Shown: positions 1 through 64,000 of the stretch, one piece after another
How positions within the stretch are numbered: position 1 is the first letter of the stretch
Layout of the letters: every line of letters begins with the position of its first letter
Virus record (IMG/VR): IMGVR_UViG_3300016480_000208
DNA length: 64,000 bases
Strand: one strand, 5' to 3'
From: a virus
Taxonomy: Duplodnaviria > Heunggongvirae > Uroviricota > Caudoviricetes > Demerecviridae
Made by a program: the position numbers and the translations under genes
The notes under the pieces: generated by a model
The model's database searches: none
What the model was told of the DNA's origin: nothing
Seen by the model: only the letters and a program-made list of their open reading frames with translations

Positions 1-117
1 CCGACAAGTACTTTTTCGATGTATTACAAGTGTCAAGTACTTATTCGATATAAGTAGAAATTCGACCAGGGTCGCGTAGCAAGTTTTATTTTGTGATATT
101 TGGAGGGATGAGGGGAA

Positions 118-398
118 GGATGGTGAGATTTGGGGAGGCTTAGGGGATTTCGCCGGTAACAATGGCTTCGCCATTGAATTCGGCGGTAGGGTTGAAAAAA
201 TTTACAGGGTAGGCCACCATACCCTACCGCCGAATTCAATGGCGTCTTATAGAAATATGGTGAGATTTGGGGAGGCTTAGGGGATTTCGCCGGTAACAAG
301 GGCTTCGCCCTTGGGGTTGGCGGTAGGGTTGAAAAAATTTACAGGGTAGGCCACCAATCCTCCCGCCGCTACGCGGCGTCTTATAGAAATATGGTGTG
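118..398. repeat. Two tandem ~138-bp direct repeats. Copy 1 contains a perfect 22-bp inverted repeat (171-192 / 221-242, containing gaattc); copy 2 is degenerate.
   Basis: Direct reading: 'atggtgagatttggggaggcttaggggatttcgccggtaaca...' recurs at ~120 and ~258. 'ccattgaattcggcggtagggt' at 171-192 is the reverse complement of 221-242. Confidence 0.85.
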
Positions 399-403
399 AG
401 CTG

Positions 404-527
404 GGAAGTAGAAATTCGATATGATGAAGTAGAAAAATGACTGGGATTTTAAGGAGGGAAGTAGAAAAACGAGGTAGGAAGTTAGAATAGTAAAAGGGTA
501 TGATAAAGTAGTAAAACGATGTAGAGA
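404..527 (+). repeat. Array of five or more short AAGTAGAAAA-like direct repeats (iteron-like); a related copy is at 50-66.
   Basis: 'gaagtagaaattcgat', 'gaagtagaaaaatgac', 'ggaagtagaaaaacgagg', 'ggaagttagaatagtaaaa', 'aaagtagtaaaacgatg' all seen in sequence. Confidence 0.7.
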
Positions 528-936
528 TGGAAAAAAGCCCAAAATAGCCTTTTTTATCCATCTTTCTCTATAATTACCCTCTAAATTTTAGATATAACTG
601 TAGCCATTTCCAGTTGTTTGAAATTTCTGGAGTGGCTCACCGACCGTGCATACGAAAATTTTCTAGATGGACGCTGAAGGAGTCGAGACCGCAGGGGGTC
701 TCTCCAGGCTAAAAATTTTCTTGCACTGCCACTCCAGATTCATTTATTTTCTCTGTCCTTACAGTATATCTTAGCATACCTTTATCTAAGAGGGAAGTTT
801 TATTTTACTATACCCAAGTATTTAGGGGGTAGCAGAAACCGCCCCCTAAACCGCCCTCATGTTACATCGTGAATGCTGAGGTCGTTGGTAGAGTTGTCTT
901 GGTATGTGACTTCAACCACTTTCTTCCTCTCTCCAG

Positions 937-2112
937 CTATGCATCGGTTGAGGAAGGATGGCCAGCACACTCAAAATACAGTTCGGCGAGTTCGGGGGAA
1001 TTCTTCCTGTCACCTAACCAAGTGTAGTATCTTGAAGCGTGGATGGTGTTCATCAGAGATACCAGTTCTTTTCTTGATGGTAGGTTTTTGATATTTGGGT
1101 GTGGGGTCTTTTTGGCTGTTTCCCATAGATAAGCTGATAGTAGGGTTATTTCTGGTATGTTGAAGGGAACTGTACCCTTCCCAGTACCGTGTGGGCGGAG
1201 CTTATCTAGCAGGAAAGTTACGAAGTCATCCAAGTCAAAGTCGATGACTGTGTTGCCCTTTTCAGCAGCAACCCGTACTTTTTCCGTTGGAACAGCAGCG
1301 TTAGAAGCTACTTCAAACTCTGGCTCTTTAACCTCTTTAATAACCAACTTAAGTAGGTATGAGTTGATATTAGTGCCAAATACTTTTCGCAGTAGGCCAC
1401 GCTGAACACTCAGTGCGCGGGTTCCAGCTTTGGAAGCTGGGCTCGCGAAGGCTACAATGTTTGCTTGAGTTTTAATCTACTCCAGCAATTCGTCATTAGT
1501 GAACCTATACACTTGCTTGGTTCTCTAGTACCACATCTATGACAAGAATATCTGGAGATTATCAGTGTGCACTCCCATATCACTCAATTTACCAACATCC
1601 TGCAATAGAGTGTCTGGGAAGCTGCCTGAGATAACAGGGTATTGGTCGTTGACTCGGTCAATCAACAAGCCCACGGATTTAGGCTCATCCTACCTCTCAT
1701 TCAAGGTCAACCACGTAAACTAACCTTCTACAGGGTATTCATCGTATGGTAGCATATACTCAAATACGTTGGGCAATCCGGTGACTTGAACCTTTTCCCC
1801 TCGTAGCTCCAACCATTTTACCTAGAATGCTGCTTCTAGGTCAAGCAGGTTCTTATACTTGGTAGCTGCGGCAATGTACAAAGCCTATTTGAAATCCGGT
1901 AACATGTTCTCGAAAGGAAGTACCTGAGTAGCTTCTTCAACATCATAACCCTTAGCAATAAGGTCGTTTAGCTGCTTTAAATCCTTATCATGTTGATATC
2001 TGTATAGTTTCATTTGTTCTCTCCAAAAAGCTGAGACCCATTCCCAGCTACTTTTATTAGTATACACTATTTTTGTCTTTGGGTAAAGTACAAAAACGAA
2101 ACAACCCAGCAC
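937..2112 (-). CDS. Hypothetical protein of ~390 aa. The frame is continuous only if ~8 in-frame TAG codons are translated.
   Basis: Six-frame ORFs 937..1347 and 1885..2112 are in the same frame. The ORF 1885..2112 terminates at + 'cta' (TAG on minus) and the frame continues through further TAGs with no TAA or TGA. Confidence 0.45.
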
Positions 2113-2733
2113 AAGGCTGGGTTATGTTAATTACCAAACAACTTTAATATCTTGATGTTGAGGGATACCGTGTTTTTCCCTGATTTCTTTAACAGTGGGG
2201 CGCTCACCATTATAGGTAAACCAGTTATTGCCCTCTTTATCAGCAAACATCCGAGGTTCAATCATATTGAGACCCATACCCCAGCCATCAAACATAATAA
2301 TCCAGTAACCATTAGCCATATTATTTCTCCACTTGTTGGCAGAAATGCCAATCATACTTTGAGCCTAGCCGACTTTTAAGGTCATATGCGATTTTCTCAC
2401 ATTTTTCTTTAGATGTGATGTTATCCACATTAATAGAGCCACCAGTAGACACATTACCCCAACCAACAGACATGTACAAAACCAACAACCAAACTTGCAT
2501 ACTCTTATCTCCTCCACCCTGCGCCGCACCGCTAAAAAGCGGATACCGCAGGCTGTTATTTACGTGTAAATGCGTAGATTAACAAGAAAATAGGATAGAG
2601 CGGCCACAGCAGTCCGCCTATAATGAAGGGCCACCAAACCTCCCCCTTCTTAATCTTAGTGCCTATATAGCACTTCTCTAAAAAGATGGCCGCAATTACT
2701 GCGACCATTAAGTAGATAATCAATACTTGCATA

Positions 2734-4350
2734 TTACAGCTGACTTACCAACAGAGCACGGATTTCCTTGAGGGAAGTCTCTACCAGAAGCTTACCGTCA
2801 CGGAATACCGGCTGGAGAAGGCCTTCAGCTTCACGGGCTTCAGAAACTTCATCTTCCATGTAGATTTCCCCATTATCGTTACGGCCTACGTAAATTAGGC
2901 CCTTAGCAGACTTCTTCTTACGGTCAGTCTTAGGGTCTTTCGCAATTGCCTGACGCTCACCATTGACTACGATGGAGGTAGCCTTCATAGCACTGCCATG
3001 GGTATCCCGAGTAACATATTGGTAGGTGAAGCTACCAATCCCGAGAACTACAGAAGGTACAAAACCTTTCTTCATCAGTTTGCGGTGAATCTGACGCTGG
3101 CGTTCCAGCGTAATGGAGTCTCCGTAAATAGCCCCAATATGGGAGTCCAGCAGTTTATAGCTTTGTGGACGATAGGTGTAGCATTCATCTACCGGAGCCC
3201 ATTCTACATAGGTGCCTCCAAAGATGTCCCAGAGACTCTCTATCAGACCTTTTACTTCGTACTGAGAGATTTCTTCAAACTTCATAAGACCATGTTCATT
3301 AGCCTTAACTACCTTAATGAACTCATTGGTTTCCTGTACCAAATAAATACCTTCTGCTGTAATTTGCTGAATAGTATCTACATCACTATAGTCCAAGCCA
3401 CACAGGATATCTACAGGGTCACCAGAATCGGGACGGATAACCAGAGTACCTTGACGAGCCATGATTTCATCTTTCAGGGCAGGCAGGTATTCGCCTACGA
3501 GCTTCCAGAAGTCCCAGGTATCAGATACCACAGACAGGATGCCAGTAGGGGTAACATTGGTCATCAGATGTCTCAGGGACTCCAGCTCACCATCCGTACC
3601 ATAAGAACACATCACGCTGTGCTCAGTAGCATCCACAGATGCCATTACCAGCTCTTTCTCTACATCGGCATTGTAGAAGTATTCTGCGAACTCGGCTGCC
3701 GGATAAGTGTCGCTGCCCACGAAACTGCACAGGTGACCAAAGCCACTCATTGCGGCAGCCATGCTGCCGAACATCCCACGGTAAGAGAAGTCATGGCCCA
3801 TAAAGGGAATCATCTCTTTAGCAATCGGGGTTTTCTCGAATGCCTTACGGTATGCAAACGCCGTGGTTGCAGAAGTAGACATTGGCCAGAGTTCCGCAGA
3901 GAGCAGAGTTTCCAGCAGACCAGGAACCCAGTGGAAGCCAGGAATAGTGTTCTTAATAGTAAACGGGGGAACCCCGTAAGGAACAATAGTACCTTCTGGC
4001 AGTGCCTTGATTTCAATAGGCAGATAGCCTACATCCCAAAGCGCTTCAATATGCCCTACTGGCACTTTCTTGCCCAGAACGGAATTAACCATACGGGAAT
4101 ACTTAGCTACAGCCTTTTTCTTATCAACACAGAAGAAGGTAGCATTCCAGCGGTCAATCAGGAACTCCTTAATTACATACTGGAGGCCCAGGTGGACAAC
4201 GCCACCGATTTCCAGAGCTTCTGGGATGTTGCTCAGTTTATTGGAGCGGTTGGTAAAGTTTTCATATGCGTAACTAACACCAGGTTTGTAAGCAAACGGG
4301 TGATAAGTTTTGTAAGCATCAGACATGAGAGGGGCGGTCAATTGAAACAT
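2734..4350 (-). CDS. nadV: Nicotinamide phosphoribosyltransferase (NAMPT / NadV family); possibly the NAMPT-like Namat partner of an NAD-reconstitution pair.
   Basis: 538-aa ORF with NAMPT-like motifs (GYLPIEIKALPEGT..., DSGDPVD). No in-frame TAG; it ends with TAA. Confidence 0.8.
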   Translation of the reverse strand: MFQLTAPLMSDAYKTYHPFAYKPGVSYAYENFTNRSNKLSNIPEALEIGGVVHLGLQYVIKEFLIDRWNATFFCVDKKKAVAKYSRMVNSVLGKKVPVGHIEALWDVGYLPIEIKALPEGTIVPYGVPPFTIKNTIPGFHWVPGLLETLLSAELWPMSTSATTAFAYRKAFEKTPIAKEMIPFMGHDFSYRGMFGSMAAAMSGFGHLCSFVGSDTYPAAEFAEYFYNADVEKELVMASVDATEHSVMCSYGTDGELESLRHLMTNVTPTGILSVVSDTWDFWKLVGEYLPALKDEIMARQGTLVIRPDSGDPVDILCGLDYSDVDTIQQITAEGIYLVQETNEFIKVVKANEHGLMKFEEISQYEVKGLIESLWDIFGGTYVEWAPVDECYTYRPQSYKLLDSHIGAIYGDSITLERQRQIHRKLMKKGFVPSVVLGIGSFTYQYVTRDTHGSAMKATSIVVNGERQAIAKDPKTDRKKKSAKGLIYVGRNDNGEIYMEDEVSEAREAEGLLQPVFRDGKLLVETSLKEIRALLVSQL

Positions 4351-4363
4351 ATATTATTCCTTA

Positions 4364-4597
4364 TTAGTTAAAAGGATTACTGAGGAAATCATGAACACTT
4401 ACAACTTCTTTATAGTCGATACCTTCACGGAGATTGGCCTCGATTACTATACGCCCCTCATCGTCCCTAAGGGATAGCCCTCGACTACACGTTCCCGTGA
4501 TTTCAAAAATATGTCCTACGGTGAAAGTACCACCGGGTACTTTCAATGCCCGCATAAGGGAAATACGTTTCCCCACAACAGTATCAGGTATAAACAT
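4364..4597 (-). CDS. Hypothetical small protein.
   Basis: 77-aa ORF whose start overlaps the prs-like stop (ATGA junction). Confidence 0.35.
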   Translation of the reverse strand: MFIPDTVVGKRISLMRALKVPGGTFTVGHIFEITGTCSRGLSLRDDEGRIVIEANLREGIDYKEVVSVHDFLSNPFN

Positions 4598-5376
4598 TAT
4601 TCAGTCCAGTCATAGGTTGCAGTAACATGGTATCCTGCTTCTTGGAGGCGTTCTTTAGCTCCGTAGCTGAAAATGCCATGAGTGACATGCAAGTAAAGGT
4701 TATTGGCTCCAGCGTCTTTCAGTGCCTTAGCCAACTGCAAGAAAGTACGGCCACCATCACAGATGTCATCCATAACCAGTAAGTCCTTTCCTTGAACATT
4801 GCCAAACACTATTGGGTCACTAAGCTCACCTGTCTTAGTATTCCGCATCTTGCCTGCTTGAATGACTTCTGGGATATTGTAGGCCTTTGCCGCTTTTTGT
4901 ACCTTCTTGGTTGCCCCAAAATCAGGGGCAACCAGAGCGTCAACAACAGGTACAAACTCTGGCATTTCCCAAGGCTCATTAAACACCTTGTCAATCAAGG
5001 CAGAACCTACATCACTGTGGCAGTCGTTAATGACAATAACGTCGACTGGGAGAGTATTCAACAGCTTAGTGAATACTTTAAGAGAGAAGGCTTGACCTGG
5101 CTCTGTAACACGGTCTTGTCGTGCATAGGGTAGATACGGAAGATGCAGAATTAGGTGGACGTTACCCAACAACTCACGAACAGCATCAACAACCAGGGCC
5201 AGTAGCATAATCTCCCCATTACGAATATGGGCCTCGATAGTAACCTCTTCTTCAAAGTCCCACATTTTGGCATCGGCGTAGTCTAGTACAACGTCGTACT
5301 CACCACCGGCGTACTGCTTAACGTTAATTGGCATTTCGGTGCCACGGGCACCGGTAACTTTAAACTTGTTCATCAT
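4597..5376 (-). CDS. prs: Ribose-phosphate pyrophosphokinase-like protein (Prs family; candidate ADP-ribose pyrophosphokinase Adps).
   Basis: PRPP synthetase signatures LPYLPYARQDR and DDICDGGRT. Lies adjacent to the nadV-like gene. Confidence 0.7.
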   Translation of the reverse strand: MMNKFKVTGARGTEMPINVKQYAGGEYDVVLDYADAKMWDFEEEVTIEAHIRNGEIMLLALVVDAVRELLGNVHLILHLPYLPYARQDRVTEPGQAFSLKVFTKLLNTLPVDVIVINDCHSDVGSALIDKVFNEPWEMPEFVPVVDALVAPDFGATKKVQKAAKAYNIPEVIQAGKMRNTKTGELSDPIVFGNVQGKDLLVMDDICDGGRTFLQLAKALKDAGANNLYLHVTHGIFSYGAKERLQEAGYHVTATYDWTE

Positions 5377-5945
5377 AGGTAAGTCTCCAAAATTGCTTTA
5401 ATTGCTTTAAGTTTGGTATCTTCGTCCCAGTCCAGCTTAATTATGTCGGTTATCTTTTTAATAGGGGTTTCTGGCACAATCTCTGTGCGGGCTATGATTC
5501 TACCATTTTTAGCCAACCATGCAGCTACCTTAAGTGTGAGCTCGGAGTTTTCCGGGTTATTACGGCAACTAACACACAAACCGTATTCATCAATCTCAGG
5601 TTTACCACATTTACATAGGTAGGTTTTCAGTTGTGGTACGAAAGGTAGTTTAAACACCCTGTACCTATCATAAGCGCTCTGTAGCCTATCAAACTCCCTA
5701 ACTGCTCGGTATTCTGGGAAGTTACCTATAGTAACCGGTATTTGGTGTAGGCCCCAAAAGTCCCACAACTTGAAGTAATCCTTAAACAGAGCACTGTACC
5801 AAGGCTTTTGTCTGTATACGTTGAAACCTTCTGGAAACTTAATGCTTAACCGTTTCTTGTAGGAAATAACTGGCAGTGCTTTTTGCGGCAAGTTATTGCC
5901 GCTAAGATCGATATAAGACATTGAAGTTCCTCCCGATTTATGCAA
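5373..5945 (-). CDS. Hypothetical Cys-rich protein.
   Basis: 190-aa ORF with CKCG...CVSC motifs. Upstream block with extended -10 (tgatataat, minus strand). Confidence 0.45.
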   Translation of the reverse strand: MHKSGGTSMSYIDLSGNNLPQKALPVISYKKRLSIKFPEGFNVYRQKPWYSALFKDYFKLWDFWGLHQIPVTIGNFPEYRAVREFDRLQSAYDRYRVFKLPFVPQLKTYLCKCGKPEIDEYGLCVSCRNNPENSELTLKVAAWLAKNGRIIARTEIVPETPIKKITDIIKLDWDEDTKLKAIKAILETYL

Positions 5946-6475
5946 TTATTATATCAAATATTCACGTTTCGGGCCAGAAATACAATAAATTACCAGACGC
6001 CTTCCGAGTACAATTCCAGCCCTGACCCACCATTACGCTCAAGATCAAAAGGCTGACCACTTTCTAGGACTACTTGCATAGCCTCTTCCCGATCCATGAA
6101 TACTCGCCATTGATCAAGGAAGCCCTGCTCTTCTTTGGCGATCACAGACCTACCCGATTCTTTAAGGCCAATCCAATCTGCTTGCTCTCGCATAAGCGGA
6201 TCCCAGTGACGAATACCTACTAAGGTAACAACACGACCATCCTTGAAAGTAATACGGTTAGCGGCACAAACAACTTTACGCGGGAATGAGTGCATCAGAT
6301 ACAGTCCTTTTCAAAGTCATCAAGTTTAATTACTGGATAGATATCTTGGGAGTCCCGGAAGGTGCTCCAAAGCTCGTCTGCGTCACTACCAAATTCATGG
6401 CACACAAAAACACCATCAACAAACACAGAACCCATAACACCACCATTGAGTTCATCATTGCAAACATGCTTGAGT

Positions 6476-6754
6476 TCAATTGCCATTTTTCTCTACCTCT
6501 TGCATCAAATTCTCCATACACTTCTTCATAACACTTGCTTTTGGTGGGTTAATCAGCCTTACATTAGTATTGGATATGGCTACCTCAAGTTTTTCTGTTA
6601 ACTCTGCCCCACGAATCTTTTGTTCAGTAGTTAAGTATTTAGAGTCTATAGCGCAAACCTCTAAGTATTTGGTTAATTCCGTACTATCAAACACTTGGGG
6701 GTTAGCTACTAGCAATGGTGACACTAAGGCAAACATCATAATAAACTTTTTCAT
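6476..6754 (-). CDS. Small secreted protein (signal peptide).
   Basis: MKKFIMMFALVSPLLVANPQ N-terminus. Confidence 0.45.
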   Translation of the reverse strand: MKKFIMMFALVSPLLVANPQVFDSTELTKYLEVCAIDSKYLTTEQKIRGAELTEKLEVAISNTNVRLINPPKASVMKKCMENLMQEVEKNGN

Positions 6755-6818
6755 TTGCTATTCTCCTTAATTTATATAGATATTATAGCAAAAAACGGGC
6801 ACGATGGCCCGTCTTATT

Positions 6819-7247
6819 TCACCATTTCCCGCCAGTTAACGGGATATCAAAGATTGTTTCCATCCCAGGGCTTAGGTACAGTTGCTTACAGAATTTCCTA
6901 CCATTATGGTGTTTCTCAAAACACAGGTACGGATTACCCTCTGAGTCTCGCTTAACCACTTCGGTATCATAGCCAAGTTTTCGCATATAGCGGTTTACAG
7001 AGGAGTAGATATGTATAATCTGCTCATGTGAGACATAAAACCTTTTTATTGGGCCTGTATCGCTATCTCGGTAACGACCCATAAAACCTTGCCCCTGGTC
7101 TGGGTTTACAGGGAGTAGGTCGAGTACAATAGCTGCGAATGTTTGTACAGCTTCTTTAGCAATAGCTTCTTCTTTATTAAACATGTTTAATCCTCTTAAT
7201 ATGTAATTTGGTGTCTTCTGTAATGAAGAAGTGGGAAACAAAGCCAT
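6819..7247 (-). CDS. Hypothetical protein.
   Basis: 142-aa ORF, followed by a hairpin terminator at 6790-6815. Confidence 0.45.
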   Translation of the reverse strand: MALFPTSSLQKTPNYILRGLNMFNKEEAIAKEAVQTFAAIVLDLLPVNPDQGQGFMGRYRDSDTGPIKRFYVSHEQIIHIYSSVNRYMRKLGYDTEVVKRDSEGNPYLCFEKHHNGRKFCKQLYLSPGMETIFDIPLTGGKW

Positions 7248-7487
7248 CGATGTTATTAAGGGTGCCTAGGAAGAGGGGTTCATTACCCAACTCTTCGAGC
7301 TCAAAACCCTCGCCGGACATGATACCCCTTATAACCACTTTACGCCTATCTGTATCGCCCTCGTCAACTACACAGTAAAGCATAGCTTGTCCGCTTGGGT
7401 GCAAAGTCAGGCTCAGAACCTGAGCTGATTTGGACAACTAAAGCTCTGTATCCCCTATAAATCTAAGTGGGAAACGGTGAATAGTTT

Positions 7488-7940
7488 TCATTTAGTAAGC
7501 TCCAGAACAATGTTGTTGGCTTGGTCAACCAGCTTACGTTTGCGGTTAGAGTACACCACCCCTTTGTATCCTCCCAGAAGTTCCCCTAGCAGCTTGGGGC
7601 TGCAAGACACACAGTAGCTAAGAATCTCCAGCAATTCAGAGAGTCTGATATAGGCTGCTGGGTTACCTTTACCGGCCAAAGTGTTTGGGACTTTGGTATC
7701 AGGATGTACACCAAAGCTGACCAGAAATACTGTCAGGGACAGTAGCTTTTGGGCATCCTCAAAAGATACAGCTACTTTGGTCTTATAGTTGTAGAAACCT
7801 TTCAGGCCATCAAGCCAATAGATGATACCTTCACTATTGGTTCCACGCATGGTCTCAACCGACTGGAACCCCAACTCTTCCATAAAGAGGTTAATCAGTT
7901 CGATTTTACGATACAGTTTAACGCCTTGTGCTTCGCTCAT
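7488..7940 (-). CDS. Hypothetical protein.
   Basis: 150-aa ORF. Confidence 0.4.
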   Translation of the reverse strand: MSEAQGVKLYRKIELINLFMEELGFQSVETMRGTNSEGIIYWLDGLKGFYNYKTKVAVSFEDAQKLLSLTVFLVSFGVHPDTKVPNTLAGKGNPAAYIRLSELLEILSYCVSCSPKLLGELLGGYKGVVYSNRKRKLVDQANNIVLELTK

Positions 7941-8165
7941 TTTAGCCTCCGTAAAGTTTTAGCCAATTCTCGACATACTTCTATTCGTTGTTTGGTAGTC
8001 AACTTCTTCCACTGTGGGGAAGTTTTAGACTCATAAACCATAGCCTTCTTTATAACCTCTCGCTCCGCAGAAGTTATCAAGGGATACGTTGAACAGTCTT
8101 TTAGTATGGCGTGTGCTGGAGTACCCACCAAAATAAGAAATAGTACTATATACTTAATCACAACG

Positions 8166-8723
8166 TTACCCCACTATGATTTTGTGATGGTCGGCCACCT
8201 CAATCTCTTTAGACTCCAGACGGTCGATCACTTCTTCAAGAAGAAGATACCGACCCCAGGCATCCCAGCCCACATCCATACTACGCCCAAAACCTTCCAA
8301 GTTACCATGGGAGTGGCCGTAAATATGCAGACTGCCGCGGCCCTGGTCTTGCCAAGCACGAATCGAGTAATGGCACATAACAATCTTCTTACCGTCAAAC
8401 TTATGGCAATACAGGTCTCGAACATTAGCTACTCCCACATCTAGTAGCTGCTCTTCTGTTACTTTATCCAGCCACCCATCGTGGTTACCCCGGATAATAA
8501 CCTTGTTACCCGTCATGGACCTCAGTACATCCAGAGTAAATCTTGCCGTACCAAAGCTAAAGTCGCCCAAAATGTACAGAGTATCAGTTTCTCGTACAAG
8601 GTCGTTATGGTATTCGATAAGGGCCTCAGTCATTGCTTCCCGAGAATCCCAAGGACGGTGCTCGGGACACAGATTAAGAATGTTAAGGTGACGGTGATGA
8701 AGGTCACTGGTGAAATAAATCAT
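8166..8723 (-). CDS. Calcineurin-like metallophosphoesterase.
   Basis: GDxxFG, GNHD(GW) and GHSH motifs. Confidence 0.65.
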   Translation of the reverse strand: MIYFTSDLHHRHLNILNLCPEHRPWDSREAMTEALIEYHNDLVRETDTLYILGDFSFGTARFTLDVLRSMTGNKVIIRGNHDGWLDKVTEEQLLDVGVANVRDLYCHKFDGKKIVMCHYSIRAWQDQGRGSLHIYGHSHGNLEGFGRSMDVGWDAWGRYLLLEEVIDRLESKEIEVADHHKIIVG

Positions 8724-8724
8724 T

Positions 8725-9327
8725 TTATACCTCGAATTCTGTTATGCGGCAAGCAGTGTTTATAAAAGTAGTTAGAGTGGTAGTGATTGTACCTGTATCT
8801 TCATGTATATGCCCAAATACGTGGAACTTTGGTGGTACGGTGTCCACGAAATTGGCGATAGCAGTAGAGCCTACATGTTCTCCGCTGAAAACTGAGTCTA
8901 AGGTATAGAAGGGCGGGCTATGGGTTACCAACACATCCACCTTGCCAACCTTCTCAAGTTTATTAGCAATGAACTTTTCATCAGCCATAAACTCGAACGG
9001 CCCATAAATTGGAGACCATGGCATGAAACCAAACTTAACCCCTTCATGTGTATAGGTGCCACCAAAGAACACCATAGCATTTGGGATATTACTGGTAATC
9101 ATCTCAACTACTTCTGGCTGAGTAAGACAAGTATCATGGTTTCCTGGGATTATAAATACTTTGTCAAATGCAGAGCAATAAATATCCCAATCAAATATGA
9201 AACTGGCTATTTCATTTATAGTACCACGGTTAGTTAAGTCCCCGGCGATAATCAGAATATCCCCACCATGGCCATTTACTTTAGGTGGCTTTGCTCCATG
9301 GATATCAGACGTAGCTGTGATTTTCAT
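8725..9327 (-). CDS. Metallophosphoesterase (Icc-like).
   Basis: DIHG, GDLTNRG and GNHD motifs. Confidence 0.65.
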   Translation of the reverse strand: MKITATSDIHGAKPPKVNGHGGDILIIAGDLTNRGTINEIASFIFDWDIYCSAFDKVFIIPGNHDTCLTQPEVVEMITSNIPNAMVFFGGTYTHEGVKFGFMPWSPIYGPFEFMADEKFIANKLEKVGKVDVLVTHSPPFYTLDSVFSGEHVGSTAIANFVDTVPPKFHVFGHIHEDTGTITTTLTTFINTACRITEFEV

Positions 9328-10400
9328 TTTAAATCCTTAATAATCAAAAGAGGCACCACACTTCTCACAAACATCTGTCATGTACTGACCACCGCCACCT
9401 AGACATTTCCAGCTATGATTGCAGGATAATTCATAAGTACACTTGTTTAATAGGTACTCCTCATTTGCAATACTATTTAAAATATTTCTAACTTCGTAGG
9501 CTTTTTTATGTTGCGGCATATATGGATCATTTTGTACTTTACTAAGTACTTTTCTTTTGTGCTCGATATCTGTCTTAATATTTTGCACTTTTACTTCTGT
9601 TTCTTCACGCCAGAAATCTCTTTCCATAGTACTATTCCTTACATAAAGGGGTTAAGTAATACCATCATAGCAAAGAAAGCTAGAGAGGCTAGTTGGGCTG
9701 GAAAGTGCCAGATCCTTTTACCTTCCGGAAACATACGAGTCAGACCAGCATATCCAATAAGCTGGAACACCATCACTATAGATAGACAGGTTCCAAGAAA
9801 CCACATAATACTTAAGAAAGCGTCCATTAGTTCTCCTTAGAAGCAAAGATGGCTATCAGAATAAAGATAGCCACAGAGGACAGGATAATCGCTGCTTGTC
9901 TACTAAGTTCAAACTGAGGAAACTCCAGTAGACGTTCCCACATAAACACCAATGGTGCAGTATCAAACATCAGTAAGCTGGCAAAACTAAAGAATATAAA
10001 AGGCGTTGCCAGCAAAGCAAAAACCGTAATAGCCAATGCTTTAAGCAGTCGTTTAATCATAATTAAAACCTCAAAGTCATTTCTAAGGATACACCCATAT
10101 CATTGGCTCTGCAACCTGCCACAAACGCACTAACAGTGTTAGCAGCAGGCATGCCCTCTAAATCTATGCCTAACTTTATATTAAATACTCTACGATCCCC
10201 GTAGTCAGCTACGTAATCTATTTGTGGCTTGCCCATTAGTCCATCAAAATACAGCTCCATTAAGTCTCTAATCCCAAATCGGCAGGTACGGGGGACAGTG
10301 ATGGTGCCTTCTATATGTGTCCAAACGCTCATGTAATCTCTCCTCTCATTCAATATAAATATTATATCAAATAAGTGGCTTGTTAGCTACAGATATTATA

Positions 10401-10430
10401 TAAAAGAAAAGCCCGTCAAGGGACGGGCTT
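10401..10430 (-). terminator. Rho-independent terminator.
   Basis: agcccgtc aag gacgggct + T-run (minus). Confidence 0.65.
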
Positions 10431-10925
10431 TAGGTATTACGGACGAGGGGCTAGTATGGCACCACCAGTAAACATAGGTAGAACCATGGATGCCAGAATA
10501 GCCACAATAGCCACTACAACAATTAGTTCAATCAGGGTGAATCCATTACTTTTCTTTAGCATTTTTGACAGCCTTATCCACAAGCGGGGTTTCGGGTTGG
10601 GAGTTAATCACGTCTTTTGGTTTAGCCTGCAGGGTTTTATTTTCCAACTCTGTTGGCATTTCTACTTCCTCAGCAACTGGACGCTGTAACCTAGGTGCAA
10701 CCTCATTAATTGGTCGAATAATTGGTGAGGTCAGGGACTTGAACACAATATATACCAGTGTTAGAATGGTCATTACTAGACAGCCATAGCCGAACACGGA
10801 ATACTTGTTATTAAAGTCTTTTACTTTGGGGTGTCTATTAACACCCCAGATAAGAACACCCCACACCAGGATACCCAGTAGCATTGCTACTACTGGAATC
10901 CACATAATAATGCCAGTGTTACCCA

Positions 10926-11786
10926 TTATTTACCTGCCATGTTTTGAACAGCAATGGAGTCCAGCATTTCAGTAGGCACGAATACTTTATTTTCAGAAGC
11001 TGCCAGCTTTTCCAGAACTTCCAGTTGACGAAGTTTCAGGTAGTTCGGACTAAACATCTTATCGGCAACCATTGCTGTAGTAGCTGCTTTCATCATTTCC
11101 AATTCACGCCGCTGGGTTTCTACTTCTTTATCAGTCTGGATTTGCAGCAAGTCAAGGTTACGCTGAGCCAATACTTGGTCTTCGTTTTCCTTACGCTTAG
11201 CGGCATTTTCTTGAGCATCAGTGATAATTTTGGGGTAGTCTACATTGGTAAGGCCAGCAGCCTTAACCAGGAAAGGTGTGCCCTTCAACTGATTTTGAAG
11301 CTCAGAATGCAGGAATTGGTTGACCTTATCCCGGTTAGATGCAATTTCCGCAATAGTAAACTTAGACAGAATTTGTGGCATCAAAGTATTAATCTTAGTA
11401 GATGCTGTACGATTATACACATCACCAAGCCGGATCACCGCCAGTTGATCCTCTACGTTCTGTGCTGGAATGATGCTGAAAATATTGTCGTATTTGCTAG
11501 GGTCAATGGCCAGAGTCATTGATACCCCGTAAGTAAGGTTCAACTTGTCTTTAGGCATGAAAGTCTTAAATTCATTATTGAACACTTGGTCGGAGGCTTC
11601 TAGCAGTACCAGCTTATCACAATATCCCCAGCATTTATCCAGCCGGAACTTTGAGGGTTGGATAATATTTTCCTGGAAACCTTTAGGGGTTTGAATTTTA
11701 CCTACATAAGAGGTAGGTACCTCAGCTGGCTGGCCACATCCGGCCAGAACAAACATAGCGATCAACATCAATAGATATTTCTTCAT
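10926..11786 (-). CDS. Lipoprotein (lipobox LAGC), coiled-coil rich.
   Basis: MKKYLLMLIAMFVLAGCGQP signal and lipobox. Confidence 0.55.
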   Translation of the reverse strand: MKKYLLMLIAMFVLAGCGQPAEVPTSYVGKIQTPKGFQENIIQPSKFRLDKCWGYCDKLVLLEASDQVFNNEFKTFMPKDKLNLTYGVSMTLAIDPSKYDNIFSIIPAQNVEDQLAVIRLGDVYNRTASTKINTLMPQILSKFTIAEIASNRDKVNQFLHSELQNQLKGTPFLVKAAGLTNVDYPKIITDAQENAAKRKENEDQVLAQRNLDLLQIQTDKEVETQRRELEMMKAATTAMVADKMFSPNYLKLRQLEVLEKLAASENKVFVPTEMLDSIAVQNMAGK

Positions 11787-12122
11787 TTATTTCTCCACTT
11801 GGTTTATCAATTTATGTCATTATTATATCAAAGAACGGGGTTTCTAGCAAAAATTACCGCATAAGAGCGAAGGGCCAGGCAATTGCAATATAAATAGCAG
11901 ATACTATAGCAATTACCGTCATTCTAGCTGCGGCATTGGCCCTTGGGAGCATCATAAATTGTATGCGAATTTTTGCAACCTTTTGTCTGTGCCTTTCTGG
12001 AAGTTTTTCAATAGGGATATACCCCATATACATTCTGGTAAGCATCACTGCGGAACCGATACCCAGAAGGGCAGATATGGAGACATATACTACTAAAAAG
12101 TAGTGCAAAAACATATCAGTCA

Positions 12123-13034
12123 TTAAAAAGCCCCCTCATTTACAAAGAAATCTTCTATCACAGCCCTACGACCCTGCTCTTCGAGGTCATCCCATTCTTC
12201 TTTGGAATATAGATCGCGGATAACCTCAATTACCCGGTAAAACTCTTCATCAAAATGCTCTTTGCGGTTTTCACCAAACATCAAATCAGAGGCTTTGGAA
12301 CTACGCATCAAGAACTTCTTGGTGAGGTAGTGGTTAGTCTTTAGCTTGAACAAAAGCTCTCCATTGGTCGAATAGACCATCCAACCTTCATGCTTTGCTG
12401 TTTTTGCAACTTCCAGAGCCCATCCAAGGGTAGTTGGTACTGCCTGGTGGTGCATAAAACCCATATCTTTTGCAAGGGCGTTACGCTCCTCAAAAGAAAA
12501 CACCTTTTCAGGAGTTTTCACCCTCAAAAGGTGCAACCCAAAAGTTTCACTAACAATATGCGGGTCGCTGGGGTCTACTACCTCAAAAGTAAGGGTAGTA
12601 AACTCCGGAAACTTCACCAGCTCCTGTACCTTACTATGTGGGATAGAGTTAAAGAATCTAGTAATACCTAGAGCCACAAAATCAGAGTCTAGCGACCCAG
12701 TAGTAGAGAATAACAGACGATGCATACCCAGCTCTTCTACCACTGTAACATTCAGCATAAATCCATTAACTTTATAGTCAAGAATTACCTCCGTATCAAG
12801 AGGCAGACCTACTCCAGTGTTACGTTCCCCGAAGTTGTATACTTTAACCATTGGCTCTACGACTAATTGTTCACCACGGAACACTGTGCCACGAAACAGT
12901 TCCAACTCTGGGGTCCACAGGTTCTTGTAGAACACTTTGCGAGCATATTTGTAGATGGTGTATTCACCACATTCGGTGGCCTTCACTAAGCCCTCGGTAA
13001 CAAGTCGTTGGGCCATTTCATAAGTAGCTTTCAT
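12123..13034 (-). CDS. rnl: Rnl1-like RNA ligase (tRNA-repair type).
   Basis: From memory it aligns to the T4 Rnl1 N-terminus (YxIYKY..ELFRGTVF..EPM.K.FN) and has a nucleotidyltransferase motif I, KVNG. Confidence 0.6.
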   Translation of the reverse strand: MKATYEMAQRLVTEGLVKATECGEYTIYKYARKVFYKNLWTPELELFRGTVFRGEQLVVEPMVKVYNFGERNTGVGLPLDTEVILDYKVNGFMLNVTVVEELGMHRLLFSTTGSLDSDFVALGITRFFNSIPHSKVQELVKFPEFTTLTFEVVDPSDPHIVSETFGLHLLRVKTPEKVFSFEERNALAKDMGFMHHQAVPTTLGWALEVAKTAKHEGWMVYSTNGELLFKLKTNHYLTKKFLMRSSKASDLMFGENRKEHFDEEFYRVIEVIRDLYSKEEWDDLEEQGRRAVIEDFFVNEGAF

Positions 13035-13042
13035 AACATTCC

Positions 13043-13489
13043 TTAAATAAGTTTGATAGATGCACGAAGTTTGCGTTCTTGGCCTTCACGTACCTCTTGT
13101 GGAACGCCATGGATAGAATCACTACCATGACGGTTCTCTACAATGAGCGAGATAAATCGCGCACCATGTTGTTTGGCGATGTCTTGGTAAATTCCCACAT
13201 CTTTTTCTGTGGTGGCTGTGTTATGCACGACTACGCTTGTCCCATCTTCCAAAATCTGGCGAACAGTTAATTGGCACCAGTGATGGGCTAAGTGGATTTT
13301 ACGGATATCAAAATCGTAATCAGGGCCCCAGTAGTCGTCCGCAGCTACTGTAGTGAAGCTACCAAGGTTTTCAAAGATACCAGCCAAGGTAGATTTGCCG
13401 GCCCCAGAAACACCACGTACAAGAATTAGTGTTTTTTCCATGTTAGAACCCCAAAAGTTTAAGAATACCTGAAATAGCCATAAGAGCAA
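13043..13489 (-). CDS. pnk: P-loop polynucleotide-kinase-like protein (Pnk kinase domain only).
   Basis: Walker A GVSGAGKST. Lies adjacent to the RNA ligase. Confidence 0.5.
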   Translation of the reverse strand: MLLWLFQVFLNFWGSNMEKTLILVRGVSGAGKSTLAGIFENLGSFTTVAADDYWGPDYDFDIRKIHLAHHWCQLTVRQILEDGTSVVVHNTATTEKDVGIYQDIAKQHGARFISLIVENRHGSDSIHGVPQEVREGQERKLRASIKLI

Positions 13490-13680
13490 AGCCCAAGTAG
13501 ACCATAGGATCGATTATTTTCCAGTACTTGTAGTATTTTGGTTTAGCGTGGTAGGCACTACTAATAAAGCCGATGATATAACCAAAAATAAATAGGCTCA
13601 GGATTGGAAACTCGCGAATAAACTCAATCATTTGTTTCTCCATTCAATTTATACGAATATTATAGCAAAAAAGGTGGTTA

Positions 13681-13962
13681 TTAGCCACCTTTATCTTGCA
13701 ATAAGCAACCACTCAGGGCTGCTTCCAATTGGTCAATATAAGCTTTCTACTTTAGTCTATCGACTAGCAAACCTCTGGCTCTCTCTACCCTAGAATCTGG
13801 TACTTTGTCTAAGATAAACACGGGTTTTTCTGGCATTTTGCTGGCGCAAGGGACAAAAACCTCTTTGTTTACGTAGATTATCTCAGTTTTAACTATGGGT
13901 TTTTGCTAACAGCCTGTTAGCATCAATCCAAGGAGTCCAGCAAACCAAATACTTGCTCGCAT
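13681..13962 (-). CDS. Outer-membrane lipoprotein spanin (Rz1-like). It starts inside the 3' end of the Rz-like gene in the +1 frame and contains in-frame TAG codons.
   Basis: Manual translation gives MRASIWFAGLLGLMLTGC(TAG)QKP... with a lipobox Cys. The ORF track shows nothing here because of the TAGs. Confidence 0.5.
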
Positions 13963-14309
13963 ACTGTGCCCTCCTGATTTTTGGCCATAAGGGCCTTAAT
14001 TTTTTCTTCATAGGTTTTAGCCTGTGCGTCTGCCTGAGCTTGCTAAAGCTTACCCTGCGCCTTCAGGCTTTCCTAAGCCTAGGCCGCAAGTTGTACACGC
14101 TGGTTATTGTCTTCGATGACCTGTTCTAGTGAGGTATTATTCTATTCTAAAGTAGACACTTGTAATTGGTATTCCTATACCAGCTTATTCAAGTTAGCTA
14201 CCTCTACCTCTAAGCCCCTATTTTCAAACTTAGTAGCAGCCAGGGCTAGCTATAACACCTATATAATAGCTATTCCTATTAGGTTGTCCTTCAAAAATTT
14301 TTCTATCAT
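13923..14309 (-). CDS. Inner-membrane spanin (Rz-like) with an N-terminal TM segment, a coiled coil and 5 or more in-frame TAG codons.
   Basis: Manual translation: MIEKFLKDNLIGIAII*VL*LALAATKF...QLAA*A*ESLKAQGKL*QAQADAQAKTYEEKIKALMAKNQEG... The TAGs sit in hydrophobic and coiled-coil positions. Confidence 0.55.
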
Positions 14310-14346
14310 CTTATACTCCAAAAGCGGGCACAAGGCCCGCTTAATG

Positions 14347-14907
14347 TTATTTAATGCTAATTGTTTCAGCCAGTCCGGTATCGAATGCTCGGTTGGTTTG
14401 AACATCGCTAATAACTTGGCACATCTTATTCAGGTCAATTTTCGGGTAACCCGCCAGATTCATCCAGAAACCAGACCAAACGTACTCAAGATTGCTTTTG
14501 TAAGTAGCACACGCTTCCAGTTTACGGTCTTGTGAGAGCTGGAACTCCTTACGACCACCTTGCATGGCGGCTTGGATATTCAGATAAACTTTCTGGTCAA
14601 CAACCTGACCCTTCTCCTGAATCCACTGCATCATAGCCTTGGAGCCACCCTCTCCATAACGAGAACTCATTTCAGCCTCCACATACTTAGTCAGGTCGTT
14701 GATAAGCATGTCTGGAATCTGGGCCATGTCCTTAACGGTCATGGTCAATGCGCTCAAGGTATTGCGTGAGTTTTCATTATACTTGTTAATTGTCTGTTCT
14801 TGTCGTACAGCTTCGTTTTTATATGTGATGTAAGTCGTGAAACCAACACCAGCAGAAACGAAAACCAGAGCAAGTACAATAGCCAGAGCAATAAGTGCTG
14901 CCTTCAT
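14347..14907 (-). CDS. LemA-family membrane protein.
   Basis: N-terminal TM (MKAALIALAIVLALVFV) followed by a LemA-like helical region. Its start overlaps the upstream stop (TAATG). Confidence 0.45.
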   Translation of the reverse strand: MKAALIALAIVLALVFVSAGVGFTTYITYKNEAVRQEQTINKYNENSRNTLSALTMTVKDMAQIPDMLINDLTKYVEAEMSSRYGEGGSKAMMQWIQEKGQVVDQKVYLNIQAAMQGGRKEFQLSQDRKLEACATYKSNLEYVWSGFWMNLAGYPKIDLNKMCQVISDVQTNRAFDTGLAETISIK

Positions 14908-15962
14908 TAAAACATCTCCTCTTGATGAAATTTGCGGCCGATAAAGGCCATGCCTACAATTTGTAATACAACCAGAACAAAGATAACCCAAGGGTTCGCC
15001 TTCACAGAACTATCGAACAAGTCTTTAAACTCTTTATTGCTTACCCTTACGAAGTGTTTCTCAACCAAAGCCATCTGGTTTTTCAGCATGTCTAGGTTAA
15101 GTACATCACCCAAAGCTGCTTGACGAAGCTGAGTAATGAGTACTGCGTTATTCATGCCCATTGCGAAAGTGTGTGCCCTGAACCAGTTGACCTTGCCCCC
15201 AGCATCTACACCATAAATCATAATGAGCGCGTTTTTGTCTCCACCCTTTACCTGATACAACACGCTATCTGCATATGCCTCAGTTGGGTAGTCTGTTACA
15301 ATCACCCAAGGTGCTACTTGCTTTTTAGCACCATTTTCCTTCAACCACTCTCTTAGGTACTCGTTGAATCCTTGTACTGAAACCTTGCTGTTATTATCTA
15401 CCAAACGCACTCTGTAGTAGTCAAACGTGGAGGGCTCTTTTACACTGGAAATAATCTCACTTTTAGGGGGAAGGAGAACTGTATCCTCCATAGCCTTCAA
15501 GAAGTTATTAGTTGTGGTGGTGAGCGTTGCAGGCTCACCAATTACAACTTTAGACCAGCGGGGTGGCTCGTGGCTGCCACGACGGTCGATACGGTCGATG
15601 GTAAAGTTTCCTACGCTAGACCTAACTACCCAATCCCAGTCGTTAGTATGTTCATCACAGTAGATAGGAGTACACGTCCTATTGCCTTTACTATCGCTGG
15701 AGCATGACTCTCCGCATTTGTACTGGTGCTCACAAGAGGTATACTGTTTTTCTTTGCCAGTGATCTTACCGTGAAGCAGATTTGTTTCAAGAGTGCCAGA
15801 CCACATAGACAGTACAGTAATCATGGTTCCCAGTAGCGCTGCTACGACTCCAGCACCGAAATGTGCCAACACTTCTTTGGGGTTGATGCTTTTACCGTAG
15901 TACAACCTACTTCCAATGACCACAAAAACTGTAGCCATAAAGAACCATGCGAAGTAAATCAT
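14907..15962 (-). CDS. Cys-rich integral membrane protein.
   Basis: 351 aa with multiple TM segments and many Cys residues in the central loop. Confidence 0.45.
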   Translation of the reverse strand: MIYFAWFFMATVFVVIGSRLYYGKSINPKEVLAHFGAGVVAALLGTMITVLSMWSGTLETNLLHGKITGKEKQYTSCEHQYKCGESCSSDSKGNRTCTPIYCDEHTNDWDWVVRSSVGNFTIDRIDRRGSHEPPRWSKVVIGEPATLTTTTNNFLKAMEDTVLLPPKSEIISSVKEPSTFDYYRVRLVDNNSKVSVQGFNEYLREWLKENGAKKQVAPWVIVTDYPTEAYADSVLYQVKGGDKNALIMIYGVDAGGKVNWFRAHTFAMGMNNAVLITQLRQAALGDVLNLDMLKNQMALVEKHFVRVSNKEFKDLFDSSVKANPWVIFVLVVLQIVGMAFIGRKFHQEEMF

Positions 15963-17012
15963 TTACTCAGTTCCTTCTCATATTTAGAGATAGCAGCCTC
16001 TACCAAGTTCAGTGAATTAGCTGCGATACGTTTAGCTTGTTCGTTCTCGTAAACAGTAGTTGCAAAGGTCTGAATACCATAAGCCCCTAACATCGTGTAC
16101 GCTGTTTTTTGGGTTGGCAGTGCGCTATTCCACAGCAGCCCAAGTATACACGCAATAATTATCTTGCCGAGAGGGGCATTAAGCAAAAACTTACCCAATG
16201 CCGCGTTATCTCTATCCTTAGAGTCTTCTAACCCTACTTTACGCAAAACCCAACCAATAAAACTGAATACCAGCAATAATACAAACAAAAGAATCCATGG
16301 GCTGCCTGTTTCATCTCTGCAAATAGTTTCAGCCAAATAAATAAAGAGTGCGAGTTCCATTAACGTTTTCCCCTAAAAGAAGTCTTATTATCAAAGCCGT
16401 GCTTTTCCAGTTTGTCTTTGTCGCTCAGTTGAACCATCTCAGGCTCGCTGGCGTGACGACCAAACCAAGCATTAATTTCTGTATATAGAAATTGTGGGTC
16501 TACATTTTTAAATACTGCTACTTCTGGGTGGAAGCGAGATGCTTGACCACCAACGTTCAGCTGAGGGTTGGTAAAAATCCCGCCAACGTTATACCCCTTT
16601 TCATCAACATACTCCCCAACCAGTACAATTGGGGCTTTATACTTATCAGTATATGTTTTTAGTTCCTCTAAATACTCATTCACTCTCTCCAAAGCCCAGT
16701 CTTTCCATTTAGGCTTAAAACTTTGCAGGAGCTGACCCTTACTATCTACATAATAAACAATAACGCTCTGGTTCACCACCAGAATCTGGGCCTTGAATTC
16801 AGTATTATCAGTAAATCTGCCGTTCAAGCAGCGATGCTTAGACGGCAGTGCTTTAGCAACTCTAGAGGTCTTACGATCCCAAACAATTTTGGGGTCTTGA
16901 CCATACATAAAGAAGATATGGTCATATACGTCCTTAAACCGTTGAATAATCTTCATAAGCTCTCCTCATTCAATATAAATATTATATCAAATAACATCCT
17001 TGTTAGCTACGA

Positions 17013-17759
17013 TTATTCCGCTATGATGAAAGTCTCACCTTTAGTGAAAACTCGGTCTGCATACCGGTCTCTAAAGTGTGCTATCAAGTTACCTTCTGGA
17101 GTAATTTCTATGAGACACAACAAACGCTTGAACACATAGCCCAGGTCAAGGTATACCCTGTTATTTATAATAGTAGGCCTATCAACTACGGTGTGTCCAT
17201 GGAATACGTACTTCACATCCGGCAGAGCCTTACACGGCTGCCCATAGATGATGTCCCTACCCCACATTGCAGCTTTCTCCAAAACACCACTGGTATCCTC
17301 GGCCATTGCGCTGATAAAGTCTTCCCAGGTGTTGAAGCGGGCTGGAACTTCTGCGTGAACGAAGGCGTACCTGTTTCCATGGAAGTCCACACTAAGATGT
17401 ACTGGCAGTTTTAATACATCTTCTGCATACGTCTTTAGTACATGACGCTCCTCATTAAGAGCCCACACTCCGCCGTTAAAGTAGACCCAGTTGCCTGATG
17501 GCTCAGATTTGTGAGCAAAATCCGCCAAAAACTGGTCATGGTTACCCCTTACTGTGAGGTAGGCACCAGTTTTGTCATAGAGGAAAAACTTCAAAGTATC
17601 TGCGGAATCTGGGCCTCTATCTACCAAATCACCACAGTTAACTAGCAGGTCTTGTGTTACATCAAACCCTACTTTATTTAGCATTTTGTGTAAAGTATGA
17701 ATGTTTCCATGCAGATCGGTGCATACAAACAATCTACCAGAATTTTTTACTACCTGCAT
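17013..17759 (-). CDS. Ser/Thr protein phosphatase (lambda-PPase-like metallophosphatase).
   Basis: DLHG, GDLVDRG and GNHD motifs. Confidence 0.7.
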   Translation of the reverse strand: MQVVKNSGRLFVCTDLHGNIHTLHKMLNKVGFDVTQDLLVNCGDLVDRGPDSADTLKFFLYDKTGAYLTVRGNHDQFLADFAHKSEPSGNWVYFNGGVWALNEERHVLKTYAEDVLKLPVHLSVDFHGNRYAFVHAEVPARFNTWEDFISAMAEDTSGVLEKAAMWGRDIIYGQPCKALPDVKYVFHGHTVVDRPTIINNRVYLDLGYVFKRLLCLIEITPEGNLIAHFRDRYADRVFTKGETFIIAE

Positions 17760-17772
17760 AGAAGCTCCTTAT

Positions 17773-17797
17773 GCGAAAAAAGCTGGCCGAAGCCAGC
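17773..17797 (-). terminator. Rho-independent terminator after the TAG-dense membrane gene.
   Basis: agctggc cgaa gccagct with a T-run on the minus strand. Confidence 0.7.
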
Positions 17798-18370
17798 TCA
17801 TAGATTACGGTTCCAGTTTAGAAAACCATAGGCACATATCGCAAGTATCGGTAGAAACTACCAACTATGCAACACCCCTATAATACACACCCCAAGCCAC
17901 TATACCCAGCTACTGCTTAACCCATTAGCCATAAGTACAGAAGCCACCGATATACCTCCCAAATATTGAAGCTCTACCGCGGTATAAGGTACGTCATGCT
18001 ATGACATGAACATACCTAAACTTAGGAGTCCAAGGGTTAGGTAGCAAATGTACCCTGCTAAGTAGATCCAGCCGTACCCTTGTAAGTTTCTAGGAACGTA
18101 ATCCCTGGTTGCCTATATCTAGCAGCAGGAACCAAATACTATGTTCTATATGGACTACGTAAGAGACGCGGAGTACTACTACTAAACCACACCCTAAACC
18201 TACCCAATGAAGAAACCCAGCTTATTAAGCCTCTAAATGAGAAACATTATAGCTGCGAAAGGTAGCAAGGTTATATACTGGTGGCCTTCCTATAGTACCT
18301 AGGTAGTGATAAGCTAAACTACTAAGAACTAAAGTTCTTTCATAGTTATTTGTTGCAGAAAGGCAGTCAT
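17797..18370 (-). CDS. TAG-dense multi-pass membrane protein (holin-like), ~191 codons with ~19 in-frame TAG.
   Basis: Manual translation from RBS gggagga + ATG (cat at 18368-70) to TGA at 17797-99 has no TAA or TGA. The TAGs fall inside hydrophobic helices. Confidence 0.5.
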
Positions 18371-18471
18371 ACGTCCTCCCTGATTAGCACGCTGATTTCT
18401 CAGCCAAATTTGTAAACCCCATGTTTACAGCACTATTATAGCTCTTATTACGGCATAAGTCAAGCTATTTT

Positions 18472-18972
18472 TTATTTCGCCCCATCAAGGAGTGCGATCT
18501 CTAGTGTTGCTAATGCATCTGTTAGGGGGTTATGCCAACTATTCAGTCTTTTTCTACCTAGAAGCATGTACATGCTTTCTAGCTTAGTTGGTTTCTCAAA
18601 CATCCTTTGACTATCGACTAGCTTATCTACCATTCTTTTGCATCTAATATCGTGTTCCATACCAGCATGGAAAATTAAGGATGCTAGTAGTTTGGCCTCT
18701 TTACCCCAGGAGTAAATGGTATCACAATCCTTGGTAGCTTCCAAAAGGGCTATCACTGCATCTTTACAAGTGTGCTTACCCTGCCACAACTCTTCTTGTA
18801 CTACTACGTGATTTTTTACATAGTGGTTTATCTTTTTTCCTTTCTGGGAAATAGTAAATAGCAGGGAATCTGTTACTACCAGGTTATCCCCATCCTGGTA
18901 GCCTTTTGCCAGGGCTACTGCTAGAGGGAATGTTCCGTTCATTTCTAGGTCTAGCGCACAAAACTGCTTCAT
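18472..18972 (-). CDS. DEDD-family 3'-5' exonuclease.
   Basis: ALDLEMNG exo motif; ends with TAA. Confidence 0.5.
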   Translation of the reverse strand: MKQFCALDLEMNGTFPLAVALAKGYQDGDNLVVTDSLLFTISQKGKKINHYVKNHVVVQEELWQGKHTCKDAVIALLEATKDCDTIYSWGKEAKLLASLIFHAGMEHDIRCKRMVDKLVDSQRMFEKPTKLESMYMLLGRKRLNSWHNPLTDALATLEIALLDGAK

Positions 18973-19250
18973 TTGATATCCTATAGGTTACAAGGGCTTT
19001 CCCCTCCCCAATAGGTACTATATCTAGTACCTTAAAGGGAATATCTTCGTAAAACTTTTGGTAGTTAGACACTATGAACTCTCGGACTAGATTACCATCA
19101 AGGTCTGGAATAAGTATATCAGTTAAAAGTCTGCGATACTCTTTAACCATTTCGTGTACAAAAGTATCTTCCTAGCTATAGGAGCCATCCCAGATCCTGG
19201 GCTATACCTCGGTTTCATAGTAGACTAACAGATTTACCAACGTACCAAGA

Positions 19251-19874
19251 TTAGTTAACGGCTATAAAATAGAACTCATGCCACTGGACTAGGGCATCGT
19301 ACTCTGCGTCATGCAAGGCTCCTTCTGGTTTTAGTCTAGAAGCTGCTTCTTCGGCATACTCTCTCGCAGCATCCAGCAATTCTTTAGGGCGTGACATTTT
19401 AAAAGACCTAAAGTCTCTTCGGCAGTTGTACCCAAAAAGGCTCTCAAAGAAGCCCAAACCACCATTAGAGGTGCCAATAAGTTCAAAATCACAGTTGTAT
19501 TCCAGCAAGTACTCCAGCTTAGGTATGTCATGAGTAATGCCTTTTGACATGAGTATCACTTGGTCCACTTTTAGCTGTTTAGCCCTTCCTGTTAAGGAGG
19601 AGACCTCGTTTACCAAATCCCGAGCAACCCAGGCAACTGGGTCTGTGTTAGTCATATACTTTGCAAGTTGCTTAGGATTATGTTCGGCCCAGAATTTCAA
19701 AGTATTGGGTTGAACTACCCCACCCTCTTGCCAGCTAGGTTTGTAGCTGATTCGTCTTAAATTTTCCGGAGAAGTGCCATAGCAGATACCAATATCCAGT
19801 AACTGGCCATTGGGCTCATCTGTGCTGAGATACTCCAAATCAATCATTACCAGAAGAATGTCTAACTCTTTCAT
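19251..19874 (-). CDS. DEDD-family 3'-5' exonuclease (DnaQ-like).
   Basis: IDLEYLSTDE... motif. Confidence 0.5.
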   Translation of the reverse strand: MKELDILLVMIDLEYLSTDEPNGQLLDIGICYGTSPENLRRISYKPSWQEGGVVQPNTLKFWAEHNPKQLAKYMTNTDPVAWVARDLVNEVSSLTGRAKQLKVDQVILMSKGITHDIPKLEYLLEYNCDFELIGTSNGGLGFFESLFGYNCRRDFRSFKMSRPKELLDAAREYAEEAASRLKPEGALHDAEYDALVQWHEFYFIAVN

Positions 19875-19914
19875 AAATGCTCCTAAAAGAAAGGGGGCTT
19901 ACTGCCCCCGTTAT

Positions 19915-20841
19915 TTACTTGGAAATCTTGACCAGCTTTTCAGACAGGTCTTGAATTACCCGTTGAATCGGGAAGGCTTCCACGGCCTTAAAGGTGGCGT
20001 AACGAAGAGCGTTATCTGCTACTTCCATCACGGAATCATTAACAGTCAGACGACCGTTACTAGATTTCAGAATAGTATGAACTACAGTAACGATACCCAA
20101 AGTAACGAACGGGTTATCTTTGACCCAGGAGTTGGCACCCATCAGTCGTCCAACAAAGCCAACTTTAACCGGCATGATAGAGAACGCGATTTGCTTAATA
20201 ACTTCCACAGCAGCCATACCAGTGGCCACGTCAATAGCGTCGTTTACCACGGTCTTGGAGGTCTTAGCGAGGTTTTGGGTAGCGGCTTGTACAAAAGTTT
20301 GTTCGGACATTTCTTTTTCCTTAGCGTAGGCGATATTTACGGATTCATCAAGGGTTTTATAGGTGTAGGCTGGATCACCACTATACTTAGTACTAGTGTC
20401 AGAGCATTTCTGCTCGTCTCTACCTACGGAGTAGGTTTCTTCAATAACAAACGCGGTATCAGGGCCGGCAATCTCCACCGACATGATACGTCTTTTGTCT
20501 CTCATGGCTTCTACAAACTGCACCATGTCTTCGATAACACGAGTTTGGACTGGAGCTGTACTTTCCAGATCTTCAAAGGTTTCAGTGAAGTAGACCAGTG
20601 TGACGCACATCTTGTTACTACGACACACTCTTAATACGTTTAAGGGGACGGCTCGCGCTGTCATCATATCAGCGAGTGTGCAGTACGACATTCCACGACC
20701 TTTATTACCCTGATACTCTTTGGCGCAAATACCCGGAGCATTTACCATAAAATGGTTCGCGCAGTCTGCGTTCCGGTTTACTAGGGTTTCAAAGACTTTA
20801 AGGCCAGTATATTCAGGCTTAAATCGCAGCTTTACCATCAT
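19915..20841 (-). CDS. Hypothetical protein.
   Basis: 308-aa ORF with a hairpin terminator at 19886-19910. Confidence 0.45.
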   Translation of the reverse strand: MMVKLRFKPEYTGLKVFETLVNRNADCANHFMVNAPGICAKEYQGNKGRGMSYCTLADMMTARAVPLNVLRVCRSNKMCVTLVYFTETFEDLESTAPVQTRVIEDMVQFVEAMRDKRRIMSVEIAGPDTAFVIEETYSVGRDEQKCSDTSTKYSGDPAYTYKTLDESVNIAYAKEKEMSEQTFVQAATQNLAKTSKTVVNDAIDVATGMAAVEVIKQIAFSIMPVKVGFVGRLMGANSWVKDNPFVTLGIVTVVHTILKSSNGRLTVNDSVMEVADNALRYATFKAVEAFPIQRVIQDLSEKLVKISK

Positions 20842-21402
20842 TTACTTCCTTAATTTTGGTCATAGTTCGGGAAAGCACCACTTCTGCTTCTGCGGCAGTC
20901 ATACCTTCTTGAGCCGCCTTTTGCAGGTCTTGAATATTAAAAGATAGCAAATCCAACAGCATCTTATTTTGAACAGCCATTTCATATACACGAGCTTTCA
21001 GTTGTCGTTCAGTTTTGTACTTAGGTTGCATATTTCTCTCCTCACTTTCTAATAAATATTATATCAACAAATCGGGTTGGAAACAACCTTTATTGTAATT
21101 CGTTGTCAGTCTTTACTGATACGATGTATCCTTTTACCAGAGTTTCTAGGTTTAGAATTTTTAGCATCGTGTATGTTTGGTAATCTGGGTACTCGGTCTG
21201 GAGTTTTTGGAGATACTTCTACGGGTTAACCGTACTATGCTCAATTACCTCACCCGAGCTTAAGGTTATAACTAGATGAGAGCGTTTCACACTATTCCCT
21301 CCAACTCAACTTACCTTTTCCTGCTTGGATTAGAATCTACCACTCTCTTCTGGAGATAGAGAACCCTAATTTACGAAGAAAAAGCCTATTGGGCTCAGTA
21401 AA

Positions 21403-21438
21403 CAAAAAAGAGTCCCATAGGGCCCTAGCTTGGGACTC
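21403..21438 (-). terminator. Rho-independent terminator (hairpin gagtccca...tgggactc with a palindromic loop).
   Basis: Followed by tttttt on the minus strand. Confidence 0.6.
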
Positions 21439-21466
21439 ATTAATATGTAGTTTTTTCATAGCTCGA

Positions 21467-21899
21467 AATTGCTAGGGTCTGCCTGACGTTTCTCCTGCGC
21501 CTCAGGGGTGTTTGACACCTACTCCTAAAGGTACGGAAATCCACTAGGTAAAATTTCAAGATTTATATCAGAAGAACCTGAGATAATTGGCATCAGATTT
21601 AACCCAACAAGTGGGCTAAAACCTTCAATGGTCATCTTGTCAACTAAACCCTTTGTGTTTTTGTGCTCCAGCAATAAATTCTATTGTCTAGCCTACTCAC
21701 AAATAAGGTCGGGGGATACGCAAATATTATCTTCCCGCTACCTCAAGTATGTGAAGTATGGGTTAAATACGGATTGAATAGTGAAGTTGGGAAGTTTAGA
21801 AAGCCCCTACAACCTAACTACTATAGTGGTATCAGTAGGTTTGGCGTATGTTCTCACTACTTCAATCTAGGCACGAAAAGCCTTGTAGTCACTAGACAT
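21467..21899 (-). CDS. Hypothetical protein with ~8 in-frame TAG codons (start uncertain).
   Basis: Manual minus-strand translation is free of TAA and TGA from the ATG (cat at 21897-99) to TGA at 21467-69. Confidence 0.35.
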
Positions 21900-22702
21900 G
21901 AACACAGCTTTTTTGTCTGGAAAAACTGGAGCCGCCAGACAGAGCTTGAAGTCTTTAATAACGTCCCAGCTGTATGGGTCATAACCAAGCTACGCCAATA
22001 GTAGCTAAGTTCTGCTATGAAACTATGGTGCCCCAAATACTTCACGTGTAACTTCGTACCTATCCACATTATCCCAGATAGGGCCGGAGAACAGAATCTA
22101 ACCAGAACCGTCATACTACTCAAAAGGATAGCCTAACTAGGATACCGCCTCTAGTTGCTAAAAGATGTTCCCTACTTGGGGGATTTCTGCCCCAAGTAGG
22201 GTATTACTTTTAAGTAGTGTGCTTAAAGAGACAAGCAACTACTCACTCATTAAACCTCCCGATTGGTCAGCACATCTGCTCTAAGGGCATTAAGGGCGCT
22301 ACTAAAGTCAGGGCCAGCACTGGTATGAATTGTTCCGTACAACTCTAGTACTACTGTGCTGGTGCCAATACAGTAGTATCCAACGTCCCCATCGCCTGCA
22401 TCTGGCAGAGGTACAACTGGGTATTGTGTGCTACCAATTTTGAAAAACTCTGGTGCATCAAGGCGCACACTGTAGTCACGATCACTCATTTGCAGGCTCC
22501 TCTGCTTGCTCTGGTTCATTGATGGTGATGGGCTGCAGGCTAGTCAGAGGCTGGACAATCTGTGTGATAATAGCCTGGGCTCCACGTAGAGAGATACCTT
22601 CAGCTTTCACTACAGCGTCCAGGTTGTCGATAATGTGGTTAATTTGAGTATTGGAAATGGCGAATACCTGGTCTTTTACTTGTTCTGTCATGTTTTGCTA
22701 CC

Positions 22703-23551
22703 TTATACAGCCATTTTAGCTGTTAAACTTTCTTGGGGGAAATAGTTTGTCATTTCGAAATCATCTAGGCCAATCATATGGAAGGCCTCTACACCAAACA
22801 TTTTGAATAGCTCTTTAGCTTTTTTGCTCAGCACCAATTCTGGTCTGTTTTCGGCAGGGGTTCTAGTAAGTTGAGTCTTAACTTGGTCTACTTGGTTTGA
22901 GTAAATGTGAGAGTTCACGGAGATATGAGAGTAGGTACCTGGGGTTAACCCCAGAATCTCACAGAAACATAACAGCAGGGCTCCATAGAATACGTAATTA
23001 AACGGTGCTCCCAGGAACAGGTCATTAGACCTCATAACTACTGTTAAGTTAAGCATCCTCTCAATTCCAATATCCTTAATGTTGAACACTGAGGAGTAGT
23101 GACACGGGGGTAGTGCCATTTGGTCTAGCTCTGCTGGGTTCCACATGCTGATAACAGCCCTACGAGAATACGGGTCTGCTTTTAGCAGCTCTTCTACGTA
23201 TTTTAGCTGGTTAACTCCATTGAAGTCAACTAACTGCTTCCCGTATACAGGCCCCAGCTCGCCATCCGTGTAGCCTAACGCTACAGCTTGGGCGTCATAG
23301 TTAGGAGTCCAGAAGTTGGGTTTGTCAGGGTCTCCATACAAAATCTGGGAAAGCTCCCTGACATTGGTACTACCTCGACACATCCAAATAAGCTCAGCTA
23401 TTGCCCCTTTCCAAAATACCTTCTTGGTAGTAAGACAAGAGAAGCCCCACCACATATCCCAGTTAATTTGGTAGGGTACTACTAGTTGATAAGACCCTAC
23501 ACCTGTCCTATCTTCTACTTGCTCACCATACCGCATAACTTCTTGGAGCAT
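22703..23551 (-). CDS. thyA: Thymidylate synthase.
   Basis: Classic ThyA sequence (SNDLFLGAPFNYVFYGALLL, CHYSSVFN). Confidence 0.85.
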   Translation of the reverse strand: MLQEVMRYGEQVEDRTGVGSYQLVVPYQINWDMWWGFSCLTTKKVFWKGAIAELIWMCRGSTNVRELSQILYGDPDKPNFWTPNYDAQAVALGYTDGELGPVYGKQLVDFNGVNQLKYVEELLKADPYSRRAVISMWNPAELDQMALPPCHYSSVFNIKDIGIERMLNLTVVMRSNDLFLGAPFNYVFYGALLLCFCEILGLTPGTYSHISVNSHIYSNQVDQVKTQLTRTPAENRPELVLSKKAKELFKMFGVEAFHMIGLDDFEMTNYFPQESLTAKMAV

Positions 23552-25843
23552 CGTCAGATACCCTTCCTCACCATGCAGCTACATCAATAAAATTCTCCAC
23601 TTTGAAACTTCGCCAAGCTAATGCCTCTAAATCAAAATACCTGATAACGTCATCTGCTTCTTCGTAGCCACCGCCCTTGGGTTGCCAGAATTCTGAGATT
23701 ATTGCATGGTCAAGAGTAGCATATGCTTCTCGGACTGTGCCATCTTTTTTATAGAAGAAAAATCGAAACTCCCCGTGCTTGGGGAGCTTCTCAAGAATTT
23801 CCTGCTTCATTATTAATAAACCTCACGAAGTCTCTTAGCCCTTGAATTGTGAAGAGCTTGAGTAAGCTGGGCTCGGTAAAGGAGCTACTATCGGCAATAG
23901 CGTCCATATAGGGCTGCTTCTTATTAGCAATAGGCAAAACCCCTGGAGCTGCTGTAACCACAAATTTTTCAGATTTTAGCCACTCTACCACTTCCAGTAG
24001 GTTAGCAAGGTTAGTAGTGTTAGCAAAAGTCTTAGGGCCAATAAACGGGAGTACTTTCTTGATTTCGTCCACTACTGCTGCTTTAGTAGGTTTATTCTTG
24101 AAAGTACCCAACTTGAAGTCAGATACAGAAAGACCTTGCTGCATATAGAATCTGTCACCCATCTTACTCTCCTGCTTCGATGATCTTTTTTAGCTTCTCT
24201 TTACGTTCACGTATAAGTTTTAGCTCTCGCAGAAGCTCCAGCTCTTCATCGCCGATTACGTCTAAGACTTTTTTAGCTTTATCCACACTACCAGTGAAGT
24301 TGCCGTTAATATCCCAGAGACTCATCCCGTACCTCCTTAATGCTTGATTTCAGATGCGGATTCCATCGTTGCAATGCCAACTTCGATATAGTTGTCAACT
24401 GCACGTACCAACCATTCCATCGTGTCTGCCAGGGCATAGGTATGGCATGACCGGTTGATATCTGGTTCCTTGGTATCGTAACCAGCTTCTTCCATCTGGT
24501 TTTTGCGCTCATTTTTGGCGCTCATGTACACTTCGTCAATAGAAGAACGTAGTGCTATCAGAGTATCCAGCTCTGCCTTATCACGGATCAACTTGAAAGT
24601 AATTTCGTCCATACTCTACCTTATCTGGTCGCATTTTTGATACCCAGTCAAACAATGTTGCTCGACTTAGGCGCTTACCCATAGCAGCAGCAGTTAGAAT
24701 GTAAGAACGTACTGGGGTACCGAACTCGTACATTTCTAAAAACTCTTCCTTGGTAAGAGCTTCTGCCTCTTCGGTTAAGCTAGGTTGTGGCCAAGAGCTA
24801 TAGCCGGCTTCTTGTACCTACTCTTGAAACATAGTTTTCGACTTAGCAGGCCATATCAGATGAAGAGCACTGACGCTAATACTACCATCGTTGTTTTTAA
24901 AGAACTGGTCCTGTGCCCAGAACTCCAAACTATTGGGATTTCTGCTAAGTTTCATATTAATTATCCTTCATCATGCGACGCAGGGCATTGGTTGCTCGCT
25001 TTAACTTACGGTTGAGTACAGCGATTTCAGCTTCTTGCTCGATAATACGAGTGCGCTGTTCAGCTTCTTTGGTAGCAAGTTCATTGGTTCGCATACCGTT
25101 CTGGATGTTGCCGTAGTACAGGCGCTCAAGGAATGCTACGGAGCATTTACCAAATTCGGAAGTACCAGCCTTAAACGAGTACATAATTTCCAGAGCCCAT
25201 ACCAGTTCGTCTTTATTGAATACTTTAGTGGTATCAGTCATTAGTTTGCTCCTTTTTAAATACCAAGAGATCTTTGTACTTTTCTTTGAGGGTTTTCAAT
25301 TGCGCTTCCGTTACTCCGGTAAGCACCCGCAAGGGATTTAGGGGCTTGCTTGGTGGAATCATAACTACATAGTTAGCTTCCATTGCCTGCTTCCGATTAC
25401 AGAATACGTCCATTAATCTTCTCCGTTCTCTTCTTCACAGTCTGTACAGGTTTGTTCTGCGCTATTGTTGCTGCGCTCGTCGCTCCAACACCACCAACCA
25501 CAGGTTTCGCACTGAAAGTACTCTAAACGGATAGTTTCGTCAACAACTGCCTGCTCAAATCGCTCATAGAGCGCATCCATACGATTGTCGAACTTAGGTT
25601 GGTTAACACTACCCTCACAAAGGTATTTAGAACATAGTTCCGTTAGCTGTTCTTGGAACACACCACGAAGCTCAAACAAGGCATTACAAGAACCGATTAA
25701 GTATTCAGCCCCTTCGCTAACCAGCTTTTTAAACTCAGTCTCGTAGGCTGTAAGTTCTTTGCTTTGACACATATCAGGTTCTCCTCTCAATTTATGCAAT
25801 AATTATATCAAAAATTTGAGTAGTCGGCTAGCAATATTTTGGA

Positions 25844-25876
25844 ATGAAAAAAGCCTTACCCGCTAAGGTAAGGCTT
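25844..25876 (-). terminator. Rho-independent terminator.
   Basis: agccttacc cgcta ggtaaggct + T-run (minus). Confidence 0.65.
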
Positions 25877-25880
25877 AAAC

Positions 25881-26087
25881 TTATGCTTTCTTGATGAACT
25901 GAACAATCTCTGCTGGGGTACGTAAGACGGTGCCGTCTTCCCTGATAAGAGCAGGAGCACTGCGAATGCCGTACCGCCTAGCAACCTCAATATCAGTTTC
26001 AATATTGAAATCAATATTCTTGCTGACTAGCTCGTTATAAAGTGCTACGCAGGCTTTGCAATTTTCAGTCTTAAACAATGTGATCAT
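25881..26087 (-). CDS. Glutaredoxin / NrdH-like redoxin.
   Basis: 68 aa with a CKAC active-site motif. Confidence 0.55.
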   Translation of the reverse strand: MITLFKTENCKACVALYNELVSKNIDFNIETDIEVARRYGIRSAPALIREDGTVLRTPAEIVQFIKKA

Positions 26088-26089
26088 TT

Positions 26090-26738
26090 CTACCTCTCAA
26101 GTGACCTTCTGGACTACTAAATACGTGAATTAAAATGCTAAACTAACTCTGAACCTTTTAACTGCTGAGTTATTTTTGGGGCCTGTTGCCATAAAACAAG
26201 AATCACCCCAGAATAAACCCCACTTAGGTCATATAGTGGTGCCTAGTAAAAGTATGCCTAGCCAGCAGCTTCAAAGTACTGAGTAGGTACTGGTAGGGGC
26301 TGCTAACTTAGGTCATCAACTACTGAGAAGGCCCCCTATAGGGATTTATCCTGCAAGTGGTTTATATATGCTACAGAGCTTTTGTCGACACTGTAGTTGT
26401 TTAGTTGGTCTATTTTTACTGGCAACACCCCTTCTGAGGCTCTAATAGATATAAAGTTATTAAGGAATTGTGGCTCATATTCCCAAATTATAACCTGGTT
26501 CTAGTTTAGCTAGGTTAGCACACTAATGGCCTCCTAGCGCTACTAGGCAGGGAACTACTTCTCCCTTAGCTGCTCCTGCTTCTACATAACGGTTTCCGTA
26601 CTTAGATTTTTAAATCCTTCCAGAATCTCCGTCTGGTAGGCTACTACCCAGTAACTAAGTACACCAAGCAGAATAGTACCGGCACGAAGAGCTAGAGTTT
26701 TAGGGTCTTTTATATCCTGTAAAAGAAGCTCTATCATA
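26090..26738 (-). CDS. Hypothetical protein, ~216 codons with ~17 in-frame TAG codons. Its TGA stop overlaps the ATG of the downstream redoxin gene.
   Basis: Manual translation; no TAA or TGA in frame for ~650 nt. Confidence 0.45.
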
Positions 26739-26851
26739 GCTAGGATAGAGCTTTTTGGTGGCTGCTACGACACGGTAGTTTTCTCCGTAGGACGAACTCT
26801 CTCAATACTTAGTATATGATATAGCGCCACCAAAGTAAATAAGTTTTTAGG

Positions 26852-26882
26852 ATAAAGACGAAAGCCTCGCAATGCGAGGCTC
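26852..26882 (-). terminator. Rho-independent terminator.
   Basis: agcctcgc aat gcgaggct + T-run (minus). Confidence 0.65.
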
Positions 26883-26887
26883 TTTAT

Positions 26888-27714
26888 TACTCTAGGGATT
26901 GCAGATAATCTAGGGGATTATCATACTCGCCAAACAGGCCATGCCTGGCCATGACGGCATAAATATATTCTGCCTCTTCATCCTCCAGGTCTACAGATAG
27001 AACCATTTCCTTAACGGTATCAATATGCACCAGCTCACAATTTTCATATACCCCAGCTTGTACAAACTGGGTCCACACACCATAAGCCTCTTCCTTAAGA
27101 GCCCCTATAACTGCACGAGCCCACATAGTGGTAAAGATACGATTATTAATATCCTGCTCTTCTGGCAGCCAAATGGTAGCGTTGGTGCTAAAGATTTGAG
27201 AAATTTCTTCCTTGCTCAGGAAAGGCAGTTGATATTCCTCAAACAGCGCATAACACCAATCCAGTGAAGCCTGAACATGCTTTATGGGCTCCTCACCAGA
27301 ACCTACGGAACCCATGGACATGTTATGGGACATGATAATTGTGTTCCGTACTGGGAGAATGACATCACCACACAACATAGTCAGTGTGTGAGCCGAACTG
27401 GCTCGACCATACGCTTCTGTAATTACAACAGCCTGACTGCGCGCAATAGCCGAAGATAGGTGGGATGCTGTGGTTACGTAGCCACCATCACCATTTAATA
27501 CAATAGAGACTGTATCTTGGCTACCAGCAGCGTACAGAGTATCTAGAAGCGGTACCAAAGGTTGATAATCTTCCAGAGCAGAGGGCATGTATGCTCGGTA
27601 GTTAGTGACACCCACACGTTGTGGGTCTTGACTAGCTGTGATAATTACTGACGGAATAGTCTCAGGGCTTACCATGGCATATTGCTGCTGGTCGTTGTTC
27701 AGTTTCTTCATCAC
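26888..27714 (-). CDS. Hypothetical protein (possible serine-peptidase-like fold).
   Basis: 275-aa ORF followed by a hairpin terminator at 26852-26882. Confidence 0.4.
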
Positions 27715-28378
27715 AGGTTATTCTCCACGAAATTAATAATGTTCTCTTTACCAAGAGATTTATCATTTATAAAGGTAAGGTCAAAACTAACCCCGTTTAG
27801 GGAGTTTTCAGAGATATGACTGTCTTTTATGCTTTCTTCCGGGTTTATGATATTTAGCATAACAAAATCCATAGATTTTAGCAGCCTAAACTCGTCTGGG
27901 AACCTAGTGTCATCTACCACAATAGTACACCCCGCATTTTCTATAATAGACTATTGCATCAAATCTACCCAGAAGGTATCTCTGATTCTATGGCGGAAGA
28001 ACTCTGTGCCCACTTTTTGCAGTAGCTCCCTGCCACTTATCGAGTCTACTATAAGTCCTGATTCTTGAGCCCAGCATATAAACTTATTTGTAGTCTAATC
28101 GACTTTAAGAGCTCCAAGTAGTCCCATAAGGGCATACTCTACGCTTTGCCTAGAGATGCCTTTGGTCTTGACGTAGGTGTTATCCTTGTCCCCGTAAAGA
28201 GCTTTGTGCACTACTTCTGGTTCGTTTACCTGTGATAGAATCTCAGTCAGAAAGATTTTCAGAGGCTAAGCAAAGCTTAAAATAACGGGGTCAGTGTTGG
28301 GGTATTTATGCAGGAACTACTTTGCTACGGCACTTTTACCACAACCTTTACTACCAGATAGGCTAATCTTATTTGCCA
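27711..28378 (-). CDS. Deoxynucleoside monophosphate kinase (T4 gp1-like) with 5 in-frame TAG codons.
   Basis: Manual translation MANKISLSGSKGCGKSAVAK*FLHKY... The P-loop aligns to the T4 dNMP kinase N-terminus. The listed ORF 27711..27920 is only the C-terminal part. Confidence 0.55.
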
Positions 28379-28800
28379 TAATAATGGGCTCCAGTCCTTA
28401 AAGTTACTTGCTTCATGTACTTCATCCTATGTTTCCCAAAATAGACCTACCCGTTAGTGGGGTCGTCTACTTCGTCATTTAACACCAAAGAAGCTATACG
28501 CAGTGACTCTTGCCACGCTGCCTTATTCTTTGGTGTTAGATTACTGTAGGAATCTCTTGTCCATGTAAACTAATGTCTTTTATATACAACCTTGGTTAGG
28601 TTATTTGAGAAATCTGGATGGTCGACTCTATTTAATGCTACAAACGCAGTAGCAATCTTGTCTATTTTTGTTGCACCTCTTGCTTCGTAGTATACAACGC
28701 AAGATAGGGCTTTGAGTTCGGAACGTGCATACTTACACGACCCTGCCTAGTTACCTCCAAAGCTGAGCATAAGCCCAAGCACTAAGATTAAATGTTTCAT
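28367..28800 (-). CDS. Secreted cell-wall hydrolase (SleB / Hydrolase_2-like); candidate endolysin with 3 in-frame TAG codons.
   Basis: Manual translation MKHLILVLGLMLSFGGN*AGSC...VVYYEARGATKIDKIA...NRV... Its stop overlaps the dNMP kinase start. Confidence 0.45.
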
Positions 28801-29001
28801 ATTGGATTACCTCCGGTAAAGGTCTACCCTTACTGGAGGCTCATCATCAATATCCCAGCCTAGATGTTTAGTTTTACGAGAATATTTAGTTCTATCTGAA
28901 AACACTGCACATCGGTTATACTTATGGGCATGCTTTGCTACGAAATTTTTCATCAGTTGACTCCTTAAAGGAAAGGCGGGACTAAGCCCGCCTTATTTAA
29001 A

Positions 29002-29472
29002 TTACTTTTGGACACGAGGCTTACGCTGTTTGCGGGACTGGGCCAGGTATTCAACCCATGCTTCTACTGCCAGCGGGTTCAGTGCCAGGCCGGGGCGACC
29101 ATTCTTACCTACAGTTTCTACCAGAATCGGCTCGCGGGAGCCAAAGGTCAGAACGGTGCCTTCCTTAAACTTGGCACTTACAAAGCCAGAACCGTTCTTG
29201 GTGATCGGCTTACCAGTCTTGCGATCCTTTTTACCGGTATCACGAGGCAGGCATTCTACAATGCGAACCACTGCTTTAGGGAAGGAGCCCTTGTTTTTGG
29301 GGGTTTTACGCGCAGGCTTTTCTTTGCCCACAGCTGCTTTAGCCACCGCATCATTCGGATGCTTTTTCAGGTGGCGAGCCAGACGTGCTTCCCGATTCTT
29401 GATGGTTTTTTCACGCTTCGGGTCAGCTTTAGTTACGGTTTGTGCTACTTGGGCAGGTTTCTTCTTAGCCAT
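29002..29472 (-). CDS. Highly basic, Lys/Ala-rich protein (DNA-binding / histone-like candidate).
   Basis: 156-aa ORF with an N-terminal KKKPAQ... region. The long antisense ORFs on the plus strand are artefacts of this gene. Confidence 0.5.
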   Translation of the reverse strand: MAKKKPAQVAQTVTKADPKREKTIKNREARLARHLKKHPNDAVAKAAVGKEKPARKTPKNKGSFPKAVVRIVECLPRDTGKKDRKTGKPITKNGSGFVSAKFKEGTVLTFGSREPILVETVGKNGRPGLALNPLAVEAWVEYLAQSRKQRKPRVQK

Positions 29473-29535
29473 TACATTTTCCTCTTTTTTAGTTTATTTG
29501 ATAATTATACAGAAAGTTAAGGTGAAGATCAACGA

Positions 29536-30009
29536 TTATTTCATTTCATTCAAGGACTTATTGCAAAGTTCATCTGCTCGCTCATTGCCAACATTACCTG
29601 AGTGCCCCGCTACTTTAGCCAGTTGAAGATTGCCAACTTCTTGTCCGACTGAGTGCCACAGTGCCCAGATATTCTTGATAATCTCAAGATTCTTGATGGG
29701 GCCAGGGGTTTTCTTCTGCCAGCCACGAGACTGCCATCCATCCATCCATTGAGTTACCACACTGACACAGAAGGCAGAGTCAGTAAAGATAGTGACGCCA
29801 CCATTCATACGATAACGCTGGGCGTTTTTCTGTACGTGGGCTAAGGCTTCTTTAATAGCTTGAAGCTCCATAGCGTTGTTGGTGTCATTACCGTGGGCTT
29901 TGGTCTTAAAGCCCAGTTCTACTCCATCCTGATATACCACAAAAGCCCAAGAAGCGGGGCCAGGATTACCACGACTAGCTCCATCGGTGTAAATCTCGTA
30001 CATCATCAT
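29536..30009 (-). CDS. rnhA: Ribonuclease H.
   Basis: YTDGASRGNPGPASWAFVV RNase HI motif. Confidence 0.8.
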   Translation of the reverse strand: MMMYEIYTDGASRGNPGPASWAFVVYQDGVELGFKTKAHGNDTNNAMELQAIKEALAHVQKNAQRYRMNGGVTIFTDSAFCVSVVTQWMDGWQSRGWQKKTPGPIKNLEIIKNIWALWHSVGQEVGNLQLAKVAGHSGNVGNERADELCNKSLNEMK

Positions 30010-30345
30010 TCCTCACATTCGCAACATACTTGATAGGTTTCATCCCAACTGGCCATAGTAACACCACAGCATGCACAAGGGGTCACATCCCCCTGAAGAC
30101 GCTTGATAAGCTCTACCAGAGATTCATCAGTATCGTCTGACACAAGGTGGCCGTACCCATCAAATACTTCACCTTTGTAGAATACAGAACCGGTACAACC
30201 CTTCTCCCAGTAAACAATACAGTTAGCAAGACTTTTTGGCAGAGTATCTACATCGCGGTTAAAAATATGAAGTTCCATAATTTCTTCCCTTTCTCAATTT
30301 ATATAAATATTATAGCAAATAATCGGGTTATTAGCTAGTTTTATT

Positions 30346-30861
30346 TTAATCTTTGCTAAGTACGTAGGCCTGACGGAGGTATGGAACTCCCTTAACCACT
30401 TCGTAGCCACCAATATTAAAGTAGAAGCAAGTGGATTTTTGCTCAAAGTCTGATAACTTAGCTACTGTCTCATCCCGCAAGTAGATAAAACTATCCTTAT
30501 GCTCTACATTGCCAATCTCCGAAATCATAATATGGTCTGCGGCTGGAATACAGGAGTCAATCAGCTTGCGGCCACCCAAAACCACTACTTCGGTAAGATC
30601 CATATCTGCTGCTTCCAACATTTCAGCCAGGCGGTTATAATCCTCCACAACAACCAAAGGTTTGAGGCGCTTACGTGCGGCTTCCGGCAAGGTTACGTAG
30701 GTAGAGCGTGAACATGCAAAGATACGACCACTGGCGACTTCGGTCATGTCCATGAAGTGCTTCATATCTTCCTTAATATGCCCCCACGGTAGTTTACCTG
30801 AAGTATCTCCAAAAAGCAGTTTGTTACCAATCTTTGCAGTGGCCATAATAATTGTCAGCAT
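30346..30861 (-). CDS. folA: Dihydrofolate reductase.
   Basis: IG..G.LPW-type DHFR N-terminus. The listed ORF start at 30876 is a TTG; the ATG with RBS gaggag is at 30859-61. Confidence 0.7.
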   Translation of the reverse strand: MLTIIMATAKIGNKLLFGDTSGKLPWGHIKEDMKHFMDMTEVASGRIFACSRSTYVTLPEAARKRLKPLVVVEDYNRLAEMLEAADMDLTEVVVLGGRKLIDSCIPAADHIMISEIGNVEHKDSFIYLRDETVAKLSDFEQKSTCFYFNIGGYEVVKGVPYLRQAYVLSKD

Positions 30862-30870
30862 AAGAAATCT

Positions 30871-30916
30871 CCTCAATTTATGTAAATATTATAGCAAACT
30901 ACTGGGTCTTGGGCAA
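30871..30916 (-). promoter_or_regulatory. One of at least 16 copies of a conserved minus-strand early-promoter / 5'UTR block (TTGCCC-17-TATAAT atttaca taaaTTGAGGAG ATG) directly upstream of genes.
   Basis: Minus strand: -35 ttgccc (30911-16), -10 tataat (30888-93), RBS gaggag. Other copies at ~5944-68, 6757-90, 10345-78, 11795-832, 13633-72, 16950-92, 21028-62, 25770-812, 29480-515, 30280-322, 36165-205, 41435-65, 44465-500, 46585-625 and 47840-80. Confidence 0.6.
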
Positions 30917-30949
30917 GAAAAACCGCCCAACAAAGTGGGCGGTTTAGGG

Positions 30950-32071
30950 TTAAAGCCATTTATTTACGGCGTCTGCCATTTCTTCTTCCGAATCCATTCC
31001 AGCGGAAGCTACTCTATAAGTAAGAATCTGGGTTTCTTGCGGGGCAACTTGCAACTTACTAAGGTCTATGAACTTCTCTACCCAGGGAATTGGGTTAGAC
31101 TTAGGTGTGTTAGCCAATGCTTCTAGCTGAATTCCCAGAGGGGCTAAAGCGTTCTTGGTGACGTAAGAGCTATAGCGTTTTAGGATGTCTGCGCTTAGCC
31201 CAACCAATGTAGTGCCTTCTGGCAATACATAATCAGCCCAGTCATTTTCTATTTCCTTAATCTGAGTAAACAACTCAATTACGTACCCAGAATCTACTAC
31301 TTCAGCGTACTCCTCGGGCCACTCTTCCTTCAGAATTGCTAGAATCGCCAAGTCTGCCTGTGCATGTAAGAACTCGTCTTTGATAATGAGAGTAAGTATA
31401 TTGGCGATACCCGGAAGAATATCTTGGTTTGCCAGCCCAAAGTTACATGCAAAAGAGGTATAGAATAGAACCTACTCAAGAGCGTATAGCGCGAAATATG
31501 CTTTTACAAGCAAGATTCGCAGGCAGTACTCTACTTCTTTTAGCTTCGGAAGGCTGTATGTTTCCTTGTTCTGTAGGTAGCTCAATCCGAGCCCATACAG
31601 TTCATCAAACACCGAGGAAACCTAGCTAACCCTACGAGCCACAAAGGGGTTATTGCGAATCTCGTTCTTGATAGCCTAATCAGCGTCTGGCATTACTGAC
31701 TTGATAATATGAGTGTATGAGCGAGAGTGCAAGCTTTCAAAGTATCCAATCTGGATTAGCAGACCCTCTAGTTCTTCATTAGAGCACAAGGCTAGCAGCA
31801 CCATCCCAGGAATTCGACCAGCAAGGGAATCACCCAATACTTGGAACGCCAAATTCTTAATACACAGCTGCTTGTTCTACTCTGAAAGGGTAGGCCACTG
31901 AGCAATATCCTTGTGAAGGGGTATCTCGGTTTCCAACCAAAACTGGGAACGCTGCTTTAGGGCAAAGTCTTCAAGACTTTTATACTTTACTGTGGTATAG
32001 TCTTGGAGTCCCAACTGCTCCCCAAGGAATAGAAAATCTTTTCCGTCTTTTTCTAGGTTTAGTAGATTCAT
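30950..32071 (-). CDS. nrdB: Ribonucleotide reductase small subunit (class Ia NrdB) with 4 or more in-frame TAG codons.
   Basis: C-terminus SNPIPWV...QVAPQE and the iron-site helix YALE*VLFYTSFACNF align to E. coli NrdB (NALEAIRFYVSFACSF). The ORF track splits it into 30950..31351, 31877..32071 and more. Confidence 0.8.
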
Positions 32072-32267
32072 TTAGTTCTCCAAGTAATTATTTGTAAACG
32101 CCAGAGAAGAAAGGGTACTGAACCATGTCAGCACCCCATTTCTCAAACTGCTCTTTATGTCGTTGATCAATCTCTACGATGTACCCATACTTCCATACAC
32201 CAATCACTTTGGCAATCCAAGAGTACCCAAATACTACCTAGTGAACTTGTCTGCCAATCATGTCTGT

Positions 32268-34519
32268 CATAGGGTACAGCCTCCACCAGAACAAGATTCT
32301 TCTTTCATAGAAGAAGAAACAGAGCCAGTGTCAGTGTTGCAGTAGTACATGGTCTTCAAGCCATAATGACGTGCCATCTACCAAATACCCAGAAGAACCT
32401 TCATAGGAATCTTTTCGTCTGGGTAGTCAGAGTACCTGTGATACTCGTTGGTACTGATTGCTTGAGTCATCCAACGCTGGACTACCGCCATAGCCTTAAT
32501 ATACTCAAATTGATCAATATCATAGGCTACCTGATAGCTGGAAAGTGAGGTAAACTCTGTAGCTTTAGGGGCTACGGTCACGATAACGTTTCCACCAGAA
32601 CGTTTGGTAGTTACGATAGAGCGGATAGGTTCAACACCATTGGTTGCCCCCAGCAGTACTGAGGAGGACTCTCCAGGCATACAGGCTGTGAAAGTAGAGT
32701 TACGAACACCGTAGAGCTTCATCTCCCTTCGCAGAGCTTCCCAATCTAACTTAGTAGGGGTAGTTACTAGGGAATCTGAGTTTTTGTTAATCAAGTCAAC
32801 TGGTAGTATGCCGTCACTCATTTTAGTACGTTGATACAGGTCACAAGCCCCACGCTCTTTAGCCAGTCGGATAGAAGCCTTAACAATACTATAAAGCATT
32901 TGTTCGCCCTACTCATTGATAAGATCACGAGCTTCCTGCCCTTCATATGACAGACCGTTTTCTGCCAAATATCCCGCTAGGTTAATAAAGCCAATAGCTA
33001 TATTCCTACGCTGCTTAGCCAGCTACTTGATGGCAGGGAAGGGGATGTCCTGCAAATCAATAATAGTGTCAATGAATTTCACTAGGAGGTACATAGATTT
33101 ATCCCAGTCAGTGATTCTGCCGAGCACCGCGCCACCAAGGTTACACAGACTTACTTCCCCGTTTTTCGGGTCTGGATTAGCCTCATACAAGCCTAGAGGG
33201 CTGTTGAAGGGTTTGGTAGGCTGCACTATTTCCATACAGAGATTAGACTGACATACAGGGTCTTTGAAGAGTGACTAGGCATTAGTATTGTAAACATCCT
33301 GCCAATACATTCTACCACTCTCTAGACGACGTTGCATGTAGGTATGTACCAGTTCCGTTGCTGGGATATAGCCAGACTATTTAGCCTCACTGTAAAGTTT
33401 GCGGAATAGCTCCAAATTGTCACTATAGAAAGCTGCGTACATATCCTCATGTCCATACAAGGATACTAGTTTTACGTTTTCACCCTTAGCGTAAAGTTCG
33501 TGTAGGATTCTGTTGTCCTGTAGTGCGTAGTCTAGGAACTCAATACGCTTGTCTTCTGATACCCTTTGAGACTTTAGGTTCAACAAGTCAGCAATTTCTG
33601 GGTCAAAGAAGGGATAAAATACAGTAGCGGAGCCGCCCCGGGCTTGTTGAGTAAGGGACTTAGTAAGCCTATCTACAGCTCTGTAGAAGGGTAACTTTCC
33701 TGTGTGCTAGAAGCTACCATCACGAACAGGGTCTCCAACACTCCTAGTAGTACCAATCCAACCAATACCCGCTCTGGCAGCAGTCATCTTAAAGATAACA
33801 GAGTTTGCCACATCCAGACTGTCGATAGAGTCTCCGGCCTGAATTAGGCAGCAAGATGCGAATCCTCGGTCATGGGTTCTCAAGCCCAGCAGAGGAGGGG
33901 TAGGCACGTTTACTTTTTGTAGTGAAAACTCATCGTACAAGTCTAATAGCTCTTGGATGGTCCAGTCATTACGTCTGCCCGTAGCATCTACCCCAGTAGC
34001 CATACACATACCCATATACATGAATTGTGGGGTTTCTAGGATAGATTGGGTGTTAATGTCCTTTAGCAGATACTTGTCTGCACACTGCTTTAGTCCACCA
34101 TAAGTGAACAACTCGTCCCTTGAATGGTCAATATGGGCTGCAAAGGCGCACATCTCGTCTAGCGAATACATGGTTGAGAAGCGCTGCCATTTGTTAGTAT
34201 TCTCCATATGTTTCACGAAAGCTAACAAATTGGGCGGAGCATATCTACCGTGTACGGCCTTACGCAGCTGAGCTAAGTAGAGCTTTTTAGCAGGTACATC
34301 ATAAGAGTATTCTTCGCTGATTAGGGACTCTGCCGCGTTTATCAGGCTTTTTTGCAGTTGTTCTGAAGTACACTCTTCTGGCAAATTACCAATTGCGATC
34401 CCAGCAATTGCTGCCCAAGAGGCCTCTTCGCCCTAACAGGCCCACTCAGCCCATTGGTTTAACTTGATAGGGTCAAAGGCTTCTTTTGTTCCGTCTCTTT
34501 TTACGATTGTCTTGATCAT
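32268..34519 (-). CDS. nrdA: Ribonucleotide reductase large subunit (class Ia NrdA) with 6 or more in-frame TAG codons.
   Basis: ATP-cone start MIKTIVKRDG, active-site SNLCMEI and the C-terminal tail ...GLKTMYY...CSGGGC. Fragments 32378..32899, 33023..33235, 33377..33586 and 33707..34384 are all co-linear when TAG is translated. Confidence 0.8.
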
Positions 34520-35115
34520 TTAAGTATCCAACTGATTTGGGGTTGGTAAGGATATCCCACTTCCCAAACAAAAATAGCATAATTAACAGCCGAGGAAGCA
34601 CCGTCATCAATGTCGTCTTTAAGACACTTAATTCGATAGGAGAATATATCAACGTGCTTTAGCTGGCCTACAGTAGAGAAGAATTTGCCCCTGGCTTGGG
34701 AGGTTAAAAAGTCTAGGCGCAGTAGCATGATAACTTTTCCACCTTTGGTGTCCCTAAGCAAATGCAGTGCATGCTCTACGTATTTTTGTGCCTGCTTATA
34801 TGGAGGGTTTGTTATAATGGTTGTTACTGGCTCACCGTAGTACATAAAGGGTAGTTTTTCTGTATTAAAGAAGTCTACCACTTCTGTAGGGAAGCCTTTG
34901 CTGTTTATGTAGCCATAGTCGTAGATGTCCGAGGAGTAAACTGAGAAACCCTACTCTTCTAGTGGGATAGAAACTTTTCCTGTACCAACTGAAGGCTCCC
35001 AGAGTATCTCTCCAAGGTTTAGGTACTTTAAAGCATGTTGTACGAAATCTGGTGGAGAAGTGTAGAAGTCTAGTGCCTACACATCACTTCTACGGATAGT
35101 ATTAGCACTGGCCAT
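34516..35115 (-). CDS. N6-adenine DNA methyltransferase (Dam-like) with 2 in-frame TAG codons.
   Basis: Motif I EPSVGTGK and motif IV NPPY. Confidence 0.55.
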
Positions 35116-35302
35116 GGGTGCCTGCCTTGCGAATTTCAAATCCGTGTTTTACTAGCTCACTAGTGACTGCTTCTAGGGGTAGATGATACGCCACTGGGCC
35201 TATGTACTCTTCTGCTATTTCTCGGATTTCCTTAGCAGACACAAATTCTCCGTTTAGTGTATAATGAATCATGACTCTGGATCCTCTCAAATTTTAAGTA
35301 AA

Positions 35303-35335
35303 TAAAATCCCCCAACTGACGCTGGGGGATTTTTG
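35303..35335. terminator. Bidirectional-looking terminator hairpin (aaaatccccca...tgggggatttt).
   Basis: Perfect 11-bp inverted repeat flanked by A/T runs on both sides. Confidence 0.6.
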
Positions 35336-35337
35336 TA

Positions 35338-36135
35338 TTAATCCCAGAAATCAACAAAGAACTCTGCGGTCTCTGAGCGCACGGACTTAAGCAGTTCTAT
35401 TACAGCTACTGGCTTACGTTCGTATGTTTCAAGCTTTTCAAGCAGCTCTACTAGAGGAGAGTCACCAGGAAGGTCACACTGCTTCTAGTCGCCAGTAAGC
35501 ACTAGTTTACCAGAAGAACCTAGACGCTGAGTTAGACACTTTAGTGCCTCTCTAGACAGGTTCTGTGCTTCATCCGCTAAAACAACGGTAGGGATATGGC
35601 CACCAAGAGTTCTACCTCGCATGTGCTCTACAGCCAGAACTTCAATAGCCTCTGTTTCTACTAGTTCCTTTAGTTTGTTAGGATTTACGTAATAACTAAA
35701 ACCATCAAAGTATGGTGCTATCCAGGGTTTCATCTTCTCGTAAAGAGAGCCTGGCAGAGACCCAAGACTAGGGCCAAGTGGTACGTTAGGACGAATTAAG
35801 ATGATTTTTCCGATCTTACCTTCTAGGAGCTGTTGGATGTAGTACGCAGATGGGAGGAAAGTTTTCCCTGTACCCGCTGGGCCAATACCTACAACCACTG
35901 AAAAGTTTTTCAGGGTATTTAAATACTTACGTTGCTCGTCATTCTTGGGAGTAAGTTCGCGGGGCGCTCTTACGTCCTGCTTCTTGCTACCATAGCTGGC
36001 AGGGAAAGAAGTGACGTTGTTATGGCTGCTATGGGCTGGGCCTGCCTACTCGTCTGTATTCAGAGCTCCTTGGCGTGCAAGACGACGAAGCTCTTTACGA
36101 GAAAGACGTTGTGGTTCCGCAGCTGGTTTTGTCAT
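35338..36135 (-). CDS. phoH: PhoH-like ATPase with 2 in-frame TAG codons.
   Basis: Walker A GPAGTGKTF and PhoH-like VLADEAQN. The listed fragment 35485..35898 plus TAG-separated flanks are co-linear. Confidence 0.55.
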
Positions 36136-36229
36136 ACGATGTATCTCCGAGGCAAAGGTGGATTAGAAGTTAGTTTTCTCTCTCACCTATATAGTATAGC
36201 AAAAATGAAGGTATGCTGCAACTATTATT

Positions 36230-37400
36230 TTAAATCCGGTAGGGCATCTACTAGTTGCTCTATGGAATCAAAATACTTCATAGGGAATCTCTTATCCCTA
36301 TACACTTTAGCTCTAGTTTCCTAGTGCCGGTATCCAGTTCCACCAGATAAAGCTAGGTCTATAGCAATAGGTGTGCGCTTACCGCTCATAAGTCTTTGTA
36401 TGCGTCCAATTAGCTGGGCTATTAATGACTAGTTATCACTACTAGAAGTGAGTATTAGACAAGACAGTATACTTAGTGATAGACCTTCCGAGAATATAGA
36501 AGTAGTGGATACTACGCCCTAGTACTTACCTTCTTGTACTTGTTCCAATATGGTAGCCCTGTTTTTCTCCTCGGATATAATCAATGCCCACTTCTTTCCA
36601 GTTACCTCTTCTAGCACACTGGCAAGTGTTCTGGAGAAATCCACACGGTCTGAGGTGATAAGTGGTATGTGGCCACTAAAATGGGCCTAAGCCTACAGGC
36701 AAACTATCTCCTTTAGATAAACATCCTGGCTATATAGGTCTGTAACCTAGTTGGCCCAACCACCCGGCTGTGCTGTTAGGTTAAACTTCTACTTGGAGTA
36801 GGTTCTGAGAACTATAGGAATCATCACGTTCTCTTCCTTCGGAATTACAACGTTCTTGCTGAACCACCCGGGGAATAAAACGTGCTTACCGTCTTTACGG
36901 ATTAAGGTACCACTAAGGCCTAACTTAATACCGGCAAAACTATGCACTAGTACTTTTTCAAAGGTAGATGCTGGGCAATGGTGCACTTCATCCATAATTA
37001 GTAACCCAAATTCCCTACATAAGGATTGGGCATGCTTTTGTACGGTTTGTATGTTACCAATTACTATAGGAGTGGAGATATCTACCTGGCCACCGCCGAT
37101 TATAGCTGGTGTAAAGCCAAAATGTTTTCTAACCTCTTGCACCCACATGTCTCGAATATCAGTAGTCGTGGTGACTACCAGCGTCTTTAATTGCAATTTG
37201 TGGGCTATAGCTAGCTAAGTAATAGTTTTACCAAACCCAGGTATTGCGTTAATAATCCCGTTTAGCTAAAATCCACCTATCTTAGGGTAACTAAGGAACT
37301 ACCCCATAGCCATACTCTGAGACTCCCTCAATACAAATAGGGGGTCTGGGATTTTCTACGAAACCTTAGAAGTTCTATCTACAAACTCAAACTGACAACC
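36230..37400 (-). CDS. SF2 helicase (DExH) with in-frame TAG codons; boundaries approximate and it may extend toward 37915.
   Basis: Walker A IPGFGKT just upstream of fragment 36789..37196, which carries DEVHH and SGT motifs. Several TAG-only interruptions. Confidence 0.4.
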
Positions 37401-38146
37401 CTAACCTGTTACTCGTTTGCACATGCCAATTATGGTATCTATGTGCCCAGAAGGGAAGGAGTATGCCTGTTTTGAGGTAGAGATAGTCTTAATCTGTAGC
37501 TAGATTGGCTGAAACTTCTGATTAGGGCTCTGCTTGGGCAGTATAAACGTAAGAAGCTCTACCTACTGCTGATGCTCTTCAGGCGTAAGCCGCATATATA
37601 CTTGGTCTGATATAACCACCTTTCGTGGCTAACTTAAAGCTTCTTTCTACGTGAACAATTCTACGTGTCTCCAAAATCTAAAGGCATATAACACATTGCC
37701 CCTAGCTTAACTAGGTAAACATATAAGTAGCCCCTAGAAGCAACTACACGCTCCAGGCCTCCTTCTGGGAGTTTGTACCACATTTCTACCTTACTATCCT
37801 CTAGCTGGTTTGCCTTTATAATTTTAGCCGGCACTACGTCATAGTAGGTACTTTTTACCCACTTAAATACTCTGCCTTGGTTATTTATAAAGTTTAGTGT
37901 TCCACTATTCGCCAACTCCTACAAAGTATTGCATATCTTGTGCAATGGGTACAGCCTATATGATGTCTTGTTGTTTACCTACAACCAGAGACGCCTTTCG
38001 GTATAGGTCTAACCGGGGGCGTTCTAGTCGTCTAGTAAGTATTTCTCCATAGCTGAGGTTATGTACGTTTTTGGCCCATCCTTTTCTATGCTTACATACT
38101 ACCTTAAAGGAAATAGGGGCAAATTTGCCCCTATAAAGTTCTTCAA

Positions 38147-40587
38147 GCTCATAGTGCAGCTACGGTTGGGTACTGTTTCTGCAACTTACCACAAGAGTAG
38201 TCGAAGGAACCACCGTCCTCGGAGTCAGAATCAACGCCCATAGGCGCCCCTGGGATCATTAGTCCACGGTCTTTCTGTATATTACGTACAACAAGCTCCA
38301 AGTATTCTTCTACGCAGGACTCATGAACTTCTGCTACTACTGAGTCATGTACCATACAAAGGATTTGAGCATCCAGCTTACGGGCAGTAATCTCTGCTTC
38401 TGCGTCAATAGCCCCCAGCAGCAGGATATCAGAAGATGCCCCTTGGATGATAGCGTTAAACCCAGAACGCAGCTCTTCGCCGATAACACCACGGTCACTA
38501 GAGGTGATGTTACGCAGACGGCGCTTACGACCAAAGTGGCTATAAATGAAGCCGTGGTTCAGAATCTGGTTGTGGCATTCGGTGATCCACTGCTTCAAAC
38601 GAGGGAATCGCTTGAAGTACACAGCGATGTATTCTTCTGCCTTTTCCTTGGTGCAAGGAACGTATGGCTCACCTGTTTTTAGGCTCTGCTCAAGTAGCGC
38701 TTCGTTAACCGCTTGAGCTACTTTTGCTGGGCCAGAACCATACAAGATACCAAAGGTAATCGCTTTAGCTGCTTGACGCAAGGCTGGGAATAGCTTTTTA
38801 ACCTCTTGAGGCTCGCAAGACAGCCCGAATACCATGTGTGCAATGTTACTGTGGAAGTCAGGATACTTAGCAGGGTCTCTAGTCATATTGATAAAGACTT
38901 GTTGCAGGCCTTTATCACCAGACAGGGCTGCTGCTACCCAAACTTCCGCAGTGGTCATATCCACCGCCACAATCCTGTAACCCTTTCTGGCTTTGATACA
39001 CCCTTTTACTAGTGCATCATCACGAGGAAGCTGTTGCAGGTTTAGGGTACCACTGGAGGACAGACGACCAGAGGTTGTGGTGTGCAAGTGGAAGCCAGTA
39101 CGTAGACGACCATCGAGGTCTACGTGATCCAGTGCTTTCTCGATGTAGGTGTTTAGCAGCTTAGAGAACTTACGGTACTCTAGGATTGCTTTAGCAATAC
39201 TGGAATCTTGGTCTGATGCCAGTTTTTCTAGAGCTTCCGCGTTGGTAGAATCCTGCTTGGTATCAGTCATGATACCTGTAGGTGTCAACCCTTCGTAATC
39301 AAACAGCAGTGTGCGCAGTTGAACAGGAGAGGCTGGGTTAAACGCGGAACCTTTATCAAGTTCGTACCTGTTTACGCTGTCGAACTGGTAGATTCGTTCT
39401 TGTGCTTCACGAATTTTTTCTGATACTACGGCACTTGCTTCTTTAAGCCGAGAAACGCTGAAAGGTACACCACGAGACTCGATACGCTGCAAGAAGCGGT
39501 TGCCCGGAATCAAGATGTTGGTGTAAAGAGAGTTCAGTTGTGGATTTTTACGAATAAGCGGCAAAAACTTATTGTGCAGACGCAGGGTAGCGTCAGGGTC
39601 TTTTGCTGCGTATACCTTAAGGATGTCCCAAGGGATAAGGTCGTAAGTGAAATCCTCTTTCTTGACATTATGCAGGGTGCAGTATGACTTCTTAAATTCT
39701 TCCAGCTCTAAGTCGTAGTCACCCAAGTCAGTGTAGTCGATGGCCAAAGACTTCAAACCATGCGTACCTGTACGTTCATCAAGTGTATAATGCTGTAACA
39801 TGGTATCGTGCATACGGTTTTCATCATATGCCTTGTTAAAGTCGATACCAAAATGGTACTCAAACCAATGTTGGTCAAACTTCAAGTTATGGAATACAAT
39901 GTCCGCCGGAGAATCAAAGATTTGTTGCACCATACCAATCAGTTTAGTATCAAACAAATCAGCGTGGATATACCTCCCATAACCAGGGGTGTCACAGAAG
40001 CACAAACCTAGTGGGTAGCCTTTACGGGCGTACAAAGCTGTGGTTTCCGAGTCCATACCAACCGCAGAACTTTTACCAGATAGGACGTTTTGCACAACTT
40101 GACTAAGGTAGCTTTCCGCTTCTTTGTAGTCCGTGATACCTTCCCAGCTGCCTTCTGCTTTTGCTTGCCCAGAAACCAACAACTGACGAATCTTGGAAAT
40201 TGTTTTTTCCATTACCGGCTTGTTCTCTGGCCGGAAAGAGAGCACAGCCGGAGAAATAGACGCAATAAACCTTGCATTAGCCCAGGCATCTTTGGGAGGG
40301 GCCATAAGCCCAGTGTAATCTGTTACTGAGGTAACTCTACTATACTCTTTCAAAGCCTCAGAACCTACTAGAATAGTGAAATCGTACTCCATAGGGTTAA
40401 ACTGAATGTCGATGTTCTTCTTGGTCGGCTTCTTGATAGAAGGGTCAGAACATAGATGGTAAACATCTACTGGGATAGTCCCATTGAAGTAAATGTTAGA
40501 ATAGTTCTGTCGGTTAGGGCTTTTATCTACTACGGCAATTTTAGGTACTTTGGTCATATACTCAGGTCTCCTTAAACCTCTGTCCAA
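38147..40587 (-). CDS. pol: Family A DNA polymerase with 3'-5' exonuclease domain (T5-type).
   Basis: 812-aa ORF with a PolA palm (RRxxKxxNFGxxYG-like RQAAKAITFGILYG) and an N-terminal exonuclease. No in-frame TAG; ends TGA. Confidence 0.85.
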
Positions 40588-40589
40588 TC

Positions 40590-41435
40590 AATCTCATCAA
40601 TAAACTTCTTCAAGTAGTCTACCTCGGGCTTACTAAGTCCTCCAGGGTCTCCACCTTGTGGTAGTATATGGTTCTATACATATACTCTGAAGTGCTTAGA
40701 TAGCACTTTTGACAAGTTCTGAGCAGCAGCATTACCTGCGTCGTCATTATCCATCAATATCACTACTTTTTTCGTATCTGCGGCCACTAAGGGTAGGCAC
40801 TTTTGGTCAACTGTTCTGTGGGTAACAGTTGAGGCACCAAATACCTAAGTCACGTTAGATACCCCTTTGTCCCTAAGGTTGGCAACATCAAATATGCCCT
40901 CCACTAGAATAGTTACCCCATTACTCTGCACAGCAGGATAGAAGGGTATTTTTGCACCATCTGGATAGGCCAAATACTTTGGCTTTAAGTCGCTATACAT
41001 AGAACGCTAGATCACCGCACATAGGTTCCCCGTTACTAAGTCTGTAATCGGGAAACACAGTCGCCCCTCCCAGTTAGAATGAGTGAACGCCTCTAGTTTC
41101 TTGTAGGTATCCTACGATATGTCTCTGTAGGTCTACGCAAAAGGCTCAATAGACGGCGGCAAGGTTATGCCCACTGAGAAAATGTTAAGCTCCTGTAATT
41201 TTCTCTTGAATTGTCGTATCTTTGGGGAAACTTTTGGTAGTTCCACACCCAAGTACTCATGAATCGACTTACCTTTGAAGCCACACGCATAGCAGTGATA
41301 TACCCCTAGTTCTTTGTCAATGTACATTGATGGTGAAGAGTCTTCGTGTTCTGGATTTAAGCACAGCACCAGATAGTCCTTACCTTTTTCCTTAAAAGGG
41401 ATGCCGCGCTATTCTAATAGCTCTTTTACAATCAT
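40590..41435 (-). CDS. DnaG-like primase (zinc-binding plus TOPRIM) with in-frame TAG codons.
   Basis: MIVKELLE*RGIPF...CYACGFKG zinc ribbon. The listed ORF 41133..41369 ends on TAG and the frame continues. Confidence 0.5.
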
Positions 41436-41507
41436 ATTACCTCACTTTCCAATATTATACACCTAAAAAGACCAGCGATCAAGATTTATAACAAAAAAGG
41501 AGATGAT

Positions 41508-42867
41508 TTTACTCATCTCCTTGTTCTTCTTGTGGCACTTTGACTATGCTTTGTGGGATAATTTTCATGTAGTCCCACGACATATGGGTCACGAAGTTGA
41601 TACCTGCTGGGAGGTTACGCAACTTAGCTACTGTAAGTGTCAGAACTGAGCCAGATTTATTAATGGTGAACTACATATCCACCTAATCTAACAAACCTTT
41701 CTACATACGAGTGGCCCCGTTTTCATCTACTTGATACGGTGAAATAACTAGAACTTTTTGCTTCCTGGCTATTGTGTTCTTAAGCATAGTTGCTAACTGT
41801 GTTTGAACCTTCCAATCCAGCCTATCAAGAGTTTTTACGCCCTCAAGTATAAGCTGGTTTACATAGTCAACAATTACCGTGGTTACTAGCCCCGGGTATT
41901 TTGCCTTTAATGTCGTTAGTACTAGATCAATGGTGGAGATTTTTAGATTCCTATCATCAATTACTACTATCGGTAAAATCTGTTTTAGGTGTTGCTTGAA
42001 ATACGTTTCGTGGCTTTGGAATAGGTCCCTCGTAGGAGGCTCTTCTAGTGCTTTTAGTTGATCCATTAAGTAATCAAAACCACCTTCGTACTGTGCGGCT
42101 TGAGAAAGCTACAACTGTACTTGTTCAAAGTGATTCATAGTACCATTACGTAACGCGGAGAATCTAACACCACTAGCTGTCTACCAAAATCTCTGGTATG
42201 TTTCCTCGGCGGTCATTTCGATAGTGCAGTACGGGGCTATTTTACCAACCATCCAGTGGTGGGCACAGATGTTAATACAAAGTGCTGATTTACCAACTCC
42301 TCGGTATCCACCTAGAAGAATAAGCTCTTCTTCTTTTCCTCCCAGAAACTCCATATCCCAGCGCTCGGATAACCCAAGGGTTGAGAACTAGGTTTGGGTT
42401 TCTTCCTCCGCACGAAACATTGAAATTTCGTTACCGTAGAATACTTTGTCAGAACTGTCTATCTCCTCTTCCACTAGCATCTAGATGGCCTAGAGTTCCT
42501 CTACTATCTCCTGTGGCCCTAACAAGGGTAAGTTGTCTGCAAACTTGTCTAACTTCTCGATAGCGATATGCTGGATGTGCTCGGCTTCTAGTTGCTCCAA
42601 CTATAGGGAGATTGGTACGTCCGGTAGCTCCACCTTTTCAAGTGCTAGTACCTAATGTAGGACGGAAGAGTTTCTGGAATTAAACAACTTTAACTCTTCA
42701 AAAGAGGGGACTCTGGCATGTGCTTCGTAGAAGTTATTTACTGATCGATATACGCTGGAGAATAGGCCCGAGAAGTACTACGATTTCAGCTTTTCCATCT
42801 AAGCTAGCTTTTGCTCCTGACTATCAGACTATAGCAAAAGCCCTAGAGTTGTGCTTTGTAGTGACAT
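41508..42867 (-). CDS. DnaB-family replicative helicase with ~11 in-frame TAG codons.
   Basis: Walker A GGYRGVGKSAL. The listed 41701..42066 fragment ends on TAG, and reading through reaches TAA at 41508. Confidence 0.5.
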
Positions 42868-42886
42868 CTAAGCTCCTTGAGTAATA

Positions 42887-42920
42887 AAACAAAACAAAAA
42901 AGGAGGCACTTAGGCCTCCT
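42887..42920 (-). terminator. Rho-independent terminator after gene 42947..43722.
   Basis: aggaggc actta gcctcct plus a T-run (minus strand). Confidence 0.7.
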
Positions 42921-42946
42921 TCTTTATAGCTCTGAAGCCAGAACTT

Positions 42947-43722
42947 TATTACTCAGCAGCTTCTTTAGCCTTCTTGGCGTCAGCAGCAGCCTTTTTAGCT
43001 GCTCCATCATAGTCAACAGCGCTCAGGCCACGACGGGTCAACATGGACTTGACAGAACGCTCGCCCTTGCCGGTTGCTTCGACCAGCTGTGCAACGGTCA
43101 TTTCAGCAACGTCCAGACCTTCGAACTAATCGGCAGAGGCCTTACGTGCGCTGGCTTCTTGCTTCGGAATAGCAGCGATGCGGCCTTCGCGATGCAGGGA
43201 CAGAGCCTTACCACGAATCTGCGGCAGGGTACGACCCAGGGCAGCAGCAACTGCGTCGATAGAAGCGCCTTCATTGGCCATCTCTACGAACACTGCTTCT
43301 TCTTCTTCGGTATAAGTACGAACTACTTCCTTCTTCGGGGTAGCCTTAACCAGAGAGGTTAGTTCCTCAGACAGAACCTTACCTTGTACGGTACGAGCAT
43401 TAACTTCGAAGGACAGTTGACCAGCCAGTTCAGCATAGGTAAACACACCAGGATTTGCGTTCAGAACGCTATGCAGTTCAGCAGTCTGCTCTGGAGACCA
43501 AGCGGTCTTTTGGGCTGACAGAGACTCTACAGTATAACCAGCCTTACGCAGCTTAGCTGCTACAGAGCGAGAAGTAGTGTCCAGCTTTTCGGCCAGGTCA
43601 ACAACAACTTCTTTGCTTACGCTTGCCATACCGTCAACAGTGCTGAACAGGGTATTGGTCATTTCTTCGTTCCACTTCTTAGCCATTTGTATTTCTCTCC
43701 ACAAGCTCTTTAATAGAGCCAA
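42947..43722 (-). CDS. Hypothetical Ala/Lys-rich protein; the annotated ORF end at 43126 is a TAG and the frame continues to TAA at 42947.
   Basis: 'cta' at 43126-28 followed by 59 more sense codons (...KKAAADAKKAKEAAE) and then a hairpin terminator. Confidence 0.45.
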
Positions 43723-44458
43723 TAGTTATTCCTAGTCCTACAGCTTTCTTATAGGAGCTGGATGTTGTTTTCGATTCATCTTCGCATACGAGGAAGTTAG
43801 TTGCCTTAGTTACTGTGTCTTTTACAGTGTAACCTAAAGAGGTTAAATAGGTTTTCGCTTCGTCGCGGTTTTTAAAGTCATTCAAAGAACCAGTAATTAC
43901 TATGACTAAGCCGTTAGTAAGAGGTGTTACATTGGTTGGGGCTTTAGTACTAGGAACTACTCGGTCTTCTAGGTCAAACACCCAAGGGTTTTCAATAGAG
44001 AACTCTTGAAGTAAACCGGTCAACCTAGGGGTTACTACGTCCTTCATTGTGAAGGCTTGTTCCAAAGAACTGGCTTGTGCTGCTAAAGTTTTTGAAGCAG
44101 TAGCACCAAAGCCAGTAATGGCTAAGCCTTCTAGGAACTTGTCCATTGGAATCTTGGTCGTCTTGTCTACCAACTCTTTGTGTAGCTTATTAGCCATGAG
44201 GTCTGAAAAACCCGCATTTATAAAGTCTTCGACAGTTAGACCAAGAAATTCAGGTATCGTTAATACCGAAATTTTTTCCAATGTTGCTGGGCCAAATCCT
44301 TTTATTGATAGGGCTTTGCAAAACTTTTCTAGTCGCTTGCCGGTCTGGGCAGCACAACCAGATTTATTCGGGCATTTCAGCGTAACCGCAATTGGTGACA
44401 CTACCCGTTCCAACAGTGTTCCACAGCTTGGACACTGTGTTGGTGGAATAATCTTCAT
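43679..44458 (-). CDS. ligB: NAD-dependent DNA ligase, C-terminal part (Zn finger, HhH, BRCT); ligB-like.
   Basis: CPSCGTLLER zinc finger and BRCT-like C-terminus. Confidence 0.6.
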   Translation of the reverse strand: MKIIPPTQCPSCGTLLERVVSPIAVTLKCPNKSGCAAQTGKRLEKFCKALSIKGFGPATLEKISVLTIPEFLGLTVEDFINAGFSDLMANKLHKELVDKTTKIPMDKFLEGLAITGFGATASKTLAAQASSLEQAFTMKDVVTPRLTGLLQEFSIENPWVFDLEDRVVPSTKAPTNVTPLTNGLVIVITGSLNDFKNRDEAKTYLTSLGYTVKDTVTKATNFLVCEDESKTTSSSYKKAVGLGITIGSIKELVERNTNG

Positions 44459-44636
44459 TGAAGCTCCTTCACACTTTGTACATACAGTATATCAAGTTTT
44501 GGGGAAGTGAGCAATAACTATTTCATATTAAGGAGAACCCAATCCTCTAGGGCGGTGCTCTCCAAAGCAGATAAACAGTATAGCCCTAAAGAACATCCAC
44601 GTCAACCGCAGTTTAAAATGCTAACGGCAGTATTGG

Positions 44637-45602
44637 TTAATCCGCTCTCCCAACAATAGTTGGTATAATGTCCCCCGCCCGGATAACCGCCACCTTACAC
44701 CCAATTTCCAGACCCAAGGTCTCGATATACGTGATGTTGTTCAAAGTAGCTCGGCTAATTGAGGTTCCCTTAATATCTACTGGTTCCAAAATGGCCACTG
44801 GCGTGACTCTGCCAGAGGAGCCTACTTGCCATACTACATCCAGTAGGGTTGTTTCTACCGGAGGTTCGTCCTCTTTTACAGCATAAGCTCCCCGCGGGAA
44901 TTTGGACGTGTAGCCTAGCTCTGCAAACACAGTGTTATCGTCCACTCGGTAAACGATACCATCCTGTGGCGCAGTATCAACATATGGGTGATGAAGTGCT
45001 ACATCAAATCCTTGGGAGTCTAGGATTTGCATATCAGCGCTGTAGCTGTTTGTCATTGCTGGACTTAGTCCGTAGGCAATGAAAACCACGCCATATTCGT
45101 CAAATACCTTACGGGCTTCGTTAAGGTCTTTTTCCGTAACTAGCTTACCAGAAACAATATTTCTGGAGTTAGCCGAGGCTCTAGTGGCCACCACTTCGCC
45201 AGTTACTTGTACTAGGCCTTTTACACCAAAAAAGGTGTGGGGGATTTGAAGCAGCTTGATTTTCTCGGTTACGTCTTGACCCTTCTCTCCATCACCGCGA
45301 GTAGTGGCACGCACCAACCGTCCATCAAGATAAACCAGTTCAACAGCGTTGCCGTCGTACTTCGGAGATTCCACCATAGACTTGCCTGCACAGGAGGTGG
45401 GAATCTTATCTCCACGTTTCGGATACACTTTTTGCAGAGAGTACATTGGGTATGCAAGAGGGATGTCTCCAGTAGGCCCAATACTTTTTTCTGCATTGTA
45501 GTACATAACCAAAGCATCATACTGCTCGTCGGACAATTCCGGAGTGCCTTTAGCATATAGTTCTTGGTGATGCTTAAGTAGCTTTTCGATTTCTAAATTC
45601 AT
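44637..45602 (-). CDS. ligA: NAD-dependent DNA ligase, N-terminal adenylation part; ligA-like.
   Basis: KYDG adenylation motif and NAD-ligase Ia/adenylation-domain similarity. It ends with a genuine TAA, followed by a 178-nt gap with a promoter-like block. Confidence 0.65.
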   Translation of the reverse strand: MNLEIEKLLKHHQELYAKGTPELSDEQYDALVMYYNAEKSIGPTGDIPLAYPMYSLQKVYPKRGDKIPTSCAGKSMVESPKYDGNAVELVYLDGRLVRATTRGDGEKGQDVTEKIKLLQIPHTFFGVKGLVQVTGEVVATRASANSRNIVSGKLVTEKDLNEARKVFDEYGVVFIAYGLSPAMTNSYSADMQILDSQGFDVALHHPYVDTAPQDGIVYRVDDNTVFAELGYTSKFPRGAYAVKEDEPPVETTLLDVVWQVGSSGRVTPVAILEPVDIKGTSISRATLNNITYIETLGLEIGCKVAVIRAGDIIPTIVGRAD

Positions 45603-46168
45603 AAAGTAGCTTCAACTCCTCATTAGATAGGATGTTGGCAAAAGCTGCCAATAACCCATCTATGGTCTCGTCTGTATAAGGTAAGGTAATGCCATCTTTA
45701 GTGGGGAAGTATTCCTCATCCCAAGTTGACCAGAACCACCTTCGGATACTGAGGTATAGTTTTCCATTGAACTCAGATACTACCATTCTTATGGTATCTT
45801 GTGTATCCTTGTATTGGCAGATATCAATGGAAAAACATTCAGTAGAATCGGGGCCAAGTTCTGGCCCCGCCTAGGGAAGAGACATTAGAACGCTGAATTG
45901 AGCGGCTGGATGCTATTCACGAAACGTGGTTGCACAGCAAAAATACGCTCATTAGTGCGGTCATAGATAACCAGATGGGGTTTACCGCCCAGAGCTTCTG
46001 CCAGCTGAGTACGGTGTCTATCAGTGATTTGGGGTTCCCACTTACCAGGAGTTACAGTAGCTTGAATGAATTGGCGCTTACCACCAACGTACATTTCAAG
46101 GAAAAATTCATCCAGCTCTACGGCTTTAGCTTTCAGTACGGAAAATTGCATGTAGTCTCTCCTAGTTA

Positions 46169-46567
46169 TTACTTATTGAAGTTGCCGTTTTGAATGGCAG
46201 TGGCAAGGTATTGAGCTGCTTTGCCGGTCAGCTTACCAACGATTTCTTGGTCTACATCTTCTACACCGATAGCTTCCAGAGCTGCGGTCAGGGCTTTATG
46301 GGCGCTATCTTTGTTTACACGACCACCACCGGCTCCAGCACTAGCGGATGCGGCTTTAGGCTCTACCTTTTTAAGGACGTAGACTCCTGCATTAGTCAGG
46401 ATAACACGGGCACTATTCGGGGTGAGGCCGAACTCGGTAGCAATGCTATTCACAATTTCCATTGTGACTTTGGGACGTTCTTCCTCGGGATACGCACTGA
46501 TATCCTCTTTGTAGGTCTCGATTACTTGCTGTTTCAGTTCATCGGTGATAGGTACTGGCTTAGACAT
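46169..46567 (-). CDS. Hypothetical protein.
   Basis: 132-aa ORF with a promoter block upstream. Confidence 0.4.
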   Translation of the reverse strand: MSKPVPITDELKQQVIETYKEDISAYPEEERPKVTMEIVNSIATEFGLTPNSARVILTNAGVYVLKKVEPKAASASAGAGGGRVNKDSAHKALTAALEAIGVEDVDQEIVGKLTGKAAQYLATAIQNGNFNK

Positions 46568-46653
46568 TTACTTTCCTCATTTTGTTGTTAAAGAGTTTTT
46601 CTTAATTCATGCAGATATTATATCGTGAATTGGTGTTTTCAGCAATTTTTATT

Positions 46654-47004
46654 TTACAATGGAGTTTGGTATAGAACAACTTCGTGTAGATTCCCTATAC
46701 GGGCATTGGCTAAATTTCCATCCCTAGGTGCCAGAGCTTTCTGTGGGTGTAGGATACGACCGTGCAGTACCCAGACAATCAAAGCTATAGACACTCGTTG
46801 TCCGTAAATAAACAGGAAGGGATTGCCGAACTTATCATGAGTCCCAGCAACCCCAGTTGCTCCGTACTCATTACCATCCCTCCAGCGCAGACAGGTACTG
46901 GAAGTTTCGTCGTATATAAAGAGTTCGTCTAACTCCTTTTTGGTAAGTTTCATCAATGTCTCACCCACAAAAATTAATGGGGCGTCTTTGCCCGCAGGTT
47001 GCAC
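46654..47004 (-). CDS. HNH-family homing-endonuclease-like protein.
   Basis: ...YGQRVSIALIVWVLHG...DGNLANARIGNL resembles HNH_3-type endonucleases. Confidence 0.45.
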   Translation of the reverse strand: MQPAGKDAPLIFVGETLMKLTKKELDELFIYDETSSTCLRWRDGNEYGATGVAGTHDKFGNPFLFIYGQRVSIALIVWVLHGRILHPQKALAPRDGNLANARIGNLHEVVLYQTPL

Positions 47005-47142
47005 CTTCTCTACAGGCGGTACAGCAGTAACCTACCAGCCTCGTAGTACCCCACTTATCCGTGTGTCGTATCGGACTACCTTCATACGCTGCTATTAACC
47101 TATTACAGTAGTAGCAGCGTGCAAACACGCTGCCGTACATAG

Positions 47143-47847
47143 TTAGTCTCTCCGATTGGCGGACATGCGAGCTTTTCGCATAGTCTCATAAAGGATTTCC
47201 TTGATCTCGTCAGAGGACATGCTAGTAGTAAGCGACTTGAGACTTACCCCCAAGGCTTCCAGATGCTTCAAGGAACCCAGGTCCCACCAGTGATAGTTAA
47301 CGTTGCGATGTCTTTCGCTGTCGAGAAGGTATACGCGGTACTGACCGTCTCCGTGGTGCTTACGAACTTCACCAATACAACCGTAGCCAGAAACCCACAC
47401 AAGCTCCCCTACATCAAAGGTATCTTCTGGGCCTTGCTTGTAGCACTGGTCAGGCATTTGAGCAGGCCACAAAGGATTCGGAGTTTCCGTTGTGCGAAGC
47501 AGTGCACCACTACGCCATAGAGCCATGCGAAGTGCTTCTGTCGGGCGGCACAGGCGTTTGGACAAGTCTGCCAGCGACACACCATTTAGGTAGCCTTCAA
47601 TCAGGCTTTCTAGCTCAACGCCTTCAATGGGGGTGCCCCGCTTTAGCTTACGTCGAGCAGTATCGCGCTCCTTATCTTCGTTGTACTTCTCGATAATATC
47701 GGCCAATCGCTTGGTGTTGTAGGCAATGCCTAGAGTTTCACACGCCAGCTTTTTAGTTGCCCCATCCTGCAACATTTTGATTACTTGCGGGATTAGGGCT
47801 TCATTGTAGTCTTGCTTAGGGGCACGGGCCATATTAGCTTCCTCCAT
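47143..47847 (-). CDS. Hypothetical protein.
   Basis: 234-aa ORF with a promoter block upstream. Confidence 0.45.
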   Translation of the reverse strand: MEEANMARAPKQDYNEALIPQVIKMLQDGATKKLACETLGIAYNTKRLADIIEKYNEDKERDTARRKLKRGTPIEGVELESLIEGYLNGVSLADLSKRLCRPTEALRMALWRSGALLRTTETPNPLWPAQMPDQCYKQGPEDTFDVGELVWVSGYGCIGEVRKHHGDGQYRVYLLDSERHRNVNYHWWDLGSLKHLEALGVSLKSLTTSMSSDEIKEILYETMRKARMSANRRD

Positions 47848-48229
47848 TCAATTTATACAATAATTATAGCAATTATTCAGGTCGTGGGCAATAGATATTT
47901 TAAATCGGGATAACGCCTGATTAGTTGCTCCAGATTTTTACGTAAGTTTGGCTCATAGGGCTCCAACAACGCTGGAGCCGCAAAGAAAGCCACACTGAAA
48001 GGGTACACTTTACATATCATCCGTTAGTTACCTCGGCCAGAACCTATTTTTAGACCGTTCCAGCTCCACCAGTTTTCGATAGGTCTTTTTAAACATACCT
48101 TTGTTATTTTTCTGTTTCTTAGAGTACATCCACGGGTTTAAATCGTTATATACACTGAGGTACTGGGACAGGTATATTTCATGGAGTTCTGATAAATAAG
48201 TAGCACGTCTTGACATTTTCCATCCTTAA

Positions 48230-51157
48230 TTATAACTCGAGCATTTCCGAGTAATCTACAGGAGATTCTTCCTTAAGTGCAGAAGGAAGCGGTAGACTAT
48301 TAAATGAGCAGTACTTCTCTACGTTAAGTAGGGCGTTTGCAGGTTCCCATACCCAATGTTTAGCATCCAAAGGAATACCTAACATGCTGAACAGTAGGGT
48401 AGGAATTTTGTTGTTATAGTGTACACCAGCCCTAAACAGCTTTGGCAGGTTTACAAGACACAAGTCAATAAACTTGGCCTTCTTCCAGCCAGCCTCTAAT
48501 TGGGCATCCATGATTTGACATAATTCGTCCCATAGCCCTGGAATCATCATGAATCGGTATGCCTTTTCAGCCTTCTTCAAGGTGTTATCCTCTAGGAAGT
48601 CAATAATCATATCTACAGTGATGTCTTCCACCCCTGAGAAGTGTTGGACAGCTTTGTAGATCATTTGAGCGTTATTAATCCTTCGTGTATTTGGGATATT
48701 TTTACTCATATAGATTTTGGTGGCGTATAAATTCAAGTGCTCTTCTGAGTACATTGCCAATGCTTTGTACTCCAGCAAGTTCTCCTCACACGGAGGGAGA
48801 ATAGTAACCTTGCTAGTTTTCTTGAGCATGTTGTAGCGGACGTAGAACTGGTACTTATTATGCTCACGCATCTTCCTTAAAAAGAAGATGGTTTGCAAAT
48901 CACCAACCATACCCTTATCAAAAGACGACAAGCACTTAGCGGGAGTAGACACGCCACCGTTGGCATCACCAGAAGTCCAGTAATGGACGTAAATCGGGTG
49001 ACGCTCTCTGCAGATAGCCTGAATACGAATTGCTGGACTGTTTAAGCCAGATGATGTAATACAGTACACATGGGTAAAGTACTTCTGGAAGTCAACACCA
49101 GAGGTCATACTTGGGCTTGTAATACAGATATCCACACATAGCTCTTTTAGGGCTTTGGTGGGTACAGCAGCATCCATGATCATCCGCACGTCTTCATCAT
49201 CCCTACTCTCAGCATGAATCTCCACAATAGTTGGGACCCTAACACCATTAGCAATACAGTGTTGCTGGATACCGTAAGAAAGTTCGTCAATCTGTTTAGG
49301 GCCGTAGTCCGTTACTACTAAGATACGCATTGGTAGACCCGAGCTAGCGTTTGTTAACATATGGCCAACAATATCAGGCTCAGTCTTGTGCTCATACACT
49401 TTAGCGTCTAGGTGAGTAGGAACCTCCGACTGGTAGGTTATAGTGGGTTTTGTATGCCCCACCAAGGCTGAGTAGGCTTCCACAGTCTCGCTAGAGGTGT
49501 CCCCGTCTGCCAAGATCACGTAATCACACTGAATCATCAACAGATACAGCGCGTTAAGGATACGGTCTCGGCGCTCAGTGTCAATGATAGCACTGTCAAG
49601 TAGTTCTTGGATGGTACTGTCGGACTCGTCAATAAACAAGGTTTTGGTGCCAGGAATACCAGTAAATCTCTCCGCAACTTTATGCAAGCTGTGGATAGTG
49701 GTAGCGATACCATTCTTGTTTATTTCAAAGCCTAGCTTGGTGTATACATCCAAATCCATTGCAGAAGCGATTGATTCTACCAGAGTAACACGGTTGGTGA
49801 CAGCTAGAATAGAGCCCAGCTTGCCACGCTTCTGTAGTTCGCGAACAGAGTAGGTTTTGCCCATGCCCAGCGATGCTTTCAGAAAACTGAGCTTACCACG
49901 TTCAGGGAACGTGTCAGGTAGCACAAGCTTGCCCATAGGAGAAGGCTCACAATCGTGAATTTGGTGCTTCCACTTATTCTCCTTAGGAAAGGAGACACTA
50001 CGAGCAACGTCGGCAATAGACCTAGCCATAGCAAAGCGGAAACCGTTATGTAGGTAATCTTTGACCTTTTTCGTACTGCCATGACGCTTAGAATAGCTCC
50101 GTAGAATTGGTGTAAGAATATTTCGCTCAAAGTCTTTGATATCCAGACCTTCTTGCAATGCGTCAAAATAAAGGGTGTGTACAATTTTGATGTACATGTT
50201 GTCACTTACTTTACCTGTCATGATATCATTACACTTTCTCTGCAAGTTTGCAGGCAGCTGCGCTACAGCTTTATCAACCTCTGGATTAGCCAAAACAGGA
50301 ATACCGTCTAGTTTAGCCATGATTTCCAGGTGGTGCTTATTCAGCTCCTCGTACTCCGTTGCCTCAATAGCCGATTCCAGAGCTTTTGGGATAGTAGCAC
50401 TACAGCCAAAAGTATAGTACAGTCTATCTGTACTATGGAAGGGGTCAGCTAGCCCCTCAAGGGTTGGTGGGGCCGTAATCAGAATACGCGCTGGAGAGTA
50501 GGTAGTATTGTCGAGGAATCCTTGCAGTTTTTGGTTAATTTGGTCGATCAAAAAACGAATCTGACCACCAGTAAGTTCATGCTCATTCACAAAGTAGAAG
50601 TGCGCACGAATACCGGAACTGATACCTGCCGAAGAGGATGCCAGAACAATGTGACCCATAGTCTCAGGGAAAAATTCTGGGAACTCTTGATGCAGTAGAC
50701 CTACGATGTATTTGCCAACCTCTGGCAAATCAATTGGGTTGGGCGCAGACATATCAACCCAAGAGTCAATGTCAAATGCTATTAGTTTAAAGGGGGCATT
50801 GTGACTATCGAATGCTACCTTAGTACGTGGAACAAGTGTATCTTGCCCCACCTTCTTTTTACCCACCACCATTAACAGGTTTGGGTTATTTTGAGATTTG
50901 CGTAGAAATTTTACAGCACTCTTGATACTGTCAGGATTTGCTTCCTGTACTACCTCGTAGTAGAATTTCTTCCTTAGATCGCCTGATTCTGCTTTTAGCA
51001 GAAACGGCACAGGCATACTATCTTCCAGCTTGAAGGTAGACGTTATGCTTTTTGTAAAGCTAGGGGTGTGAGTCAAAGGTACATACTCTTCCCTCATGCT
51101 ATTATCTGAGGTTCGGATGTACCTACGCACCAATCTTGGAGCTAGGATAGAGAACAT
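48230..51157 (-). CDS. Large P-loop NTPase (Walker A LGMGKTY, Walker B FIDESD); putative replication helicase or primase-helicase.
   Basis: 975-aa ORF with no in-frame TAG. Confidence 0.55.
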   Translation of the reverse strand: MFSILAPRLVRRYIRTSDNSMREEYVPLTHTPSFTKSITSTFKLEDSMPVPFLLKAESGDLRKKFYYEVVQEANPDSIKSAVKFLRKSQNNPNLLMVVGKKKVGQDTLVPRTKVAFDSHNAPFKLIAFDIDSWVDMSAPNPIDLPEVGKYIVGLLHQEFPEFFPETMGHIVLASSSAGISSGIRAHFYFVNEHELTGGQIRFLIDQINQKLQGFLDNTTYSPARILITAPPTLEGLADPFHSTDRLYYTFGCSATIPKALESAIEATEYEELNKHHLEIMAKLDGIPVLANPEVDKAVAQLPANLQRKCNDIMTGKVSDNMYIKIVHTLYFDALQEGLDIKDFERNILTPILRSYSKRHGSTKKVKDYLHNGFRFAMARSIADVARSVSFPKENKWKHQIHDCEPSPMGKLVLPDTFPERGKLSFLKASLGMGKTYSVRELQKRGKLGSILAVTNRVTLVESIASAMDLDVYTKLGFEINKNGIATTIHSLHKVAERFTGIPGTKTLFIDESDSTIQELLDSAIIDTERRDRILNALYLLMIQCDYVILADGDTSSETVEAYSALVGHTKPTITYQSEVPTHLDAKVYEHKTEPDIVGHMLTNASSGLPMRILVVTDYGPKQIDELSYGIQQHCIANGVRVPTIVEIHAESRDDEDVRMIMDAAVPTKALKELCVDICITSPSMTSGVDFQKYFTHVYCITSSGLNSPAIRIQAICRERHPIYVHYWTSGDANGGVSTPAKCLSSFDKGMVGDLQTIFFLRKMREHNKYQFYVRYNMLKKTSKVTILPPCEENLLEYKALAMYSEEHLNLYATKIYMSKNIPNTRRINNAQMIYKAVQHFSGVEDITVDMIIDFLEDNTLKKAEKAYRFMMIPGLWDELCQIMDAQLEAGWKKAKFIDLCLVNLPKLFRAGVHYNNKIPTLLFSMLGIPLDAKHWVWEPANALLNVEKYCSFNSLPLPSALKEESPVDYSEMLEL

Positions 51158-52586
51158 TAATTGACAACCTCTTAATTATAACTTAGGCTCACATAAAATC
51201 CGTCCAAAGTACGTATTTCAGTGGCACTTTTTTAAGGGTGTGAAAAAGCCTAGCCCTTCGAGCGTCGATATGGACGTGGACTAGGCAGTTTCAGAAATAA
51301 ACCCCAATATACAATACTCAGCAGGAGCTCTAAAGAGCTTTTGTACTAAAGACCAAACCCTTCTTTCGAAGGTAAACAAAGACTATACTAAAACCTATTC
51401 GACCGTACACTGGTGTGGTTAAGTCTTCCAGCATTACTAGGTGTTCCCCAACACCTAGTAACACTTTCTCTCTATATAATACCAGATTACTTGATAGAGT
51501 CCCACCTCACACAATACATCTGAACCACTCTTATCACGCCGTAACTTTATTGTTTGGAACAATGGGTTCCAGGAGGCTATATGGTGCTAGCGGTTCTCAC
51601 TAGCTGCCACCTCCCACTCAAGTTATGTAACGGAAGCGCTTTGGCATAGGTCAGTTAGCATACTGCCTATTATTACCTGTAATTTAATACAAGAGACCAA
51701 CTATTGTCGAATACTTTTCAGTATTTGTTACCACCCTACTACAAGGAAGTAACAAATACTGCTTCGGGGGAAGCAGTACTCGGGTTTACTCAGACTCTCC
51801 AGTGATCCTGTGGCGTCCACTGGCATCTATTCAGTTTTCCATCTGTTACGTTTTCACTTCTGCGACCACATCCATAGACACACGTAAAACATGTCCAGCC
51901 TTGCCAGCTTTTGGGATGTACCATTTTGCTTTGTTTTCGGTCTTTAGTAGGGAAATTGTCGCCAACCTACTGAGTATGTATATTATACTGCTTTAACCGT
52001 AAGCAGTACCCAATCTGTTTCAAGCAACCCCTTTCGAGGTGGGCTTCTCCCGCTAAAGAGATTCCCGTCTAAGGAGGAAAACCGCGCTGGCTTCCTCGAA
52101 TTCCCTAAAGTATGTGAGCTTCTGGCCTTTGAGCGACCATTGGCGTTACGTCGGAGCTGGGTGTGATCCCACAACTGAATCTACCTCCATAGACCAGTCT
52201 CACAGCTTTACCTCTACTACTACAAAGATTCTCCACCTGTCTTTTCACAGGCTTTCACCTGCGGCAAGGCTGTCAGAGAATAGGAGGCTGCTTCATAATC
52301 TCGGTACCAAATAGGCCGCTAAACCTAAAAGGATACTGACCGGCAGCAGAGGACTCGTAACCCGCATCCATTACTGGATATTCCTCACCAACGCTTTCAG
52401 GAGGTAGACAATGTCACGTACTAACATTGCCTAGTACTTACGGCGCTGACCACGAACGTGGCTAGCTAGGGAAACCCCTAGTAATACCGACTTTTCGGGA
52501 AAGCCTTGTTCACAGACCTGAGAGGGTTTATTTCTCAGTTCATGCATATAGTATATCAAGTTCTAGCGTAGAAATCAACAGATATT

Positions 52587-53294
52587 TTAAAATGAATTTA
52601 AGTACTGTATAAGTTCGTATAGTTGTTGATCGGTTAATTTGAAAAATTCAGTACCCCCATTGTTAACTGTGGGATTGAACTCGTTATACGCCTAGTACTT
52701 TTTATGCAGCTATTTTTCTAGGTTCCTGGGACTATCAACAGTTATGTGGTGTACATACTGTAAGCTCCCACCAATATTTGCTATCCTATTCTTTATATTA
52801 TTGGTAATACCTATTTTTATAAGGCCTGTATTTTCACACCTAAAAACGTAAAGAATGTTTTGATTTTGCACGGAACACTTTGGACACCCATGTCCTTTTA
52901 AGTGGTGGTTGGGTGTCTGGGAGAATACACCATGCTCTGGACATATGATTAATACCTCAGTACGTCTGTTTACATATACTACAGCAGAATACTGGTAAGT
53001 ATTACCGTGAACCTATCTGAAATCCTGTATACATTGTTTGGTAGTTTTAAGTACATTACCCTAACATTTTGGACACCCAGTACCTTTTAAATGATCATGT
53101 GGTGTCGGGTAGAAATCACCATGAACTCTACAGGTTACGACTACACGGTCTCTAGATTTAACATACTGCGTCTTAGTGTAATCGTAGGTATCACCGTGCT
53201 TTTCCTTGAACTTATTAATATACCACAGATTCTTCACCTACTGGGGCTATTTACTTGATAGCTTTCCAGTTTTTGTTAAATACTGTTCAAACAT
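52587..53294 (-). CDS. T5orf172-domain protein with two GCPKC zinc-ribbon repeats (GIY-YIG-related), 6 in-frame TAG codons.
   Basis: Manual translation MFEQYLTKTGK...HLKGTGCPKC*...HLKGHGCPKC...LIKIGITNNIKNR...; RBS caaggagaaaaagcATG. Confidence 0.45.
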
Positions 53295-53427
53295 GCTTTT
53301 TCTCCTTGATTGCTTTATTATATAATACATTCGGTAGTTTGTCAACCCTCAAAATATTTTACCCCGCGCCTCCAGGGTCATTTCGGAATACGTCAACGGG
53401 TTACGTGTAAACATGTTAATCTAAGTC

Positions 53428-53456
53428 TTGACATTTTGGCTTGTTTTTGATATACT
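53428..53456 (+). promoter_or_regulatory. Consensus sigma70-type promoter for nrdD (TTGACA, 17-bp spacer, extended tgaTATACT).
   Basis: ttgaca 53428-33 and tatact 53451-56, seen in sequence. Confidence 0.7.
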
Positions 53457-53483
53457 GTGTAAATTAAATGACGGAGGTAAAAT

Positions 53484-55511
53484 ATGTTGAAATAGGGTTC
53501 ACTTCAAAAGAGTAATGGCCGCCTTGAGCAGTGGGATGATTTTAAGCTGATTAAGGCAGTTAATAAAGCTGCGGCAAGGGCTGGGGAGACTATTGACTTC
53601 GATAAGCTAATTCCGCTAGTAAATAATAGCACTTCTGTTAGTGAGTTATATCATAAACTAATGATTGCTTTGCAACTATTGGGATACGAAAAAACCGCAG
53701 AAAGCTACTCACAATACCGCTCCTATAAAAAGGAGTTCGGTGGCTTGCTAATGGAAGTCTGGGAAAAGACGCAGAAGGCATTGGCGTATGGTGATAAGAG
53801 TAATGCTAATGTCGATTCGCTAATTATCAGTTCTAAACAATCTTTGGTGCGTGGCTATGTAAGTAAGGAATTGTATAAGCACAACTTCCTGACAGTAGAT
53901 GAGCAAGAAGCTATCCAAGATGGGTATATCTATATCCATGACCTAGACCAGTTGCTTTATCCGCAAATCAACTGCTGCTTGTTTGACGTAGGTGCTGTAA
54001 TGCGTGGTGGCTTTGAAATGGCCAATACTAGGTACACTGAACCTCAGTCACTACGTACTGCCCTACAGCTTATCTCGGATATTGTTCTATGCGCTAGCTC
54101 ACAACAGTTTGGAGGCTTCACAGTACCAGAACTTGACAAAATTCTGGTTCCGTACTACGAGAGGTCACTAAGTAAACATTTAGATGATGCCTATAAATGG
54201 CACATAGAAGAAGCCTATGCCTATGCTGTAGAAAAAACAGAGGACGAACTAAAGCAGGGGTTACAGGCTTTTAGCCTGAAGACTAACACAATTCCGTCTT
54301 CCAGGGGCGACTTTGCTTTTACTACTGTAACCTTCGGGCTATTGGATAACGAAGATACCTATGATGTGCAAAAGAGAATCGCAACAGCTATTCTACGGGA
54401 TAGAATGTCCTACAGCACTCCTCCTGTTTTCCCTAAGCTAGTATATCTATATAATGAGGGGACTAACGACGAGGAACTATTTGATCTAGCTATTGAGTGT
54501 TCGTGCAGGTGTCTATACCCTGACTTCCTGAGTTTGAGCGGGGAAGGTTATGTGGCCGACATGTACCGTAAACATGGCAAAGCAGTCAGTCCAATGGGCT
54601 GTCGTGCATTCCTGTCAGAAGGTTGTGGGTCATTTGTGGGTCGTGCCAACATAGGGGCTGTATCCTTAAATCTCCCGCTAATCTATAAAATGGAAGGAGA
54701 TTTTTACGAGAACCTACTGACGTACTTGAAGATGGTTAGAACTCTACTAGCCAAACGCTACGAGTATGTTGCTAAAGCTCCGTGCTCTACTAACCCACTG
54801 GCCTTTACTCAAGGTGGGCTTATGGGAGGTACTAAGAGCCCCAGTGAACCAATAGGTGATATAGTAAAACAATTCACAGCAAGTTTTGGTATCACTGCAC
54901 TTAATGAGCTGAACATGTTGCATGAGGGGAAACCTCTTCATGAATCAGATCAAACCTTTGTCACAGAAGTAGTAGACTTTATTAATAAGTTTATTATGTC
55001 GGCGAGAGAGGAAGATGGGTATCTATATGCTCTATATGCCACCCCAGCTGAGAGCCTGTGCGGGACACAAGTACAGCAATTCAGGGCAAAGCACGGGGTC
55101 ATCCCAGGAGTCTCTGATAGGGAGTATTTCACAAACAGCTTCCACATGCATGTATCCGCCGAGATCAACCCATTTACCAAGCAGGACTTAGAGTTTAATC
55201 TATTCCACATGGTTAATGGGGGTCATATTCAGTACACGAGGTTAGACACTGATAAACCCAATGTTGTGAAGGGTGTAATTCTACGTGGGATGATGATGGG
55301 GTTCTATTCTGGAGTTAATGCCAATAAGTGTTTCTGCCAGGATTGTGGACACTCAGCAAATAGAGAGTTAATTGAATGTGATAAGTGCGGCAGTACAAAT
55401 ATTGCTGAAATAAACCGTGTATGTGGGTATTTGGGGTATAGCAAAATATCTGGGGACACACGGATGAACTCTTCTAAGATGTAGGAAATTAGGGATAGGA
55501 GAAGTATGTAA
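53484..55511 (+). CDS. nrdD: Anaerobic ribonucleotide reductase NrdD. The true start is ATG at 53484 and codon 4 is TAG. The terminal TAG at 55482 is read through for 9 more codons to TAA.
   Basis: Upstream of the listed M there is an in-frame ATP-cone (MLK*GSLQKSNGRLEQWDDFKLIKAVNKAAARAGE). The C-terminus has a Zn ribbon and the glycyl-radical RVCGY motif. A consensus promoter lies at 53428-56 and an RBS ggaggt. Confidence 0.85.
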
Positions 55512-55836
55512 TGTTGCTATAGAAACAGCCAATCGGATATTTTGAGGATGGTATGATTACCATCCTATTATTTGCGGGAGAAGGTAAGCCCCCCAGGTCT
55601 TATGCCCCTTTATCTAGGGAGGAAGTCTAGAGACTGCTTGACTTCCCTAAAACTACGTCATTGCATTTGTACAACGTAACAGAGACAAACATAGAGGAGG
55701 TGATAGCCTTGCTTCGTTTTATAAAATCTCTTTACAACACACCCATTTTTTGTTATCATGATTATGAACTATCAGAGGGCTCTAGATTGACGTTGGATGC
55801 CCTAGCCAATAAGTTAATTATGACAGGAGCAATAAA

Positions 55837-56316
55837 ATGAAATCAATTGTACTTCTTTTAGGACTAATCTCAGCTTCAGCTCTTGCTAGCCCAGTAGGTT
55901 TAGTTTATTACCCACAACAGCAAGGTGTACAAGCAATCTATGACAACTTCTACGTCGGGTATGCTGGCAAGGGCCGTGATGACACCACAGTAATCGTAAA
56001 AGAAAACTATGGCGTCACACAAGACCAAACCTATATCTCTACTGAACGTGAGTGGTTTGACTACAATGTTCAAGTAGGTATGGTTGGGTATACAGATTAT
56101 AAGGTGTACCCATTCGCAGGTCTTACCTACAGCAATGACCGTAGTAATGAGGTAATCACCATTGACTCCCAGCACTACGCAACCTATGACCATAGTGACC
56201 ACACTGTTGGGTTTGAAGCAGGTTTGCTTTACGAGTTCTACCCACACGCATTGGCGGGTTTGAAATTCTCCACCCAGTATGAGACGGTGCATTTCGGACT
56301 TGGGGTTAAGTTTTAA
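55837..56316 (+). CDS. Secreted 8-strand beta-barrel outer-membrane-protein-like protein (Lom / Ail / OmpX-like).
   Basis: Signal peptide MKSIVLLLGLISASALA, alternating aromatic beta-strands and a C-terminal ...GVKF. A strong hairpin terminator follows. Confidence 0.5.
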   Translation: MKSIVLLLGLISASALASPVGLVYYPQQQGVQAIYDNFYVGYAGKGRDDTTVIVKENYGVTQDQTYISTEREWFDYNVQVGMVGYTDYKVYPFAGLTYSNDRSNEVITIDSQHYATYDHSDHTVGFEAGLLYEFYPHALAGLKFSTQYETVHFGLGVKF

Positions 56317-56319
56317 TCA

Positions 56320-56348
56320 AGGGAGCCTCAGGGCTCCCTTTGTTTTTG
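56320..56348 (+). terminator. Rho-independent terminator after the OMP-like gene.
   Basis: agggagcc tcag ggctccct followed by tttgttttt. Confidence 0.8.
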
Positions 56349-56358
56349 GAGAGAATAT

Positions 56359-58527
56359 ATGCCTATTTATGTTGGCAACACTGGGGCCTAGAAAATATTA
56401 GGTCTAACAAAAACCTCCCAGGATTAGTGGAACGTAAAGCCAGATACTATATTCCACTCCTCCCTGCCGTATGTAGAAGTAATCGAGCATTATATGCCTG
56501 TTGCGTATAAACACTAGGCTGCACCTTACGACTATCTAGTAAAAGATTATAACCCAGACTACTGGGGGACAGTAACAGTCTACGACTGGTTTAATTACTA
56601 CAACTACGCACCAATAAATGGTAATAAGTATCACAACATTCACTACTATGAGTAGGTATTAACTGATTAGGTGAAATCCTTCTTAAGATACACCAACAAT
56701 TAGTACATACTAATATACCACTTGAGCAATGGCGCCCAAGTAATGATGCCTTAGCATAATTCAGACATAAAGACCACGCACAAAGGGGATTTGCAACATC
56801 TGGACTAGACCGAAGGCAACATATAGACACCAAACTAGGGTTATAGAGCTAGAATGGATCAACTCAAGGCTATTGATAGCCCTTGGGACTTAACGGGGTA
56901 TCAGGACGTATACTGGTTCCAGTACGCTTTTGTGCAGCCTTCCGCAAATGGTGTAGTAACAACACCTAATGGAATAGTGAGTACCCTTGATATTACTGTT
57001 ACTGGTATTACTATTCTTCAGTTAGTGGGGTTAAACCTTGTATAGGCAACCCCAGGAGCAAACCCGCTATCTACCTAGCCCTTGAACCCTTAGCAGCAAG
57101 GGGCTGTTCTTATTTCTAGGGATTCCTTGAATATATAGGGAGTAGAATATAAAAACAAAAAATTCCTACAGGTGCTAACTAACCCGATTACCACAACAGG
57201 CAGTTAGGCGGTAAACGTATCTACTTAGAACTTATAGGTTACAAATCTGTACGCCTCTTCTCCCAGCTTCCAATGGGGGACTAGACTAGACTATCTAGCG
57301 AAATATCGTGACGGGGGCTTCATGAACGTAGGTATAACCTAGGGTTCTTCACAGTACACCTTAATAAATTATCCTCTGGGGCAGGAGTGGTACTCTAATG
57401 TCCCTGCTGTAGGTGCTTGGGGCGTCCTGCCAGGCAATAACATGACAACATATAGTGGGGCTGTACCAGGGTACTGGCCTTATAGTTTTTATGGTGGTGC
57501 GTCAGTTGGGGTTAATTCTTGGAAAGGTAGTATTAGGAAACCCAAAGAGCTTATTTAGCAGTCTTGGTAGCACACCTTTACTAGACTTAGCTAGACCGAT
57601 ACCTGGACTCTAGGTCAGTACTTTAACCAAGGGCTAGCAAATCGCCTTGGTTCTGAGGTTCAATACTTCTAGGGCGTGTAGATTACCTCTCTAAGTAAGT
57701 AGTAGGGTATTGCGTTCGATAGTTCACACCCTAGCATCAATTAGGGTGCCCAATATAAGATGTTCTCGCCAGATTCGCAAATGGTTGCAAGAATTGGTAA
57801 AACATACGCAGCAGCTATCCCACAAGATACCTTTAGCGGGTCACCCTACTATTCTGGGACACGGAATTTCCCATAGTACGAAGATGATATTCTTGTATCA
57901 ATAATTGATTTGGGATAGGAAGAGCAGTAGACCAACAACTTCTTCCTAACATCCTACATTCAAGACCAGGATTTAATTAACCTGTCCTATGCTAATACCT
58001 TGAGGTTTATTGTATCTGGGGGCGTTATCTCATACCAAGAGAATAACTTTAACCCAAGCTACAACATACCTAAGTAGTGCTTATTCTATAGATAGCCGTA
58101 TGATGGGGTTGGTGGGCAATGGTACAAGTCTGTGCAAGCCAATAATGGTTCCCCTGTATGGTTTGGTTATCCAGATTGGTACTACAGCAACTACGACTTA
58201 CCTACAGATATGATAGGATTCCCTTTCCAATCAAACCATATACGTAATAGGTAGGTTTCTGTGGTAAGCTTGCCAGTAGGTGCACAATATATCTTGAAAG
58301 AAGAGCTAAACCCACAGTCAAGCTACGCGTGGAACGGGCCAGACCAAGTTAGGGGGGTACGAAGCTCCATCTAGTATCTTCGTAGAATCTCTTAGTCCAG
58401 AATTGAGGTGCGCCTCAACGTACATAAGACACAGTAGCACAGTGTTTTCTCTAATGGTGGGTATCTTGGTTTCGGTACTTTTGGGTCTAGCGTAGTTCAA
58501 AACTTCTAGATATGCCCTATACTGTAA
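56359..58527 (+). CDS. Long TAG-rich gene: 723 codons with 36 in-frame TAG and no TAA or TGA until the terminal TAA. The Y/N/G/W/T-rich protein may be structural or receptor-binding.
   Basis: Codon-by-codon check against coordinates. The listed ORF 56854..57045 is an in-frame fragment. ATG at 56359. Confidence 0.6.
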
Positions 58528-58542
58528 TTTTAAAACATTTTA

Positions 58543-58812
58543 TTGATTTCCTCCGAACCGTTTATTTGCTATAATTGTTTTATAAATTGGAACGGAGGAA
58601 TAAAAATGTTAGTTGGACTTGATAGTATTGTAGATATTACTGAGCTGCATGTGGTTCTTAGAGACTCACATCCGGCCTATATGGAGTTGACCTATATATA
58701 CAAAATCACCCACTACGGTGAAATGGATCAAAATTTCAACACAGATCTGTGTGCAGCTATTACTAATCGCCTGCAAGCGGTCTTGCAGGAAGGCGTTGAA
58801 GGTGAGGACTAA
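58543..58812 (+). CDS. Hypothetical protein.
   Basis: 89-aa ORF with an upstream tataat block. Confidence 0.4.
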   Translation: MISSEPFICYNCFINWNGGIKMLVGLDSIVDITELHVVLRDSHPAYMELTYIYKITHYGEMDQNFNTDLCAAITNRLQAVLQEGVEGED

Positions 58813-58814
58813 AT

Positions 58815-59081
58815 ATGGAACAAGATATTGAGCAACTGAGTGTACCGGTACCTGTAGGCAAGAACAGTGTTGTTGTCATTTCTCCCAACTTTGAGCGTTT
58901 AGAGGACGAGGGCATTATTGGCCTTGACTGTACTTGCTACCTAAACGTGCTGGGAAATGACGAGCACGATGAAGATTCCGAACAGGGAACTGAGTCCCTT
59001 TTGGAAGAAGCCTCTGCCTTCTTCGGAAAAGTACTCGAAGATTACGCAGCATACGTTATTGCTACACAGAAACCTGAGTAA
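58815..59081 (+). CDS. Hypothetical acidic protein.
   Basis: 88-aa ORF. Confidence 0.4.
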   Translation: MEQDIEQLSVPVPVGKNSVVVISPNFERLEDEGIIGLDCTCYLNVLGNDEHDEDSEQGTESLLEEASAFFGKVLEDYAAYVIATQKPE

Positions 59082-59086
59082 GTGAT

Positions 59087-59518
59087 ATGACGCGAGTAAA
59101 CACTATAGACCCTAAGCTATTGCTGGATCAACACCTAACAAGGGAGTACCAAGAAATAACTCGCGTCAGCTCCCTAGCGAGAGCATACACAGCAAAAGAC
59201 AAGGTACCAAAAGAATATGTTTTAGGTACAGGTCATGTTCTGTTCTTTTACGATAAGGGTGAATTTTTACGCAAAAGATGTGAACTCTTATACGCAGAGT
59301 GCAAACGTAGAGGTTTTAACGTAGAGTACAAAGAGTATAGGCCACACCCAGAAGGTCTTAATAATGACTGGAATCCTAGTCTGACAGACCATCTTGTAAA
59401 CCTCTCGCGGTTGCAAGAGAAACTAGATATGAAACCAGACTGGTATAAGTATCTTAGAGACGACCTAAATGACCCATATCACTATCAAAATCTACCTTGC
59501 CTAGTAAATCTGCAATAA
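59087..59518 (+). CDS. denV: Pyrimidine-dimer DNA glycosylase (T4 endonuclease V, DenV family).
   Basis: MTRVNTIDPKLLLDQHLTREYQEITRV...GTGHVLFFYDKGEFLRKR...WYKY aligns closely to T4 endonuclease V. Confidence 0.8.
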   Translation: MTRVNTIDPKLLLDQHLTREYQEITRVSSLARAYTAKDKVPKEYVLGTGHVLFFYDKGEFLRKRCELLYAECKRRGFNVEYKEYRPHPEGLNNDWNPSLTDHLVNLSRLQEKLDMKPDWYKYLRDDLNDPYHYQNLPCLVNLQ

Positions 59519-59526
59519 AATAAAGA

Positions 59527-59555
59527 TTGCACAACAGCCAATTATTTGAGATAAT
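59527..59555 (+). promoter_or_regulatory. Promoter of the same family (TTGCAC-17-GATAAT). It is followed by the same 'ataataatcaYatgaaatcgRga' leader seen before the suppressor tRNA.
   Basis: Seen in sequence. Confidence 0.55.
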
Positions 59556-59942
59556 AATCACATGAAATCGGGAACGTTAAGTTGCTTATTTCATGAAGTG
59601 GCGTAACGCAGAGCGGTGCACCGACTCATACGTGTGACATAGCTTCCTTTAATTAGTGAAGCCCCACGAGGGCAGACCAAGCTCCTCAGAAAACAATCTT
59701 GGAGATTCTAGTTAAGTCCACAGCGGAGTAGACAGTAACTAATATCTGCTAGAGGGTGCCGATCTTGTGTGTTGAAGGCTACTAGGGCTACCACACAATA
59801 CTTACGCAATGCCAGCTTAATAAGCGATTAGCTGTAAGTCCCTGACACTGAAAAACTATCGGAAAACTTCTGGGTTAGATACCAGACTGGAAGTGAGTTA
59901 CATAGCCCGAGTGCTTCAGACTTCCACACTTTAAAATAAAAG

Positions 59943-59971
59943 TTGCTATTCACTCTGATTCTTGTTACAAT
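59943..59971 (+). promoter_or_regulatory. Promoter (TTGCTA-17-TACAAT).
   Basis: Seen in sequence. Confidence 0.5.
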
Positions 59972-60034
59972 ATTAGAATCAAAGAACGAAAAGAAACTTG
60001 GTTGGTGAGCAGTGAAAGCGTTGTAAAATACTTC

Positions 60035-60063
60035 TTGCCCAATACTGAAAAGTTTGTTATAAT
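60035..60063 (+). promoter_or_regulatory. Promoter (TTGCCC-17-TATAAT).
   Basis: Seen in sequence. Confidence 0.5.
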
Positions 60064-60276
60064 AATCGTACAAAATCAAAAAGGCGTTGGCTTCTCCTCG
60101 ACGGGTGCCAAAAAATTACCGCCCACTAATTAGTCGCCAAGAGTGTGACTATAGCTGGGAAGAAGCTGGAATCGTCAACCAGCACTCTGTTGGCGCAGAG
60201 TTAGTATATTGTAGGCCGGGGCCGCGCTGAAATGCAACTTAAGGCCCTAGGAGCTAACGACCTTTTTGATTTTATT

Positions 60277-60363
60277 GGTGAATATGAGCAATGTGGTTAG
60301 CTTCAGCGGTCTGTAAAACCGTGCTCTCTGGGCCTGTTGGTTCGATTCCAACATTCACCACCA
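60277..60363 (+). tRNA. tRNA-Tyr (GUA), type II long variable arm.
   Basis: Acceptor ggtgaat/attcacc+a+cca, T-arm gttgg-ttcgatt-ccaac, anticodon loop ctGTAaa. Confidence 0.6.
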
Positions 60364-60369
60364 ATTTCT

Positions 60370-60455
60370 GGAGGTTTTGAGCAGTATGGCGAGCTCAGGT
60401 GGCTGTAACCCACTAACTTCTATGTTTATAGGTTCGAATCCTATAACCTCCACCA
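60370..60455 (+). tRNA. tRNA-Tyr (GUA) second copy, type II.
   Basis: Acceptor ggaggtt/aacctcc, D-stem gagc/gctc, anticodon loop ctGTAac, T-arm atagg-ttcgaat-cctat. Confidence 0.6.
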
Positions 60456-60461
60456 ATTTCT

Positions 60462-60577
60462 GGACTTGTAGCGACAACGGTTCGATAGGTGTACCCTGTG
60501 TGCGGAGTAATCTGTAATCACTATCAGGTAAAATCCCTATGGAGCGGTGACTGGTTGGAATCCAGTAAAGTCCACCA
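60462..60577 (+). ncRNA. Oversized tRNA-like element (116 nt) with a canonical acceptor and T-arm but an unresolved core.
   Basis: 5' ggacttg pairs with 3' aaagtcc+a+cca; T-arm actgg-ttggaat-ccagt; no standard D or anticodon arms could be placed. Confidence 0.3.
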
Positions 60578-60584
60578 ATTTAAT

Positions 60585-60659
60585 ATTGGCGTGTTCTAAC
60601 GGTAAGATGCAGGTCTCCAAAACCTTGCGATGAGGGTTCGAATCCTTCCGCCTTTGCCA
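60585..60659 (+). tRNA. tRNA-Trp (CCA)-like with A1-U72, G73 and two U:U acceptor mismatches (possibly degenerate).
   Basis: Anticodon stem-loop caggt-ctCCAaa-acctt, T-arm gaggg-ttcgaat-ccttc, 3' cgcctttgcca. Confidence 0.4.
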
Positions 60660-60665
60660 GTTAAT

Positions 60666-60741
60666 AGACCACTAACTTAATGGTTAGAGTATCCGCCTCT
60701 TAAGCGGAAGGTTCTGAGTTCGAGTCTCAGGTGGTCTACCA
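60666..60741 (+). tRNA. tRNA-Lys (CUU).
   Basis: Acceptor agaccac/gtggtct, D actt/gagt, anticodon tccgc-ctCTTaa-gcgga, T-loop ttcgagt. Confidence 0.8.
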
Positions 60742-60923
60742 GTTTTGCAAGTATAATGTATGAGAAGAATGAGGTAAGCGTGGGGTAACGTTCTCAAGGG
60801 TACACGGTTAGAAAGACACTCGTAATATTAGTCGTCCAGCCCTTATGCCGTGTGAAGTCTAGCCTTTAGGGCAGACCAGATTCCTGATAAAGCCTACAGA
60901 TTATACTTGCAAATTTATTTAAT

Positions 60924-60997
60924 GCTCGGTTATTTTAACGGGAGAATACTTCCCTTACAAGGAAGAGGAGTTGGTTCGATTCCAACACTGAGTACCA
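60924..60997 (+). tRNA. tRNA-Val (UAC).
   Basis: Acceptor gctcggt/actgagt, anticodon cttcc-ctTACaa-ggaag, T-arm gttgg-ttcgatt-ccaac. Confidence 0.7.
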
Positions 60998-61003
60998 AAC
61001 AGT

Positions 61004-61079
61004 TGAGACGTTGTGTAATTGGTTAGCACATGTGACTTTGACTCACATAGTTAGGGTTCGAGCCCCTACGTCTCTGCCA
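61004..61079 (+). tRNA. tRNA-Gln (UUG).
   Basis: Anticodon tgtga-ctTTGac-tcaca, T-arm taggg-ttcgagc-cccta, 3' ...cgtctctgcca. Confidence 0.65.
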
Positions 61080-61173
61080 AACACTCTAAACCTGAATTAA
61101 CAGGGGAAGGGGGCCGTGAGTGTACTATGTAATCCTCCAGGTTATAGAGTAAATATACGGCTCTGCCAATTTT

Positions 61174-61250
61174 GGGTTAGAAGCACATAAGGTATGTGCG
61201 GTCGCCTGTTAAGCGAATGGTAGAAGGTTCGAATCCTTCCTGGCCCGCCA
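61174..61250 (+). tRNA. tRNA-Asn (GUU).
   Basis: Acceptor gggttag/ctggccc, anticodon gtcgc-ctGTTaa-gcgaa, T-arm gaagg-ttcgaat-ccttc. Confidence 0.7.
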
Positions 61251-61264
61251 AATTAAAACAAAGA

Positions 61265-61293
61265 TTGCTATCAAGCTGACAACTTGATATAAT
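61265..61293 (+). promoter_or_regulatory. Promoter of the same family (TTGCTA-17-tgaTATAAT) inside the tRNA island.
   Basis: Near-identical to the 62389 module. Confidence 0.65.
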
Positions 61294-61315
61294 ATCTTCA
61301 GAAATTAAGAATAAT

Positions 61316-61393
61316 GCGTCACTAATTCAATTGGTTTAGAATATCCGGCTTTTAACCGGAAGGTTGTAGGTTCGAGTCCTACGTGGCGTACCA
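61316..61393 (+). tRNA. tRNA-Lys (UUU).
   Basis: Acceptor gcgtcac/gtggcgt, D attc/gaat, anticodon tccgg-ctTTTaa-ccgga, T-arm gtagg-ttcgagt-cctac. Confidence 0.8.
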
Positions 61394-61400
61394 TTTTAAT

Positions 61401-61475
61401 GCTCCTATCGACTAGCGGTTAGGTCACTACCCTTTCAAGGTAGTAACATGGGTTCGAATCCCATTAGGAGTACCA
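61401..61475 (+). tRNA. tRNA-Glu (UUC).
   Basis: Acceptor gctccta/taggagt, anticodon ctacc-ctTTCaa-ggtag, T-arm atggg-ttcgaat-cccat. Confidence 0.8.
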
Positions 61476-61490
61476 TTTAAGAGAGTTAAA

Positions 61491-61814
61491 ATGTATAATA
61501 ACGGAAAAGTAGCAGAAATAACTGCAATGCTGCACTATGCAGAAGCGGGTTATGAGATATTTCTCCCACAAGGTTCATAGTCCTGTGACTTTATTGCTCT
61601 TTCCTCAGAAAGACTTATAAGGGTAGAGGTTAAGTCCACGGGTTAGGTTAACGGGGAAATAGACCTAAGAAAAAGAACCCATACTACTACCACAAAAACT
61701 CAGCATTTTAACTCTAATAAGAGTGATGAAACTTTCTTGTATAATCTACTTACAAAGTAGTTTAAGATAGTGTAGTCAAACACTTTAGAAGGTAGACGTT
61801 CTATACGCGTCTAA
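61491..61814 (+). CDS. Small PD-(D/E)XK nuclease (Hjc-like resolvase / homing-endonuclease-like) inside the tRNA island, 4 in-frame TAG codons; its 3' extent is uncertain.
   Basis: GKVAEITAMLHYAEAGYEIFLPQGS*SCDFIALSSERLIRVEVKSTG matches the Hjc-type E...D...EVK motif. RBS gagag. Confidence 0.4.
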
Positions 61815-61906
61815 TACCAGAACTTCCTTTGCTGTCCACGGACGCTATGGGTTGCTGGAGCAAGCAAGGCTCTGCCCAGCGTGAAGTCGCCTTGCAACAT
61901 TTTAAT

Positions 61907-61981
61907 GCTCTGTTAGTTTAATGGAGAGAACACTTCGCTACGGACGAAGAGGTCTGGGTTCGACTCCTAGACGGAGTACCA
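61907..61981 (+). tRNA. tRNA-Arg (ACG).
   Basis: Acceptor gctctgt/acggagt, anticodon cttcg-ctACGga-cgaag, T-arm ctggg-ttcgact-cctag. Confidence 0.8.
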
Positions 61982-62290
61982 CTTTTGCCTTGGCCGGCAA
62001 GAAGTCTAGCTAGTAGACTATAACAGCAAGCACGGTTATGGGCCGGATAGCTCATACGTCCAGCCACCCGACGTAAAATAGGGGTTCGTTATGGCAGCTT
62101 ATCGAAGTAAAGCTGGTCGGATATAGCCTAACCGTGAGAAAGGCTGGCCTGTTCCCTCTAACAAAGTCAGGTGGAAGTATCTCTTAGATGTCCAGAGCGG
62201 ATCCCGTTGGGTTGATGCGTGTGTCGGTCTAATTCATACAAGCCATCAGGATTAGCCATCCATAGAGGGGTTTTTAAAGCGTTTTCTGGC

Positions 62291-62367
62291 GTGGGCATAG
62301 GTTATGTCTGGTTAAACTCCACGTTGTGACCGTGGGAAAATGGGTTCAAATCCCATTGCTCACCCCA
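62291..62367 (+). tRNA. tRNA-His (GUG).
   Basis: Acceptor gtgggca/tgctcac + C73, anticodon ccacg-ttGTGac-cgtgg, T-arm atggg-ttcaaat-cccat. Confidence 0.7.
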
Positions 62368-62388
62368 GAGAACGTTTTAAAATAATAA

Positions 62389-62417
62389 TTGCTATCAAGG
62401 TATTAACTTGATATAAT
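62389..62417 (+). promoter_or_regulatory. Strong promoter upstream of the suppressor tRNA (TTGCTA, 17-bp spacer, extended tgaTATAAT).
   Basis: ttgcta 62389-94 and tataat 62412-17. The same module is at 61265-93 (before tRNA-Lys UUU) and 59527-55. Confidence 0.7.
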
Positions 62418-62446
62418 AATCATATGAAATCGAGAGTGGTTTTGAT

Positions 62447-62521
62447 GGGGCATTAGCTCAATGGGAGAGCGGCGGACTCTAAATTCGCTGGTTAACGGTT
62501 CGAGTCCGTTATGCTCCACCA
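62447..62521 (+). tRNA. Amber-suppressor tRNA, anticodon CUA, on a tRNA-Ala-like body (G3:U70, A73). Predicted to decode TAG as alanine.
   Basis: Full cloverleaf: acceptor ggggcat/atgctcc+A+cca with the G3:U70 wobble; D-arm tagctcaatgggagagc (E. coli tRNA-Ala-like); anticodon arm gcgga-ctCTAaa-ttcgc; variable tggtt; T-arm aacgg-ttcgagt-ccgtt. A promoter lies 30 nt upstream. Confidence 0.85.
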
Positions 62522-62533
62522 AAACTACTTTTC

Positions 62534-62609
62534 GGGGCTATAGTTTACATGGGTAAAACCGCTGCCTTGCAAGCAGCAGAATTCGGTTCAATTCCGAATA
62601 GCTCCACCA
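62534..62609 (+). tRNA. tRNA-Ala (UGC).
   Basis: Acceptor ggggcta/tagctcc (G3:U70), A73; anticodon gctgc-ctTGCaa-gcagc; T-arm ttcgg-ttcaatt-ccgaa. Confidence 0.8.
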
Positions 62610-62615
62610 AATAAT

Positions 62616-62714
62616 ACAGGTAAAGTCCAGTGGTTGCTGGTACGAATCAATAAGAAATCTATTTGGGTAGTCCAGTTAGGTTCCGCGGAGGTTCGACTCC
62701 TCATACCTGTTCCA
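62616..62714 (+). ncRNA. Oversized tRNA-like element (99 nt) with a perfect 7-bp acceptor and a T-arm but an unresolved core.
   Basis: 5' acaggta pairs with 3' tacctgt+t+cca; T-arm ggagg-ttcgact-cctc; no convincing anticodon arm found. Confidence 0.3.
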
Positions 62715-62720
62715 AATAAT

Positions 62721-62798
62721 CCGTGTGTAGGCTAGTCAGGTTAGGTCGTCTGGTTTGGGACCAGAAAGTCGAAGGTTCGAATCCTTCCACACGGACCA
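62721..62798 (+). tRNA. tRNA-Pro (UGG).
   Basis: Acceptor ccgtgtg/cacacgg, anticodon tctgg-ttTGGga-ccaga, T-arm gaagg-ttcgaat-ccttc. Confidence 0.8.
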
Positions 62799-62822
62799 AT
62801 TTTCTTAGTAAGGATCTCTGTA

Positions 62823-63022
62823 TGAGAAATAAAACTCGTATGTTTATTGTAGAGCATAAAGGTGAACAGTATATTCAGAAAACTGGAACCTTAAATTTTA
62901 TTTCTCTAAAAGATGGAAGTACGATTCCGGGGGACATAGCCGAAGAATTGGATAGACTGAATAAGTTTAAACATGATTTCGGGTCAAAAACTGGGTGGAA
63001 ATCCGTCTTTACTATAGTTTAA
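62823..63022 (+). CDS. Small hypothetical protein between tRNA-Pro and the tRNA-Met-like gene.
   Basis: ATG with RBS aagga. The longer listed ORF 62723..63022 starts inside tRNA-Pro. Confidence 0.35.
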
Positions 63023-63027
63023 TTGAC

Positions 63028-63101
63028 GCGCTTGGGAGGTAAGGCATCTCACTGGTCTCATAAGCCAGTAGAAGTGGGTTCGATTCCCACTTGCGCAACC
63101 A
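63028..63101 (+). tRNA. tRNA-Met (CAU)-like elongator with an imperfect acceptor stem.
   Basis: Anticodon ctggt-ctCATaa-gccag, T-arm gtggg-ttcgatt-cccac, 3' ttgcgcaacca; the 5' acceptor has two mismatches. Confidence 0.45.
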
Positions 63102-63119
63102 AATAACCAAGGATACTTA

Positions 63120-63809
63120 ATGAAAGTACTAATTGCCTGTGAAAGATTTGGGGTAATTCGAGATACGTTTATCAGAGCAGGCCATGATGCTTGGTCTTGT
63201 GATCTAGTGCCTACGGAAGTACCAGGCCCCCATATTCAGGGAAGTGCTCTTGACATTCTAGACCAAGGCTGGGATTTGATGATTGCTCATCCTGATTGCA
63301 CATATTTAACTGTTGCAGCAGCTTGGGCATTAAAAGACCCTAACTTTGAGAAGTACCCCGGTGTTGGCTATCACATGAAAGTGAAAGAAGGCACACTAAC
63401 TGGAGAAGCTCGTAGAAAAGCCCAGCAAGATGCTCTGTGGTTTGTAGAGCAGTTAGCTAAAGCCCCTATTCCTAGGATTGCTATCGAGAACCCAGCAGTA
63501 GGTGCTATCAACAAGAATGTGAATTTGAAACAGTATGGATTTGCTAGTAACTTCCCAACCCAGATTATTCATCCGTACCAGTTTGGGCATGATGCTAGTA
63601 AGGCTACTGGGTTAGCTTTGAAGAATCTTCCTAAGTTAGAACATACACTCTTTATTGAGCCTCGTATTGTAGCTGGCAAAGAGCGATGGGCTAATCAAAC
63701 AGATTCTGGGCAAAATAGATTGTCGCCCTCGACTAGTAGGGCTATGGAGCGTGCTAAGACCTATCAAGGTTGGGCAGATGCTATGGTCTCTCAATGGGGT
63801 TCATTATAA
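63120..63809 (+). CDS. DNA C5-cytosine methyltransferase-like protein (weak motif evidence).
   Basis: PDC-containing motif IV-like IAHPDCTYL and ENx-like IAIENPAVG; RBS aaggatactta ATG. Confidence 0.35.
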   Translation: MKVLIACERFGVIRDTFIRAGHDAWSCDLVPTEVPGPHIQGSALDILDQGWDLMIAHPDCTYLTVAAAWALKDPNFEKYPGVGYHMKVKEGTLTGEARRKAQQDALWFVEQLAKAPIPRIAIENPAVGAINKNVNLKQYGFASNFPTQIIHPYQFGHDASKATGLALKNLPKLEHTLFIEPRIVAGKERWANQTDSGQNRLSPSTSRAMERAKTYQGWADAMVSQWGSL

Positions 63810-63956
63810 TATTGAATGCCTTGTACTTTTCCTGCTTGGCATTGGTAGGTGGTTCACCGGCCTCAAAGGGTGAATATTGGTAGTAGAAATGTGTGAGACC
63901 GTCAGAGGGCACTACCCTTCCTCTGTCCCAGTATTAAGGTAAGCTGGACTAATTTA

Positions 63957-64000
63957 ATGCTCTCGTGATGGAATTGGTATACATACTACGCTTAGAACGT
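63957..64000 (+). tRNA. 5' part of another tRNA truncated by the window end.
   Basis: The leader 'aatttaatgctc' matches the ...ttTAATGCTC leaders of tRNA-Val, Glu and Arg. The sequence begins gctctcg tg atgg aattggta... Confidence 0.3.

Follow-up and report, generated by a model that had tools for sequence, protein, structure and literature searches.

A probable NAD+ reconstitution (NARP1) module in a T5-like phage of Aeromonas

Do two adjacent phage genes of the ribose-phosphate pyrophosphokinase and nicotinamide phosphoribosyltransferase families serve a classical nicotinamide salvage, or do they rebuild the NAD+ that host defences deplete? The question is raised by a window of 64,000 nucleotides (the whole stretch of DNA that was analysed), which comes from an Aeromonas phage of the genus Shenzhenvirus (Demerecviridae) with 95% DNA identity to phage AhP_Mru1. 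The original prediction, made from the letters of the sequence, preferred a NARP1-type reading to a NadV plus NMNAT arrangement, and this preference is upheld by the comparisons given here, in which both proteins group with validated NARP1 enzymes and not with housekeeping Prs or KVP40-type Nampt. The locus is most probably the counter-defence module NARP1 (NAD+ reconstitution pathway 1) of this T5-like phage, and the probability of this reading was put at about 0.86.

In the proposed pathway, host NADase defences with SIR2, TIR or SEFIR effectors (type I Thoeris, DSR1/2, SIR2-HerA) would split NAD+ into ADP-ribose and nicotinamide. The 259-aa protein, as Adps, would then transfer pyrophosphate from ATP to the 1'' position of ADP-ribose, giving ADPR-PP, and the 538-aa protein, as Namat, would let nicotinamide displace the pyrophosphate of ADPR-PP and so yield NAD+ directly, with an adenine-binding "selectivity clamp" that would favour ADPR-PP over PRPP. 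For the window phage this mechanism is predicted from homology. The genes themselves are intact neighbours on the same strand whose stop and start codons overlap, and they have the clade position, motifs and catalytic residues of validated enzymes; from these we infer the two enzyme activities, expression during infection and an anti-defence phenotype. The supply of NAD+ plausibly matters to the phage, since it has a DNA ligase of its own that depends on NAD+ (split, at 43679-45602 of the window).

The ORF listing gave three co-directional minus-strand frames with ATG starts, and the positions and sizes in the original prediction (2734-4350, 538 aa; 4364-4597; 4597-5376, 259 aa) proved exact. 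The features of the region are as follows.

4597..5376, minus strand: adps, putative ADP-ribose pyrophosphokinase (ADPR-PP synthetase) of the Prs family, 259 aa
4364..4597, minus strand: ORF77, a small 77-aa protein between adps and namat, with a phrog_26571 match
2734..4350, minus strand: namat, putative nicotinamide ADP-ribose transferase of the Nampt family, 538 aa
5373..5945, minus strand: upstream ORF, 190 aa from TTG and probably 181 aa from an ATG at 5921; context, not a NARP1 component
2101..2125, minus strand: terminator-like GC-rich hairpin with a T-run, from a consensus scan (10 pairs, 5 of them G-C, tail TTCGTTTTTG)

The genes are tightly packed. The stop of the upstream ORF and the start of adps overlap as ATGA, the stop of adps and the start of ORF77 overlap as TAATG, and the namat ATG is preceded by a 13-nt spacer with AAGGA. 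The hairpin, a consensus match only, is the first of its kind downstream of namat on the minus strand, and the transcription unit may end there. In this region promoter-like sites were in no excess over chance (9 found, 12.2 expected by shuffle). The distance from adps to namat is one gene on the same strand, well inside the ten genes within which Osterman et al. (bioRxiv 10.1101/2024.02.11.579819) look for a Namat; since 97% of Adps-clade genes have a Namat within this distance in their survey, the pairing is not a matter of chance.

On the other side of adps, the upstream ORF is 98.9% identical to a 181-aa hypothetical protein of AhP_Mru1, and its sole Pfam match is a sub-threshold one to DUF6625. 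A MazG-like gene that the relatives carry beside adps is cleanly deleted in the window phage, and the final three codons (TYL) of the upstream ORF derive from the 3' end of this lost gene. At the start of the window a repeat was detected by a repeat finder, though TRF detected none there.

The 259-aa protein had been assigned to the PRS family, and it does match Pribosyl_synth, Pribosyltran_N, TIGR01251 ribP_PPkin (123.7 bits, cutoff 113) and phrog_619 (255 bits). The level of these scores was compared with that of characterised enzymes. On TIGR01251 validated Adps reach 98-138 bits and true Prs 420-423; on PRK01259 the protein has 101 bits against 532 for Prs; and it fails all ten specific NCBIfam Prs models, with 50-101 bits against cutoffs of 296-536 (short by 200-480 bits). 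Over all curated Prs models its scores lie at the level of validated Adps, about 300 bits under the Prs of E. coli and Aeromonas. On phrog_619 validated Adps score 248-333 bits and E. coli Prs 193, and the fusion family phrog_12872, in its Adps half, is matched by validated Adps and with 91 bits by the 259-aa protein, but E. coli Prs gives no match.

With housekeeping class I Prs of E. coli and Aeromonas the protein has in common the fold family, the RQDR motif, the DD..GG.T PRPP-loop and the lysine of the catalytic loop. These enzymes have 315 aa, whereas the window protein lacks about 20 N-terminal and about 40 C-terminal residues. Its identity is 96.1% to AhSzq-1 MG676224_00004, 30-38% to validated Adps overall (38% and 125 bits for Bas63 Adps) and 27% to E. 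coli and Aeromonas Prs (80-87 bits). Firmicute-phage Adps, with 58-82 bits, are no closer to it than are the gamma-proteobacterial Prs (78-87 bits), so pairwise BLAST cannot place the protein and a tree and profile scores were used. In the neighbour-joining tree, built on Kimura distances with a narrow Prs outgroup (gamma-proteobacteria only, all at least 80% identical to E. coli Prs), the 259-aa protein is nested among Adps and bracketed by the validated Bas63, SPbetaL1 and FADO enzymes; its grouping with AhSzq-1 and Akh-2, which lies in the validated-Adps clade, has 100% bootstrap support. In the alignment K176 falls on the catalytic K162 of SPbetaL1 Adps within the Adps motif K-x-R-N-x-x-T-G-E, and the Adps-type motifs K.RN..TGE, DCHSDV and DDICDGGRT are present. 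By these measures the protein behaves like validated Adps enzymes, a placement for which the tree, the profile scores and, among pairwise similarities, just that to Bas63 Adps were used.

The 538-aa protein belongs, as had been proposed, to the NAMPT family: it matches Pfam NAPRTase PF04095 (E 3e-35), NCBIfam PRK09198 (451 bits, cutoff 405) and phrog_448 (599 bits). Validated Namat and validated Nampt pass PRK09198 and phrog_448 equally well; as these models do not discriminate between them, the clamp motif, phrog_12872 and phrog_15800 were used instead. On phrog_12872 the protein has 250.6 bits (validated Namat 225-262, Nampt 62-79) and on phrog_15800 it has 247.6 bits (validated Namat 311-480, Nampt 95-111), which places it by sequence with Namat on the former and nearer Namat than Nampt on the latter. 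Its top PDB matches are 9w5x and 9w5w (414 bits), whose aligned sequence is SPbetaL1 Namat; human NAMPT has about 173 bits and Xanthomonas Nampt 176. In blastp, validated Namats score 402 (SPbetaL1) and 361 bits and the validated KVP40 Nampt 132. Identity is 39-44% to validated Namats and 52.5% to the Namat of the AG74/Gary type, and the ICP1 Namat is the next closest relative.

The published SCH signature of Namat is GSX-phi-X-phi-X-phi-TRD and that of KVP40-type Nampts is GGGLLQ..[DNT]RD (PMC12774641, from which the residue roles in Namat are also taken). The 538-aa protein has GSFTYQYVTRD (G439-S-F-T-Y-Q-Y-V-T-R-D449), which fits the Namat signature; at the same position validated Namats have GSFTYQYNTRD and GSYTYQYMTRD, and Nampts have GGGLLQQLDRD, GGGLLQMVNRD and GGGLLQEVTRD. 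All NAD+-contact residues of SPbetaL1 Namat are kept (D11, Y13, F188, S189, R191, D214, A241, R306, D308, G410, D411, and also G439, S440, F441, Y445, T447, R448, D449), and S412, aligned with A362 of SPbetaL1 Namat, agrees with the validated Bas63 Namat. Mutation has proven R306, D215 and F189 of Namat and K162 of Adps essential, and the three Namat residues are aligned with R306, D214 and F188 here. The SCL loop is long and Namat-like, with K38 at the position of Bas63 K42 and SPbetaL1 R40. In Namats the loop is expected to supply an adenine-stacking residue, either as Arg at its third position or as Lys or Tyr followed by a stacking residue; in the sequence alignment K38 is followed by L39, at a position that is W in Bas63 and H in AG74, and one of the three adenine-stacking contacts, in this variable loop, is thus not evident from sequence. 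Following the RPDSGDP motif, two stretches of about 46 aa and 12 aa are inserted relative to SPbetaL1 Namat, and the validated Bas63 Namat and the AG74 Namat carry insertions at the same site. On motif and scores the 538-aa protein groups with Namat and the 259-aa protein falls by the tree in the Adps clade, which is the placement that had been suggested as a check, and we read the former as a Namat, not a Nampt.

The small gene between the two enzymes was weighed as a possible addition to the pathway. ORF77 belongs by its match (E 1.4e-10) to phrog_26571, a family of unknown function, and gave no match in Pfam or NCBIfam. AhP_Mru1, AhSzq-1 and TS3 have it in the same slot, and its AlphaFold model (pLDDT 70.8) is all-beta, an SH3-like barrel, for which fold searches against PDB and BFVD gave non-significant matches only, mostly to SH3-domain structures or to phage proteins that are themselves uncharacterised. 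That ORF77 is a truncated Adpp or Macro domain was considered and rejected, as similarity was found neither by Pfam nor by BLAST; against the Macro phosphatase Adpp of AG74 there was no BLAST match even at E<=100. The Macro-domain models PF14519, PF01661 and PF20016 match none of ORF77, the 190-aa and 101-aa upstream ORFs and the 58-aa downstream ORF, nor is there a Macro domain in any of the 44 window ORFs of at least 120 aa that were scanned. Pfam RyR has no match in ORF77 or the neighbouring ORFs. A strict tie of ORF77 to NARP1 was likewise rejected, since its homologues in the jumbo phages 121Q and RaK2 are not beside NAD genes and sit amid unrelated small genes. RaK2 and K64-1 carry a NARP2-type Nampt elsewhere in the genome, a link to ORF77 that was judged too weak.

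ORF77 is not a known NARP1 accessory. A three-component variant of NARP1, in which it would bind or convert another ADPR-derived molecule or would modulate Adps or Namat, is unlikely. It would agree with the retention of ORF77 between the two enzyme genes in four Shenzhenvirus genomes although the protein has diverged by 60-89%, with its translational coupling to adps, with its place in the slot that the Macro phosphatase Adpp occupies in Vibrio T5-like phages, and with the known extensions of NARP1 (Adpp, RyDEP), which likewise are extra genes in or beside the operon. Against it, the closest homologues outside the genus are in jumbo phages with no NAD gene near them, neither a domain (Macro, RyR or other) nor a ligand-binding signature is present in the protein, its predicted SH3-like fold is generic with non-significant matches, ICP1 has no gene at all in the adps-namat slot, and the early genes of phages commonly have small "moron" genes between them. 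The wider proposal that ORF77 is a new third component which extends the range of the pathway or regulates it (through binding or channelling of an ADPR derivative, for instance, or through protection of the enzymes), in a lineage that would stack this extended NARP1 with a NARP3-type NadR/PnuC pair and so hold several independent routes to NAD+, is speculative and equally doubtful.

Classical salvage is a further reading of the two enzymes. The 259-aa protein would be a true PRPP synthetase and the 538-aa protein a Nampt making NMN from nicotinamide and PRPP, and the NMN would be adenylylated by the host or by an NMNAT of the lineage, much as in NARP2; we consider this quite improbable. The database names and the marginal pass of TIGR01251 speak for it, but the same names and the same marginal scores also fit enzymes that were experimentally shown not to be Prs or Nampt. 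Every Prs equivalog cutoff is missed, the Nampt motif GGGLLQ is absent from the 538-aa protein where the Namat clamp motif is present, and SPbetaL1 Adps gives no product from the Prs substrate.

The remaining support for salvage lies with the NMNAT. The original prediction expected none nearby, and for the window this holds: no cytidylyltransferase/NMNAT domain (CTP_transf_like) was found in the 44 scanned ORFs of at least 120 aa, and tblastn of the window with NatV, NadR-like and PnuC queries gave no match, NatV of the KVP40-like phage VH7D included. It does not hold for complete genomes of the relatives, as a NadR-family NMNAT/ribosylnicotinamide kinase beside PnuC, a NARP3-type arrangement, is present in 5 of the 5 sequenced Shenzhenvirus genomes. 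In AhP_Mru1 the pair is at 50796-52534 (CTP_transf_like plus AAA_28; NMN_transporter), about 9 kb past the 3' end of the window and tens of kb from the NARP1 genes, and in the window phage it probably lies just outside the window. With the VH7D NatV as query, the whole AhP_Mru1 genome gave only a 38-aa HxGH-motif match to the NadR-like gene. The NMNAT of every sequenced relative is thus of the NadR type with PnuC and not the NadM-Nudix NatV of NARP2 Nampts; it is a separate NARP3-type module rather than the NatV partner of a Nampt, and the NARP1 reading stands. An NMN route is possible as a side activity of Namat, because validated Namat can also use PRPP in vitro, to give NMN, and a NadR-type NMNAT is present in the lineage.

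That adps and namat are decayed or inactive remnants of a NAD+ module is hardly credible, for although the neighbourhood is in flux (the MazG-like deletion) and the window Namat carries two insertions that SPbetaL1 Namat lacks, neither ORF is truncated, every catalytic and ligand-contact residue is retained, the insertion site is common to the validated Bas63 Namat and to that of AG74 (a close relative of the validated Gary operon), and both proteins are conserved across the genus.

Among known systems the window locus is closest to NARP1 of Bas63, SPbetaL1 and FADO (bioRxiv 10.1101/2024.02.11.579819; Namat structure PMC12774641). The families, the orientation and the order, with adps upstream of namat, are the same, and the clamp motif and NAD-contact residues of Namat, the catalytic lysine and motifs of Adps and the Prs-model scores all match. 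It differs by the 77-aa gene intercalated between the enzymes and by Lys-Leu in the SCL loop of Namat, where Bas63 has Lys-Trp. NARP1-AP (Adps-Adpp-Namat; Vibrio phage Gary and its relative AG74; bioRxiv 10.64898/2026.01.28.702374) is also from Demerecviridae and has a three-gene layout and a Namat 52.5% identical, but its middle gene encodes a 158-aa Macro-domain ADPR-1''-phosphate phosphatase and that of the window an unrelated 77-aa SH3-like protein. Two metallophosphoesterases at 8166-9327 were considered as the phosphatase and rejected, the NARP1-AP enzyme being a Macro-domain protein inside the operon. RyDEP-associated NARP1 has a RyR-domain protein beside the operon, and the window locus has no Pfam RyR match.

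NARP2 (Nampt plus NatV, Vibrio phage KVP40) shares with the window Namat the superfamily, the catalytic core (F, R, D, R, D) and the purpose of restoring NAD+. KVP40 Nampt differs in that GGGLLQQLDRD replaces the aromatic clamp and the SCL loop is short, and it aligns to the window Namat at 37% identity over only 226 aa (132 bits). NARP2 has no Adps and depends on a NadM-Nudix NMNAT, an enzyme that neither the window nor AhP_Mru1 encodes. NARP3 (NadR-like RNK/NMNAT plus PnuC, T5-like phage Bas30; Sci Adv 2026, PMC13464706) is found in the same phage family and likewise serves to restore NAD+, but works with other genes and another chemistry, namely import, phosphorylation and adenylylation of nicotinamide riboside, and the pair is absent from the 64-kb window.

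The core of the module is already known, as orthologues of the same genus were tabulated by the discoverers of the pathway as Adps and "Adps-associated" Namat. In the accessible part of Table S1 of Osterman et al., which has phage entries only, those of AhSzq-1, AhSzw-1 and Akh-2 are listed as Adps/Namat, with the entry "Namat within 10 genes: Yes" for AhSzq-1 MG676224_00004, and those of AhSzq-1 and AhSzw-1 are also in Table S2. The co-occurrence of NARP1 and a NARP3-type module in one genus is apparently unremarked.

The pathway is recognisable from sequence alone, and in the window phage the database names ribose-phosphate pyrophosphokinase and nicotinamide phosphoribosyltransferase hide a probable counter-defence function. 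As the module has no Macro-domain phosphatase (Adpp), it is predicted to give no rescue from aRES-type defences, which produce ADPR-1''-phosphate. Shenzhenvirus phages of Aeromonas hydrophila are candidates for use in aquaculture, and the presence of NARP1, probably together with NARP3, predicts that they would resist, aRES apart, the NAD+-depleting defences of the SIR2, TIR and SEFIR types.

The original prediction proposed that a Nampt-like gene and a Prs-like gene with a small ORF between them form a NARP1-type NAD+ reconstitution module, in which Adps (ADP-ribose pyrophosphokinase) works with Namat (nicotinamide ADP-ribose transferase). The ORF calls place this arrangement exactly where it had been proposed:

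2734-4350, minus strand, namat (Nampt family), 538 aa
4364-4597, minus strand, ORF77 (the gene between adps and namat), 77 aa
4597-5376, minus strand, adps (Prs family), 259 aa

The three ORFs run in the same direction with their frames packed operon-like: the adps start is overlapped by the stop of the upstream ORF (ATGA), the ORF77 start overlaps the adps stop (TAATG), and a 13-nt spacer with AAGGA inside it precedes the namat ATG. The 538-aa protein matches PF04095 (NAPRTase), NCBIfam PRK09198 (451 bits) and phrog_448; the 259-aa protein matches Pribosyl_synth, Pribosyltran_N, phrog_619 and TIGR01251 (123.7 bits; cutoff 113).

The closest DNA relative of the region is Aeromonas phage AhP_Mru1 (Demerecviridae, Shenzhenvirus; 95% identical), and AhSzq-1, AhSzw-1, TS3 and Akh-2 are more distant relatives. 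The AhP_Mru1 record (PV190393.1) lists 377 features over 117 kb, with many conserved genes (those for ribonucleotide reductase, tape measure and portal among them) split into short CDS, which suggests frameshift errors in the assembly; its annotation is to be used carefully. Elsewhere the window carries a T5-like gene set with DNA polymerase A, ribonucleotide reductases, thymidylate synthase, DHFR, RNase H, PhoH, a split NAD-dependent DNA ligase and a tRNA cluster:

44637-45602 and 43679-44458, minus strand, LigA-type NAD-dependent DNA ligase in two genes
60277-63101, plus strand, cluster of 15 tRNA genes

The ligase has its adenylation domain and OB fold in one gene and its Zn finger and BRCT in the other, about 180 bp apart. 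The tRNA with anticodon CTA at 62447-62521 is called tRNA-Pyl by ARAGORN and suppressor tRNA in the AhP_Mru1 record. Near the window start, at 104-408, a ~137-bp unit occurs in two or three direct copies (92% identity over 105 nt), apparently non-coding and not reported by TRF.

Family names are uninformative for the 538-aa protein because PRK09198 and phrog_448 are passed by validated Namats and by the validated KVP40 Nampt alike. It was aligned with the validated Namats of SPbetaL1 and Bas63, the AG74 Namat (closely related to that of the validated Gary operon), the KVP40 Nampt and two T4-like Nampts. Namat is told from Nampt by an adenine-binding selectivity clamp, whose second element (SCL) is a longer beta1-beta2 loop, as seen in the SPbetaL1 Namat structure (PMC12774641). 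The window protein reads G439-S-F-T-Y-Q-Y-V-T-R-D449 at the clamp; the corresponding sequences are GSFTYQYNTRD and GSYTYQYMTRD in the validated Namats, and GGGLLQQLDRD, GGGLLQMVNRD and GGGLLQEVTRD in the Nampts. All NAD+-contacting residues of the SPbetaL1 structure are kept except at S412 (A362 in SPbetaL1), a position that is also Ser in the validated Bas63 Namat; the kept residues include R306, D214/215 and F188/189, which mutation has shown to be essential. The best solved-structure matches are 9w5x and 9w5w (414 bits; the aligned sequence is SPbetaL1 Namat); Xanthomonas Nampt reaches 176 bits and human NAMPT about 173. In blastp the validated Namats gave 402 and 361 bits and the KVP40 Nampt 132. 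Two PHROG models discriminate Namat from Nampt: the window protein reaches 250.6 bits on phrog_12872 (Namats 225-262, Nampts 62-79) and 247.6 bits on phrog_15800 (Namats 311-480, Nampts 95-111). The SCL loop is long and Namat-like, with K38 at the Bas63 K42 position, but in this variable loop the next residue is Leu, where Bas63 has an aromatic residue described as stacking on adenine (PMC12774641); the loop is the sole weak point of the assignment.

Relative to SPbetaL1 Namat, the window protein has insertions of ~46 aa and ~12 aa (aa ~320-365 and ~383-394), right after RPDSGDP; at that site the Namats of Bas63 and AG74 carry longer insertions unrelated to these, and the Nampts carry none. 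The second-best solved relative, PDB 9ke8/9keo (348 bits), is named only 'nicotinamide phosphoribosyltransferase' and reads GAQTYQRNTRD at the clamp, differing from both the Namat and the Nampt motif.

For the 259-aa protein, 96.1% identical to that of AhSzq-1, pairwise scores alone are undecided: it shares 38% identity (125 bits) with the validated Bas63 Adps and 27% (78-87 bits) with Prs of E. coli, Aeromonas and other gamma-proteobacteria, and Firmicute-phage Adps (58-82 bits) are as distant as Prs. Three lines of sequence evidence settle the question for a predicted Adps. In a neighbour-joining tree with a narrow Prs outgroup, the protein groups with those of AhSzq-1 and Akh-2 (100% bootstrap) inside a clade of Namat-associated phage proteins, apart from Prs, to which the three experimentally validated Adps (those of Bas63, SPbetaL1 and FADO) all belong. 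On curated Prs models, which are built from all phyla, it behaves like validated Adps and unlike Prs (TIGR01251: 123.7 bits, Adps 98.5-138.5, Prs 420-423; PRK01259: 101 bits, Adps 74-101, Prs 532), passing none of ten specific Prs models. Finally, K176 aligns to the essential K162 of SPbetaL1 Adps within the Adps-type loop K-x-R-N-x-x-T-G-E (DKRRPRANVSQ in Prs); the motifs DCHSDV and DDICDGGRT are of Adps type, and ~20 N-terminal and ~40 C-terminal residues of Prs are absent.

phrog_12872 (547 positions) seems to represent a natural family of Adps-Namat fusions. Its N-terminal half is matched by the window and validated Adps, with no match from E. coli Prs at the threshold used, and its C-terminal half, matched by the window Namat, is a better discriminator between Namat and Nampt than the model of the main family. 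An entry for Shigella phage Ag3 in Osterman Table S1 is cited beside this family.

Going by established work on homologues, a host NADase would cleave NAD+ to ADP-ribose and nicotinamide, Adps would pyrophosphorylate ADP-ribose with ATP to ADPR-PP, and Namat would swap the pyrophosphate for nicotinamide and so restore NAD+. F441, Y445 and one SCL residue would grip the adenine, so that ADPR-PP beats PRPP. NAD+ should matter directly for replication because the phage has its own NAD-dependent DNA ligase, a phage-encoded NAD+ consumer.

The expected lack of an NMNAT stood for the window and failed for the lineage. None of the 44 scanned window ORFs of at least 120 aa has a cytidylyltransferase-like domain, and tblastn of the window with KVP40-type NatV (phage VH7D), NadR-like NMNAT and PnuC gave no match; all five sequenced Shenzhenvirus genomes, however, carry a NadR-type NMNAT with PnuC outside the NARP1 genes. 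In AhP_Mru1 a 341-aa NadR-family protein (CTP_transf_like plus AAA_28, that is NMNAT plus ribosylnicotinamide kinase) is directly followed by the PnuC transporter:

AhP_Mru1 PV190393.1 50796-52534 (L096:5796-7534), NadR-like and PnuC pair, ~9 kb past the window 3' end

The pair corresponds to NARP3 of T5-like phage Bas30 (PMC13464706), a paper in which no mention of NARP1 and NARP3 in one genome was found. Tens of kb separate it from the NARP1 genes (in AhSzq-1 the two sites are at about 2-3 kb and 66-68 kb). Being distant and not NatV, it makes up a second NAD+ module of this lineage, independent of NARP1, and leaves the NARP1 reading standing. As this NMNAT is present, a phage enzyme could turn NMN from residual Nampt activity of Namat into NAD+, a possible minor route alongside NARP1. 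The AhP_Mru1 gene was rejected as a NARP2 NadM-Nudix NatV, the match being limited to a 38-aa HxGH region.

The clamp and scores of Namat and the tree, models and motifs of Adps support a NARP1-type module rather than NadV with NMNAT. In the T5-like Vibrio phages Gary and AG74 the middle gene is a 158-aa Macro-domain phosphatase, Adpp, which converts aRES-made ADPR-1''-phosphate to ADPR in the extended NARP1-AP pathway (bioRxiv 10.64898/2026.01.28.702374), whereas the window has ORF77 in this slot. ORF77 has no similarity to Adpp and no Pfam domain, and its sole family match is phrog_26571, of unknown function. It is kept in the same slot in AhP_Mru1, AhSzq-1 and TS3 and also occurs as four metagenomic proteins. 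Distant homologues (35-44% identity) are found in the jumbo phages 121Q/PBECO4 (Asteriusvirus) and RaK2/K64-1 (Alcyoneusvirus), surrounded in 121Q and RaK2 by unrelated small early-type genes; the RaK2 and K64-1 genomes have a NARP2-type Nampt elsewhere. Its model (pLDDT 70.8, moderate confidence) suggests a small SH3-like beta-barrel, with no significant match in PDB or BFVD. On these grounds ORF77 is treated as an uncharacterised passenger, and a real accessory role in NARP1 is improbable. With Adpp missing, the module is predicted not to overcome aRES.

Two adjoining phosphoesterase genes were rejected as part of NARP1-AP, not being Macro-type:

8166-8723 and 8725-9327, minus strand, calcineurin-like metallophosphoesterases

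A third Metallophos protein is among the scanned ORFs, and in AG74, too, a phosphoesterase gene directly precedes the NARP1-AP operon. Directly upstream of adps, AhP_Mru1, AhSzq-1 and TS3 carry a 95-aa MazG-like pyrophosphatase gene:

L001:11264-11544, MazG-like gene directly upstream of adps

In the window it is cleanly deleted (about 280 bp; junction 5373-5380 between a 190-aa ORF and adps), its last three codons (TYL) remaining fused in frame onto the upstream ORF.

Osterman et al. (bioRxiv 10.1101/2024.02.11.579819) count 859 phage genomes with NARP1, 4.3% of their set, and our searches found Adps homologues in 1562 phage records and Namat/Nampt homologues in 2043. The supplementary tables of that study list Prs/Adps homologues of AhSzq-1 (MG676224_00004), AhSzw-1 (MG676225_00003) and Akh-2 (MK318083_00015) with 'Namat within 10 genes: Yes', and 'Adps-associated' Namat homologues of AhSzq-1 (MG676224_00002) and AhSzw-1 (MG676225_00001). 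Within a published family the module is unexceptional, and orthologues from its own genus are already catalogued; its residual curiosities are ORF77, the stacking of NARP1 with a NARP3-type pair in the genus and the deletion of the MazG-like gene.

What the first reader, a model, noticed from the sequence alone, without database searches (positions are those of the whole stretch)
13681..14309. Overlapping Rz/Rz1-type spanin pair hidden by TAG codons; SleB-like hydrolase candidate elsewhere
Manual translation reveals an i-spanin-like protein (N-terminal TM plus a long coiled coil, 13923-14309). Its 3' end contains, in the +1 frame, the start of a lipoprotein with signal peptide and lipobox (MRASIWFAGLLGLMLTGC, 13681-13962). 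This is the classic embedded or overlapping spanin architecture, and both genes contain TAG codons. A secreted SleB/Hydrolase_2-like cell-wall hydrolase (28367-28800) overlaps the dNMP kinase start. The lysis functions therefore appear dispersed and all depend on amber suppression.
Basis: partly seen in the sequence, partly recalled or inferred. Interest (0 to 1): 0.6.

Follow-up and report, generated by a model that had tools for sequence, protein, structure and literature searches.

The report
Amber-interrupted spanin gene pair
A T5-like Aeromonas phage carries a real but unannotated pair of overlapping genes for the proteins that break the host's outer membrane at lysis, and they were missed because both contain TAG "stop" codons that the phage's own suppressor tRNA most likely reads as alanine.

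Summary
On the minus strand, 14309-13923 encodes a 128-aa protein with an N-terminal membrane helix, a long helical domain and 7 in-frame TAGs. 13962-13681 encodes a 93-aa lipoprotein (lipobox LTGC, 2 TAGs). The genes overlap by 40 nt.

The pair, its overlap and nearly all its TAGs recur in eight related Shenzhenvirus (Demerecviridae) genomes. dN/dS is 0.01-0.36, so both genes are under purifying selection.

The lipoprotein family matches o-spanins annotated in holin-endolysin-spanin cassettes of other phages (hhalign 98.8%, E 6.6e-17). The i-spanin is assigned only by architecture and weak PHROG hits. T5's own spanins and endolysin have no BLAST-detectable homolog in the window or in whole AhSzw-1, so this pair appears to replace them at a different locus.

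TAG most likely means alanine, not glutamine. The window's tRNA(CUA) has the G3:U70/A73 alanine identity set, and 282 TAG positions aligned to T5 favour Ala by 71 lnL units over Ser.

The SleB-type hydrolase (28369-28800) is confirmed. The spanin itself is ordinary. The alanine reading of TAG, and the fact that all identified lysis genes depend on it, are the unusual parts.

The parts
13923..14309 (-). i-spanin candidate. 128 aa, with 7 in-frame TAG and a TGA stop. TM helix at about residues 10-28, a long helical periplasmic domain, and a conserved Cys117.
   Evidence: Hydropathy 2.42 over 19 residues with TAG=Ala. AF2 gives helices 2-109 and 116-125 at pLDDT 83. Weak hits to Rz-like spanin PHROGs, E 1e-5 to 5e-4. 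dN/dS 0.05-0.36.
13681..13962 (-). o-spanin candidate. 93 aa, with 2 in-frame TAG and a TAA TAA stop. Signal peptide with lipobox L-T-G-C18; invariant C39 and C86.
   Evidence: hhalign 98.8%, E 6.6e-17, to o-spanins annotated in lysis cassettes. phrog_2291 at 2e-9 and phrog_456 (Rz-like) at 6e-5. Pfam LysC 26.4 bits against a cut-off of 27. dN/dS 0.01-0.29.
13923..13962 (-). 40-nt overlap of the two genes. The o-spanin start lies at offset +2 (= -1) relative to the i-spanin frame.
   Evidence: The overlap is 40 nt in seven genomes and 37 nt in TS3 and Akh-2. This stretch is invariant among the window, Mru1, AhSzw-1 and AhSzq-1.
13970..13975 (-). Shine-Dalgarno AGGAGG, 7 nt upstream of the o-spanin ATG.
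   Evidence: Read from the sequence. Conserved in the alignment.
14316..14319 (-). Shine-Dalgarno GGAG, 6 nt upstream of the i-spanin ATG.
   Evidence: Read from the sequence. Conserved.
14322..14342 (.). G+C-rich hairpin between the upstream gene (14347-14907) and the i-spanin start.
   Evidence: Conserved in all relatives.
13670..13692 (-). Terminator-like hairpin plus T-run spanning the o-spanin stop codons.
62447..62521 (+). Suppressor tRNA with anticodon CUA and alanine identity elements (G3:U70, A73, G2:C71). Needed to translate both spanin genes.
   Evidence: Only this tRNA and the adjacent tRNA-Ala(UGC) carry G3:U70 among the 15 tRNAs of the window.
26084..26737 (-). T-type holin, homolog of T5.041. 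217 aa with 15 in-frame TAG.
   Evidence: Pfam Phage_holin_T 81.2 bits and phrog_860 at 1.6e-32. tblastn to the T5 holin, E 3e-14.
28369..28800 (-). Secreted SleB-type cell-wall hydrolase, homolog of T5.083. 143 aa with 3 in-frame TAG. Candidate endolysin.
   Evidence: Pfam Hydrolase_2 56.3 bits and endolysin PHROGs. tblastn to T5.083, E 2e-12.

Best explanation
The region encodes a genuine overlapped two-component spanin of a Shenzhenvirus (T5-like) Aeromonas phage.

Proposed mechanism, inferred by analogy with lambda Rz/Rz1 and P2 LysB/LysC (my knowledge of those systems):
- The 128-aa i-spanin is anchored in the inner membrane by its N-terminal helix and extends a long helical domain into the periplasm.
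- The 93-aa o-spanin is lipidated at Cys18 and sorted to the outer membrane.
- The two join through their C-terminal parts to bridge the periplasm.
- Once the holin has fired and the wall has been degraded, the complex fuses or disrupts the outer membrane as the last step of lysis.

Both mRNAs contain TAG early in the coding sequence: codon 17 of the i-spanin and codon 19 of the o-spanin, the latter directly after the lipid-modified Cys. No functional product can therefore be made unless the phage's own tRNA(CUA) reads TAG, most likely as alanine.

What is shown: gene structure, conservation, purifying selection, o-spanin homology, presence and identity elements of the suppressor tRNA, and the Ala preference at TAG positions.

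What is inferred: membrane topology, complex formation, the role in lysis, and any timing function of the TAG codons.
For: - Both ORFs, the overlap, the lipobox and the TAGs are conserved in nine genomes, with dN/dS 0.01-0.36.
- The o-spanin family profile matches o-spanins of four unrelated phages, each directly after an i-spanin-like gene. Upstream lies an annotated holin plus endolysin in Jeremy and PQ43W, and an annotated lysozyme or endolysin only in Orisa03 and Rb1. hhalign gives 98.8%, E 6.6e-17, with all three Cys aligned.
- PHROG Rz-like spanin hits exist for both proteins, plus a near-threshold Pfam LysC hit.
- The i-spanin has a TM segment and a single long helix.
- T5.045/T5.044 spanins have no homolog in the window or in the whole AhSzw-1 genome.
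- This is the only small lipoprotein next to a TM-helix protein in either sequence.
- The i-spanin is a recombinant. Its C-terminal half travels with the o-spanin type, as expected for interacting partners.
- For TAG=Ala: the tRNA identity set; Ala at 24.7% of 295 aligned TAG positions against 5.8% Gln; Ala leads by 71 lnL units on the 282 positions scored; TAG72 is a GCN Ala codon in TS3, Akh-2 and L015; the +2 residue is Ala in 27 of 53 family members.
Against: - No experiment supports the function, and the reference 'o-spanins' are themselves annotated by similarity and context.
- The i-spanin has no significant profile match to the i-spanins of those four phages. Its PHROG hits are weak and could reflect coiled-coil composition.
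- The pair is not in a lysis cassette. It lies 12 kb from the holin and 14 kb from the hydrolase, among TAG-free genes of unknown function.
- The mature o-spanin is not proline-rich (5 of 76 residues).
- The Pfam LysC score is just below the curated cut-off.
- Seven TAGs in one gene demand efficient suppression, which has not been shown.
Confidence: 0.85

Rival explanations
1. The pair is a membrane protein plus lipoprotein with another envelope function, such as superinfection exclusion (as with the T5 Llp or Cor lipoproteins) or membrane remodelling. Outer-membrane disruption would then be done by something else.
For: - The pair lies away from the holin and hydrolase, among genes for membrane proteins of unknown function (14347-15962, 13443-13643).
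- The i-spanin has no significant homology to other i-spanins.
- The broad lipoprotein family is listed as 'unknown function' in PHROGs (phrog_3580/2291).
Against: - Family members in four unrelated phages sit directly after an i-spanin-like gene, downstream of an annotated lysozyme or endolysin, and match at hhalign 98.8%.
- No other spanin candidate exists in the window or in AhSzw-1.
- T4 also keeps its spanins away from its holin and endolysin (my knowledge).
Confidence: 0.08
2. The TAGs are true stops and the region is a decayed, non-functional remnant of a spanin pair.
For: - Public annotations of AhSzw-1, AhSzq-1, TS3 and Akh-2 leave the region empty or call only short fragments.
- Standard ORF calling finds nothing of length here.
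Against: - dN/dS is far below 1 in both frames across and beyond the TAGs.
- No TAA or TGA has accumulated in either frame in nine genomes.
- 207 of 228 window TAG positions are TAG in AhSzw-1 too.
- Essential genes (nrdA, helicases, primase, and terminase and portal in AhSzw-1) carry TAGs in the same way.
- A tRNA(CUA) is encoded.
Confidence: 0.02
3. The spanin reading is right, but TAG is read as glutamine (genetic code 15), as in crAss-like and other recoded phages, not as alanine.
For: - Metagenome gene callers already translate these ORFs with Q at TAG (P0001-P0039).
- CAG and TAG exchange at a few sites.
- Q would fit the coiled-coil positions.
Against: - The tRNA(CUA) has G3:U70, A73 and the same first five acceptor pairs as the neighbouring tRNA-Ala. 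It is unlike the window's tRNA-Gln.
- Gln is 118 lnL units worse than Ala over 282 positions.
- Q would put two or three polar residues inside the TM helix, lowering hydropathy from 2.42 to 1.86, and from 2.66 to 1.83 in AhSzw-1.
- The CAG/TAG exchanges are single-nucleotide neighbours and so are expected anyway.
Confidence: 0.08

Closest known systems
o-spanins of Pseudomonas phages Jeremy and Orisa03, Xanthomonas phage Rb1 and Ralstonia phage PQ43W (family phrog_3580 / phrog_2291)
   Same: - Homologous over the full length: hhalign 98.8%, 33-37% identity by tblastn.
- About 90 aa, with a lipobox and two further invariant Cys.
- Placed directly after an i-spanin-like gene of about 125-150 aa.
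   Different: - Those genes sit downstream of an annotated lysozyme or endolysin, with an annotated holin as well in Jeremy and PQ43W. They abut or overlap the i-spanin gene by only a few bases and contain no TAG.
- Here the pair is isolated from the other lysis genes, overlaps by 40 nt and carries TAG codons.
- The partner i-spanins are not detectably homologous.
Phage P2 LysB/LysC and lambda Rz/Rz1 (prototype two-component spanins)
   Same: - Same parts: an inner-membrane protein with a helical periplasmic domain, plus a small outer-membrane lipoprotein translated from a shifted frame of the same DNA.
- The overlapped layout is that of P2 (my knowledge).
- The Pfam LysC model hits residues 13-45 at 26.4 bits.
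   Different: - The score is below the Pfam cut-off.
- The o-spanin is not embedded as in lambda.
- The mature o-spanin is longer (75 aa), has a predicted helical C-terminal part and is not proline-rich.
T5 spanins T5.045/T5.044 (similar to T4 PseT.3/PseT.2)
   Same: - Same virus family and the same overlapped two-gene design (70-nt overlap in T5).
- Lipobox followed by Ala.
   Different: - No sequence similarity.
- Different locus. In T5 the pair sits just upstream of dnk, and here that position holds the SleB-like hydrolase.
- This looks like a non-orthologous replacement.
Stop-codon-recoded lysis genes of crAss-like and Agate phages (Borges et al., bioRxiv 10.1101/2021.08.26.457843)
   Same: - A phage-encoded suppressor tRNA.
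- In-frame stop codons concentrated in particular genes, including a spanin and other lysis genes.
- Replication genes only partly recoded.
   Different: - Those are uncultured gut phages with TAG read as Gln or TGA as Trp.
- Here the phages are cultured T5-like Aeromonas phages, and TAG is most likely read as Ala by a tRNA-Ala derivative.

Membership tests
Two-component spanin (i-spanin + o-spanin) | i-spanin with a single N-terminal transmembrane helix | tested here: met
   Residues 10-28, LIGIAIIAVLALALAATKF, have mean Kyte-Doolittle hydropathy 2.42 with TAG=Ala. The feature is conserved in both N-terminal sequence types.
Two-component spanin (i-spanin + o-spanin) | i-spanin periplasmic domain is helical or coiled-coil | tested here: met
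   AF2 gives helix 2-109 and helix 116-125 at mean pLDDT 83. There is no Pro in 101 residues, and a crude scan finds heptad-like hydrophobic spacing. Oligomeric coiled-coil formation itself was not tested.
Two-component spanin (i-spanin + o-spanin) | o-spanin has a type II signal peptide with a lipobox Cys and no Asp at +2 | tested here: met
   The lipobox pattern matches with Cys at position 18 (17 in TS3) in all six sequences tested, and LxGC aligns in all nine homologs. The +2 residue is TAG (Ala), or Ser in one genome. 53 of 60 family representatives match the pattern.
Two-component spanin (i-spanin + o-spanin) | The two genes are adjacent in an embedded, overlapped or separated arrangement | tested here: met
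   Overlapped by 40 nt, or 37 nt in TS3 and Akh-2.
Two-component spanin (i-spanin + o-spanin) | Linked to a holin and endolysin in a lysis cassette (usual but not obligatory) | tested here: not met
   The holin lies at 26084-26737 and the hydrolase at 28369-28800, which are 12 and 14 kb away.
Two-component spanin (i-spanin + o-spanin) | Sequence homology to recognised spanins | tested here: inconclusive
   The o-spanin is clearly homologous to annotated o-spanins. The i-spanin has only weak PHROG Rz-like hits (1e-5 to 5e-4) and no profile match to the partner i-spanins.
Two-component spanin (i-spanin + o-spanin) | Required for outer-membrane disruption at lysis, with a physical i/o complex | not testable with these tools
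   Needs genetics and biochemistry.
Pfam PF23793 LysC (Rz1-like) | Score at or above the gathering threshold (27 bits) | tested here: not met
   26.4 bits, covering residues 13-45 only. 6 of 11 close and distant relatives hit at E<=0.01. Only 3 of 60 family representatives hit at E<=0.001. Not filed as a member.
T5/T4-type spanins (T5.045/T5.044, PseT.3/PseT.2) | Detectable sequence similarity | tested here: not met
   tblastn of T5.044 and T5.045 against the window and whole AhSzw-1 finds nothing better than E 0.23.
TAG-recoded phage, genetic code 15 (TAG = Gln) | Phage-encoded tRNA(CUA), and in-frame TAG within conserved genes | tested here: met
   tRNA at 62447-62521. The window has 205 TAGs in 96 ORFs called with TAA/TGA as the only stops. 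They include nrdA, nrdB, helicases and primase, and are aligned through to T5.
TAG-recoded phage, genetic code 15 (TAG = Gln) | TAG decoded as glutamine | tested here: not met
   The tRNA carries Ala identity elements. Ala is favoured over Gln by 118 lnL units. The inserted residue was not measured directly.
Pfam PF07486 Hydrolase_2 (SleB-type cell-wall hydrolase) | Score above the gathering threshold | tested here: met
   56.3 bits against a cut-off of 27 for 28369-28800.
Pfam PF11031 Phage_holin_T | Score above the gathering threshold | tested here: met
   81.2 bits against a cut-off of 22.2 for 26084-26737.

The most novel reading that the evidence does not exclude
Shenzhenvirus phages use a genetic code I found no report of for phages, TAG = alanine, installed by a tRNA-Ala(CUA) carried in the phage tRNA cluster. 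Every identified lysis protein (T-holin, SleB-like hydrolase, i-spanin and o-spanin) is strictly conditional on it, while 24 neighbouring genes and the pre-early genes are TAG-free. On this reading the suppressor acts as a phage-controlled gate on lysis and late functions, and is not merely a passive codon reassignment.
Probability: 0.3. Interest if true: 0.8.

Novelty: new variant of a known kind. Interest (0 to 1): 0.55.

Why it matters
- It supplies the missing spanin genes for a genus of cultured Aeromonas phages that are being developed for aquaculture therapy. Their public annotations leave this region blank and break many genes at TAG.
- It shows a non-orthologous replacement and relocation of lysis genes within the T5 family.
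- It gives a culturable, genetically tractable system in which recoded lysis genes can be tested. So far that idea rests mostly on metagenomic phages.
- If TAG = Ala is confirmed, it is a stop-codon reassignment for which I found no report in phages. Gene callers that assume TAG = Gln would then be mistranslating these genomes.

Tried and rejected
- Searched for T5 spanins (T5.044/045) and the T5 endolysin Lys in the window and in whole AhSzw-1. No homologs.
- Searched for four other endolysin and holin types taken from the comparison phages. Nothing found, so the hydrolase is the only muralytic candidate seen. The scan was not exhaustive.
- Profile comparison of the i-spanin with the i-spanins that partner the homologous o-spanins gave no signal. 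Pfam gave only coiled-coil noise.
The database version with Gln at TAG was used instead.
- The minimum-free-energy fold of the suppressor tRNA is not a cloverleaf. I relied on ARAGORN and a manual layout.
- No sigma-70-like promoter lies upstream of the i-spanin. The consensus hits lie inside the gene and are no more frequent than in shuffles.
- Window versus AhSzw-1 TAG replacements are too few, and too dominated by single-nucleotide neighbours, to name the amino acid. The T5 comparison was used instead.
- Literature searches found no paper on TAG recoding, suppressor tRNAs or spanins in these Aeromonas phages.
- PHROG searches of four TAG-rich ORFs of unknown function found nothing.
- ORF length alone was rejected as evidence, because TAA/TGA-free frames of this size are common in the window.

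Full report
**Source and context.** The window is 88-94% identical over 12000-16000 to Aeromonas hydrophila phages AhP_Mru1, AhSzw-1 and AhSzq-1 (Demerecviridae, genus Shenzhenvirus, T5-like). In all three records the stretch that corresponds to 13681-14309 has no correct annotation: it is empty in AhSzw-1 and AhSzq-1, and Mru1 has only short fragments. RefSeq AhSzw-1 also shows nrdA, nrdB, helicases, tape measure, portal and terminase split into pieces. This is the signature of in-frame stop codons that were not recognised.

**The observation.** On the minus strand, ATG 14309 opens a 128-codon frame that ends at TGA 13923-13925. It has seven TAG and no other stop.
- A second frame from ATG 13962 runs 93 codons to TAA TAA, with two TAG.
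- The genes overlap by 40 nt, and the second starts at offset +2 (= -1) relative to the first.
- Each has a good ribosome-binding site: GGAG at 14316-14319 and AGGAGG at 13970-13975.
- The pair is flanked by hairpins at 14322-14342 and 13670-13692.
- Frame length alone proves nothing, since TAA/TGA-free frames of this size are common in the window.

**Are they genes?** I collected eight further versions: Mru1, AhSzw-1, AhSzq-1, TS3, Akh-2 and three metagenomic contigs.
- All keep both frames open except for TAG, and all keep the lipobox and a 37-40 nt overlap.
- Outside the overlap, dN/dS is 0.05-0.36 for the first gene and 0.01-0.29 for the second, with TAG counted as a sense codon.
- Metagenome gene callers that allow TAG = Gln already call both ORFs, without names.
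- The pseudogene reading is therefore rejected.

**What the lipoprotein is.** The 93-aa protein matches the lipoprotein signal pattern, with Cys18.
- It hits phrog_2291 (2e-9), phrog_3580, the Rz-like spanin phrog_456 (6e-5) and Pfam LysC at 26.4 bits, just under the cut-off of 27.
- tblastn finds 33-37% identical proteins in Pseudomonas phages Jeremy and Orisa03, Xanthomonas phage Rb1 and Ralstonia phage PQ43W.
- Each of these lies directly after an i-spanin-like gene, downstream of an annotated lysozyme or endolysin. Jeremy and PQ43W also have an annotated holin upstream.
- A profile-profile comparison of the two groups gives 98.8% probability, E 6.6e-17, over 87 columns, with all three Cys aligned.
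- A profile search of 1.84 billion representatives finds 163 clusters, all about 71-170 aa. Of 60 sampled, 57 hit phrog_3580 and 41 hit phrog_2291, both labelled 'unknown function'. C18, C39 and C86 are invariant.
- The protein therefore belongs to a broad o-spanin family that PHROGs has not named. By Pfam's own threshold it is not a member of LysC.

**What the first gene is.** With TAG read as Ala, residues 10-28 form a strong hydrophobic segment.
- AlphaFold on an alignment of 19 relatives gives one helix from residue 2 to 109 and a short helix at 116-125, at pLDDT 83.
- PHROG hits to Rz-like spanins are weak (1e-5 to 5e-4). There is no profile match to the i-spanins that partner the homologous o-spanins.
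- The i-spanin call therefore rests on architecture, on position and on its partner.
- The window's copy is a recombinant. Its N-terminal half is 62% identical to the TS3/Akh-2 type and 38% to the AhSzw-1 type. Its C-terminal half is 94% identical to the AhSzw-1 type and 32% to the TS3 type. The C-terminal half travels with the AhSzw-1-type o-spanin, which is 96% identical by tblastn. That fits a C-terminal contact between the two proteins.

**Relation to T5.** T5 has its own overlapped spanins (T5.045/T5.044) just upstream of dnk, and its holin and endolysin (T5.041/T5.040) downstream.
- In the window the dnk neighbourhood is kept, but the spanin position holds a SleB-type hydrolase at 28369-28800. 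It scores 56.3 bits on Hydrolase_2 and is a homolog of T5.083.
- The T-type holin is at 26084-26737 (Phage_holin_T, 81.2 bits).
- T5's spanins and its endolysin have no homolog in the window or in the complete AhSzw-1 genome.
- A scan for small lipoproteins finds no second spanin candidate.
- The pair studied here therefore looks like a non-orthologous replacement, placed 12-14 kb away from the other lysis genes.

**What TAG means.** ARAGORN finds a tRNA with anticodon CUA at 62447-62521, next to tRNA-Ala(UGC).
- Among the window's 15 tRNAs, only these two have G3:U70 with A73, and they share the first five acceptor pairs. By established tRNA biochemistry, G3:U70 is the main determinant for alanyl-tRNA synthetase, which does not read the anticodon.
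- Of 295 TAG positions in AhSzw-1 genes aligned to T5 homologs, 24.7% face Ala (3.45-fold enrichment), 11.9% face Ser and 5.8% face Gln. The window's own 73 positions also give 24.7% Ala.
- The likelihood analysis used 282 of the AhSzw-1 positions and substitution profiles taken from the same alignments. Ala is best, ahead of Ser by 71 log units and of Gln by 118.
- Within the spanins, TAG72 of the o-spanin is a GCN Ala codon in TS3, Akh-2 and one contig. The +2 position after the lipobox Cys is Ala in 27 of 53 family members. Gln would place two or three polar residues inside the membrane helix.
- I rate TAG = Ala at about 0.85-0.9. It has not been measured.

**Distribution of TAG.** TAG use is gene-specific.
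- Among the ORFs called, the two spanin genes are the only TAG-containing genes between 7283 and 17798. All 24 neighbouring genes have none.
- The holin has 15 TAGs. DNA polymerase, both ligases and the origin-binding protein have none, while helicases and primase have 6-14.
- 207 of 228 window TAG positions are also TAG in AhSzw-1.
- The AhSzw-1 homologs of the T5 pre-early genes dmp and A1 contain no aligned TAG. Those genes must be translated before the tRNA genes enter the cell, if DNA transfer is two-step as in T5 (inference).
- Recoding of lysis genes, including a spanin, is already described for crAss-like and Agate phages with TAG = Gln or TGA = Trp. I found no report for these Aeromonas phages or for TAG = Ala in phages. 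This is absence in the searched library, not proof of novelty.

**Mechanism.**
- Shown: two conserved, selected, overlapping genes; a lipoprotein homologous to o-spanins; a TM-plus-helix partner; early TAGs in both; a phage tRNA(CUA) of alanine type.
- Inferred: the usual spanin mechanism, in which an inner-membrane and outer-membrane bridge destroys the outer membrane after the holin and the wall hydrolase have acted.
- Also inferred: strict dependence of both proteins on the suppressor. Termination at the first TAG would leave only 16 residues of the i-spanin and 18 of the o-spanin.
- Whether this dependence sets the timing of lysis or is a passive consequence of the code change is open. I give the gating reading about 0.3.

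**Verdict.** The spanin itself is an ordinary member of a known kind. The unusual features are its concealment by TAG codons, its displacement from the T5 position, and the probable alanine meaning of TAG.

Noticed in passing
window 62447-62521 (+), next to tRNA-Ala(UGC) at 62534-62609: The amber suppressor tRNA looks like a duplicated tRNA-Ala with anticodon CUA (G3:U70, A73). TAG positions genome-wide align best with Ala in T5 homologs. I found no report of TAG = Ala in phages, and metagenome gene callers translate these genes with Gln.
   Followed up: yes
window 26084-26737 (-): T-type holin (Pfam Phage_holin_T, homolog of T5.041) with 15 in-frame TAG in 217 codons. It is not mentioned in the finding and is missing or fragmented in the AhSzw-1 annotation.
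   Followed up: yes
window 56359-58527 (+): A 722-codon ORF with 36 in-frame TAG, all 36 conserved in AhSzw-1. It has no T5 homolog and no PHROG hit, and its function is unknown. It has the highest TAG count of any ORF in the window.
   Followed up: partly
window 17798-18370 (-) and 21456-22250 (-): Two more very TAG-rich ORFs (17 TAG in 190 codons, 15 in 264) with no PHROG hit. The first looks like a multi-pass membrane protein. More than half of its inferred Ala positions are TAG.
   Followed up: partly
window 2556-13643 and 14347-17759 (-): Long runs of genes with no TAG at all surround the spanin pair. TAG use across the window is all-or-none per gene: polymerase, ligases and origin-binding protein have none, while helicases and primase have 6-14. 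The rule that decides which genes carry TAG is unexplained.
   Followed up: partly
L001 (AhP_Mru1) about 3130-3870; L015 4277-4795: In Mru1 and in one metagenomic relative, a gene of about 0.5-0.7 kb is inserted directly after the o-spanin stop. In L015 it is a GIY-YIG/T5orf172-type homing endonuclease. The Mru1 insert was read only by eye and itself contains TAG codons. The window lacks the insertion.
   Followed up: no
window 13443-13643 (-): A 66-aa TAG-free protein with two predicted membrane helices lies directly downstream of the o-spanin, preceded by a TATAAT-like -10 hexamer read by eye. It has no family match. It could be a lysis accessory, such as a holin or antiholin-like protein, but there is no evidence for that.
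   Followed up: partly
window 13923-14309 (-): The i-spanin is mosaic. Residues 1-60 resemble the TS3/Akh-2 type (62% identity), and residues 61-128 resemble the AhSzw-1 type (94%). The recombination point therefore lies inside the gene, with the C-terminal half co-inherited with the o-spanin.
   Followed up: yes
window 28369-28800 (-): The SleB-type hydrolase sits where T5 has its spanins, immediately upstream of dnk. Its signal region ends ...GGN(TAG)AGSC, which loosely fits a lipobox. It may therefore be a lipoprotein and not a plain secreted enzyme. T5.083 lacks this Cys.
   Followed up: partly
window 52587-53330 (-): A homing-endonuclease-like gene (phrog_681/559, with GCPKC zinc-finger motifs) carries 6 in-frame TAG. 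This parallels the recoded intron endonuclease reported for Agate phages.
   Followed up: partly
L009-L011 (RefSeq NC_047950 AhSzw-1): The public annotation is heavily fragmented by unrecognised TAG codons. nrdA is in three pieces, and helicases, tape measure, portal and terminase appear as short fragments. Several product names look spurious, for example 'nose resistant to fluoxetine protein 6' and 'toll-like protein'.
   Followed up: partly

What the first reader, a model, noticed from the sequence alone, without database searches (positions are those of the whole stretch)
17797..18370. TAG-dense membrane protein (~10% TAG) next to a terminator; holin-like candidate
The minus-strand ORF runs from RBS gggagga + ATG to TGA with ~19 TAGs and no other stops. 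The TAGs sit inside hydrophobic helices (GVV***YSASLT*SI*NIVFG). That reads naturally with Ala and poorly with Gln, which is independent support for the Ala assignment. The ORF track shows this region as empty. Similar TAG-dense hidden genes are at 26090-26738 (~17 TAG), 21467-21899 and 937-2112.
Basis: partly seen in the sequence, partly recalled or inferred. Interest (0 to 1): 0.75.

Follow-up and report, generated by a model that had tools for sequence, protein, structure and literature searches.

The report
Amber-dense hidden PnuC-like membrane gene
This is a real, conserved phage gene for a multi-pass membrane protein, invisible to standard gene finders because 17 of its 190 codons are TAG "stop" codons that this Aeromonas phage most likely reads as alanine; it is not the phage's holin and looks most like a distant relative of PnuC vitamin transporters.

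Summary
Window 17798-18370 (minus strand) is a 190-codon frame with 17 in-frame TAGs (not ~19), no TAA or TGA before the final TGA, a GGGAGGA ribosome-binding site, a near-consensus sigma-70 promoter and a hairpin plus U-run terminator. The window is a T5-like Aeromonas phage of genus Shenzhenvirus.

The gene is real. It is conserved in 12 relatives down to 45% identity, with dN/dS about 0.11, and all relatives keep 14-20 TAGs.

TAG = Ala is well supported:
- The phage tRNA(CUA) carries G3:U70 and A73.
- At 54 TAG sites in conserved enzymes, Ala is the best fit.
- Within the family, TAG most often exchanges with GCN.

The holin reading is not supported. The T-type holin is another TAG-dense gene (26084-26737), and the target matches no holin family.

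Its C-terminal half gives a weak, reproducible, collinear match to the Pnu transporter family only: PF04973 in 10 of 10 members, all below threshold, and hhalign P about 2e-5. The N-terminal half matches nothing, and both structure models were poor.

The best reading is a divergent PnuC-like membrane protein whose synthesis depends on the phage suppressor tRNA. I found no report of natural TAG-to-Ala recoding in phages.

The parts
18435..18463 (-). Sigma-70-type promoter, TTGACT-17 nt-TATAAT (11 of 12 consensus positions), about 93 nt upstream of the ATG
   Evidence: A TTGACT-N17/18-TATAAT (or TATACT) element sits at the same position in all 12 related loci.
18374..18380 (-). Shine-Dalgarno sequence GGGAGGA, 3 nt before the ATG
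   Evidence: Read directly. A GGAGG-type site is conserved in relatives.
17798..18370 (-). CDS of 190 codons plus a TGA stop, with 17 in-frame TAG codons read as Ala. Encodes a polytopic membrane protein whose C-terminal half resembles Pnu (PnuC) transporters.
   Evidence: Sequence and frame. Conservation in relatives. dN/dS about 0.11. Hydropathy. PF04973 below threshold in 10 of 10 members. hhalign.
17776..17799 (-). Intrinsic terminator: 8-bp stem, UUCG loop and U-run, overlapping the stop codon
   Evidence: Fold of -14.5 kcal/mol. Conserved with compensatory stem changes in 12 loci. Not flagged by the pattern scan.
62447..62521 (+). Phage tRNA with anticodon CUA, a G3:U70 pair and A73 (alanine identity set). 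This is the decoder needed to translate the gene. It lies 12 nt upstream of tRNA-Ala(UGC).
   Evidence: The copy found in the relatives (read in full from AhSzw-1 and Akh-2) keeps G3:U70 and A73 despite compensatory changes in acceptor pairs 5-7 and in the T stem.

Best explanation
Window 17798-18370 (minus strand) is a genuine early-type gene of a T5-like Aeromonas phage (genus Shenzhenvirus). It has its own strong sigma-70 promoter, a ribosome-binding site and a terminator.

Its mRNA carries 17 UAG codons. These are decoded as alanine by the phage's own tRNA(CUA), which has the G3:U70 and A73 identity elements and would be charged by the host alanyl-tRNA synthetase. This decoding step is inferred.

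The product is a 190-residue membrane protein with about 7 helices. It is Ala-rich: 28 Ala counting TAG, or 14.7%. Its C-terminal three helices are distantly homologous to the second repeat of Pnu-family facilitators (PnuC, PnuT), including the VLM...W..W and YG..NW motifs. The protein is therefore most likely a divergent Pnu-like small-molecule uptake facilitator. The phage lineage also carries a canonical NadR-PnuC pair elsewhere, so this would be a second Pnu-type gene. The substrate is unknown and may not be nicotinamide riboside, because the Glu and Asn conserved in the 10 aligned PnuC sequences are not kept.

Full-length yield scales roughly as (per-codon suppression efficiency)^17. The protein can therefore only accumulate once suppressor tRNA is abundant relative to release factor 1, so the TAG load would act as a steep translational gate. 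This gating is inferred, not shown.

Sub-confidences:
- Real translated gene: 0.95.
- TAG = Ala: 0.85.
- Membrane protein: 0.9.
- Pnu-family relative: about 0.55.
- Gating role of TAG density: about 0.4.
For: Real gene:
- Homologous 189-190-codon frames occur in 12 DNA loci, from 5 GenBank phages and 6 metagenome contigs, down to 45% identity.
- Against close relatives there are 18-22 synonymous and 8-10 non-synonymous differences, giving dN/dS about 0.11.
- Promoter, SD and terminator are conserved in all 12 loci.

TAG = Ala:
- The tRNA(CUA) has G3:U70 and A73, conserved across relatives.
- At 54 TAG sites in 12 conserved genes aligned to T5, PG07 and phi3, Ala accounts for 36 of 137 aligned residues. 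The log-likelihood of Ala exceeds Ser by 20.9 nats and Gln by 41.6 nats.
- Among columns where the outgroups agree, 7 are Ala, against 1 each for S, G, H and E.
- Within the family, TAG exchanges most often with GCN (11 columns), although GCN is at least 2 mutations away from TAG.
- Genes with TAG have fewer GCN codons (5.8% against 7.3%), and TAG+GCN restores the total to 8.3%.

Membrane protein: about 7 hydrophobic segments with TAG = Ala, and 7-8 helices in both AF2 models.

Pnu-like:
- PF04973 is the only Pfam family hit. It matches 7 of 10 full-length members (best E 1.5e-4) and 10 of 10 Ala-translated C-terminal halves (E 5e-5 to 0.05), collinear with model positions 80-175 of 175.
- hhalign against 10 diverse PnuCs gives P 1.7e-4 for the full length and 1.8e-5 (probability 78%) for C-half against C-half. 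A reversed-sequence control gives P 0.05.
- The only PHROG hit at E below 1 among four other family members is the PnuC-like phrog_1880.

Not the holin.
Against: - All Pfam scores (14-24 bits) are below the PF04973 gathering threshold of 27.3.
- The N-terminal half shows no similarity to PnuC or to its own C-terminal half.
- A profile search of PDB sequences did not recover PnuC 4QTN. The top hit was an insignificant claudin-like TARP at E 0.04.
- An exhaustive HMMER search of 1.8 billion representatives and a profile search of 5.8 billion proteins found only the family itself.
- No trapping kinase gene is adjacent.
- Alanine charging and translation were not observed directly.
- The three outgroups used for the TAG inference are not independent.
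Confidence: 0.55

Rival explanations
1. It is a membrane protein of some other function, such as host takeover, superinfection exclusion or lysis timing. On this view the PnuC resemblance is convergence of Trp/Gly-containing transmembrane helices rather than homology.
For: All matches are below threshold. The N-terminal half has no match. No structural confirmation was obtained. The family is confined to this phage clade. No syntenic equivalent exists in T5-like, Vibrio or Pantoea Demerecviridae. PADLOC gives nothing.
Against: PF04973 is the only family, of 24,736, that appears. It does so for 10 of 10 diverged members, collinear and ending at both C-termini. The reversed-sequence control fails. 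The shared motifs (LM..W..W, YG..W) match positions conserved across the 10 aligned PnuC sequences.
Confidence: 0.3
2. It is a holin, pinholin or antiholin. Its high TAG load would delay it until late infection so that it helps trigger lysis.
For: It is a membrane protein. Its TAG density is similar to the holin (15 of 217 codons) and the i-spanin (7 of 160). In T5-like phages the holin and endolysin lie about 2 kb from the phosphatase gene. Stop-codon recoding has been linked to lysis genes (bioRxiv 10.1101/2021.08.26.457843).
Against: No holin family is hit under any TAG translation. A bona fide T-type holin, two spanins and an endolysin-like gene are already present elsewhere. The target is 8 kb from the holin and 3.4 kb from the spanins, and it has its own promoter and terminator. 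Known holin classes have 1-3 transmembrane domains (established knowledge), whereas this protein has about 7 helices.
Confidence: 0.1
3. TAG is read as glutamine (genetic code 15), as public gene callers assumed. The protein would then have Gln-lined helices.
For: Database entries P0001-P0009 carry Gln at these sites. TAG-to-Gln is the recoding reported in phages. GlnRS is known to mischarge some amber suppressors (established knowledge).
Against: Those Gln residues are TAG codons translated by the gene caller. Gln fits the aligned residues worse than Ala by 41.6 nats, and no outgroup-conserved column is Gln. The tRNA has G1:C72, G3:U70 and A73, which is the Ala identity set and not the Gln one. 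With Gln the N-terminal hydrophobic segments vanish.
Confidence: 0.04
4. It is a non-coding region or a decayed pseudogene littered with stop codons.
For: It is unannotated in the AhSzw-1, AhSzq-1 and TS3 GenBank records, and only short fragments are called in AhP_Mru1 and Akh-2. There is no standard-code ORF.
Against: dN/dS is about 0.11. Frame and length are kept at 45% identity. Only TAG appears in frame, never TAA or TGA. Expression signals are conserved. No Rfam family matches.
Confidence: 0.01

Closest known systems
Pnu transporter family (PnuC nicotinamide riboside transporter, Pfam PF04973; structure 4QTN of Neisseria mucosa PnuC), including phage PnuC-like genes
   Same: Similar size and an all-helical polytopic membrane architecture. 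The C-terminal helices carry the family's A..LM...W..W motif and the terminal YG..(N)W motif, and align collinearly with the end of the family model. PnuC genes are common in Demerecviridae and other phages, and AhSzq-1 itself has a NadR-PnuC pair.
   Different: Scores are below the family threshold. The N-terminal half is unrecognisable. The Glu before the first Trp and the Asn after the second Trp, both conserved in the aligned PnuCs, are replaced. No adjacent kinase or adenylyltransferase gene is present. 9% of its codons are TAG.
Stop-codon-recoded phage genes (code 15, TAG to Gln; code 4, TGA to Trp) in crAss-like, Lak and other gut phages
   Same: In-frame stop codons are decoded by a phage-encoded suppressor tRNA. 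The codons are unevenly distributed among genes, and lysis and membrane genes are enriched, as in bioRxiv 10.1101/2021.08.26.457843.
   Different: The inferred amino acid is alanine, through a G3:U70 tRNA. That survey reported only TAG-to-Gln and TGA-to-Trp in phages whose code differs from the host's. The phages here are cultured T5-like Aeromonas phages. No phage release factor or aaRS was looked for beyond this window.
Laboratory tRNA-Ala(CUA) amber suppressors
   Same: An anticodon change to CUA leaves AlaRS recognition intact, because identity rests on G3:U70 and not on the anticodon (established knowledge: Hou & Schimmel 1988; McClain & Foss 1988). The phage tRNA has exactly these elements.
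   Different: This one is natural, phage-encoded and used at hundreds of codons (228 in-frame TAGs in the window's ORF set).
T4/T5-type holin T (Pfam PF11031)
   Same: A TAG-rich membrane protein of about 200 aa in the same phage.
   Different: Holin T has a single N-terminal transmembrane domain and a large periplasmic domain, and in this window it is encoded at 26084-26737. The target has about 7 helices and no similarity to it.

Membership tests
Holins (any class) | Sequence membership in a described holin family | tested here: not met
   No holin family at E of 1 or below (Pfam up to 10) under any TAG translation.
Holins (any class) | Encoded in or next to the lysis cassette (endolysin, spanins) | tested here: not met
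   The neighbours are exonuclease-like genes and a Ser/Thr phosphatase. The holin T is at 26084-26737, the spanins at 13681-14405 and the endolysin-like gene at 28369-28800.
Holins (any class) | Small protein with 1-3 (rarely 4) transmembrane domains | tested here: not met
   About 7 hydrophobic segments or helices in 190 aa.
Holins (any class) | Forms membrane lesions that release endolysin at a defined time | not testable with these tools
   Needs expression or complementation assays.
Pnu transporters (PF04973) | Score above the Pfam gathering threshold (27.3 bits) | tested here: not met
   14-24 bits, E 5e-5 to 0.05. It is nevertheless the only family hit, in 10 of 10 members.
Pnu transporters (PF04973) | Conserved motifs of the second repeat (A..LM...W..W and terminal YG..W) | tested here: met
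   VASVLMANGLSSSWVAWL and AYGFLNWNRN align to these motifs. hhalign C-half against C-half gives P 1.8e-5.
Pnu transporters (PF04973) | 3+1+3 helix architecture with an internal repeat (full-length SWEET-like fold) | tested here: inconclusive
   7-8 helices are predicted. The internal repeat is not detected (P 0.16), whereas it is detected in true PnuCs (P 4.5e-8). The AF2 models are too poor for fold comparison.
Pnu transporters (PF04973) | Genomic coupling to a trapping enzyme (NadR, ribosylnicotinamide kinase, thiamine kinase) | tested here: not met
   None is adjacent. The lineage's NadR sits next to the canonical PnuC elsewhere in the genome.
Stop-codon-recoded phage genes | In-frame stop codons conserved in a frame under purifying selection, plus a phage suppressor tRNA | tested here: met
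Genetic code 15 (TAG = Gln) | TAG aligns with Gln in homologues | tested here: not met
   Ala is the best fit. Gln is 41.6 nats worse.
tRNA-Ala identity | G3:U70 wobble pair in the acceptor stem, with A73 | tested here: met
   Read. Conserved in the AhSzw-1 and Akh-2 copies despite compensatory changes elsewhere.
tRNA-Ala identity | Aminoacylation with alanine by AlaRS | not testable with these tools
   Requires a charging assay or proteomics.

The most novel reading that the evidence does not exclude
Shenzhenvirus phages, which are cultured T5-like phages of Aeromonas hydrophila, use a natural amber-to-alanine genetic code that I found described nowhere. It is implemented by a tRNA-Ala-like suppressor that exploits the anticodon-blind host AlaRS. 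Gene-specific TAG density then acts as an ultrasensitive translational gate for membrane-active and lysis proteins, even though they are transcribed from strong early promoters. The density is highest in this gene (9% of codons, concentrated in the 5' half in all 12 relatives), followed by the holin, an ORF of unknown function, a 722-aa ORF and the spanins.
Probability: 0.4. Interest if true: 0.85.

Novelty: new variant of a known kind. Interest (0 to 1): 0.68.

Why it matters
Three reasons it matters if true:

1. It would extend phage stop-codon recoding beyond TAG-to-Gln and TGA-to-Trp to alanine. The mechanism needs no phage synthetase, because a G3:U70 tRNA with a CUA anticodon is charged by any bacterial AlaRS. 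It occurs in cultured phage-host pairs, so proteomics, tRNA charging, release-factor competition and timing can be tested directly.

2. Public annotation of these phages is wrong in two ways. GenBank records leave this gene out, call only fragments of it, or split other genes at TAG. Metagenome gene callers translate TAG as Gln. Protein databases therefore hold mistranslated sequences, which also degraded the structure predictions here.

3. A gene with 17 amber codons behind a near-consensus promoter is a natural example of steep, tRNA-dependent translational gating of a membrane protein.

Tried and rejected
- All 20 amino acids were substituted at the TAG sites and scanned against Pfam. The score depends on overall composition: apolar and hydroxyl substitutions (A, F, I, L, M, V, W, Y, S, T) lose the hit. 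The test therefore does not discriminate the amino acid and was not used for the Ala call.
- NCBIfam and PADLOC gave nothing. PHROGs gave only a marginal PnuC-like hit.
- A profile search of PDB sequences returned only an insignificant TARP/claudin hit, which I set aside.
- An exhaustive HMMER search of 1.8 billion representatives and a profile search of 5.8 billion proteins found the family only.
- The E. coli PnuC homologue search returned only near-identical enterobacterial sequences, so ten diverse phage PnuCs were fetched instead.
- The internal-repeat test was negative.
- There is no bias in the nucleotide following TAG.
- No Rfam family matches.
- Literature searches found no report of TAG-to-Ala in phages or of recoding in Shenzhenvirus. 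The library is incomplete, so this is absence of evidence only.

Full report
**What is there.** On the minus strand, an ATG at 18370 preceded by GGGAGGA opens a frame of 190 codons that ends at TGA (17800-17798). It contains 17 TAG codons and no other stop. The other two frames of the same stretch carry 9 and 5 TAA/TGA. From the window-wide TAA+TGA frequency, a 190-codon run free of both has a chance of about 1e-3. Under the standard code the region has no minus-strand ORF of 30 aa or more, and it matches no Rfam family.

**Expression signals.** Upstream lies TTGACT-17-TATAAT at 18463-18435. Overlapping the stop codon is an 8-bp hairpin with a UUCG loop and a U-run, -14.5 kcal/mol. The simple terminator scan missed it.

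**Origin of the window.** It is 88-95% identical to Aeromonas phages AhSzw-1, AhSzq-1 and AhP_Mru1 (Demerecviridae, genus Shenzhenvirus), which are T5-like phages. In the AhSzw-1, AhSzq-1 and TS3 GenBank records this locus is unannotated, and in AhP_Mru1 and Akh-2 only short fragments are called.

**Is it a gene?**
- tblastn finds the same frame in five GenBank phages, including Akh-2 and TS3 at about 45% identity.
- A protein search found 14 database clusters, and I fetched DNA for six of them.
- All twelve DNA copies keep a 189-190-codon frame interrupted only by TAG (14-20 per copy), never by TAA or TGA.
- Against close relatives there are 18-22 synonymous and 8-10 non-synonymous differences, so dN/dS is about 0.11. 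At larger distances synonymous sites are saturated while pN stays at 0.08-0.34.
- Promoter, SD and terminator are present in all twelve loci, and the terminator stem shows compensatory changes.
- This is a translated gene in a self-contained transcription unit.

**What does TAG encode?**
- The window has a tRNA array (60277-63101). It includes a tRNA with anticodon CUA at 62447-62521. ARAGORN labels it 'Pyl' from the anticodon alone.
- Its acceptor stem reads G1-C72, G2-C71, G3·U70, G4-C69, with A73. These are the alanine identity elements (established knowledge). The stem resembles that of the adjacent tRNA-Ala(UGC).
- The orthologous tRNA matches at the same identity in all Shenzhenvirus records and is labelled tRNA-TERM, tRNA-Pyl or tRNA-OTHER where it is annotated at all. 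The AhSzw-1 and Akh-2 copies, read in full, are identical to each other and differ from the window's by compensatory changes in acceptor pairs 5-7 and in the T stem, while G3·U70 and A73 are kept.
- As an independent test, I aligned all TAA/TGA-delimited frames to 50-kb replication regions of T5, Vibrio phage PG07 and Vibrio phage phi3, which use the standard code.
- At 54 TAG sites in 12 conserved genes (helicases, primase, RNR subunits and others), Ala is the commonest aligned residue (36 of 137).
- With BLOSUM62-derived conditional probabilities, Ala beats Ser by 20.9 nats and Gln by 41.6 nats.
- Among columns where the outgroups agree, 7 are Ala, against 1 each for S, G, H and E. The three outgroups are not independent, but the ranking is robust.
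- Within the target family, TAG alternates most often with GCN (11 columns) and then with Ser (9), although GCN is at least two mutations away from TAG.
- Genes with TAG are depleted in GCN (5.8% against 7.3%), and TAG makes up the difference.
- The Gln residues in database entries P0001-P0009 are TAG codons translated by a code-15 gene caller.
- TAG = Ala is therefore well supported, though not shown biochemically.

**What is the protein?**
- With TAG = Ala it has about 7 hydrophobic segments. With Gln the N-terminal ones vanish. Both AF2 models predict 7-8 helices. This supports a small or apolar reading but is not specific for Ala.
- Pfam returns only PF04973 (NMN_transporter, the PnuC family), and always below its threshold. 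It appears with ten of the twenty TAG substitutions (Cys plus nine polar or small residues), in 7 of 10 full-length members, and in 10 of 10 Ala-translated C-terminal halves. Those last hits have E 5e-5 to 0.05 and are collinear with model positions 80-175 of 175.
- I assembled ten diverse PnuCs: E. coli plus nine phage copies, including the canonical PnuC of AhSzq-1, which sits next to a NadR-like gene outside this window.
- hhalign of the 12-member family against these gives P 1.7e-4. C-half against C-half gives P 1.8e-5 with probability 78%. The reversed control gives P 0.05.
- The aligned motifs are VASVLMANGLSSSWVAWL against the PnuC pattern A..LM..(R/K)Y.E.W..W..N, and AYGFLNWNRN against the terminal YG.Y.W.
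- The N-terminal half, where 14 of the 17 TAGs lie, matches nothing. The internal repeat seen in true PnuCs (P 4.5e-8) is not detectable here.
- Searches of PDB sequences, of 1.8 billion representatives and of 5.8 billion proteins found nothing beyond the family.
- Structure prediction was poor. The fold searches were therefore uninformative.

**Not the holin.**
- Window 26084-26737 (217 aa, 15 TAG) is a T-type holin: Pfam PF11031 at E 1e-22, above threshold, and phrog_860 at E 1.6e-32.
- 13923-14405 and 13681-13962 form an i-spanin/o-spanin pair. The second has the lipobox LTGC.
- 28369-28800 is a SleB-like endolysin candidate.
- The target has no holin similarity and is flanked by exonuclease-like genes and a Ser/Thr phosphatase.
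- In T5-like phages the holin and lysozyme lie about 2 kb from the phosphatase. No 190-aa polytopic gene occupies the equivalent position in the T5-like, Vibrio or Pantoea Demerecviridae examined.

**How it probably works.**
- Host RNA polymerase transcribes the unit from a strong early-type promoter.
- Ribosomes meet 17 UAGs, 14 of them in the first 86 codons. This 5' bias is seen in all 12 relatives but not in the other TAG-rich genes.
- Full-length product requires the phage tRNA-Ala(CUA) to outcompete release factor 1 at every site. Yield therefore rises very steeply with the suppressor level. This step is inferred.
- The product inserts into the inner membrane and, by homology of its C-terminal bundle, most likely acts as a Pnu-type facilitator for a small metabolite. 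Its specificity is unknown.
- This is the most TAG-dense gene in the window (8.9% of codons, 61% of its Ala positions). Next come the holin (6.9%), a short 63-codon ORF of doubtful status at 35114-35305 (6.3%), an unknown 264-aa ORF (5.7%), a 722-aa ORF (5.0%) and the i-spanin (4.4%).
- DNA polymerase and the origin-binding protein have no TAG at all.

**Comparison with the literature.** The broad survey of recoded phages reports only TAG-to-Gln and TGA-to-Trp in phages whose code differs from the host's, and it links recoding to lysis genes (bioRxiv 10.1101/2021.08.26.457843). The Akh-2 paper mentions the tRNAs only in the context of codon bias (PMC7157608). I found no report of amber-to-alanine recoding in phages. 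The searchable library is incomplete.

**Verdict.** The Ala reading is supported, the holin label is not, and the best functional assignment is a divergent PnuC-like membrane protein. The gene itself is a new variant of known kinds. The wider phenomenon it exemplifies, a natural TAG-to-Ala code with gene-specific amber loading in cultured phages, is the more interesting result.

Noticed in passing
window 26084-26737 (-): The phage's T-type holin (Pfam PF11031 at E 1e-22; phrog_860 at E 1.6e-32) is itself hidden by 15 in-frame TAG codons in 217 codons.
   Followed up: partly
window 13681-13962 (-) and 13923-14405 (-): An overlapping o-spanin (lipobox LTGC, 2 TAG) and i-spanin (N-terminal transmembrane segment plus coiled coil, 7 TAG). 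The PHROG Rz-like hits are weak.
   Followed up: partly
window 28369-28800 (-): A signal-peptide-bearing SleB-type cell-wall hydrolase, an endolysin-like gene (phrog_938 at E 1.5e-13), with 3 TAG.
   Followed up: no
window 56359-58527 (+): A 722-codon ORF with 36 in-frame TAGs (5%), evenly spread along its length. I did not determine its function.
   Followed up: no
window 21456-22250 (-): A 264-codon ORF with 15 TAGs and no Pfam or PHROG match.
   Followed up: partly
window 38149-40557 (-) and 48230-51157 (-), against 36225-37595 (-) and 41509-42867 (-): DNA polymerase (802 aa) and the origin-binding protein (975 aa) contain no TAG, while the nearby D10-type and DnaB-type helicases carry 14 and 13. 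TAG use is strongly gene-specific even within the replication module.
   Followed up: partly
window 62447-62521 (+); L023 244-318; L024 244-318: The window's tRNA(CUA) is only 85% identical to the copy found in all seven relative records (five phages). The AhSzw-1 and Akh-2 copies, read in full, are identical to each other and differ from the window's by paired (compensatory) changes in the acceptor and T stems, with G3:U70 and A73 retained. GenBank labels it tRNA-TERM, tRNA-Pyl or tRNA-OTHER, or leaves it unannotated.
   Followed up: yes
P0001-P0009 and P0130-P0134; L009 3001-3573: Public protein-database entries for this family carry Gln wherever the DNA has TAG. This is a code-15 gene-caller assumption, so they are probably mistranslated at 14-20 positions each.
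   Followed up: yes
L014 449-2181 (AhSzq-1 65894-67626): The lineage also encodes a canonical NadR-like adenylyltransferase and a 238-aa PnuC with no TAG. This lies outside the window, so the target would be a second, divergent Pnu-type gene.
   Followed up: partly
AhSzw-1 MG676225 39079-40383: GenBank annotation of relatives splits TAG-containing genes into pieces. For example, the replicative helicase is annotated as two CDSs.
   Followed up: no
window-wide ORF set: Genes containing TAG have fewer GCN alanine codons (5.8% against 7.3% in TAG-free genes), and TAG+GCN brings them to 8.3%. ORFs delimited by TAA/TGA end 74 times in TAA and 23 times in TGA. Whether TAG ever terminates a gene was not resolved.
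   Followed up: partly

What the first reader, a model, noticed from the sequence alone, without database searches (positions are those of the whole stretch)
30950..34519. In-frame TAG is translated: nrdA and nrdB (and many other genes) are continuous only through amber codons
The class Ia RNR genes are split by the ORF track into 4 and 3 or more pieces. All pieces are co-linear in one frame and separated only by TAG. No TAA or TGA ever has to be read through. Conserved segments lie on both sides of the TAGs: SNLCMEI with the catalytic Cys and Glu, GLKTMYY plus the C-terminal CSGGGC tail, and the iron-ligand helix YALE*VLFYTSFACNF in NrdB. The same pattern holds for nrdD, dNMP kinase, PhoH, the DnaB-like helicase, the primase, Dam and the spanins. 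This argues that TAG is a sense codon throughout this genome (a stop-codon-recoded phage), not pseudogenisation or sequencing error.
Basis: partly seen in the sequence, partly recalled or inferred. Interest (0 to 1): 0.95.

Follow-up and report, generated by a model that had tools for sequence, protein, structure and literature searches.

The report
Phage reads TAG stop as alanine
This T5-like Aeromonas phage really does translate the TAG stop codon inside many of its genes, and the evidence points to alanine, inserted by the phage's own alanine-type suppressor tRNA, not the glutamine that annotation software assumes.

Summary
nrdA (32267-34519, minus strand) is one 750-codon frame with 7 in-frame TAG. 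nrdB (30950-32071) has 4. Neither has an in-frame TAA or TGA. Both align end to end with E. coli R1 and R2. All 11 TAGs recur in two independent isolates.

The window is a Shenzhenvirus (T5-like Demerecviridae, host Aeromonas). Cook et al. 2024 already listed two genomes of this genus as "translation table 15" in a supplementary table. Recoding itself is therefore not new.

What appears new is the amino acid, alanine rather than glutamine:
- The only tRNA with a CUA anticodon (62447-62521) carries the AlaRS identity set G3:U70, A73 and G2:C71. With the anticodon masked, its nearest relative is a tRNA-Ala.
- Residues opposite TAG in non-recoded T5-like phages are Ala three times more often than background. 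At outgroup-invariant columns they are Ala in 51-64% of cases, like GCN codons.
- Close relatives swap TAG with GCN.
- TAG is enriched in hydrophobic membrane segments, where Gln is depleted.

TAG use follows the T5 infection programme. It is absent from pre-early genes, patchy in early genes, and makes up a third of alanine codons in late genes. No release-factor gene was found. Proteomic and aminoacylation tests are still needed.

The parts
32267..34519 (-). nrdA, class Ia ribonucleotide reductase large subunit. 750 codons, 7 in-frame TAG (34433-35, 33707-09, 33377-79, 33275-77, 33023-25, 32909-11, 32378-80), terminator TGA.
30950..32071 (-). nrdB, small subunit. 373 codons, 4 in-frame TAG (31877-79, 31676-78, 31622-24, 31472-74), terminator TAA. 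The TAG at codon 200 follows the iron-ligand Glu in YALE#VLFY. That column is Ala 97, Ser 8, Gly 1 in 106 distant homologues.
62447..62521 (+). tRNA with anticodon CUA, the amber decoder. It has G1:C72, G2:C71, G3:U70, G4:C69, A73 and G20, ends in CCA, and is the best-scoring tRNA in the window (67.7 bits). Read here as tRNA-Ala(CUA).
62534..62609 (+). tRNA-Ala(UGC), 12 nt downstream of the CUA tRNA. Same acceptor signature (GGGG...CUCC, A73).
62389..62417 (+). sigma-70-like promoter match TTGCTA-17-TATAAT with a TG extension, 30 nt upstream of the CUA tRNA. This is a consensus match only.
36225..37595 (-). D10-type helicase, 14-16 in-frame TAG
41509..42867 (-). D6 DnaB-like helicase, 13-14 in-frame TAG
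40572..41435 (-). primase, 6 in-frame TAG
35338..36135 (-). PhoH-like protein, 2 in-frame TAG
34516..35115 (-). DNA methyltransferase (NPPY motif, phrog_799 at 2e-46), 2 in-frame TAG
27711..28379 (-). dNMP kinase, 4 in-frame TAG
26084..26737 (-). T-type holin (PF11031, 1e-22), 15 in-frame TAG (about 6% of codons)
17798..18370 (-). 190-aa orphan with several hydrophobic segments. 17 TAG (9% of codons), including three in a row.
56359..58527 (+). 722-aa orphan with 36 TAG (5% of codons). Only 26% identical to its Akh-2 counterpart.
53484..55511 (+). nrdD, anaerobic ribonucleotide reductase, 2 in-frame TAG
38149..40557 (-). DNA polymerase. No TAG in about 800 codons, in contrast with its neighbours.
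48230..51157 (-). origin-binding helicase. No TAG in 975 codons.

Best explanation
The window comes from a Shenzhenvirus, a T5-like phage of Aeromonas, in which UAG is used as a fifth alanine codon.

Proposed mechanism:
- The phage carries one tRNA with anticodon CUA in its early tRNA cluster.
- That tRNA has the acceptor-stem features that alanyl-tRNA synthetase recognises: the G3:U70 wobble pair, A73 and G2:C71.
- AlaRS does not inspect the anticodon, so the host enzyme should charge this tRNA with alanine.
- The charged tRNA then reads UAG in competition with host release factor 1.
- TAA and TGA remain the only terminators.

TAG use tracks the T5 infection programme. Pre-early genes sit on the DNA that enters the cell first, before the tRNA gene is inside, and they have no TAG. 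Early genes are a gene-by-gene mosaic. Late structural genes all use TAG, for about a third of their alanines.

The TAGs in nrdA and nrdB are recent additions in this sub-lineage.

Shown here: TAG is sense, the tRNA has alanine identity features, and homologue statistics fit Ala.

Inferred, not shown: charging by host AlaRS, early expression of the tRNA, and out-competition of RF1 by tRNA abundance or an unknown inhibitor.
For: TAG is a sense codon.

TAG encodes Ala:

(1) tRNA features. The CUA tRNAs of the window, AhSzw-1, Akh-2 and TS3 all have G1:C72, G2:C71, G3:U70, G4:C69 and A73, as do all tRNA-Ala(UGC) of these phages and of T5. The window copy differs from the others by 5 compensatory stem pairs while keeping the G:U wobble. 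With the anticodon masked, its nearest neighbour among 138 tRNAs is pVp-1 tRNA-Ala(UGC) at 75-78% identity. All other tRNAs are at 68% or below.

(2) Residue opposite TAG in T5 orthologues. It is Ala in 18/72 (window), 75/309 (Akh-2) and 75/327 (TS3) positions, which is 3.0-3.5 times background. Ala is the best-fitting assignment. It beats Ser by 15, 51 and 44 log-likelihood units and Gln by 33, 94 and 90. At well-anchored positions Ala reaches 30-39%. Gln- or Ser-coded positions align to Ala only 4-10% of the time.

(3) Outgroup-invariant columns. Where T5, pVp-1 and a Klebsiella phage all agree, the residue opposite TAG is Ala in 7/11, 36/65 and 34/67 cases. GCN codons give 56-63% Ala. Gln appears opposite TAG in 0/11, 1/65 and 1/67.

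(4) Close relatives. 6 of 28 codons that replace TAG between the window and AhSzw-1 are GCA or GCT, which are 2-3 bases away from TAG. In nrdA/nrdB, five TAG sites alternate with GCN, two with Ser and one with Gly.

(5) nrdB codon 200. That column is A 97, S 8, G 1 in 106 distant homologues.

(6) Hydrophobic segments. TAG is enriched in TM-like windows (ratio 3.5 in the window, 1.4 in AhSzw-1), like Ala and Gly. Gln has ratios of 0.18-0.33.

(7) The T5 GenBank record notes that T5 tRNA-Ala with an amber anticodon is an effective suppressor.

Temporal pattern.

No RF1, RF2 or PrmC homologue was found.
Against: - There is no protein-level or aminoacylation evidence.
- Overall, only 22-25% of TAG sites face Ala in T5, against about 40% for GCN codons. 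Either TAG sits at more variable sites or decoding is not purely Ala.
- Gln is mildly enriched opposite TAG (1.4-1.65 times). From prior knowledge, some E. coli amber suppressors are partly mischarged by GlnRS because of U35.
- G3:U70 also occurs in 4 non-Ala phage tRNAs here (Trp, Cys, Arg), although none of them has A73.
- There is no explanation for how genes with 36-81 TAGs, or with three TAGs in a row, escape RF1. No release-factor gene and no +4 context bias were found.
- The strict absence of TAG from polymerase and the origin-binding helicase, next to TAG-rich neighbours, is not explained by timing alone.
Confidence: 0.85

Rival explanations
1. TAG encodes glutamine (genetic code 15), as in crAss-like and Lak phages and as assigned automatically to this genus.
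For: Cook et al. 2024 list MG676224 and MG676225 as table 15. Public protein sets translate these genes with Q at TAG. Gln is 1.4-1.65 times enriched opposite TAG, and CAG is one mutation away from TAG.
Against: - The Gln model fits worse than Ala by 33, 94 and 90 log-likelihood units.
- Gln faces TAG in only 0/11, 1/65 and 1/67 outgroup-invariant columns.
- The CUA tRNA lacks the acceptor features seen in the phage tRNA-Gln genes (U1:A72, G73) and instead has G1:C72, G3:U70 and A73.
- TAG is enriched in hydrophobic segments, where Gln is depleted.
- nrdB codon 200 is never Gln in 106 homologues.
- The table-15 call comes from a gene caller that offers no Ala option.
Confidence: 0.04
2. Decoding is ambiguous or partial. 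TAG is read mainly as Ala, but with a sizeable share of another residue (Gln or Lys by mischarging) or of termination. Under this view TAG acts chiefly as a throttle on protein yield, not as a clean fifth Ala codon.
For: - The Ala match at TAG sites is lower than at GCN sites.
- TAG is rare in the most abundant virion proteins. In Akh-2 it is 0.2% of major capsid protein codons and 1% of tail tube codons, against about 5% in tail fibre and tape measure.
- No release-factor countermeasure was found.
Against: Genes with 36-81 TAGs, or with three consecutive TAGs, could not give full-length product unless each TAG is read very efficiently. The residue statistics show a single dominant residue, with Ser, Ala's usual substitute, second.
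Confidence: 0.08
3. TAG encodes serine or another small residue.
For: Ser is the second-best assignment and the second most common residue opposite TAG. TCG is one mutation away from TAG.
Against: Ser fits worse than Ala by 15-51 log-likelihood units. The CUA tRNA is a 75-nt class I tRNA with no long variable arm, whereas the phage's own tRNA-Ser genes are 85-91 nt. Ser-coded positions align to Ala only 7-10% of the time, against 30-39% for TAG.
Confidence: 0.02
4. The TAGs are real stops: decaying pseudogenes, split genes or assembly errors.
For: GenBank records of the genus annotate these genes as fragments.
Against: - Only TAG interrupts frames, never TAA or TGA.
- Homology is continuous and full-length across every TAG.
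- 181 of 194 TAGs are shared with an independently sequenced isolate.
- Essential genes such as terminase, portal, tape measure and helicases carry many TAGs in four cultured, plaque-forming phages.
- A cognate CUA tRNA is conserved in all of them.
Confidence: 0.01

Closest known systems
TAG-recoded gut phages using genetic code 15 (crAss-like, Lak and related clades; Borges et al. preprint 10.1101/2021.08.26.457843; proteomic validation in PMC9523058)
   Same: The host uses the standard code. In-frame TAG occurs in conserved genes and the phage encodes a CUA suppressor tRNA. Recoded codons are biased towards late, structural and lysis genes, with standard-code-compatible genes expressed first.
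   Different: - The amino acid appears to be Ala, not Gln. Borges et al. state they saw only TAG to Gln and TGA to Trp in phages whose code differs from the host's.
- No release-factor or synthetase gene is present.
- TAG use is mosaic gene by gene, not in code blocks.
- The phages are cultured, lytic and T5-like, on an easily grown gammaproteobacterium.
Automated "translation table 15" call for Shenzhenvirus genomes MG676224 and MG676225 (Cook et al. 2024, PMC11210395, Table S1)
   Same: Same genus and same phenomenon. Coding capacity rises from 56-58% to 83-86% when TAG is treated as sense.
   Different: That is a one-line prediction from a gene caller that can only choose between tables 11, 4 and 15. 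It does not analyse the tRNA, the amino acid or the gene distribution. The Gln assignment conflicts with the evidence here.
Laboratory amber suppressors built from tRNA-Ala. The G3:U70 identity experiments of Hou & Schimmel and of McClain & Foss (1988) are cited from prior knowledge. The T5 tRNA-Ala anticodon-swap result is cited from the T5 GenBank record.
   Same: A tRNA with G3:U70 and a CUA anticodon is expected to be charged by AlaRS whatever its anticodon, and to insert Ala at UAG. The T5 record notes that T5 tRNA-Ala with an amber anticodon is an effective suppressor.
   Different: Those tRNAs are engineered. Here the tRNA is natural, conserved across a phage genus, and hundreds of codons depend on it.
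Other natural reassignments to alanine: CUG to Ala in the yeast Pachysolen tannophilus, and UAG to Ala reported in some chlorophycean mitochondria (both cited from prior knowledge, not checked here)
   Same: The logic is the same. AlaRS ignores the anticodon, so a tRNA-Ala with an altered anticodon can capture a codon.
   Different: Those cases are a eukaryotic nuclear genome and organelles, and the change applies to the whole genome. Here a virus imposes the new meaning on a standard-code bacterial cell during infection.

Membership tests
Stop-codon-recoded phage (TAG read as sense) | In-frame TAG inside conserved genes, with homology continuing on both sides | tested here: met
   NrdA and NrdB align full-length to E. 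coli R1 and R2, and to Pfam models, across 7 and 4 TAGs. The same holds for about 30 other genes.
Stop-codon-recoded phage (TAG read as sense) | Only one stop codon is read through; the other two still terminate | tested here: met
   No TAA or TGA occurs inside nrdA or nrdB. The 76 genes end in TAA (58) or TGA (17), and 68 of the 76 ends coincide with the orthologue's end.
Stop-codon-recoded phage (TAG read as sense) | Coding density is restored when TAG is treated as sense | tested here: met
   Stop-to-stop ORF coverage rises from 61% to 90%. The literature gives 56-58% rising to 83-86% for sister genomes.
Stop-codon-recoded phage (TAG read as sense) | A cognate suppressor tRNA is encoded | tested here: met
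   One tRNA(CUA) lies at 62447-62521 and scores 67.7 bits on Rfam RF00005. It is conserved in AhSzw-1, Akh-2 and TS3.
Stop-codon-recoded phage (TAG read as sense) | Peptides spanning TAG positions are detected | not testable with these tools
   This needs LC-MS/MS of virions or infected cells.
Genetic code 15 (TAG = Gln) | Homologues carry Gln at positions aligned to TAG | tested here: not met
   Gln appears in 0/11, 1/65 and 1/67 outgroup-invariant columns, against Ala in 7/11, 36/65 and 34/67. The Gln model fits worse than Ala by 33-94 log-likelihood units.
Genetic code 15 (TAG = Gln) | The suppressor tRNA resembles tRNA-Gln (weak 1:72 pair, G73) | tested here: not met
   The CUA tRNA has G1:C72, G3:U70 and A73. 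The phage tRNA-Gln(UUG) has U1:A72 and G73. tRNA-Gln is not its nearest neighbour.
tRNA-Ala (substrate of alanyl-tRNA synthetase) | G3:U70 wobble pair in the acceptor stem | tested here: met
   The pair is present in all four CUA tRNAs. It is kept as G:U while 5 other stem pairs changed in a compensatory way.
tRNA-Ala (substrate of alanyl-tRNA synthetase) | Secondary identity elements A73, G2:C71 and G20 | tested here: met
   Read directly from the sequence: acceptor GGGGCAT/ATGCTCC, A73, and D loop AATGGGA.
tRNA-Ala (substrate of alanyl-tRNA synthetase) | Actually aminoacylated with alanine | not testable with these tools
   This needs an in vitro charging assay or acid-gel/MS analysis of tRNA from infected cells.
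tRNA-Pyl (the label given by ARAGORN) | The atypical tRNA-Pyl architecture (short D loop, 3-nt variable loop), plus pyl genes | tested here: not met
   The tRNA is canonical, with G18-G19, a 5-nt variable loop and the top Rfam tRNA score. The ARAGORN label follows the anticodon only. A search for pyl genes was not run.
Shenzhenvirus (Demerecviridae, T5-like) | Nucleotide identity and synteny with the type members | tested here: met
   The window is 92-96% identical over 8 kb to AhSzw-1, AhSzq-1 and AhP_Mru1. Gene order matches T5.

The most novel reading that the evidence does not exclude
Shenzhenviruses use a natural UAG to alanine code. A cultured lytic phage imposes it on a standard-code bacterium using only one tRNA-Ala(CUA) that exploits the host AlaRS. 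The T5 two-step DNA injection acts as a built-in gate, since pre-early genes are TAG-free. As far as the literature searched here shows, this would be the first stop-to-alanine reassignment described for a virus or a bacterial translation system. It would also mean that current "table 15" translations of these genomes are wrong at about 1-4% of residues.
Probability: 0.6. Interest if true: 0.85.

Novelty: new variant of a known kind. Interest (0 to 1): 0.72.

Why it matters
- Genetic-code evolution. Phage stop-codon recoding is thought to be limited to TAG to Gln and TGA to Trp when phage and host codes differ. An alanine case would show that any anticodon-blind synthetase can be exploited, which bears on how genetic codes evolve.

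- Experimental access. These phages are cultured, lytic and grow on Aeromonas hydrophila, and they are close kin of the well-studied T5. Questions that are hard to address in uncultured gut phages could be tested directly here. These include how RF1 is beaten, whether recoding times late-gene and lysis-gene expression, and what happens without the tRNA.

- Annotation. Every public record of the genus is either fragmented (standard code) or mistranslated (Gln), so protein sequences, structure predictions and phage-therapy safety screens are affected.

- Synthetic biology. A natural, efficient Ala amber suppressor carried by a phage is relevant to virus resistance of genomically recoded organisms.

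Tried and rejected
- Alignment of the 11 nrdA/nrdB TAG sites to E. coli R1 and R2 alone. The residues opposite TAG were H, V, G, A, E, R/F, Q/K, H, T/R, T and L. This was uninformative because most of these sites are variable, so I moved to genome-wide statistics.

- First tallies against Akh-2 and T5. These included out-of-frame and antisense ORFs, because homologous DNA aligns in all frames. I redid them after keeping only the best-scoring frame at each locus.

- BLAST of the tRNA against E. coli genomes. This gave only weak partial hits to tRNA-Asn and tRNA-Arg and was not informative.

- Scans of IMG/VR and JGI metagenomes for the tRNA anticodon arm. These recovered only AhSzw-1 itself plus unrelated CUA tRNAs, so there is no wider distribution data.

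- L055, the nearest non-recoded lineage, used as an outgroup. There were too few sites (28-31) to be decisive. Ala still came first or a tie for first.

- Nucleotide following TAG. No bias was found (p=0.34), so there is no sign of selection for weak-termination contexts.

- Amino-acid composition balance against T5. This gave only weak support: r is about -0.33 between TAG fraction and Ala deficit.

- Search for RF1, RF2 and PrmC homologues. None were found.

- Possible bias from the BLOSUM X-A/S/T score of 0. I checked this using only positions with no gaps within 5 residues and well-matched flanks. The Ala signal became stronger.

- Pfam and PHROGs scans of the most TAG-dense orphans. There were no hits, apart from the holin and the methyltransferase.
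Full report
**What the window is**

An 8-kb stretch around the finding is 92-96% identical to Aeromonas phages AhP_Mru1, AhSzw-1 and AhSzq-1. These belong to the genus Shenzhenvirus in the family Demerecviridae, the T5-like phages. Gene order matches T5. The window also contains a block of 15 tRNA genes at 60277-63101.

**Checking the observation**

- On the minus strand, the frame from ATG at 34519 to TGA at 32267-32269 is 750 codons.
- It has seven in-frame TAG and no in-frame TAA or TGA. The stop upstream of the start is TAA.
- nrdB (30950-32071) is 373 codons with four TAG and ends in TAA.
- The read-through NrdA aligns over residues 5-749 with E. coli R1 residues 7-760 (E=5e-137). NrdB aligns over residues 11-368 with R2 residues 14-370 (E=6e-59).
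- In Pfam, read-through NrdA covers positions 1-522 of the 523-position barrel domain in one stretch, plus the all-alpha and ATP-cone domains. The largest fragment covers only positions 318-497.
- Read-through NrdB scores 149.5 bits. Its largest fragment scores 20.9 bits, which is below the family cut-off.
- At the off-frame frequency of TAA plus TGA (5.7% per codon), a 750-codon frame free of both has probability about 6e-20.
- All 11 TAGs are present in AhP_Mru1 and AhSzw-1. Genome-wide, 181 of 194 window TAGs are conserved in AhSzw-1.
- Treating TAG as sense raises stop-to-stop ORF coverage from 61% to 90%.
- 75 of the 76 genes end in TAA (58) or TGA (17), and one has no readable stop. 68 of the 76 ends coincide with the end of the Akh-2 orthologue. 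I found no sign of TAG acting as a terminator.

**What was already known**

Cook et al. 2024 (PMC11210395) mention in one sentence that reassignment appears sporadically in Demerecviridae. Their Table S1 lists MG676224 and MG676225 as translation table 15, with coding capacity rising from 56-58% to 83-86%. The paper describing Akh-2 does not mention the recoding.

GenBank records of the genus annotate nrdA as three to five fragments. Logan and ENA protein sets contain full-length NrdB of close relatives with Q at every TAG position. The underlying DNA has TAG, so those translations come from an automated code-15 call.

So the fact of recoding in this genus is on record, but only as a gene-caller output.

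**Which amino acid? Six lines of evidence agree on alanine.**

1. The tRNA.
   - The only CUA-anticodon tRNA (62447-62521) has an acceptor stem GGGGCAT/ATGCTCC. This gives G1:C72, G2:C71, G3:U70 and G4:C69, with discriminator A73 and G20.
   - The same signature is found in the tRNA-Ala(UGC) 12 nt downstream, and in tRNA-Ala of AhSzw-1, Akh-2, TS3, T5 and pVp-1.
   - G3:U70 is the main recognition element of alanyl-tRNA synthetase, which does not read the anticodon (established knowledge).
   - The CUA tRNA is 100% identical in AhSzw-1, Akh-2 and TS3, although their proteins are only about 63% identical to the window's.
   - The window copy differs at acceptor pairs 5:68, 6:67 and 7:66 and at T-stem pairs 50:64 and 51:63. 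All five changes are compensatory, and the G:U wobble is retained.
   - Of about 95 other tRNAs surveyed, four have G3:U70 and none of those has A73.
   - With the anticodon masked, the nearest neighbour among 138 tRNAs from six T5-like phages is pVp-1 tRNA-Ala(UGC) at 75-78%. The next best is at 68% or below. BLAST against all phage records gives the same picture.
   - It is the best-scoring tRNA in the window on the Rfam model.
   - The T5 GenBank record notes that T5 tRNA-Ala given an amber anticodon is an effective suppressor.

2. Residues opposite TAG in T5.
   - Using TAG-as-X translations, and keeping only the best frame at each locus, the T5 residue opposite TAG is Ala in 18/72 (window), 75/309 (Akh-2) and 75/327 (TS3) positions. 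This is 3.0-3.5 times background.
   - Using substitution frequencies taken from the same alignments, Ala is the best-fitting assignment. It beats Ser by 15, 51 and 44 log-likelihood units and Gln by 33, 94 and 90.
   - At positions with no gap within 5 residues and well-matched flanks, Ala rises to 30%, 39% and 37%. GCN codons give 46-49%. Gln- or Ser-coded positions face Ala only 4-10% of the time.

3. Outgroup-invariant columns.
   - Where T5, Vibrio phage pVp-1 and a Klebsiella phage all carry the same residue, that residue is Ala opposite TAG in 7/11, 36/65 and 34/67 cases.
   - This matches the behaviour of GCN codons (56-63% Ala).
   - Gln appears in 0/11, 1/65 and 1/67.

4. Close relatives.
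   - Between the window and AhSzw-1 (93% nucleotide identity), 6 of the 28 codons that replace TAG are GCA or GCT, which lie two or three substitutions away from TAG.
   - Within nrdA and nrdB, TAG alternates with GCN at five sites: NrdA codons 271, 415 and 714, and NrdB codons 57 and 200. It alternates with Ser at two sites, Gly at one and Tyr at one.

5. NrdB codon 200. This TAG follows the iron-ligand Glu in YALE#VLFY. The column is Ala in 97, Ser in 8 and Gly in 1 of 106 distant homologues, and never Gln.

6. Hydrophobic segments.
   - TAG is enriched in membrane-like hydrophobic windows, with a ratio of 3.5 in the window and 1.4 in AhSzw-1. Ala and Gly behave the same way (1.2-1.5).
   - Gln, Lys and Glu are depleted there (0.18-0.42).
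   - The window has 21 TAG but only 4 Gln codons in such segments.
   - The 190-codon orphan at 17798-18370 has 17 TAG, mostly inside hydrophobic stretches.

A weaker seventh line comes from composition. Per-gene TAG fraction correlates most negatively with the deficit of GCN alanine relative to T5, with r about -0.33.

**How TAG is used**

- In the 76 window genes taken stop to stop, TAG occurs 204 times against 1148 GCN codons. It is about 15% of alanine codons and more common than GCG (123). Within the parts of these genes that align to their Akh-2 orthologues, the counts are 178 and 1087.
- 44 of those 76 genes have no TAG.
- In the complete relative AhSzw-1, the pre-early region (dmp, A1, A2 and six small genes) has no TAG in about 1,260 codons.
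- All 22 late genes of AhSzw-1 have TAG, at 39 per 1000 codons. That is 32% of their alanine codons.
- Early genes lie in between and vary gene by gene.
- In Akh-2, the most abundant virion proteins use TAG rarely: 0.2% of major capsid protein codons and 1% of tail tube codons. Tail fibre, tape measure and pb4 use it at about 5%, and the holin at 9%.

In T5, the first 8% of the genome enters the cell first, and its pre-early proteins are needed to bring in the rest (established knowledge). The tRNA cluster lies in the second part. TAG-free pre-early genes are therefore what the model requires.

The nrdA and nrdB TAGs are young. Akh-2 and TS3 have none in either gene. A 90%-identical relative from an SRA run (L054) has four in nrdA. 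The window and AhP_Mru1 have seven, and AhSzw-1 has eight. The nearest lineage outside the genus that I found (L055, NrdB 53% identical, same gene order) has no in-frame TAG in 15 genes.

**Mechanism: what is shown and what is inferred**

Shown:
- TAG is decoded.
- A single conserved CUA tRNA with alanine identity features is present.
- TAA and TGA are the terminators.
- TAG use follows the order of gene expression.

Inferred:
- The host AlaRS charges the tRNA.
- The tRNA is transcribed early. A TTGCTA-17-TGnTATAAT match lies 30 nt upstream, and two similar matches precede other tRNA blocks, but these are consensus matches only.
- The tRNA out-competes RF1, perhaps through gene dosage after replication or through an unidentified inhibitor.

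No homologue of RF1, RF2 or PrmC exists in any of the four genomes (phmmer, E up to 10). There is also no bias in the base following TAG.

**Open problems**

- Polymerase (62 GCN, 0 TAG, P about 8e-5 at the window-wide TAG share) and the origin-binding helicase (65 GCN, 0 TAG, P about 5e-5) avoid TAG completely in all five genomes examined (the window, AhSzw-1, Akh-2 and TS3, plus L054 for polymerase). Adjacent genes on the same strand have 2-3% TAG.
- Genes with up to 81 TAGs, or with three in a row, need near-complete suppression at every TAG.
- The CUA anticodon differs from UGC at all three bases, so how the tRNA arose is unclear.
- The Ala match at TAG sites is somewhat lower than at GCN sites. 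This leaves room for some ambiguity in decoding.

**Novelty**

Full-text searches found no report of TAG to alanine in any phage. Borges et al. state that only TAG to Gln and TGA to Trp were seen in phages whose code differs from the host's.

Scans of IMG/VR and JGI metagenomes with the tRNA's anticodon arm found only AhSzw-1 itself.

The alanine assignment and its fit to the T5 infection programme are a new variant of a known kind. It is well supported computationally but not yet shown at the protein level.

Noticed in passing
window 38149-40557 and 48230-51157: DNA polymerase and the origin-binding helicase contain no TAG (62 and 65 GCN codons; P about 8e-5 and 5e-5 at the window-wide TAG share). 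Neighbouring genes on the same strand have 2-3% TAG. The pattern is conserved in AhSzw-1, Akh-2, TS3 and, for polymerase, L054.
   Followed up: partly
window 62447-62521: The window's CUA tRNA differs from the copy shared identically by AhSzw-1, Akh-2 and TS3. Acceptor pairs 5-7 and two T-stem pairs differ, all in a compensatory way. This suggests an arm exchange or recombination within the tRNA cluster. The adjacent tRNA-Ala(UGC) also differs strongly from that of AhSzw-1.
   Followed up: partly
window 60277-60363 and 60370-60455: Two adjacent but different tRNA-Tyr(GUA) genes.
   Followed up: no
window 60035-60063, 61265-61293, 62389-62417: Three near-identical sigma-70-like promoter matches (TTGC..-17-TGnTATAAT, 10 of 12 positions). 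Each lies just upstream of a block of tRNA genes.
   Followed up: no
window 17798-18370: A 190-codon orphan with several hydrophobic segments. 9% of its codons are TAG, including three consecutive TAGs. No Pfam or PHROG match.
   Followed up: partly
window 56359-58527: A 722-codon orphan with 36 TAG. It is only 26% identical to its Akh-2 counterpart, while neighbouring genes are 44-85% identical, so it is evolving fast. No Pfam or PHROG match.
   Followed up: partly
window 26084-26737: A T-type holin homologue (PF11031, 1e-22) has 15 TAG (6% of codons; 9% in Akh-2). This fits the published idea that recoding delays lysis genes.
   Followed up: partly
Akh-2 genome coordinates 65226-65298 (MK318083; locus L003 15226-15298); TS3 genome coordinates 70912-70984 (OP820700; locus L006 20912-20984): A tRNA-like gene with an 8-nt anticodon loop (four-base anticodon tcgg), conserved in both phages.
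   Followed up: no
Akh-2 genome coordinates 62328-62402 (L003 12328-12402); TS3 genome coordinates 68298-68372 (L006 18298-18372): tRNA-Trp(CCA) carries a G3:U70 pair, with G73. The tRNA-Cys of TS3 and the tRNA-Arg(UCU) of T5 also have G3:U70. Whether AlaRS mischarges any of these is unknown.
   Followed up: no
L028 11386-11475; L038 5025-5114: Two metagenome contigs (63.5 kb and 18.4 kb) carry an identical serine-type tRNA (long variable arm) with a CUA anticodon. They are candidates for TAG to Ser recoding.
   Followed up: no
L055 1-14284: A contig from SRA run SRR19631088 with the same gene order (pol, helicase, PhoH, nrdA, nrdB, DHFR, thyA, RNase H). Its NrdB is 53% identical to the window's, and it has no in-frame TAG in 15 genes. 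It is the nearest non-recoded lineage found.
   Followed up: partly
L001; L002-L007; L015-L017; P0001-P0007: All GenBank records of the genus annotate recoded genes as fragments; PV190393, for example, has 377 features. Logan and ENA protein sets translate TAG as Gln. The deposited proteins are therefore either truncated or probably wrong at every TAG position.
   Followed up: yes
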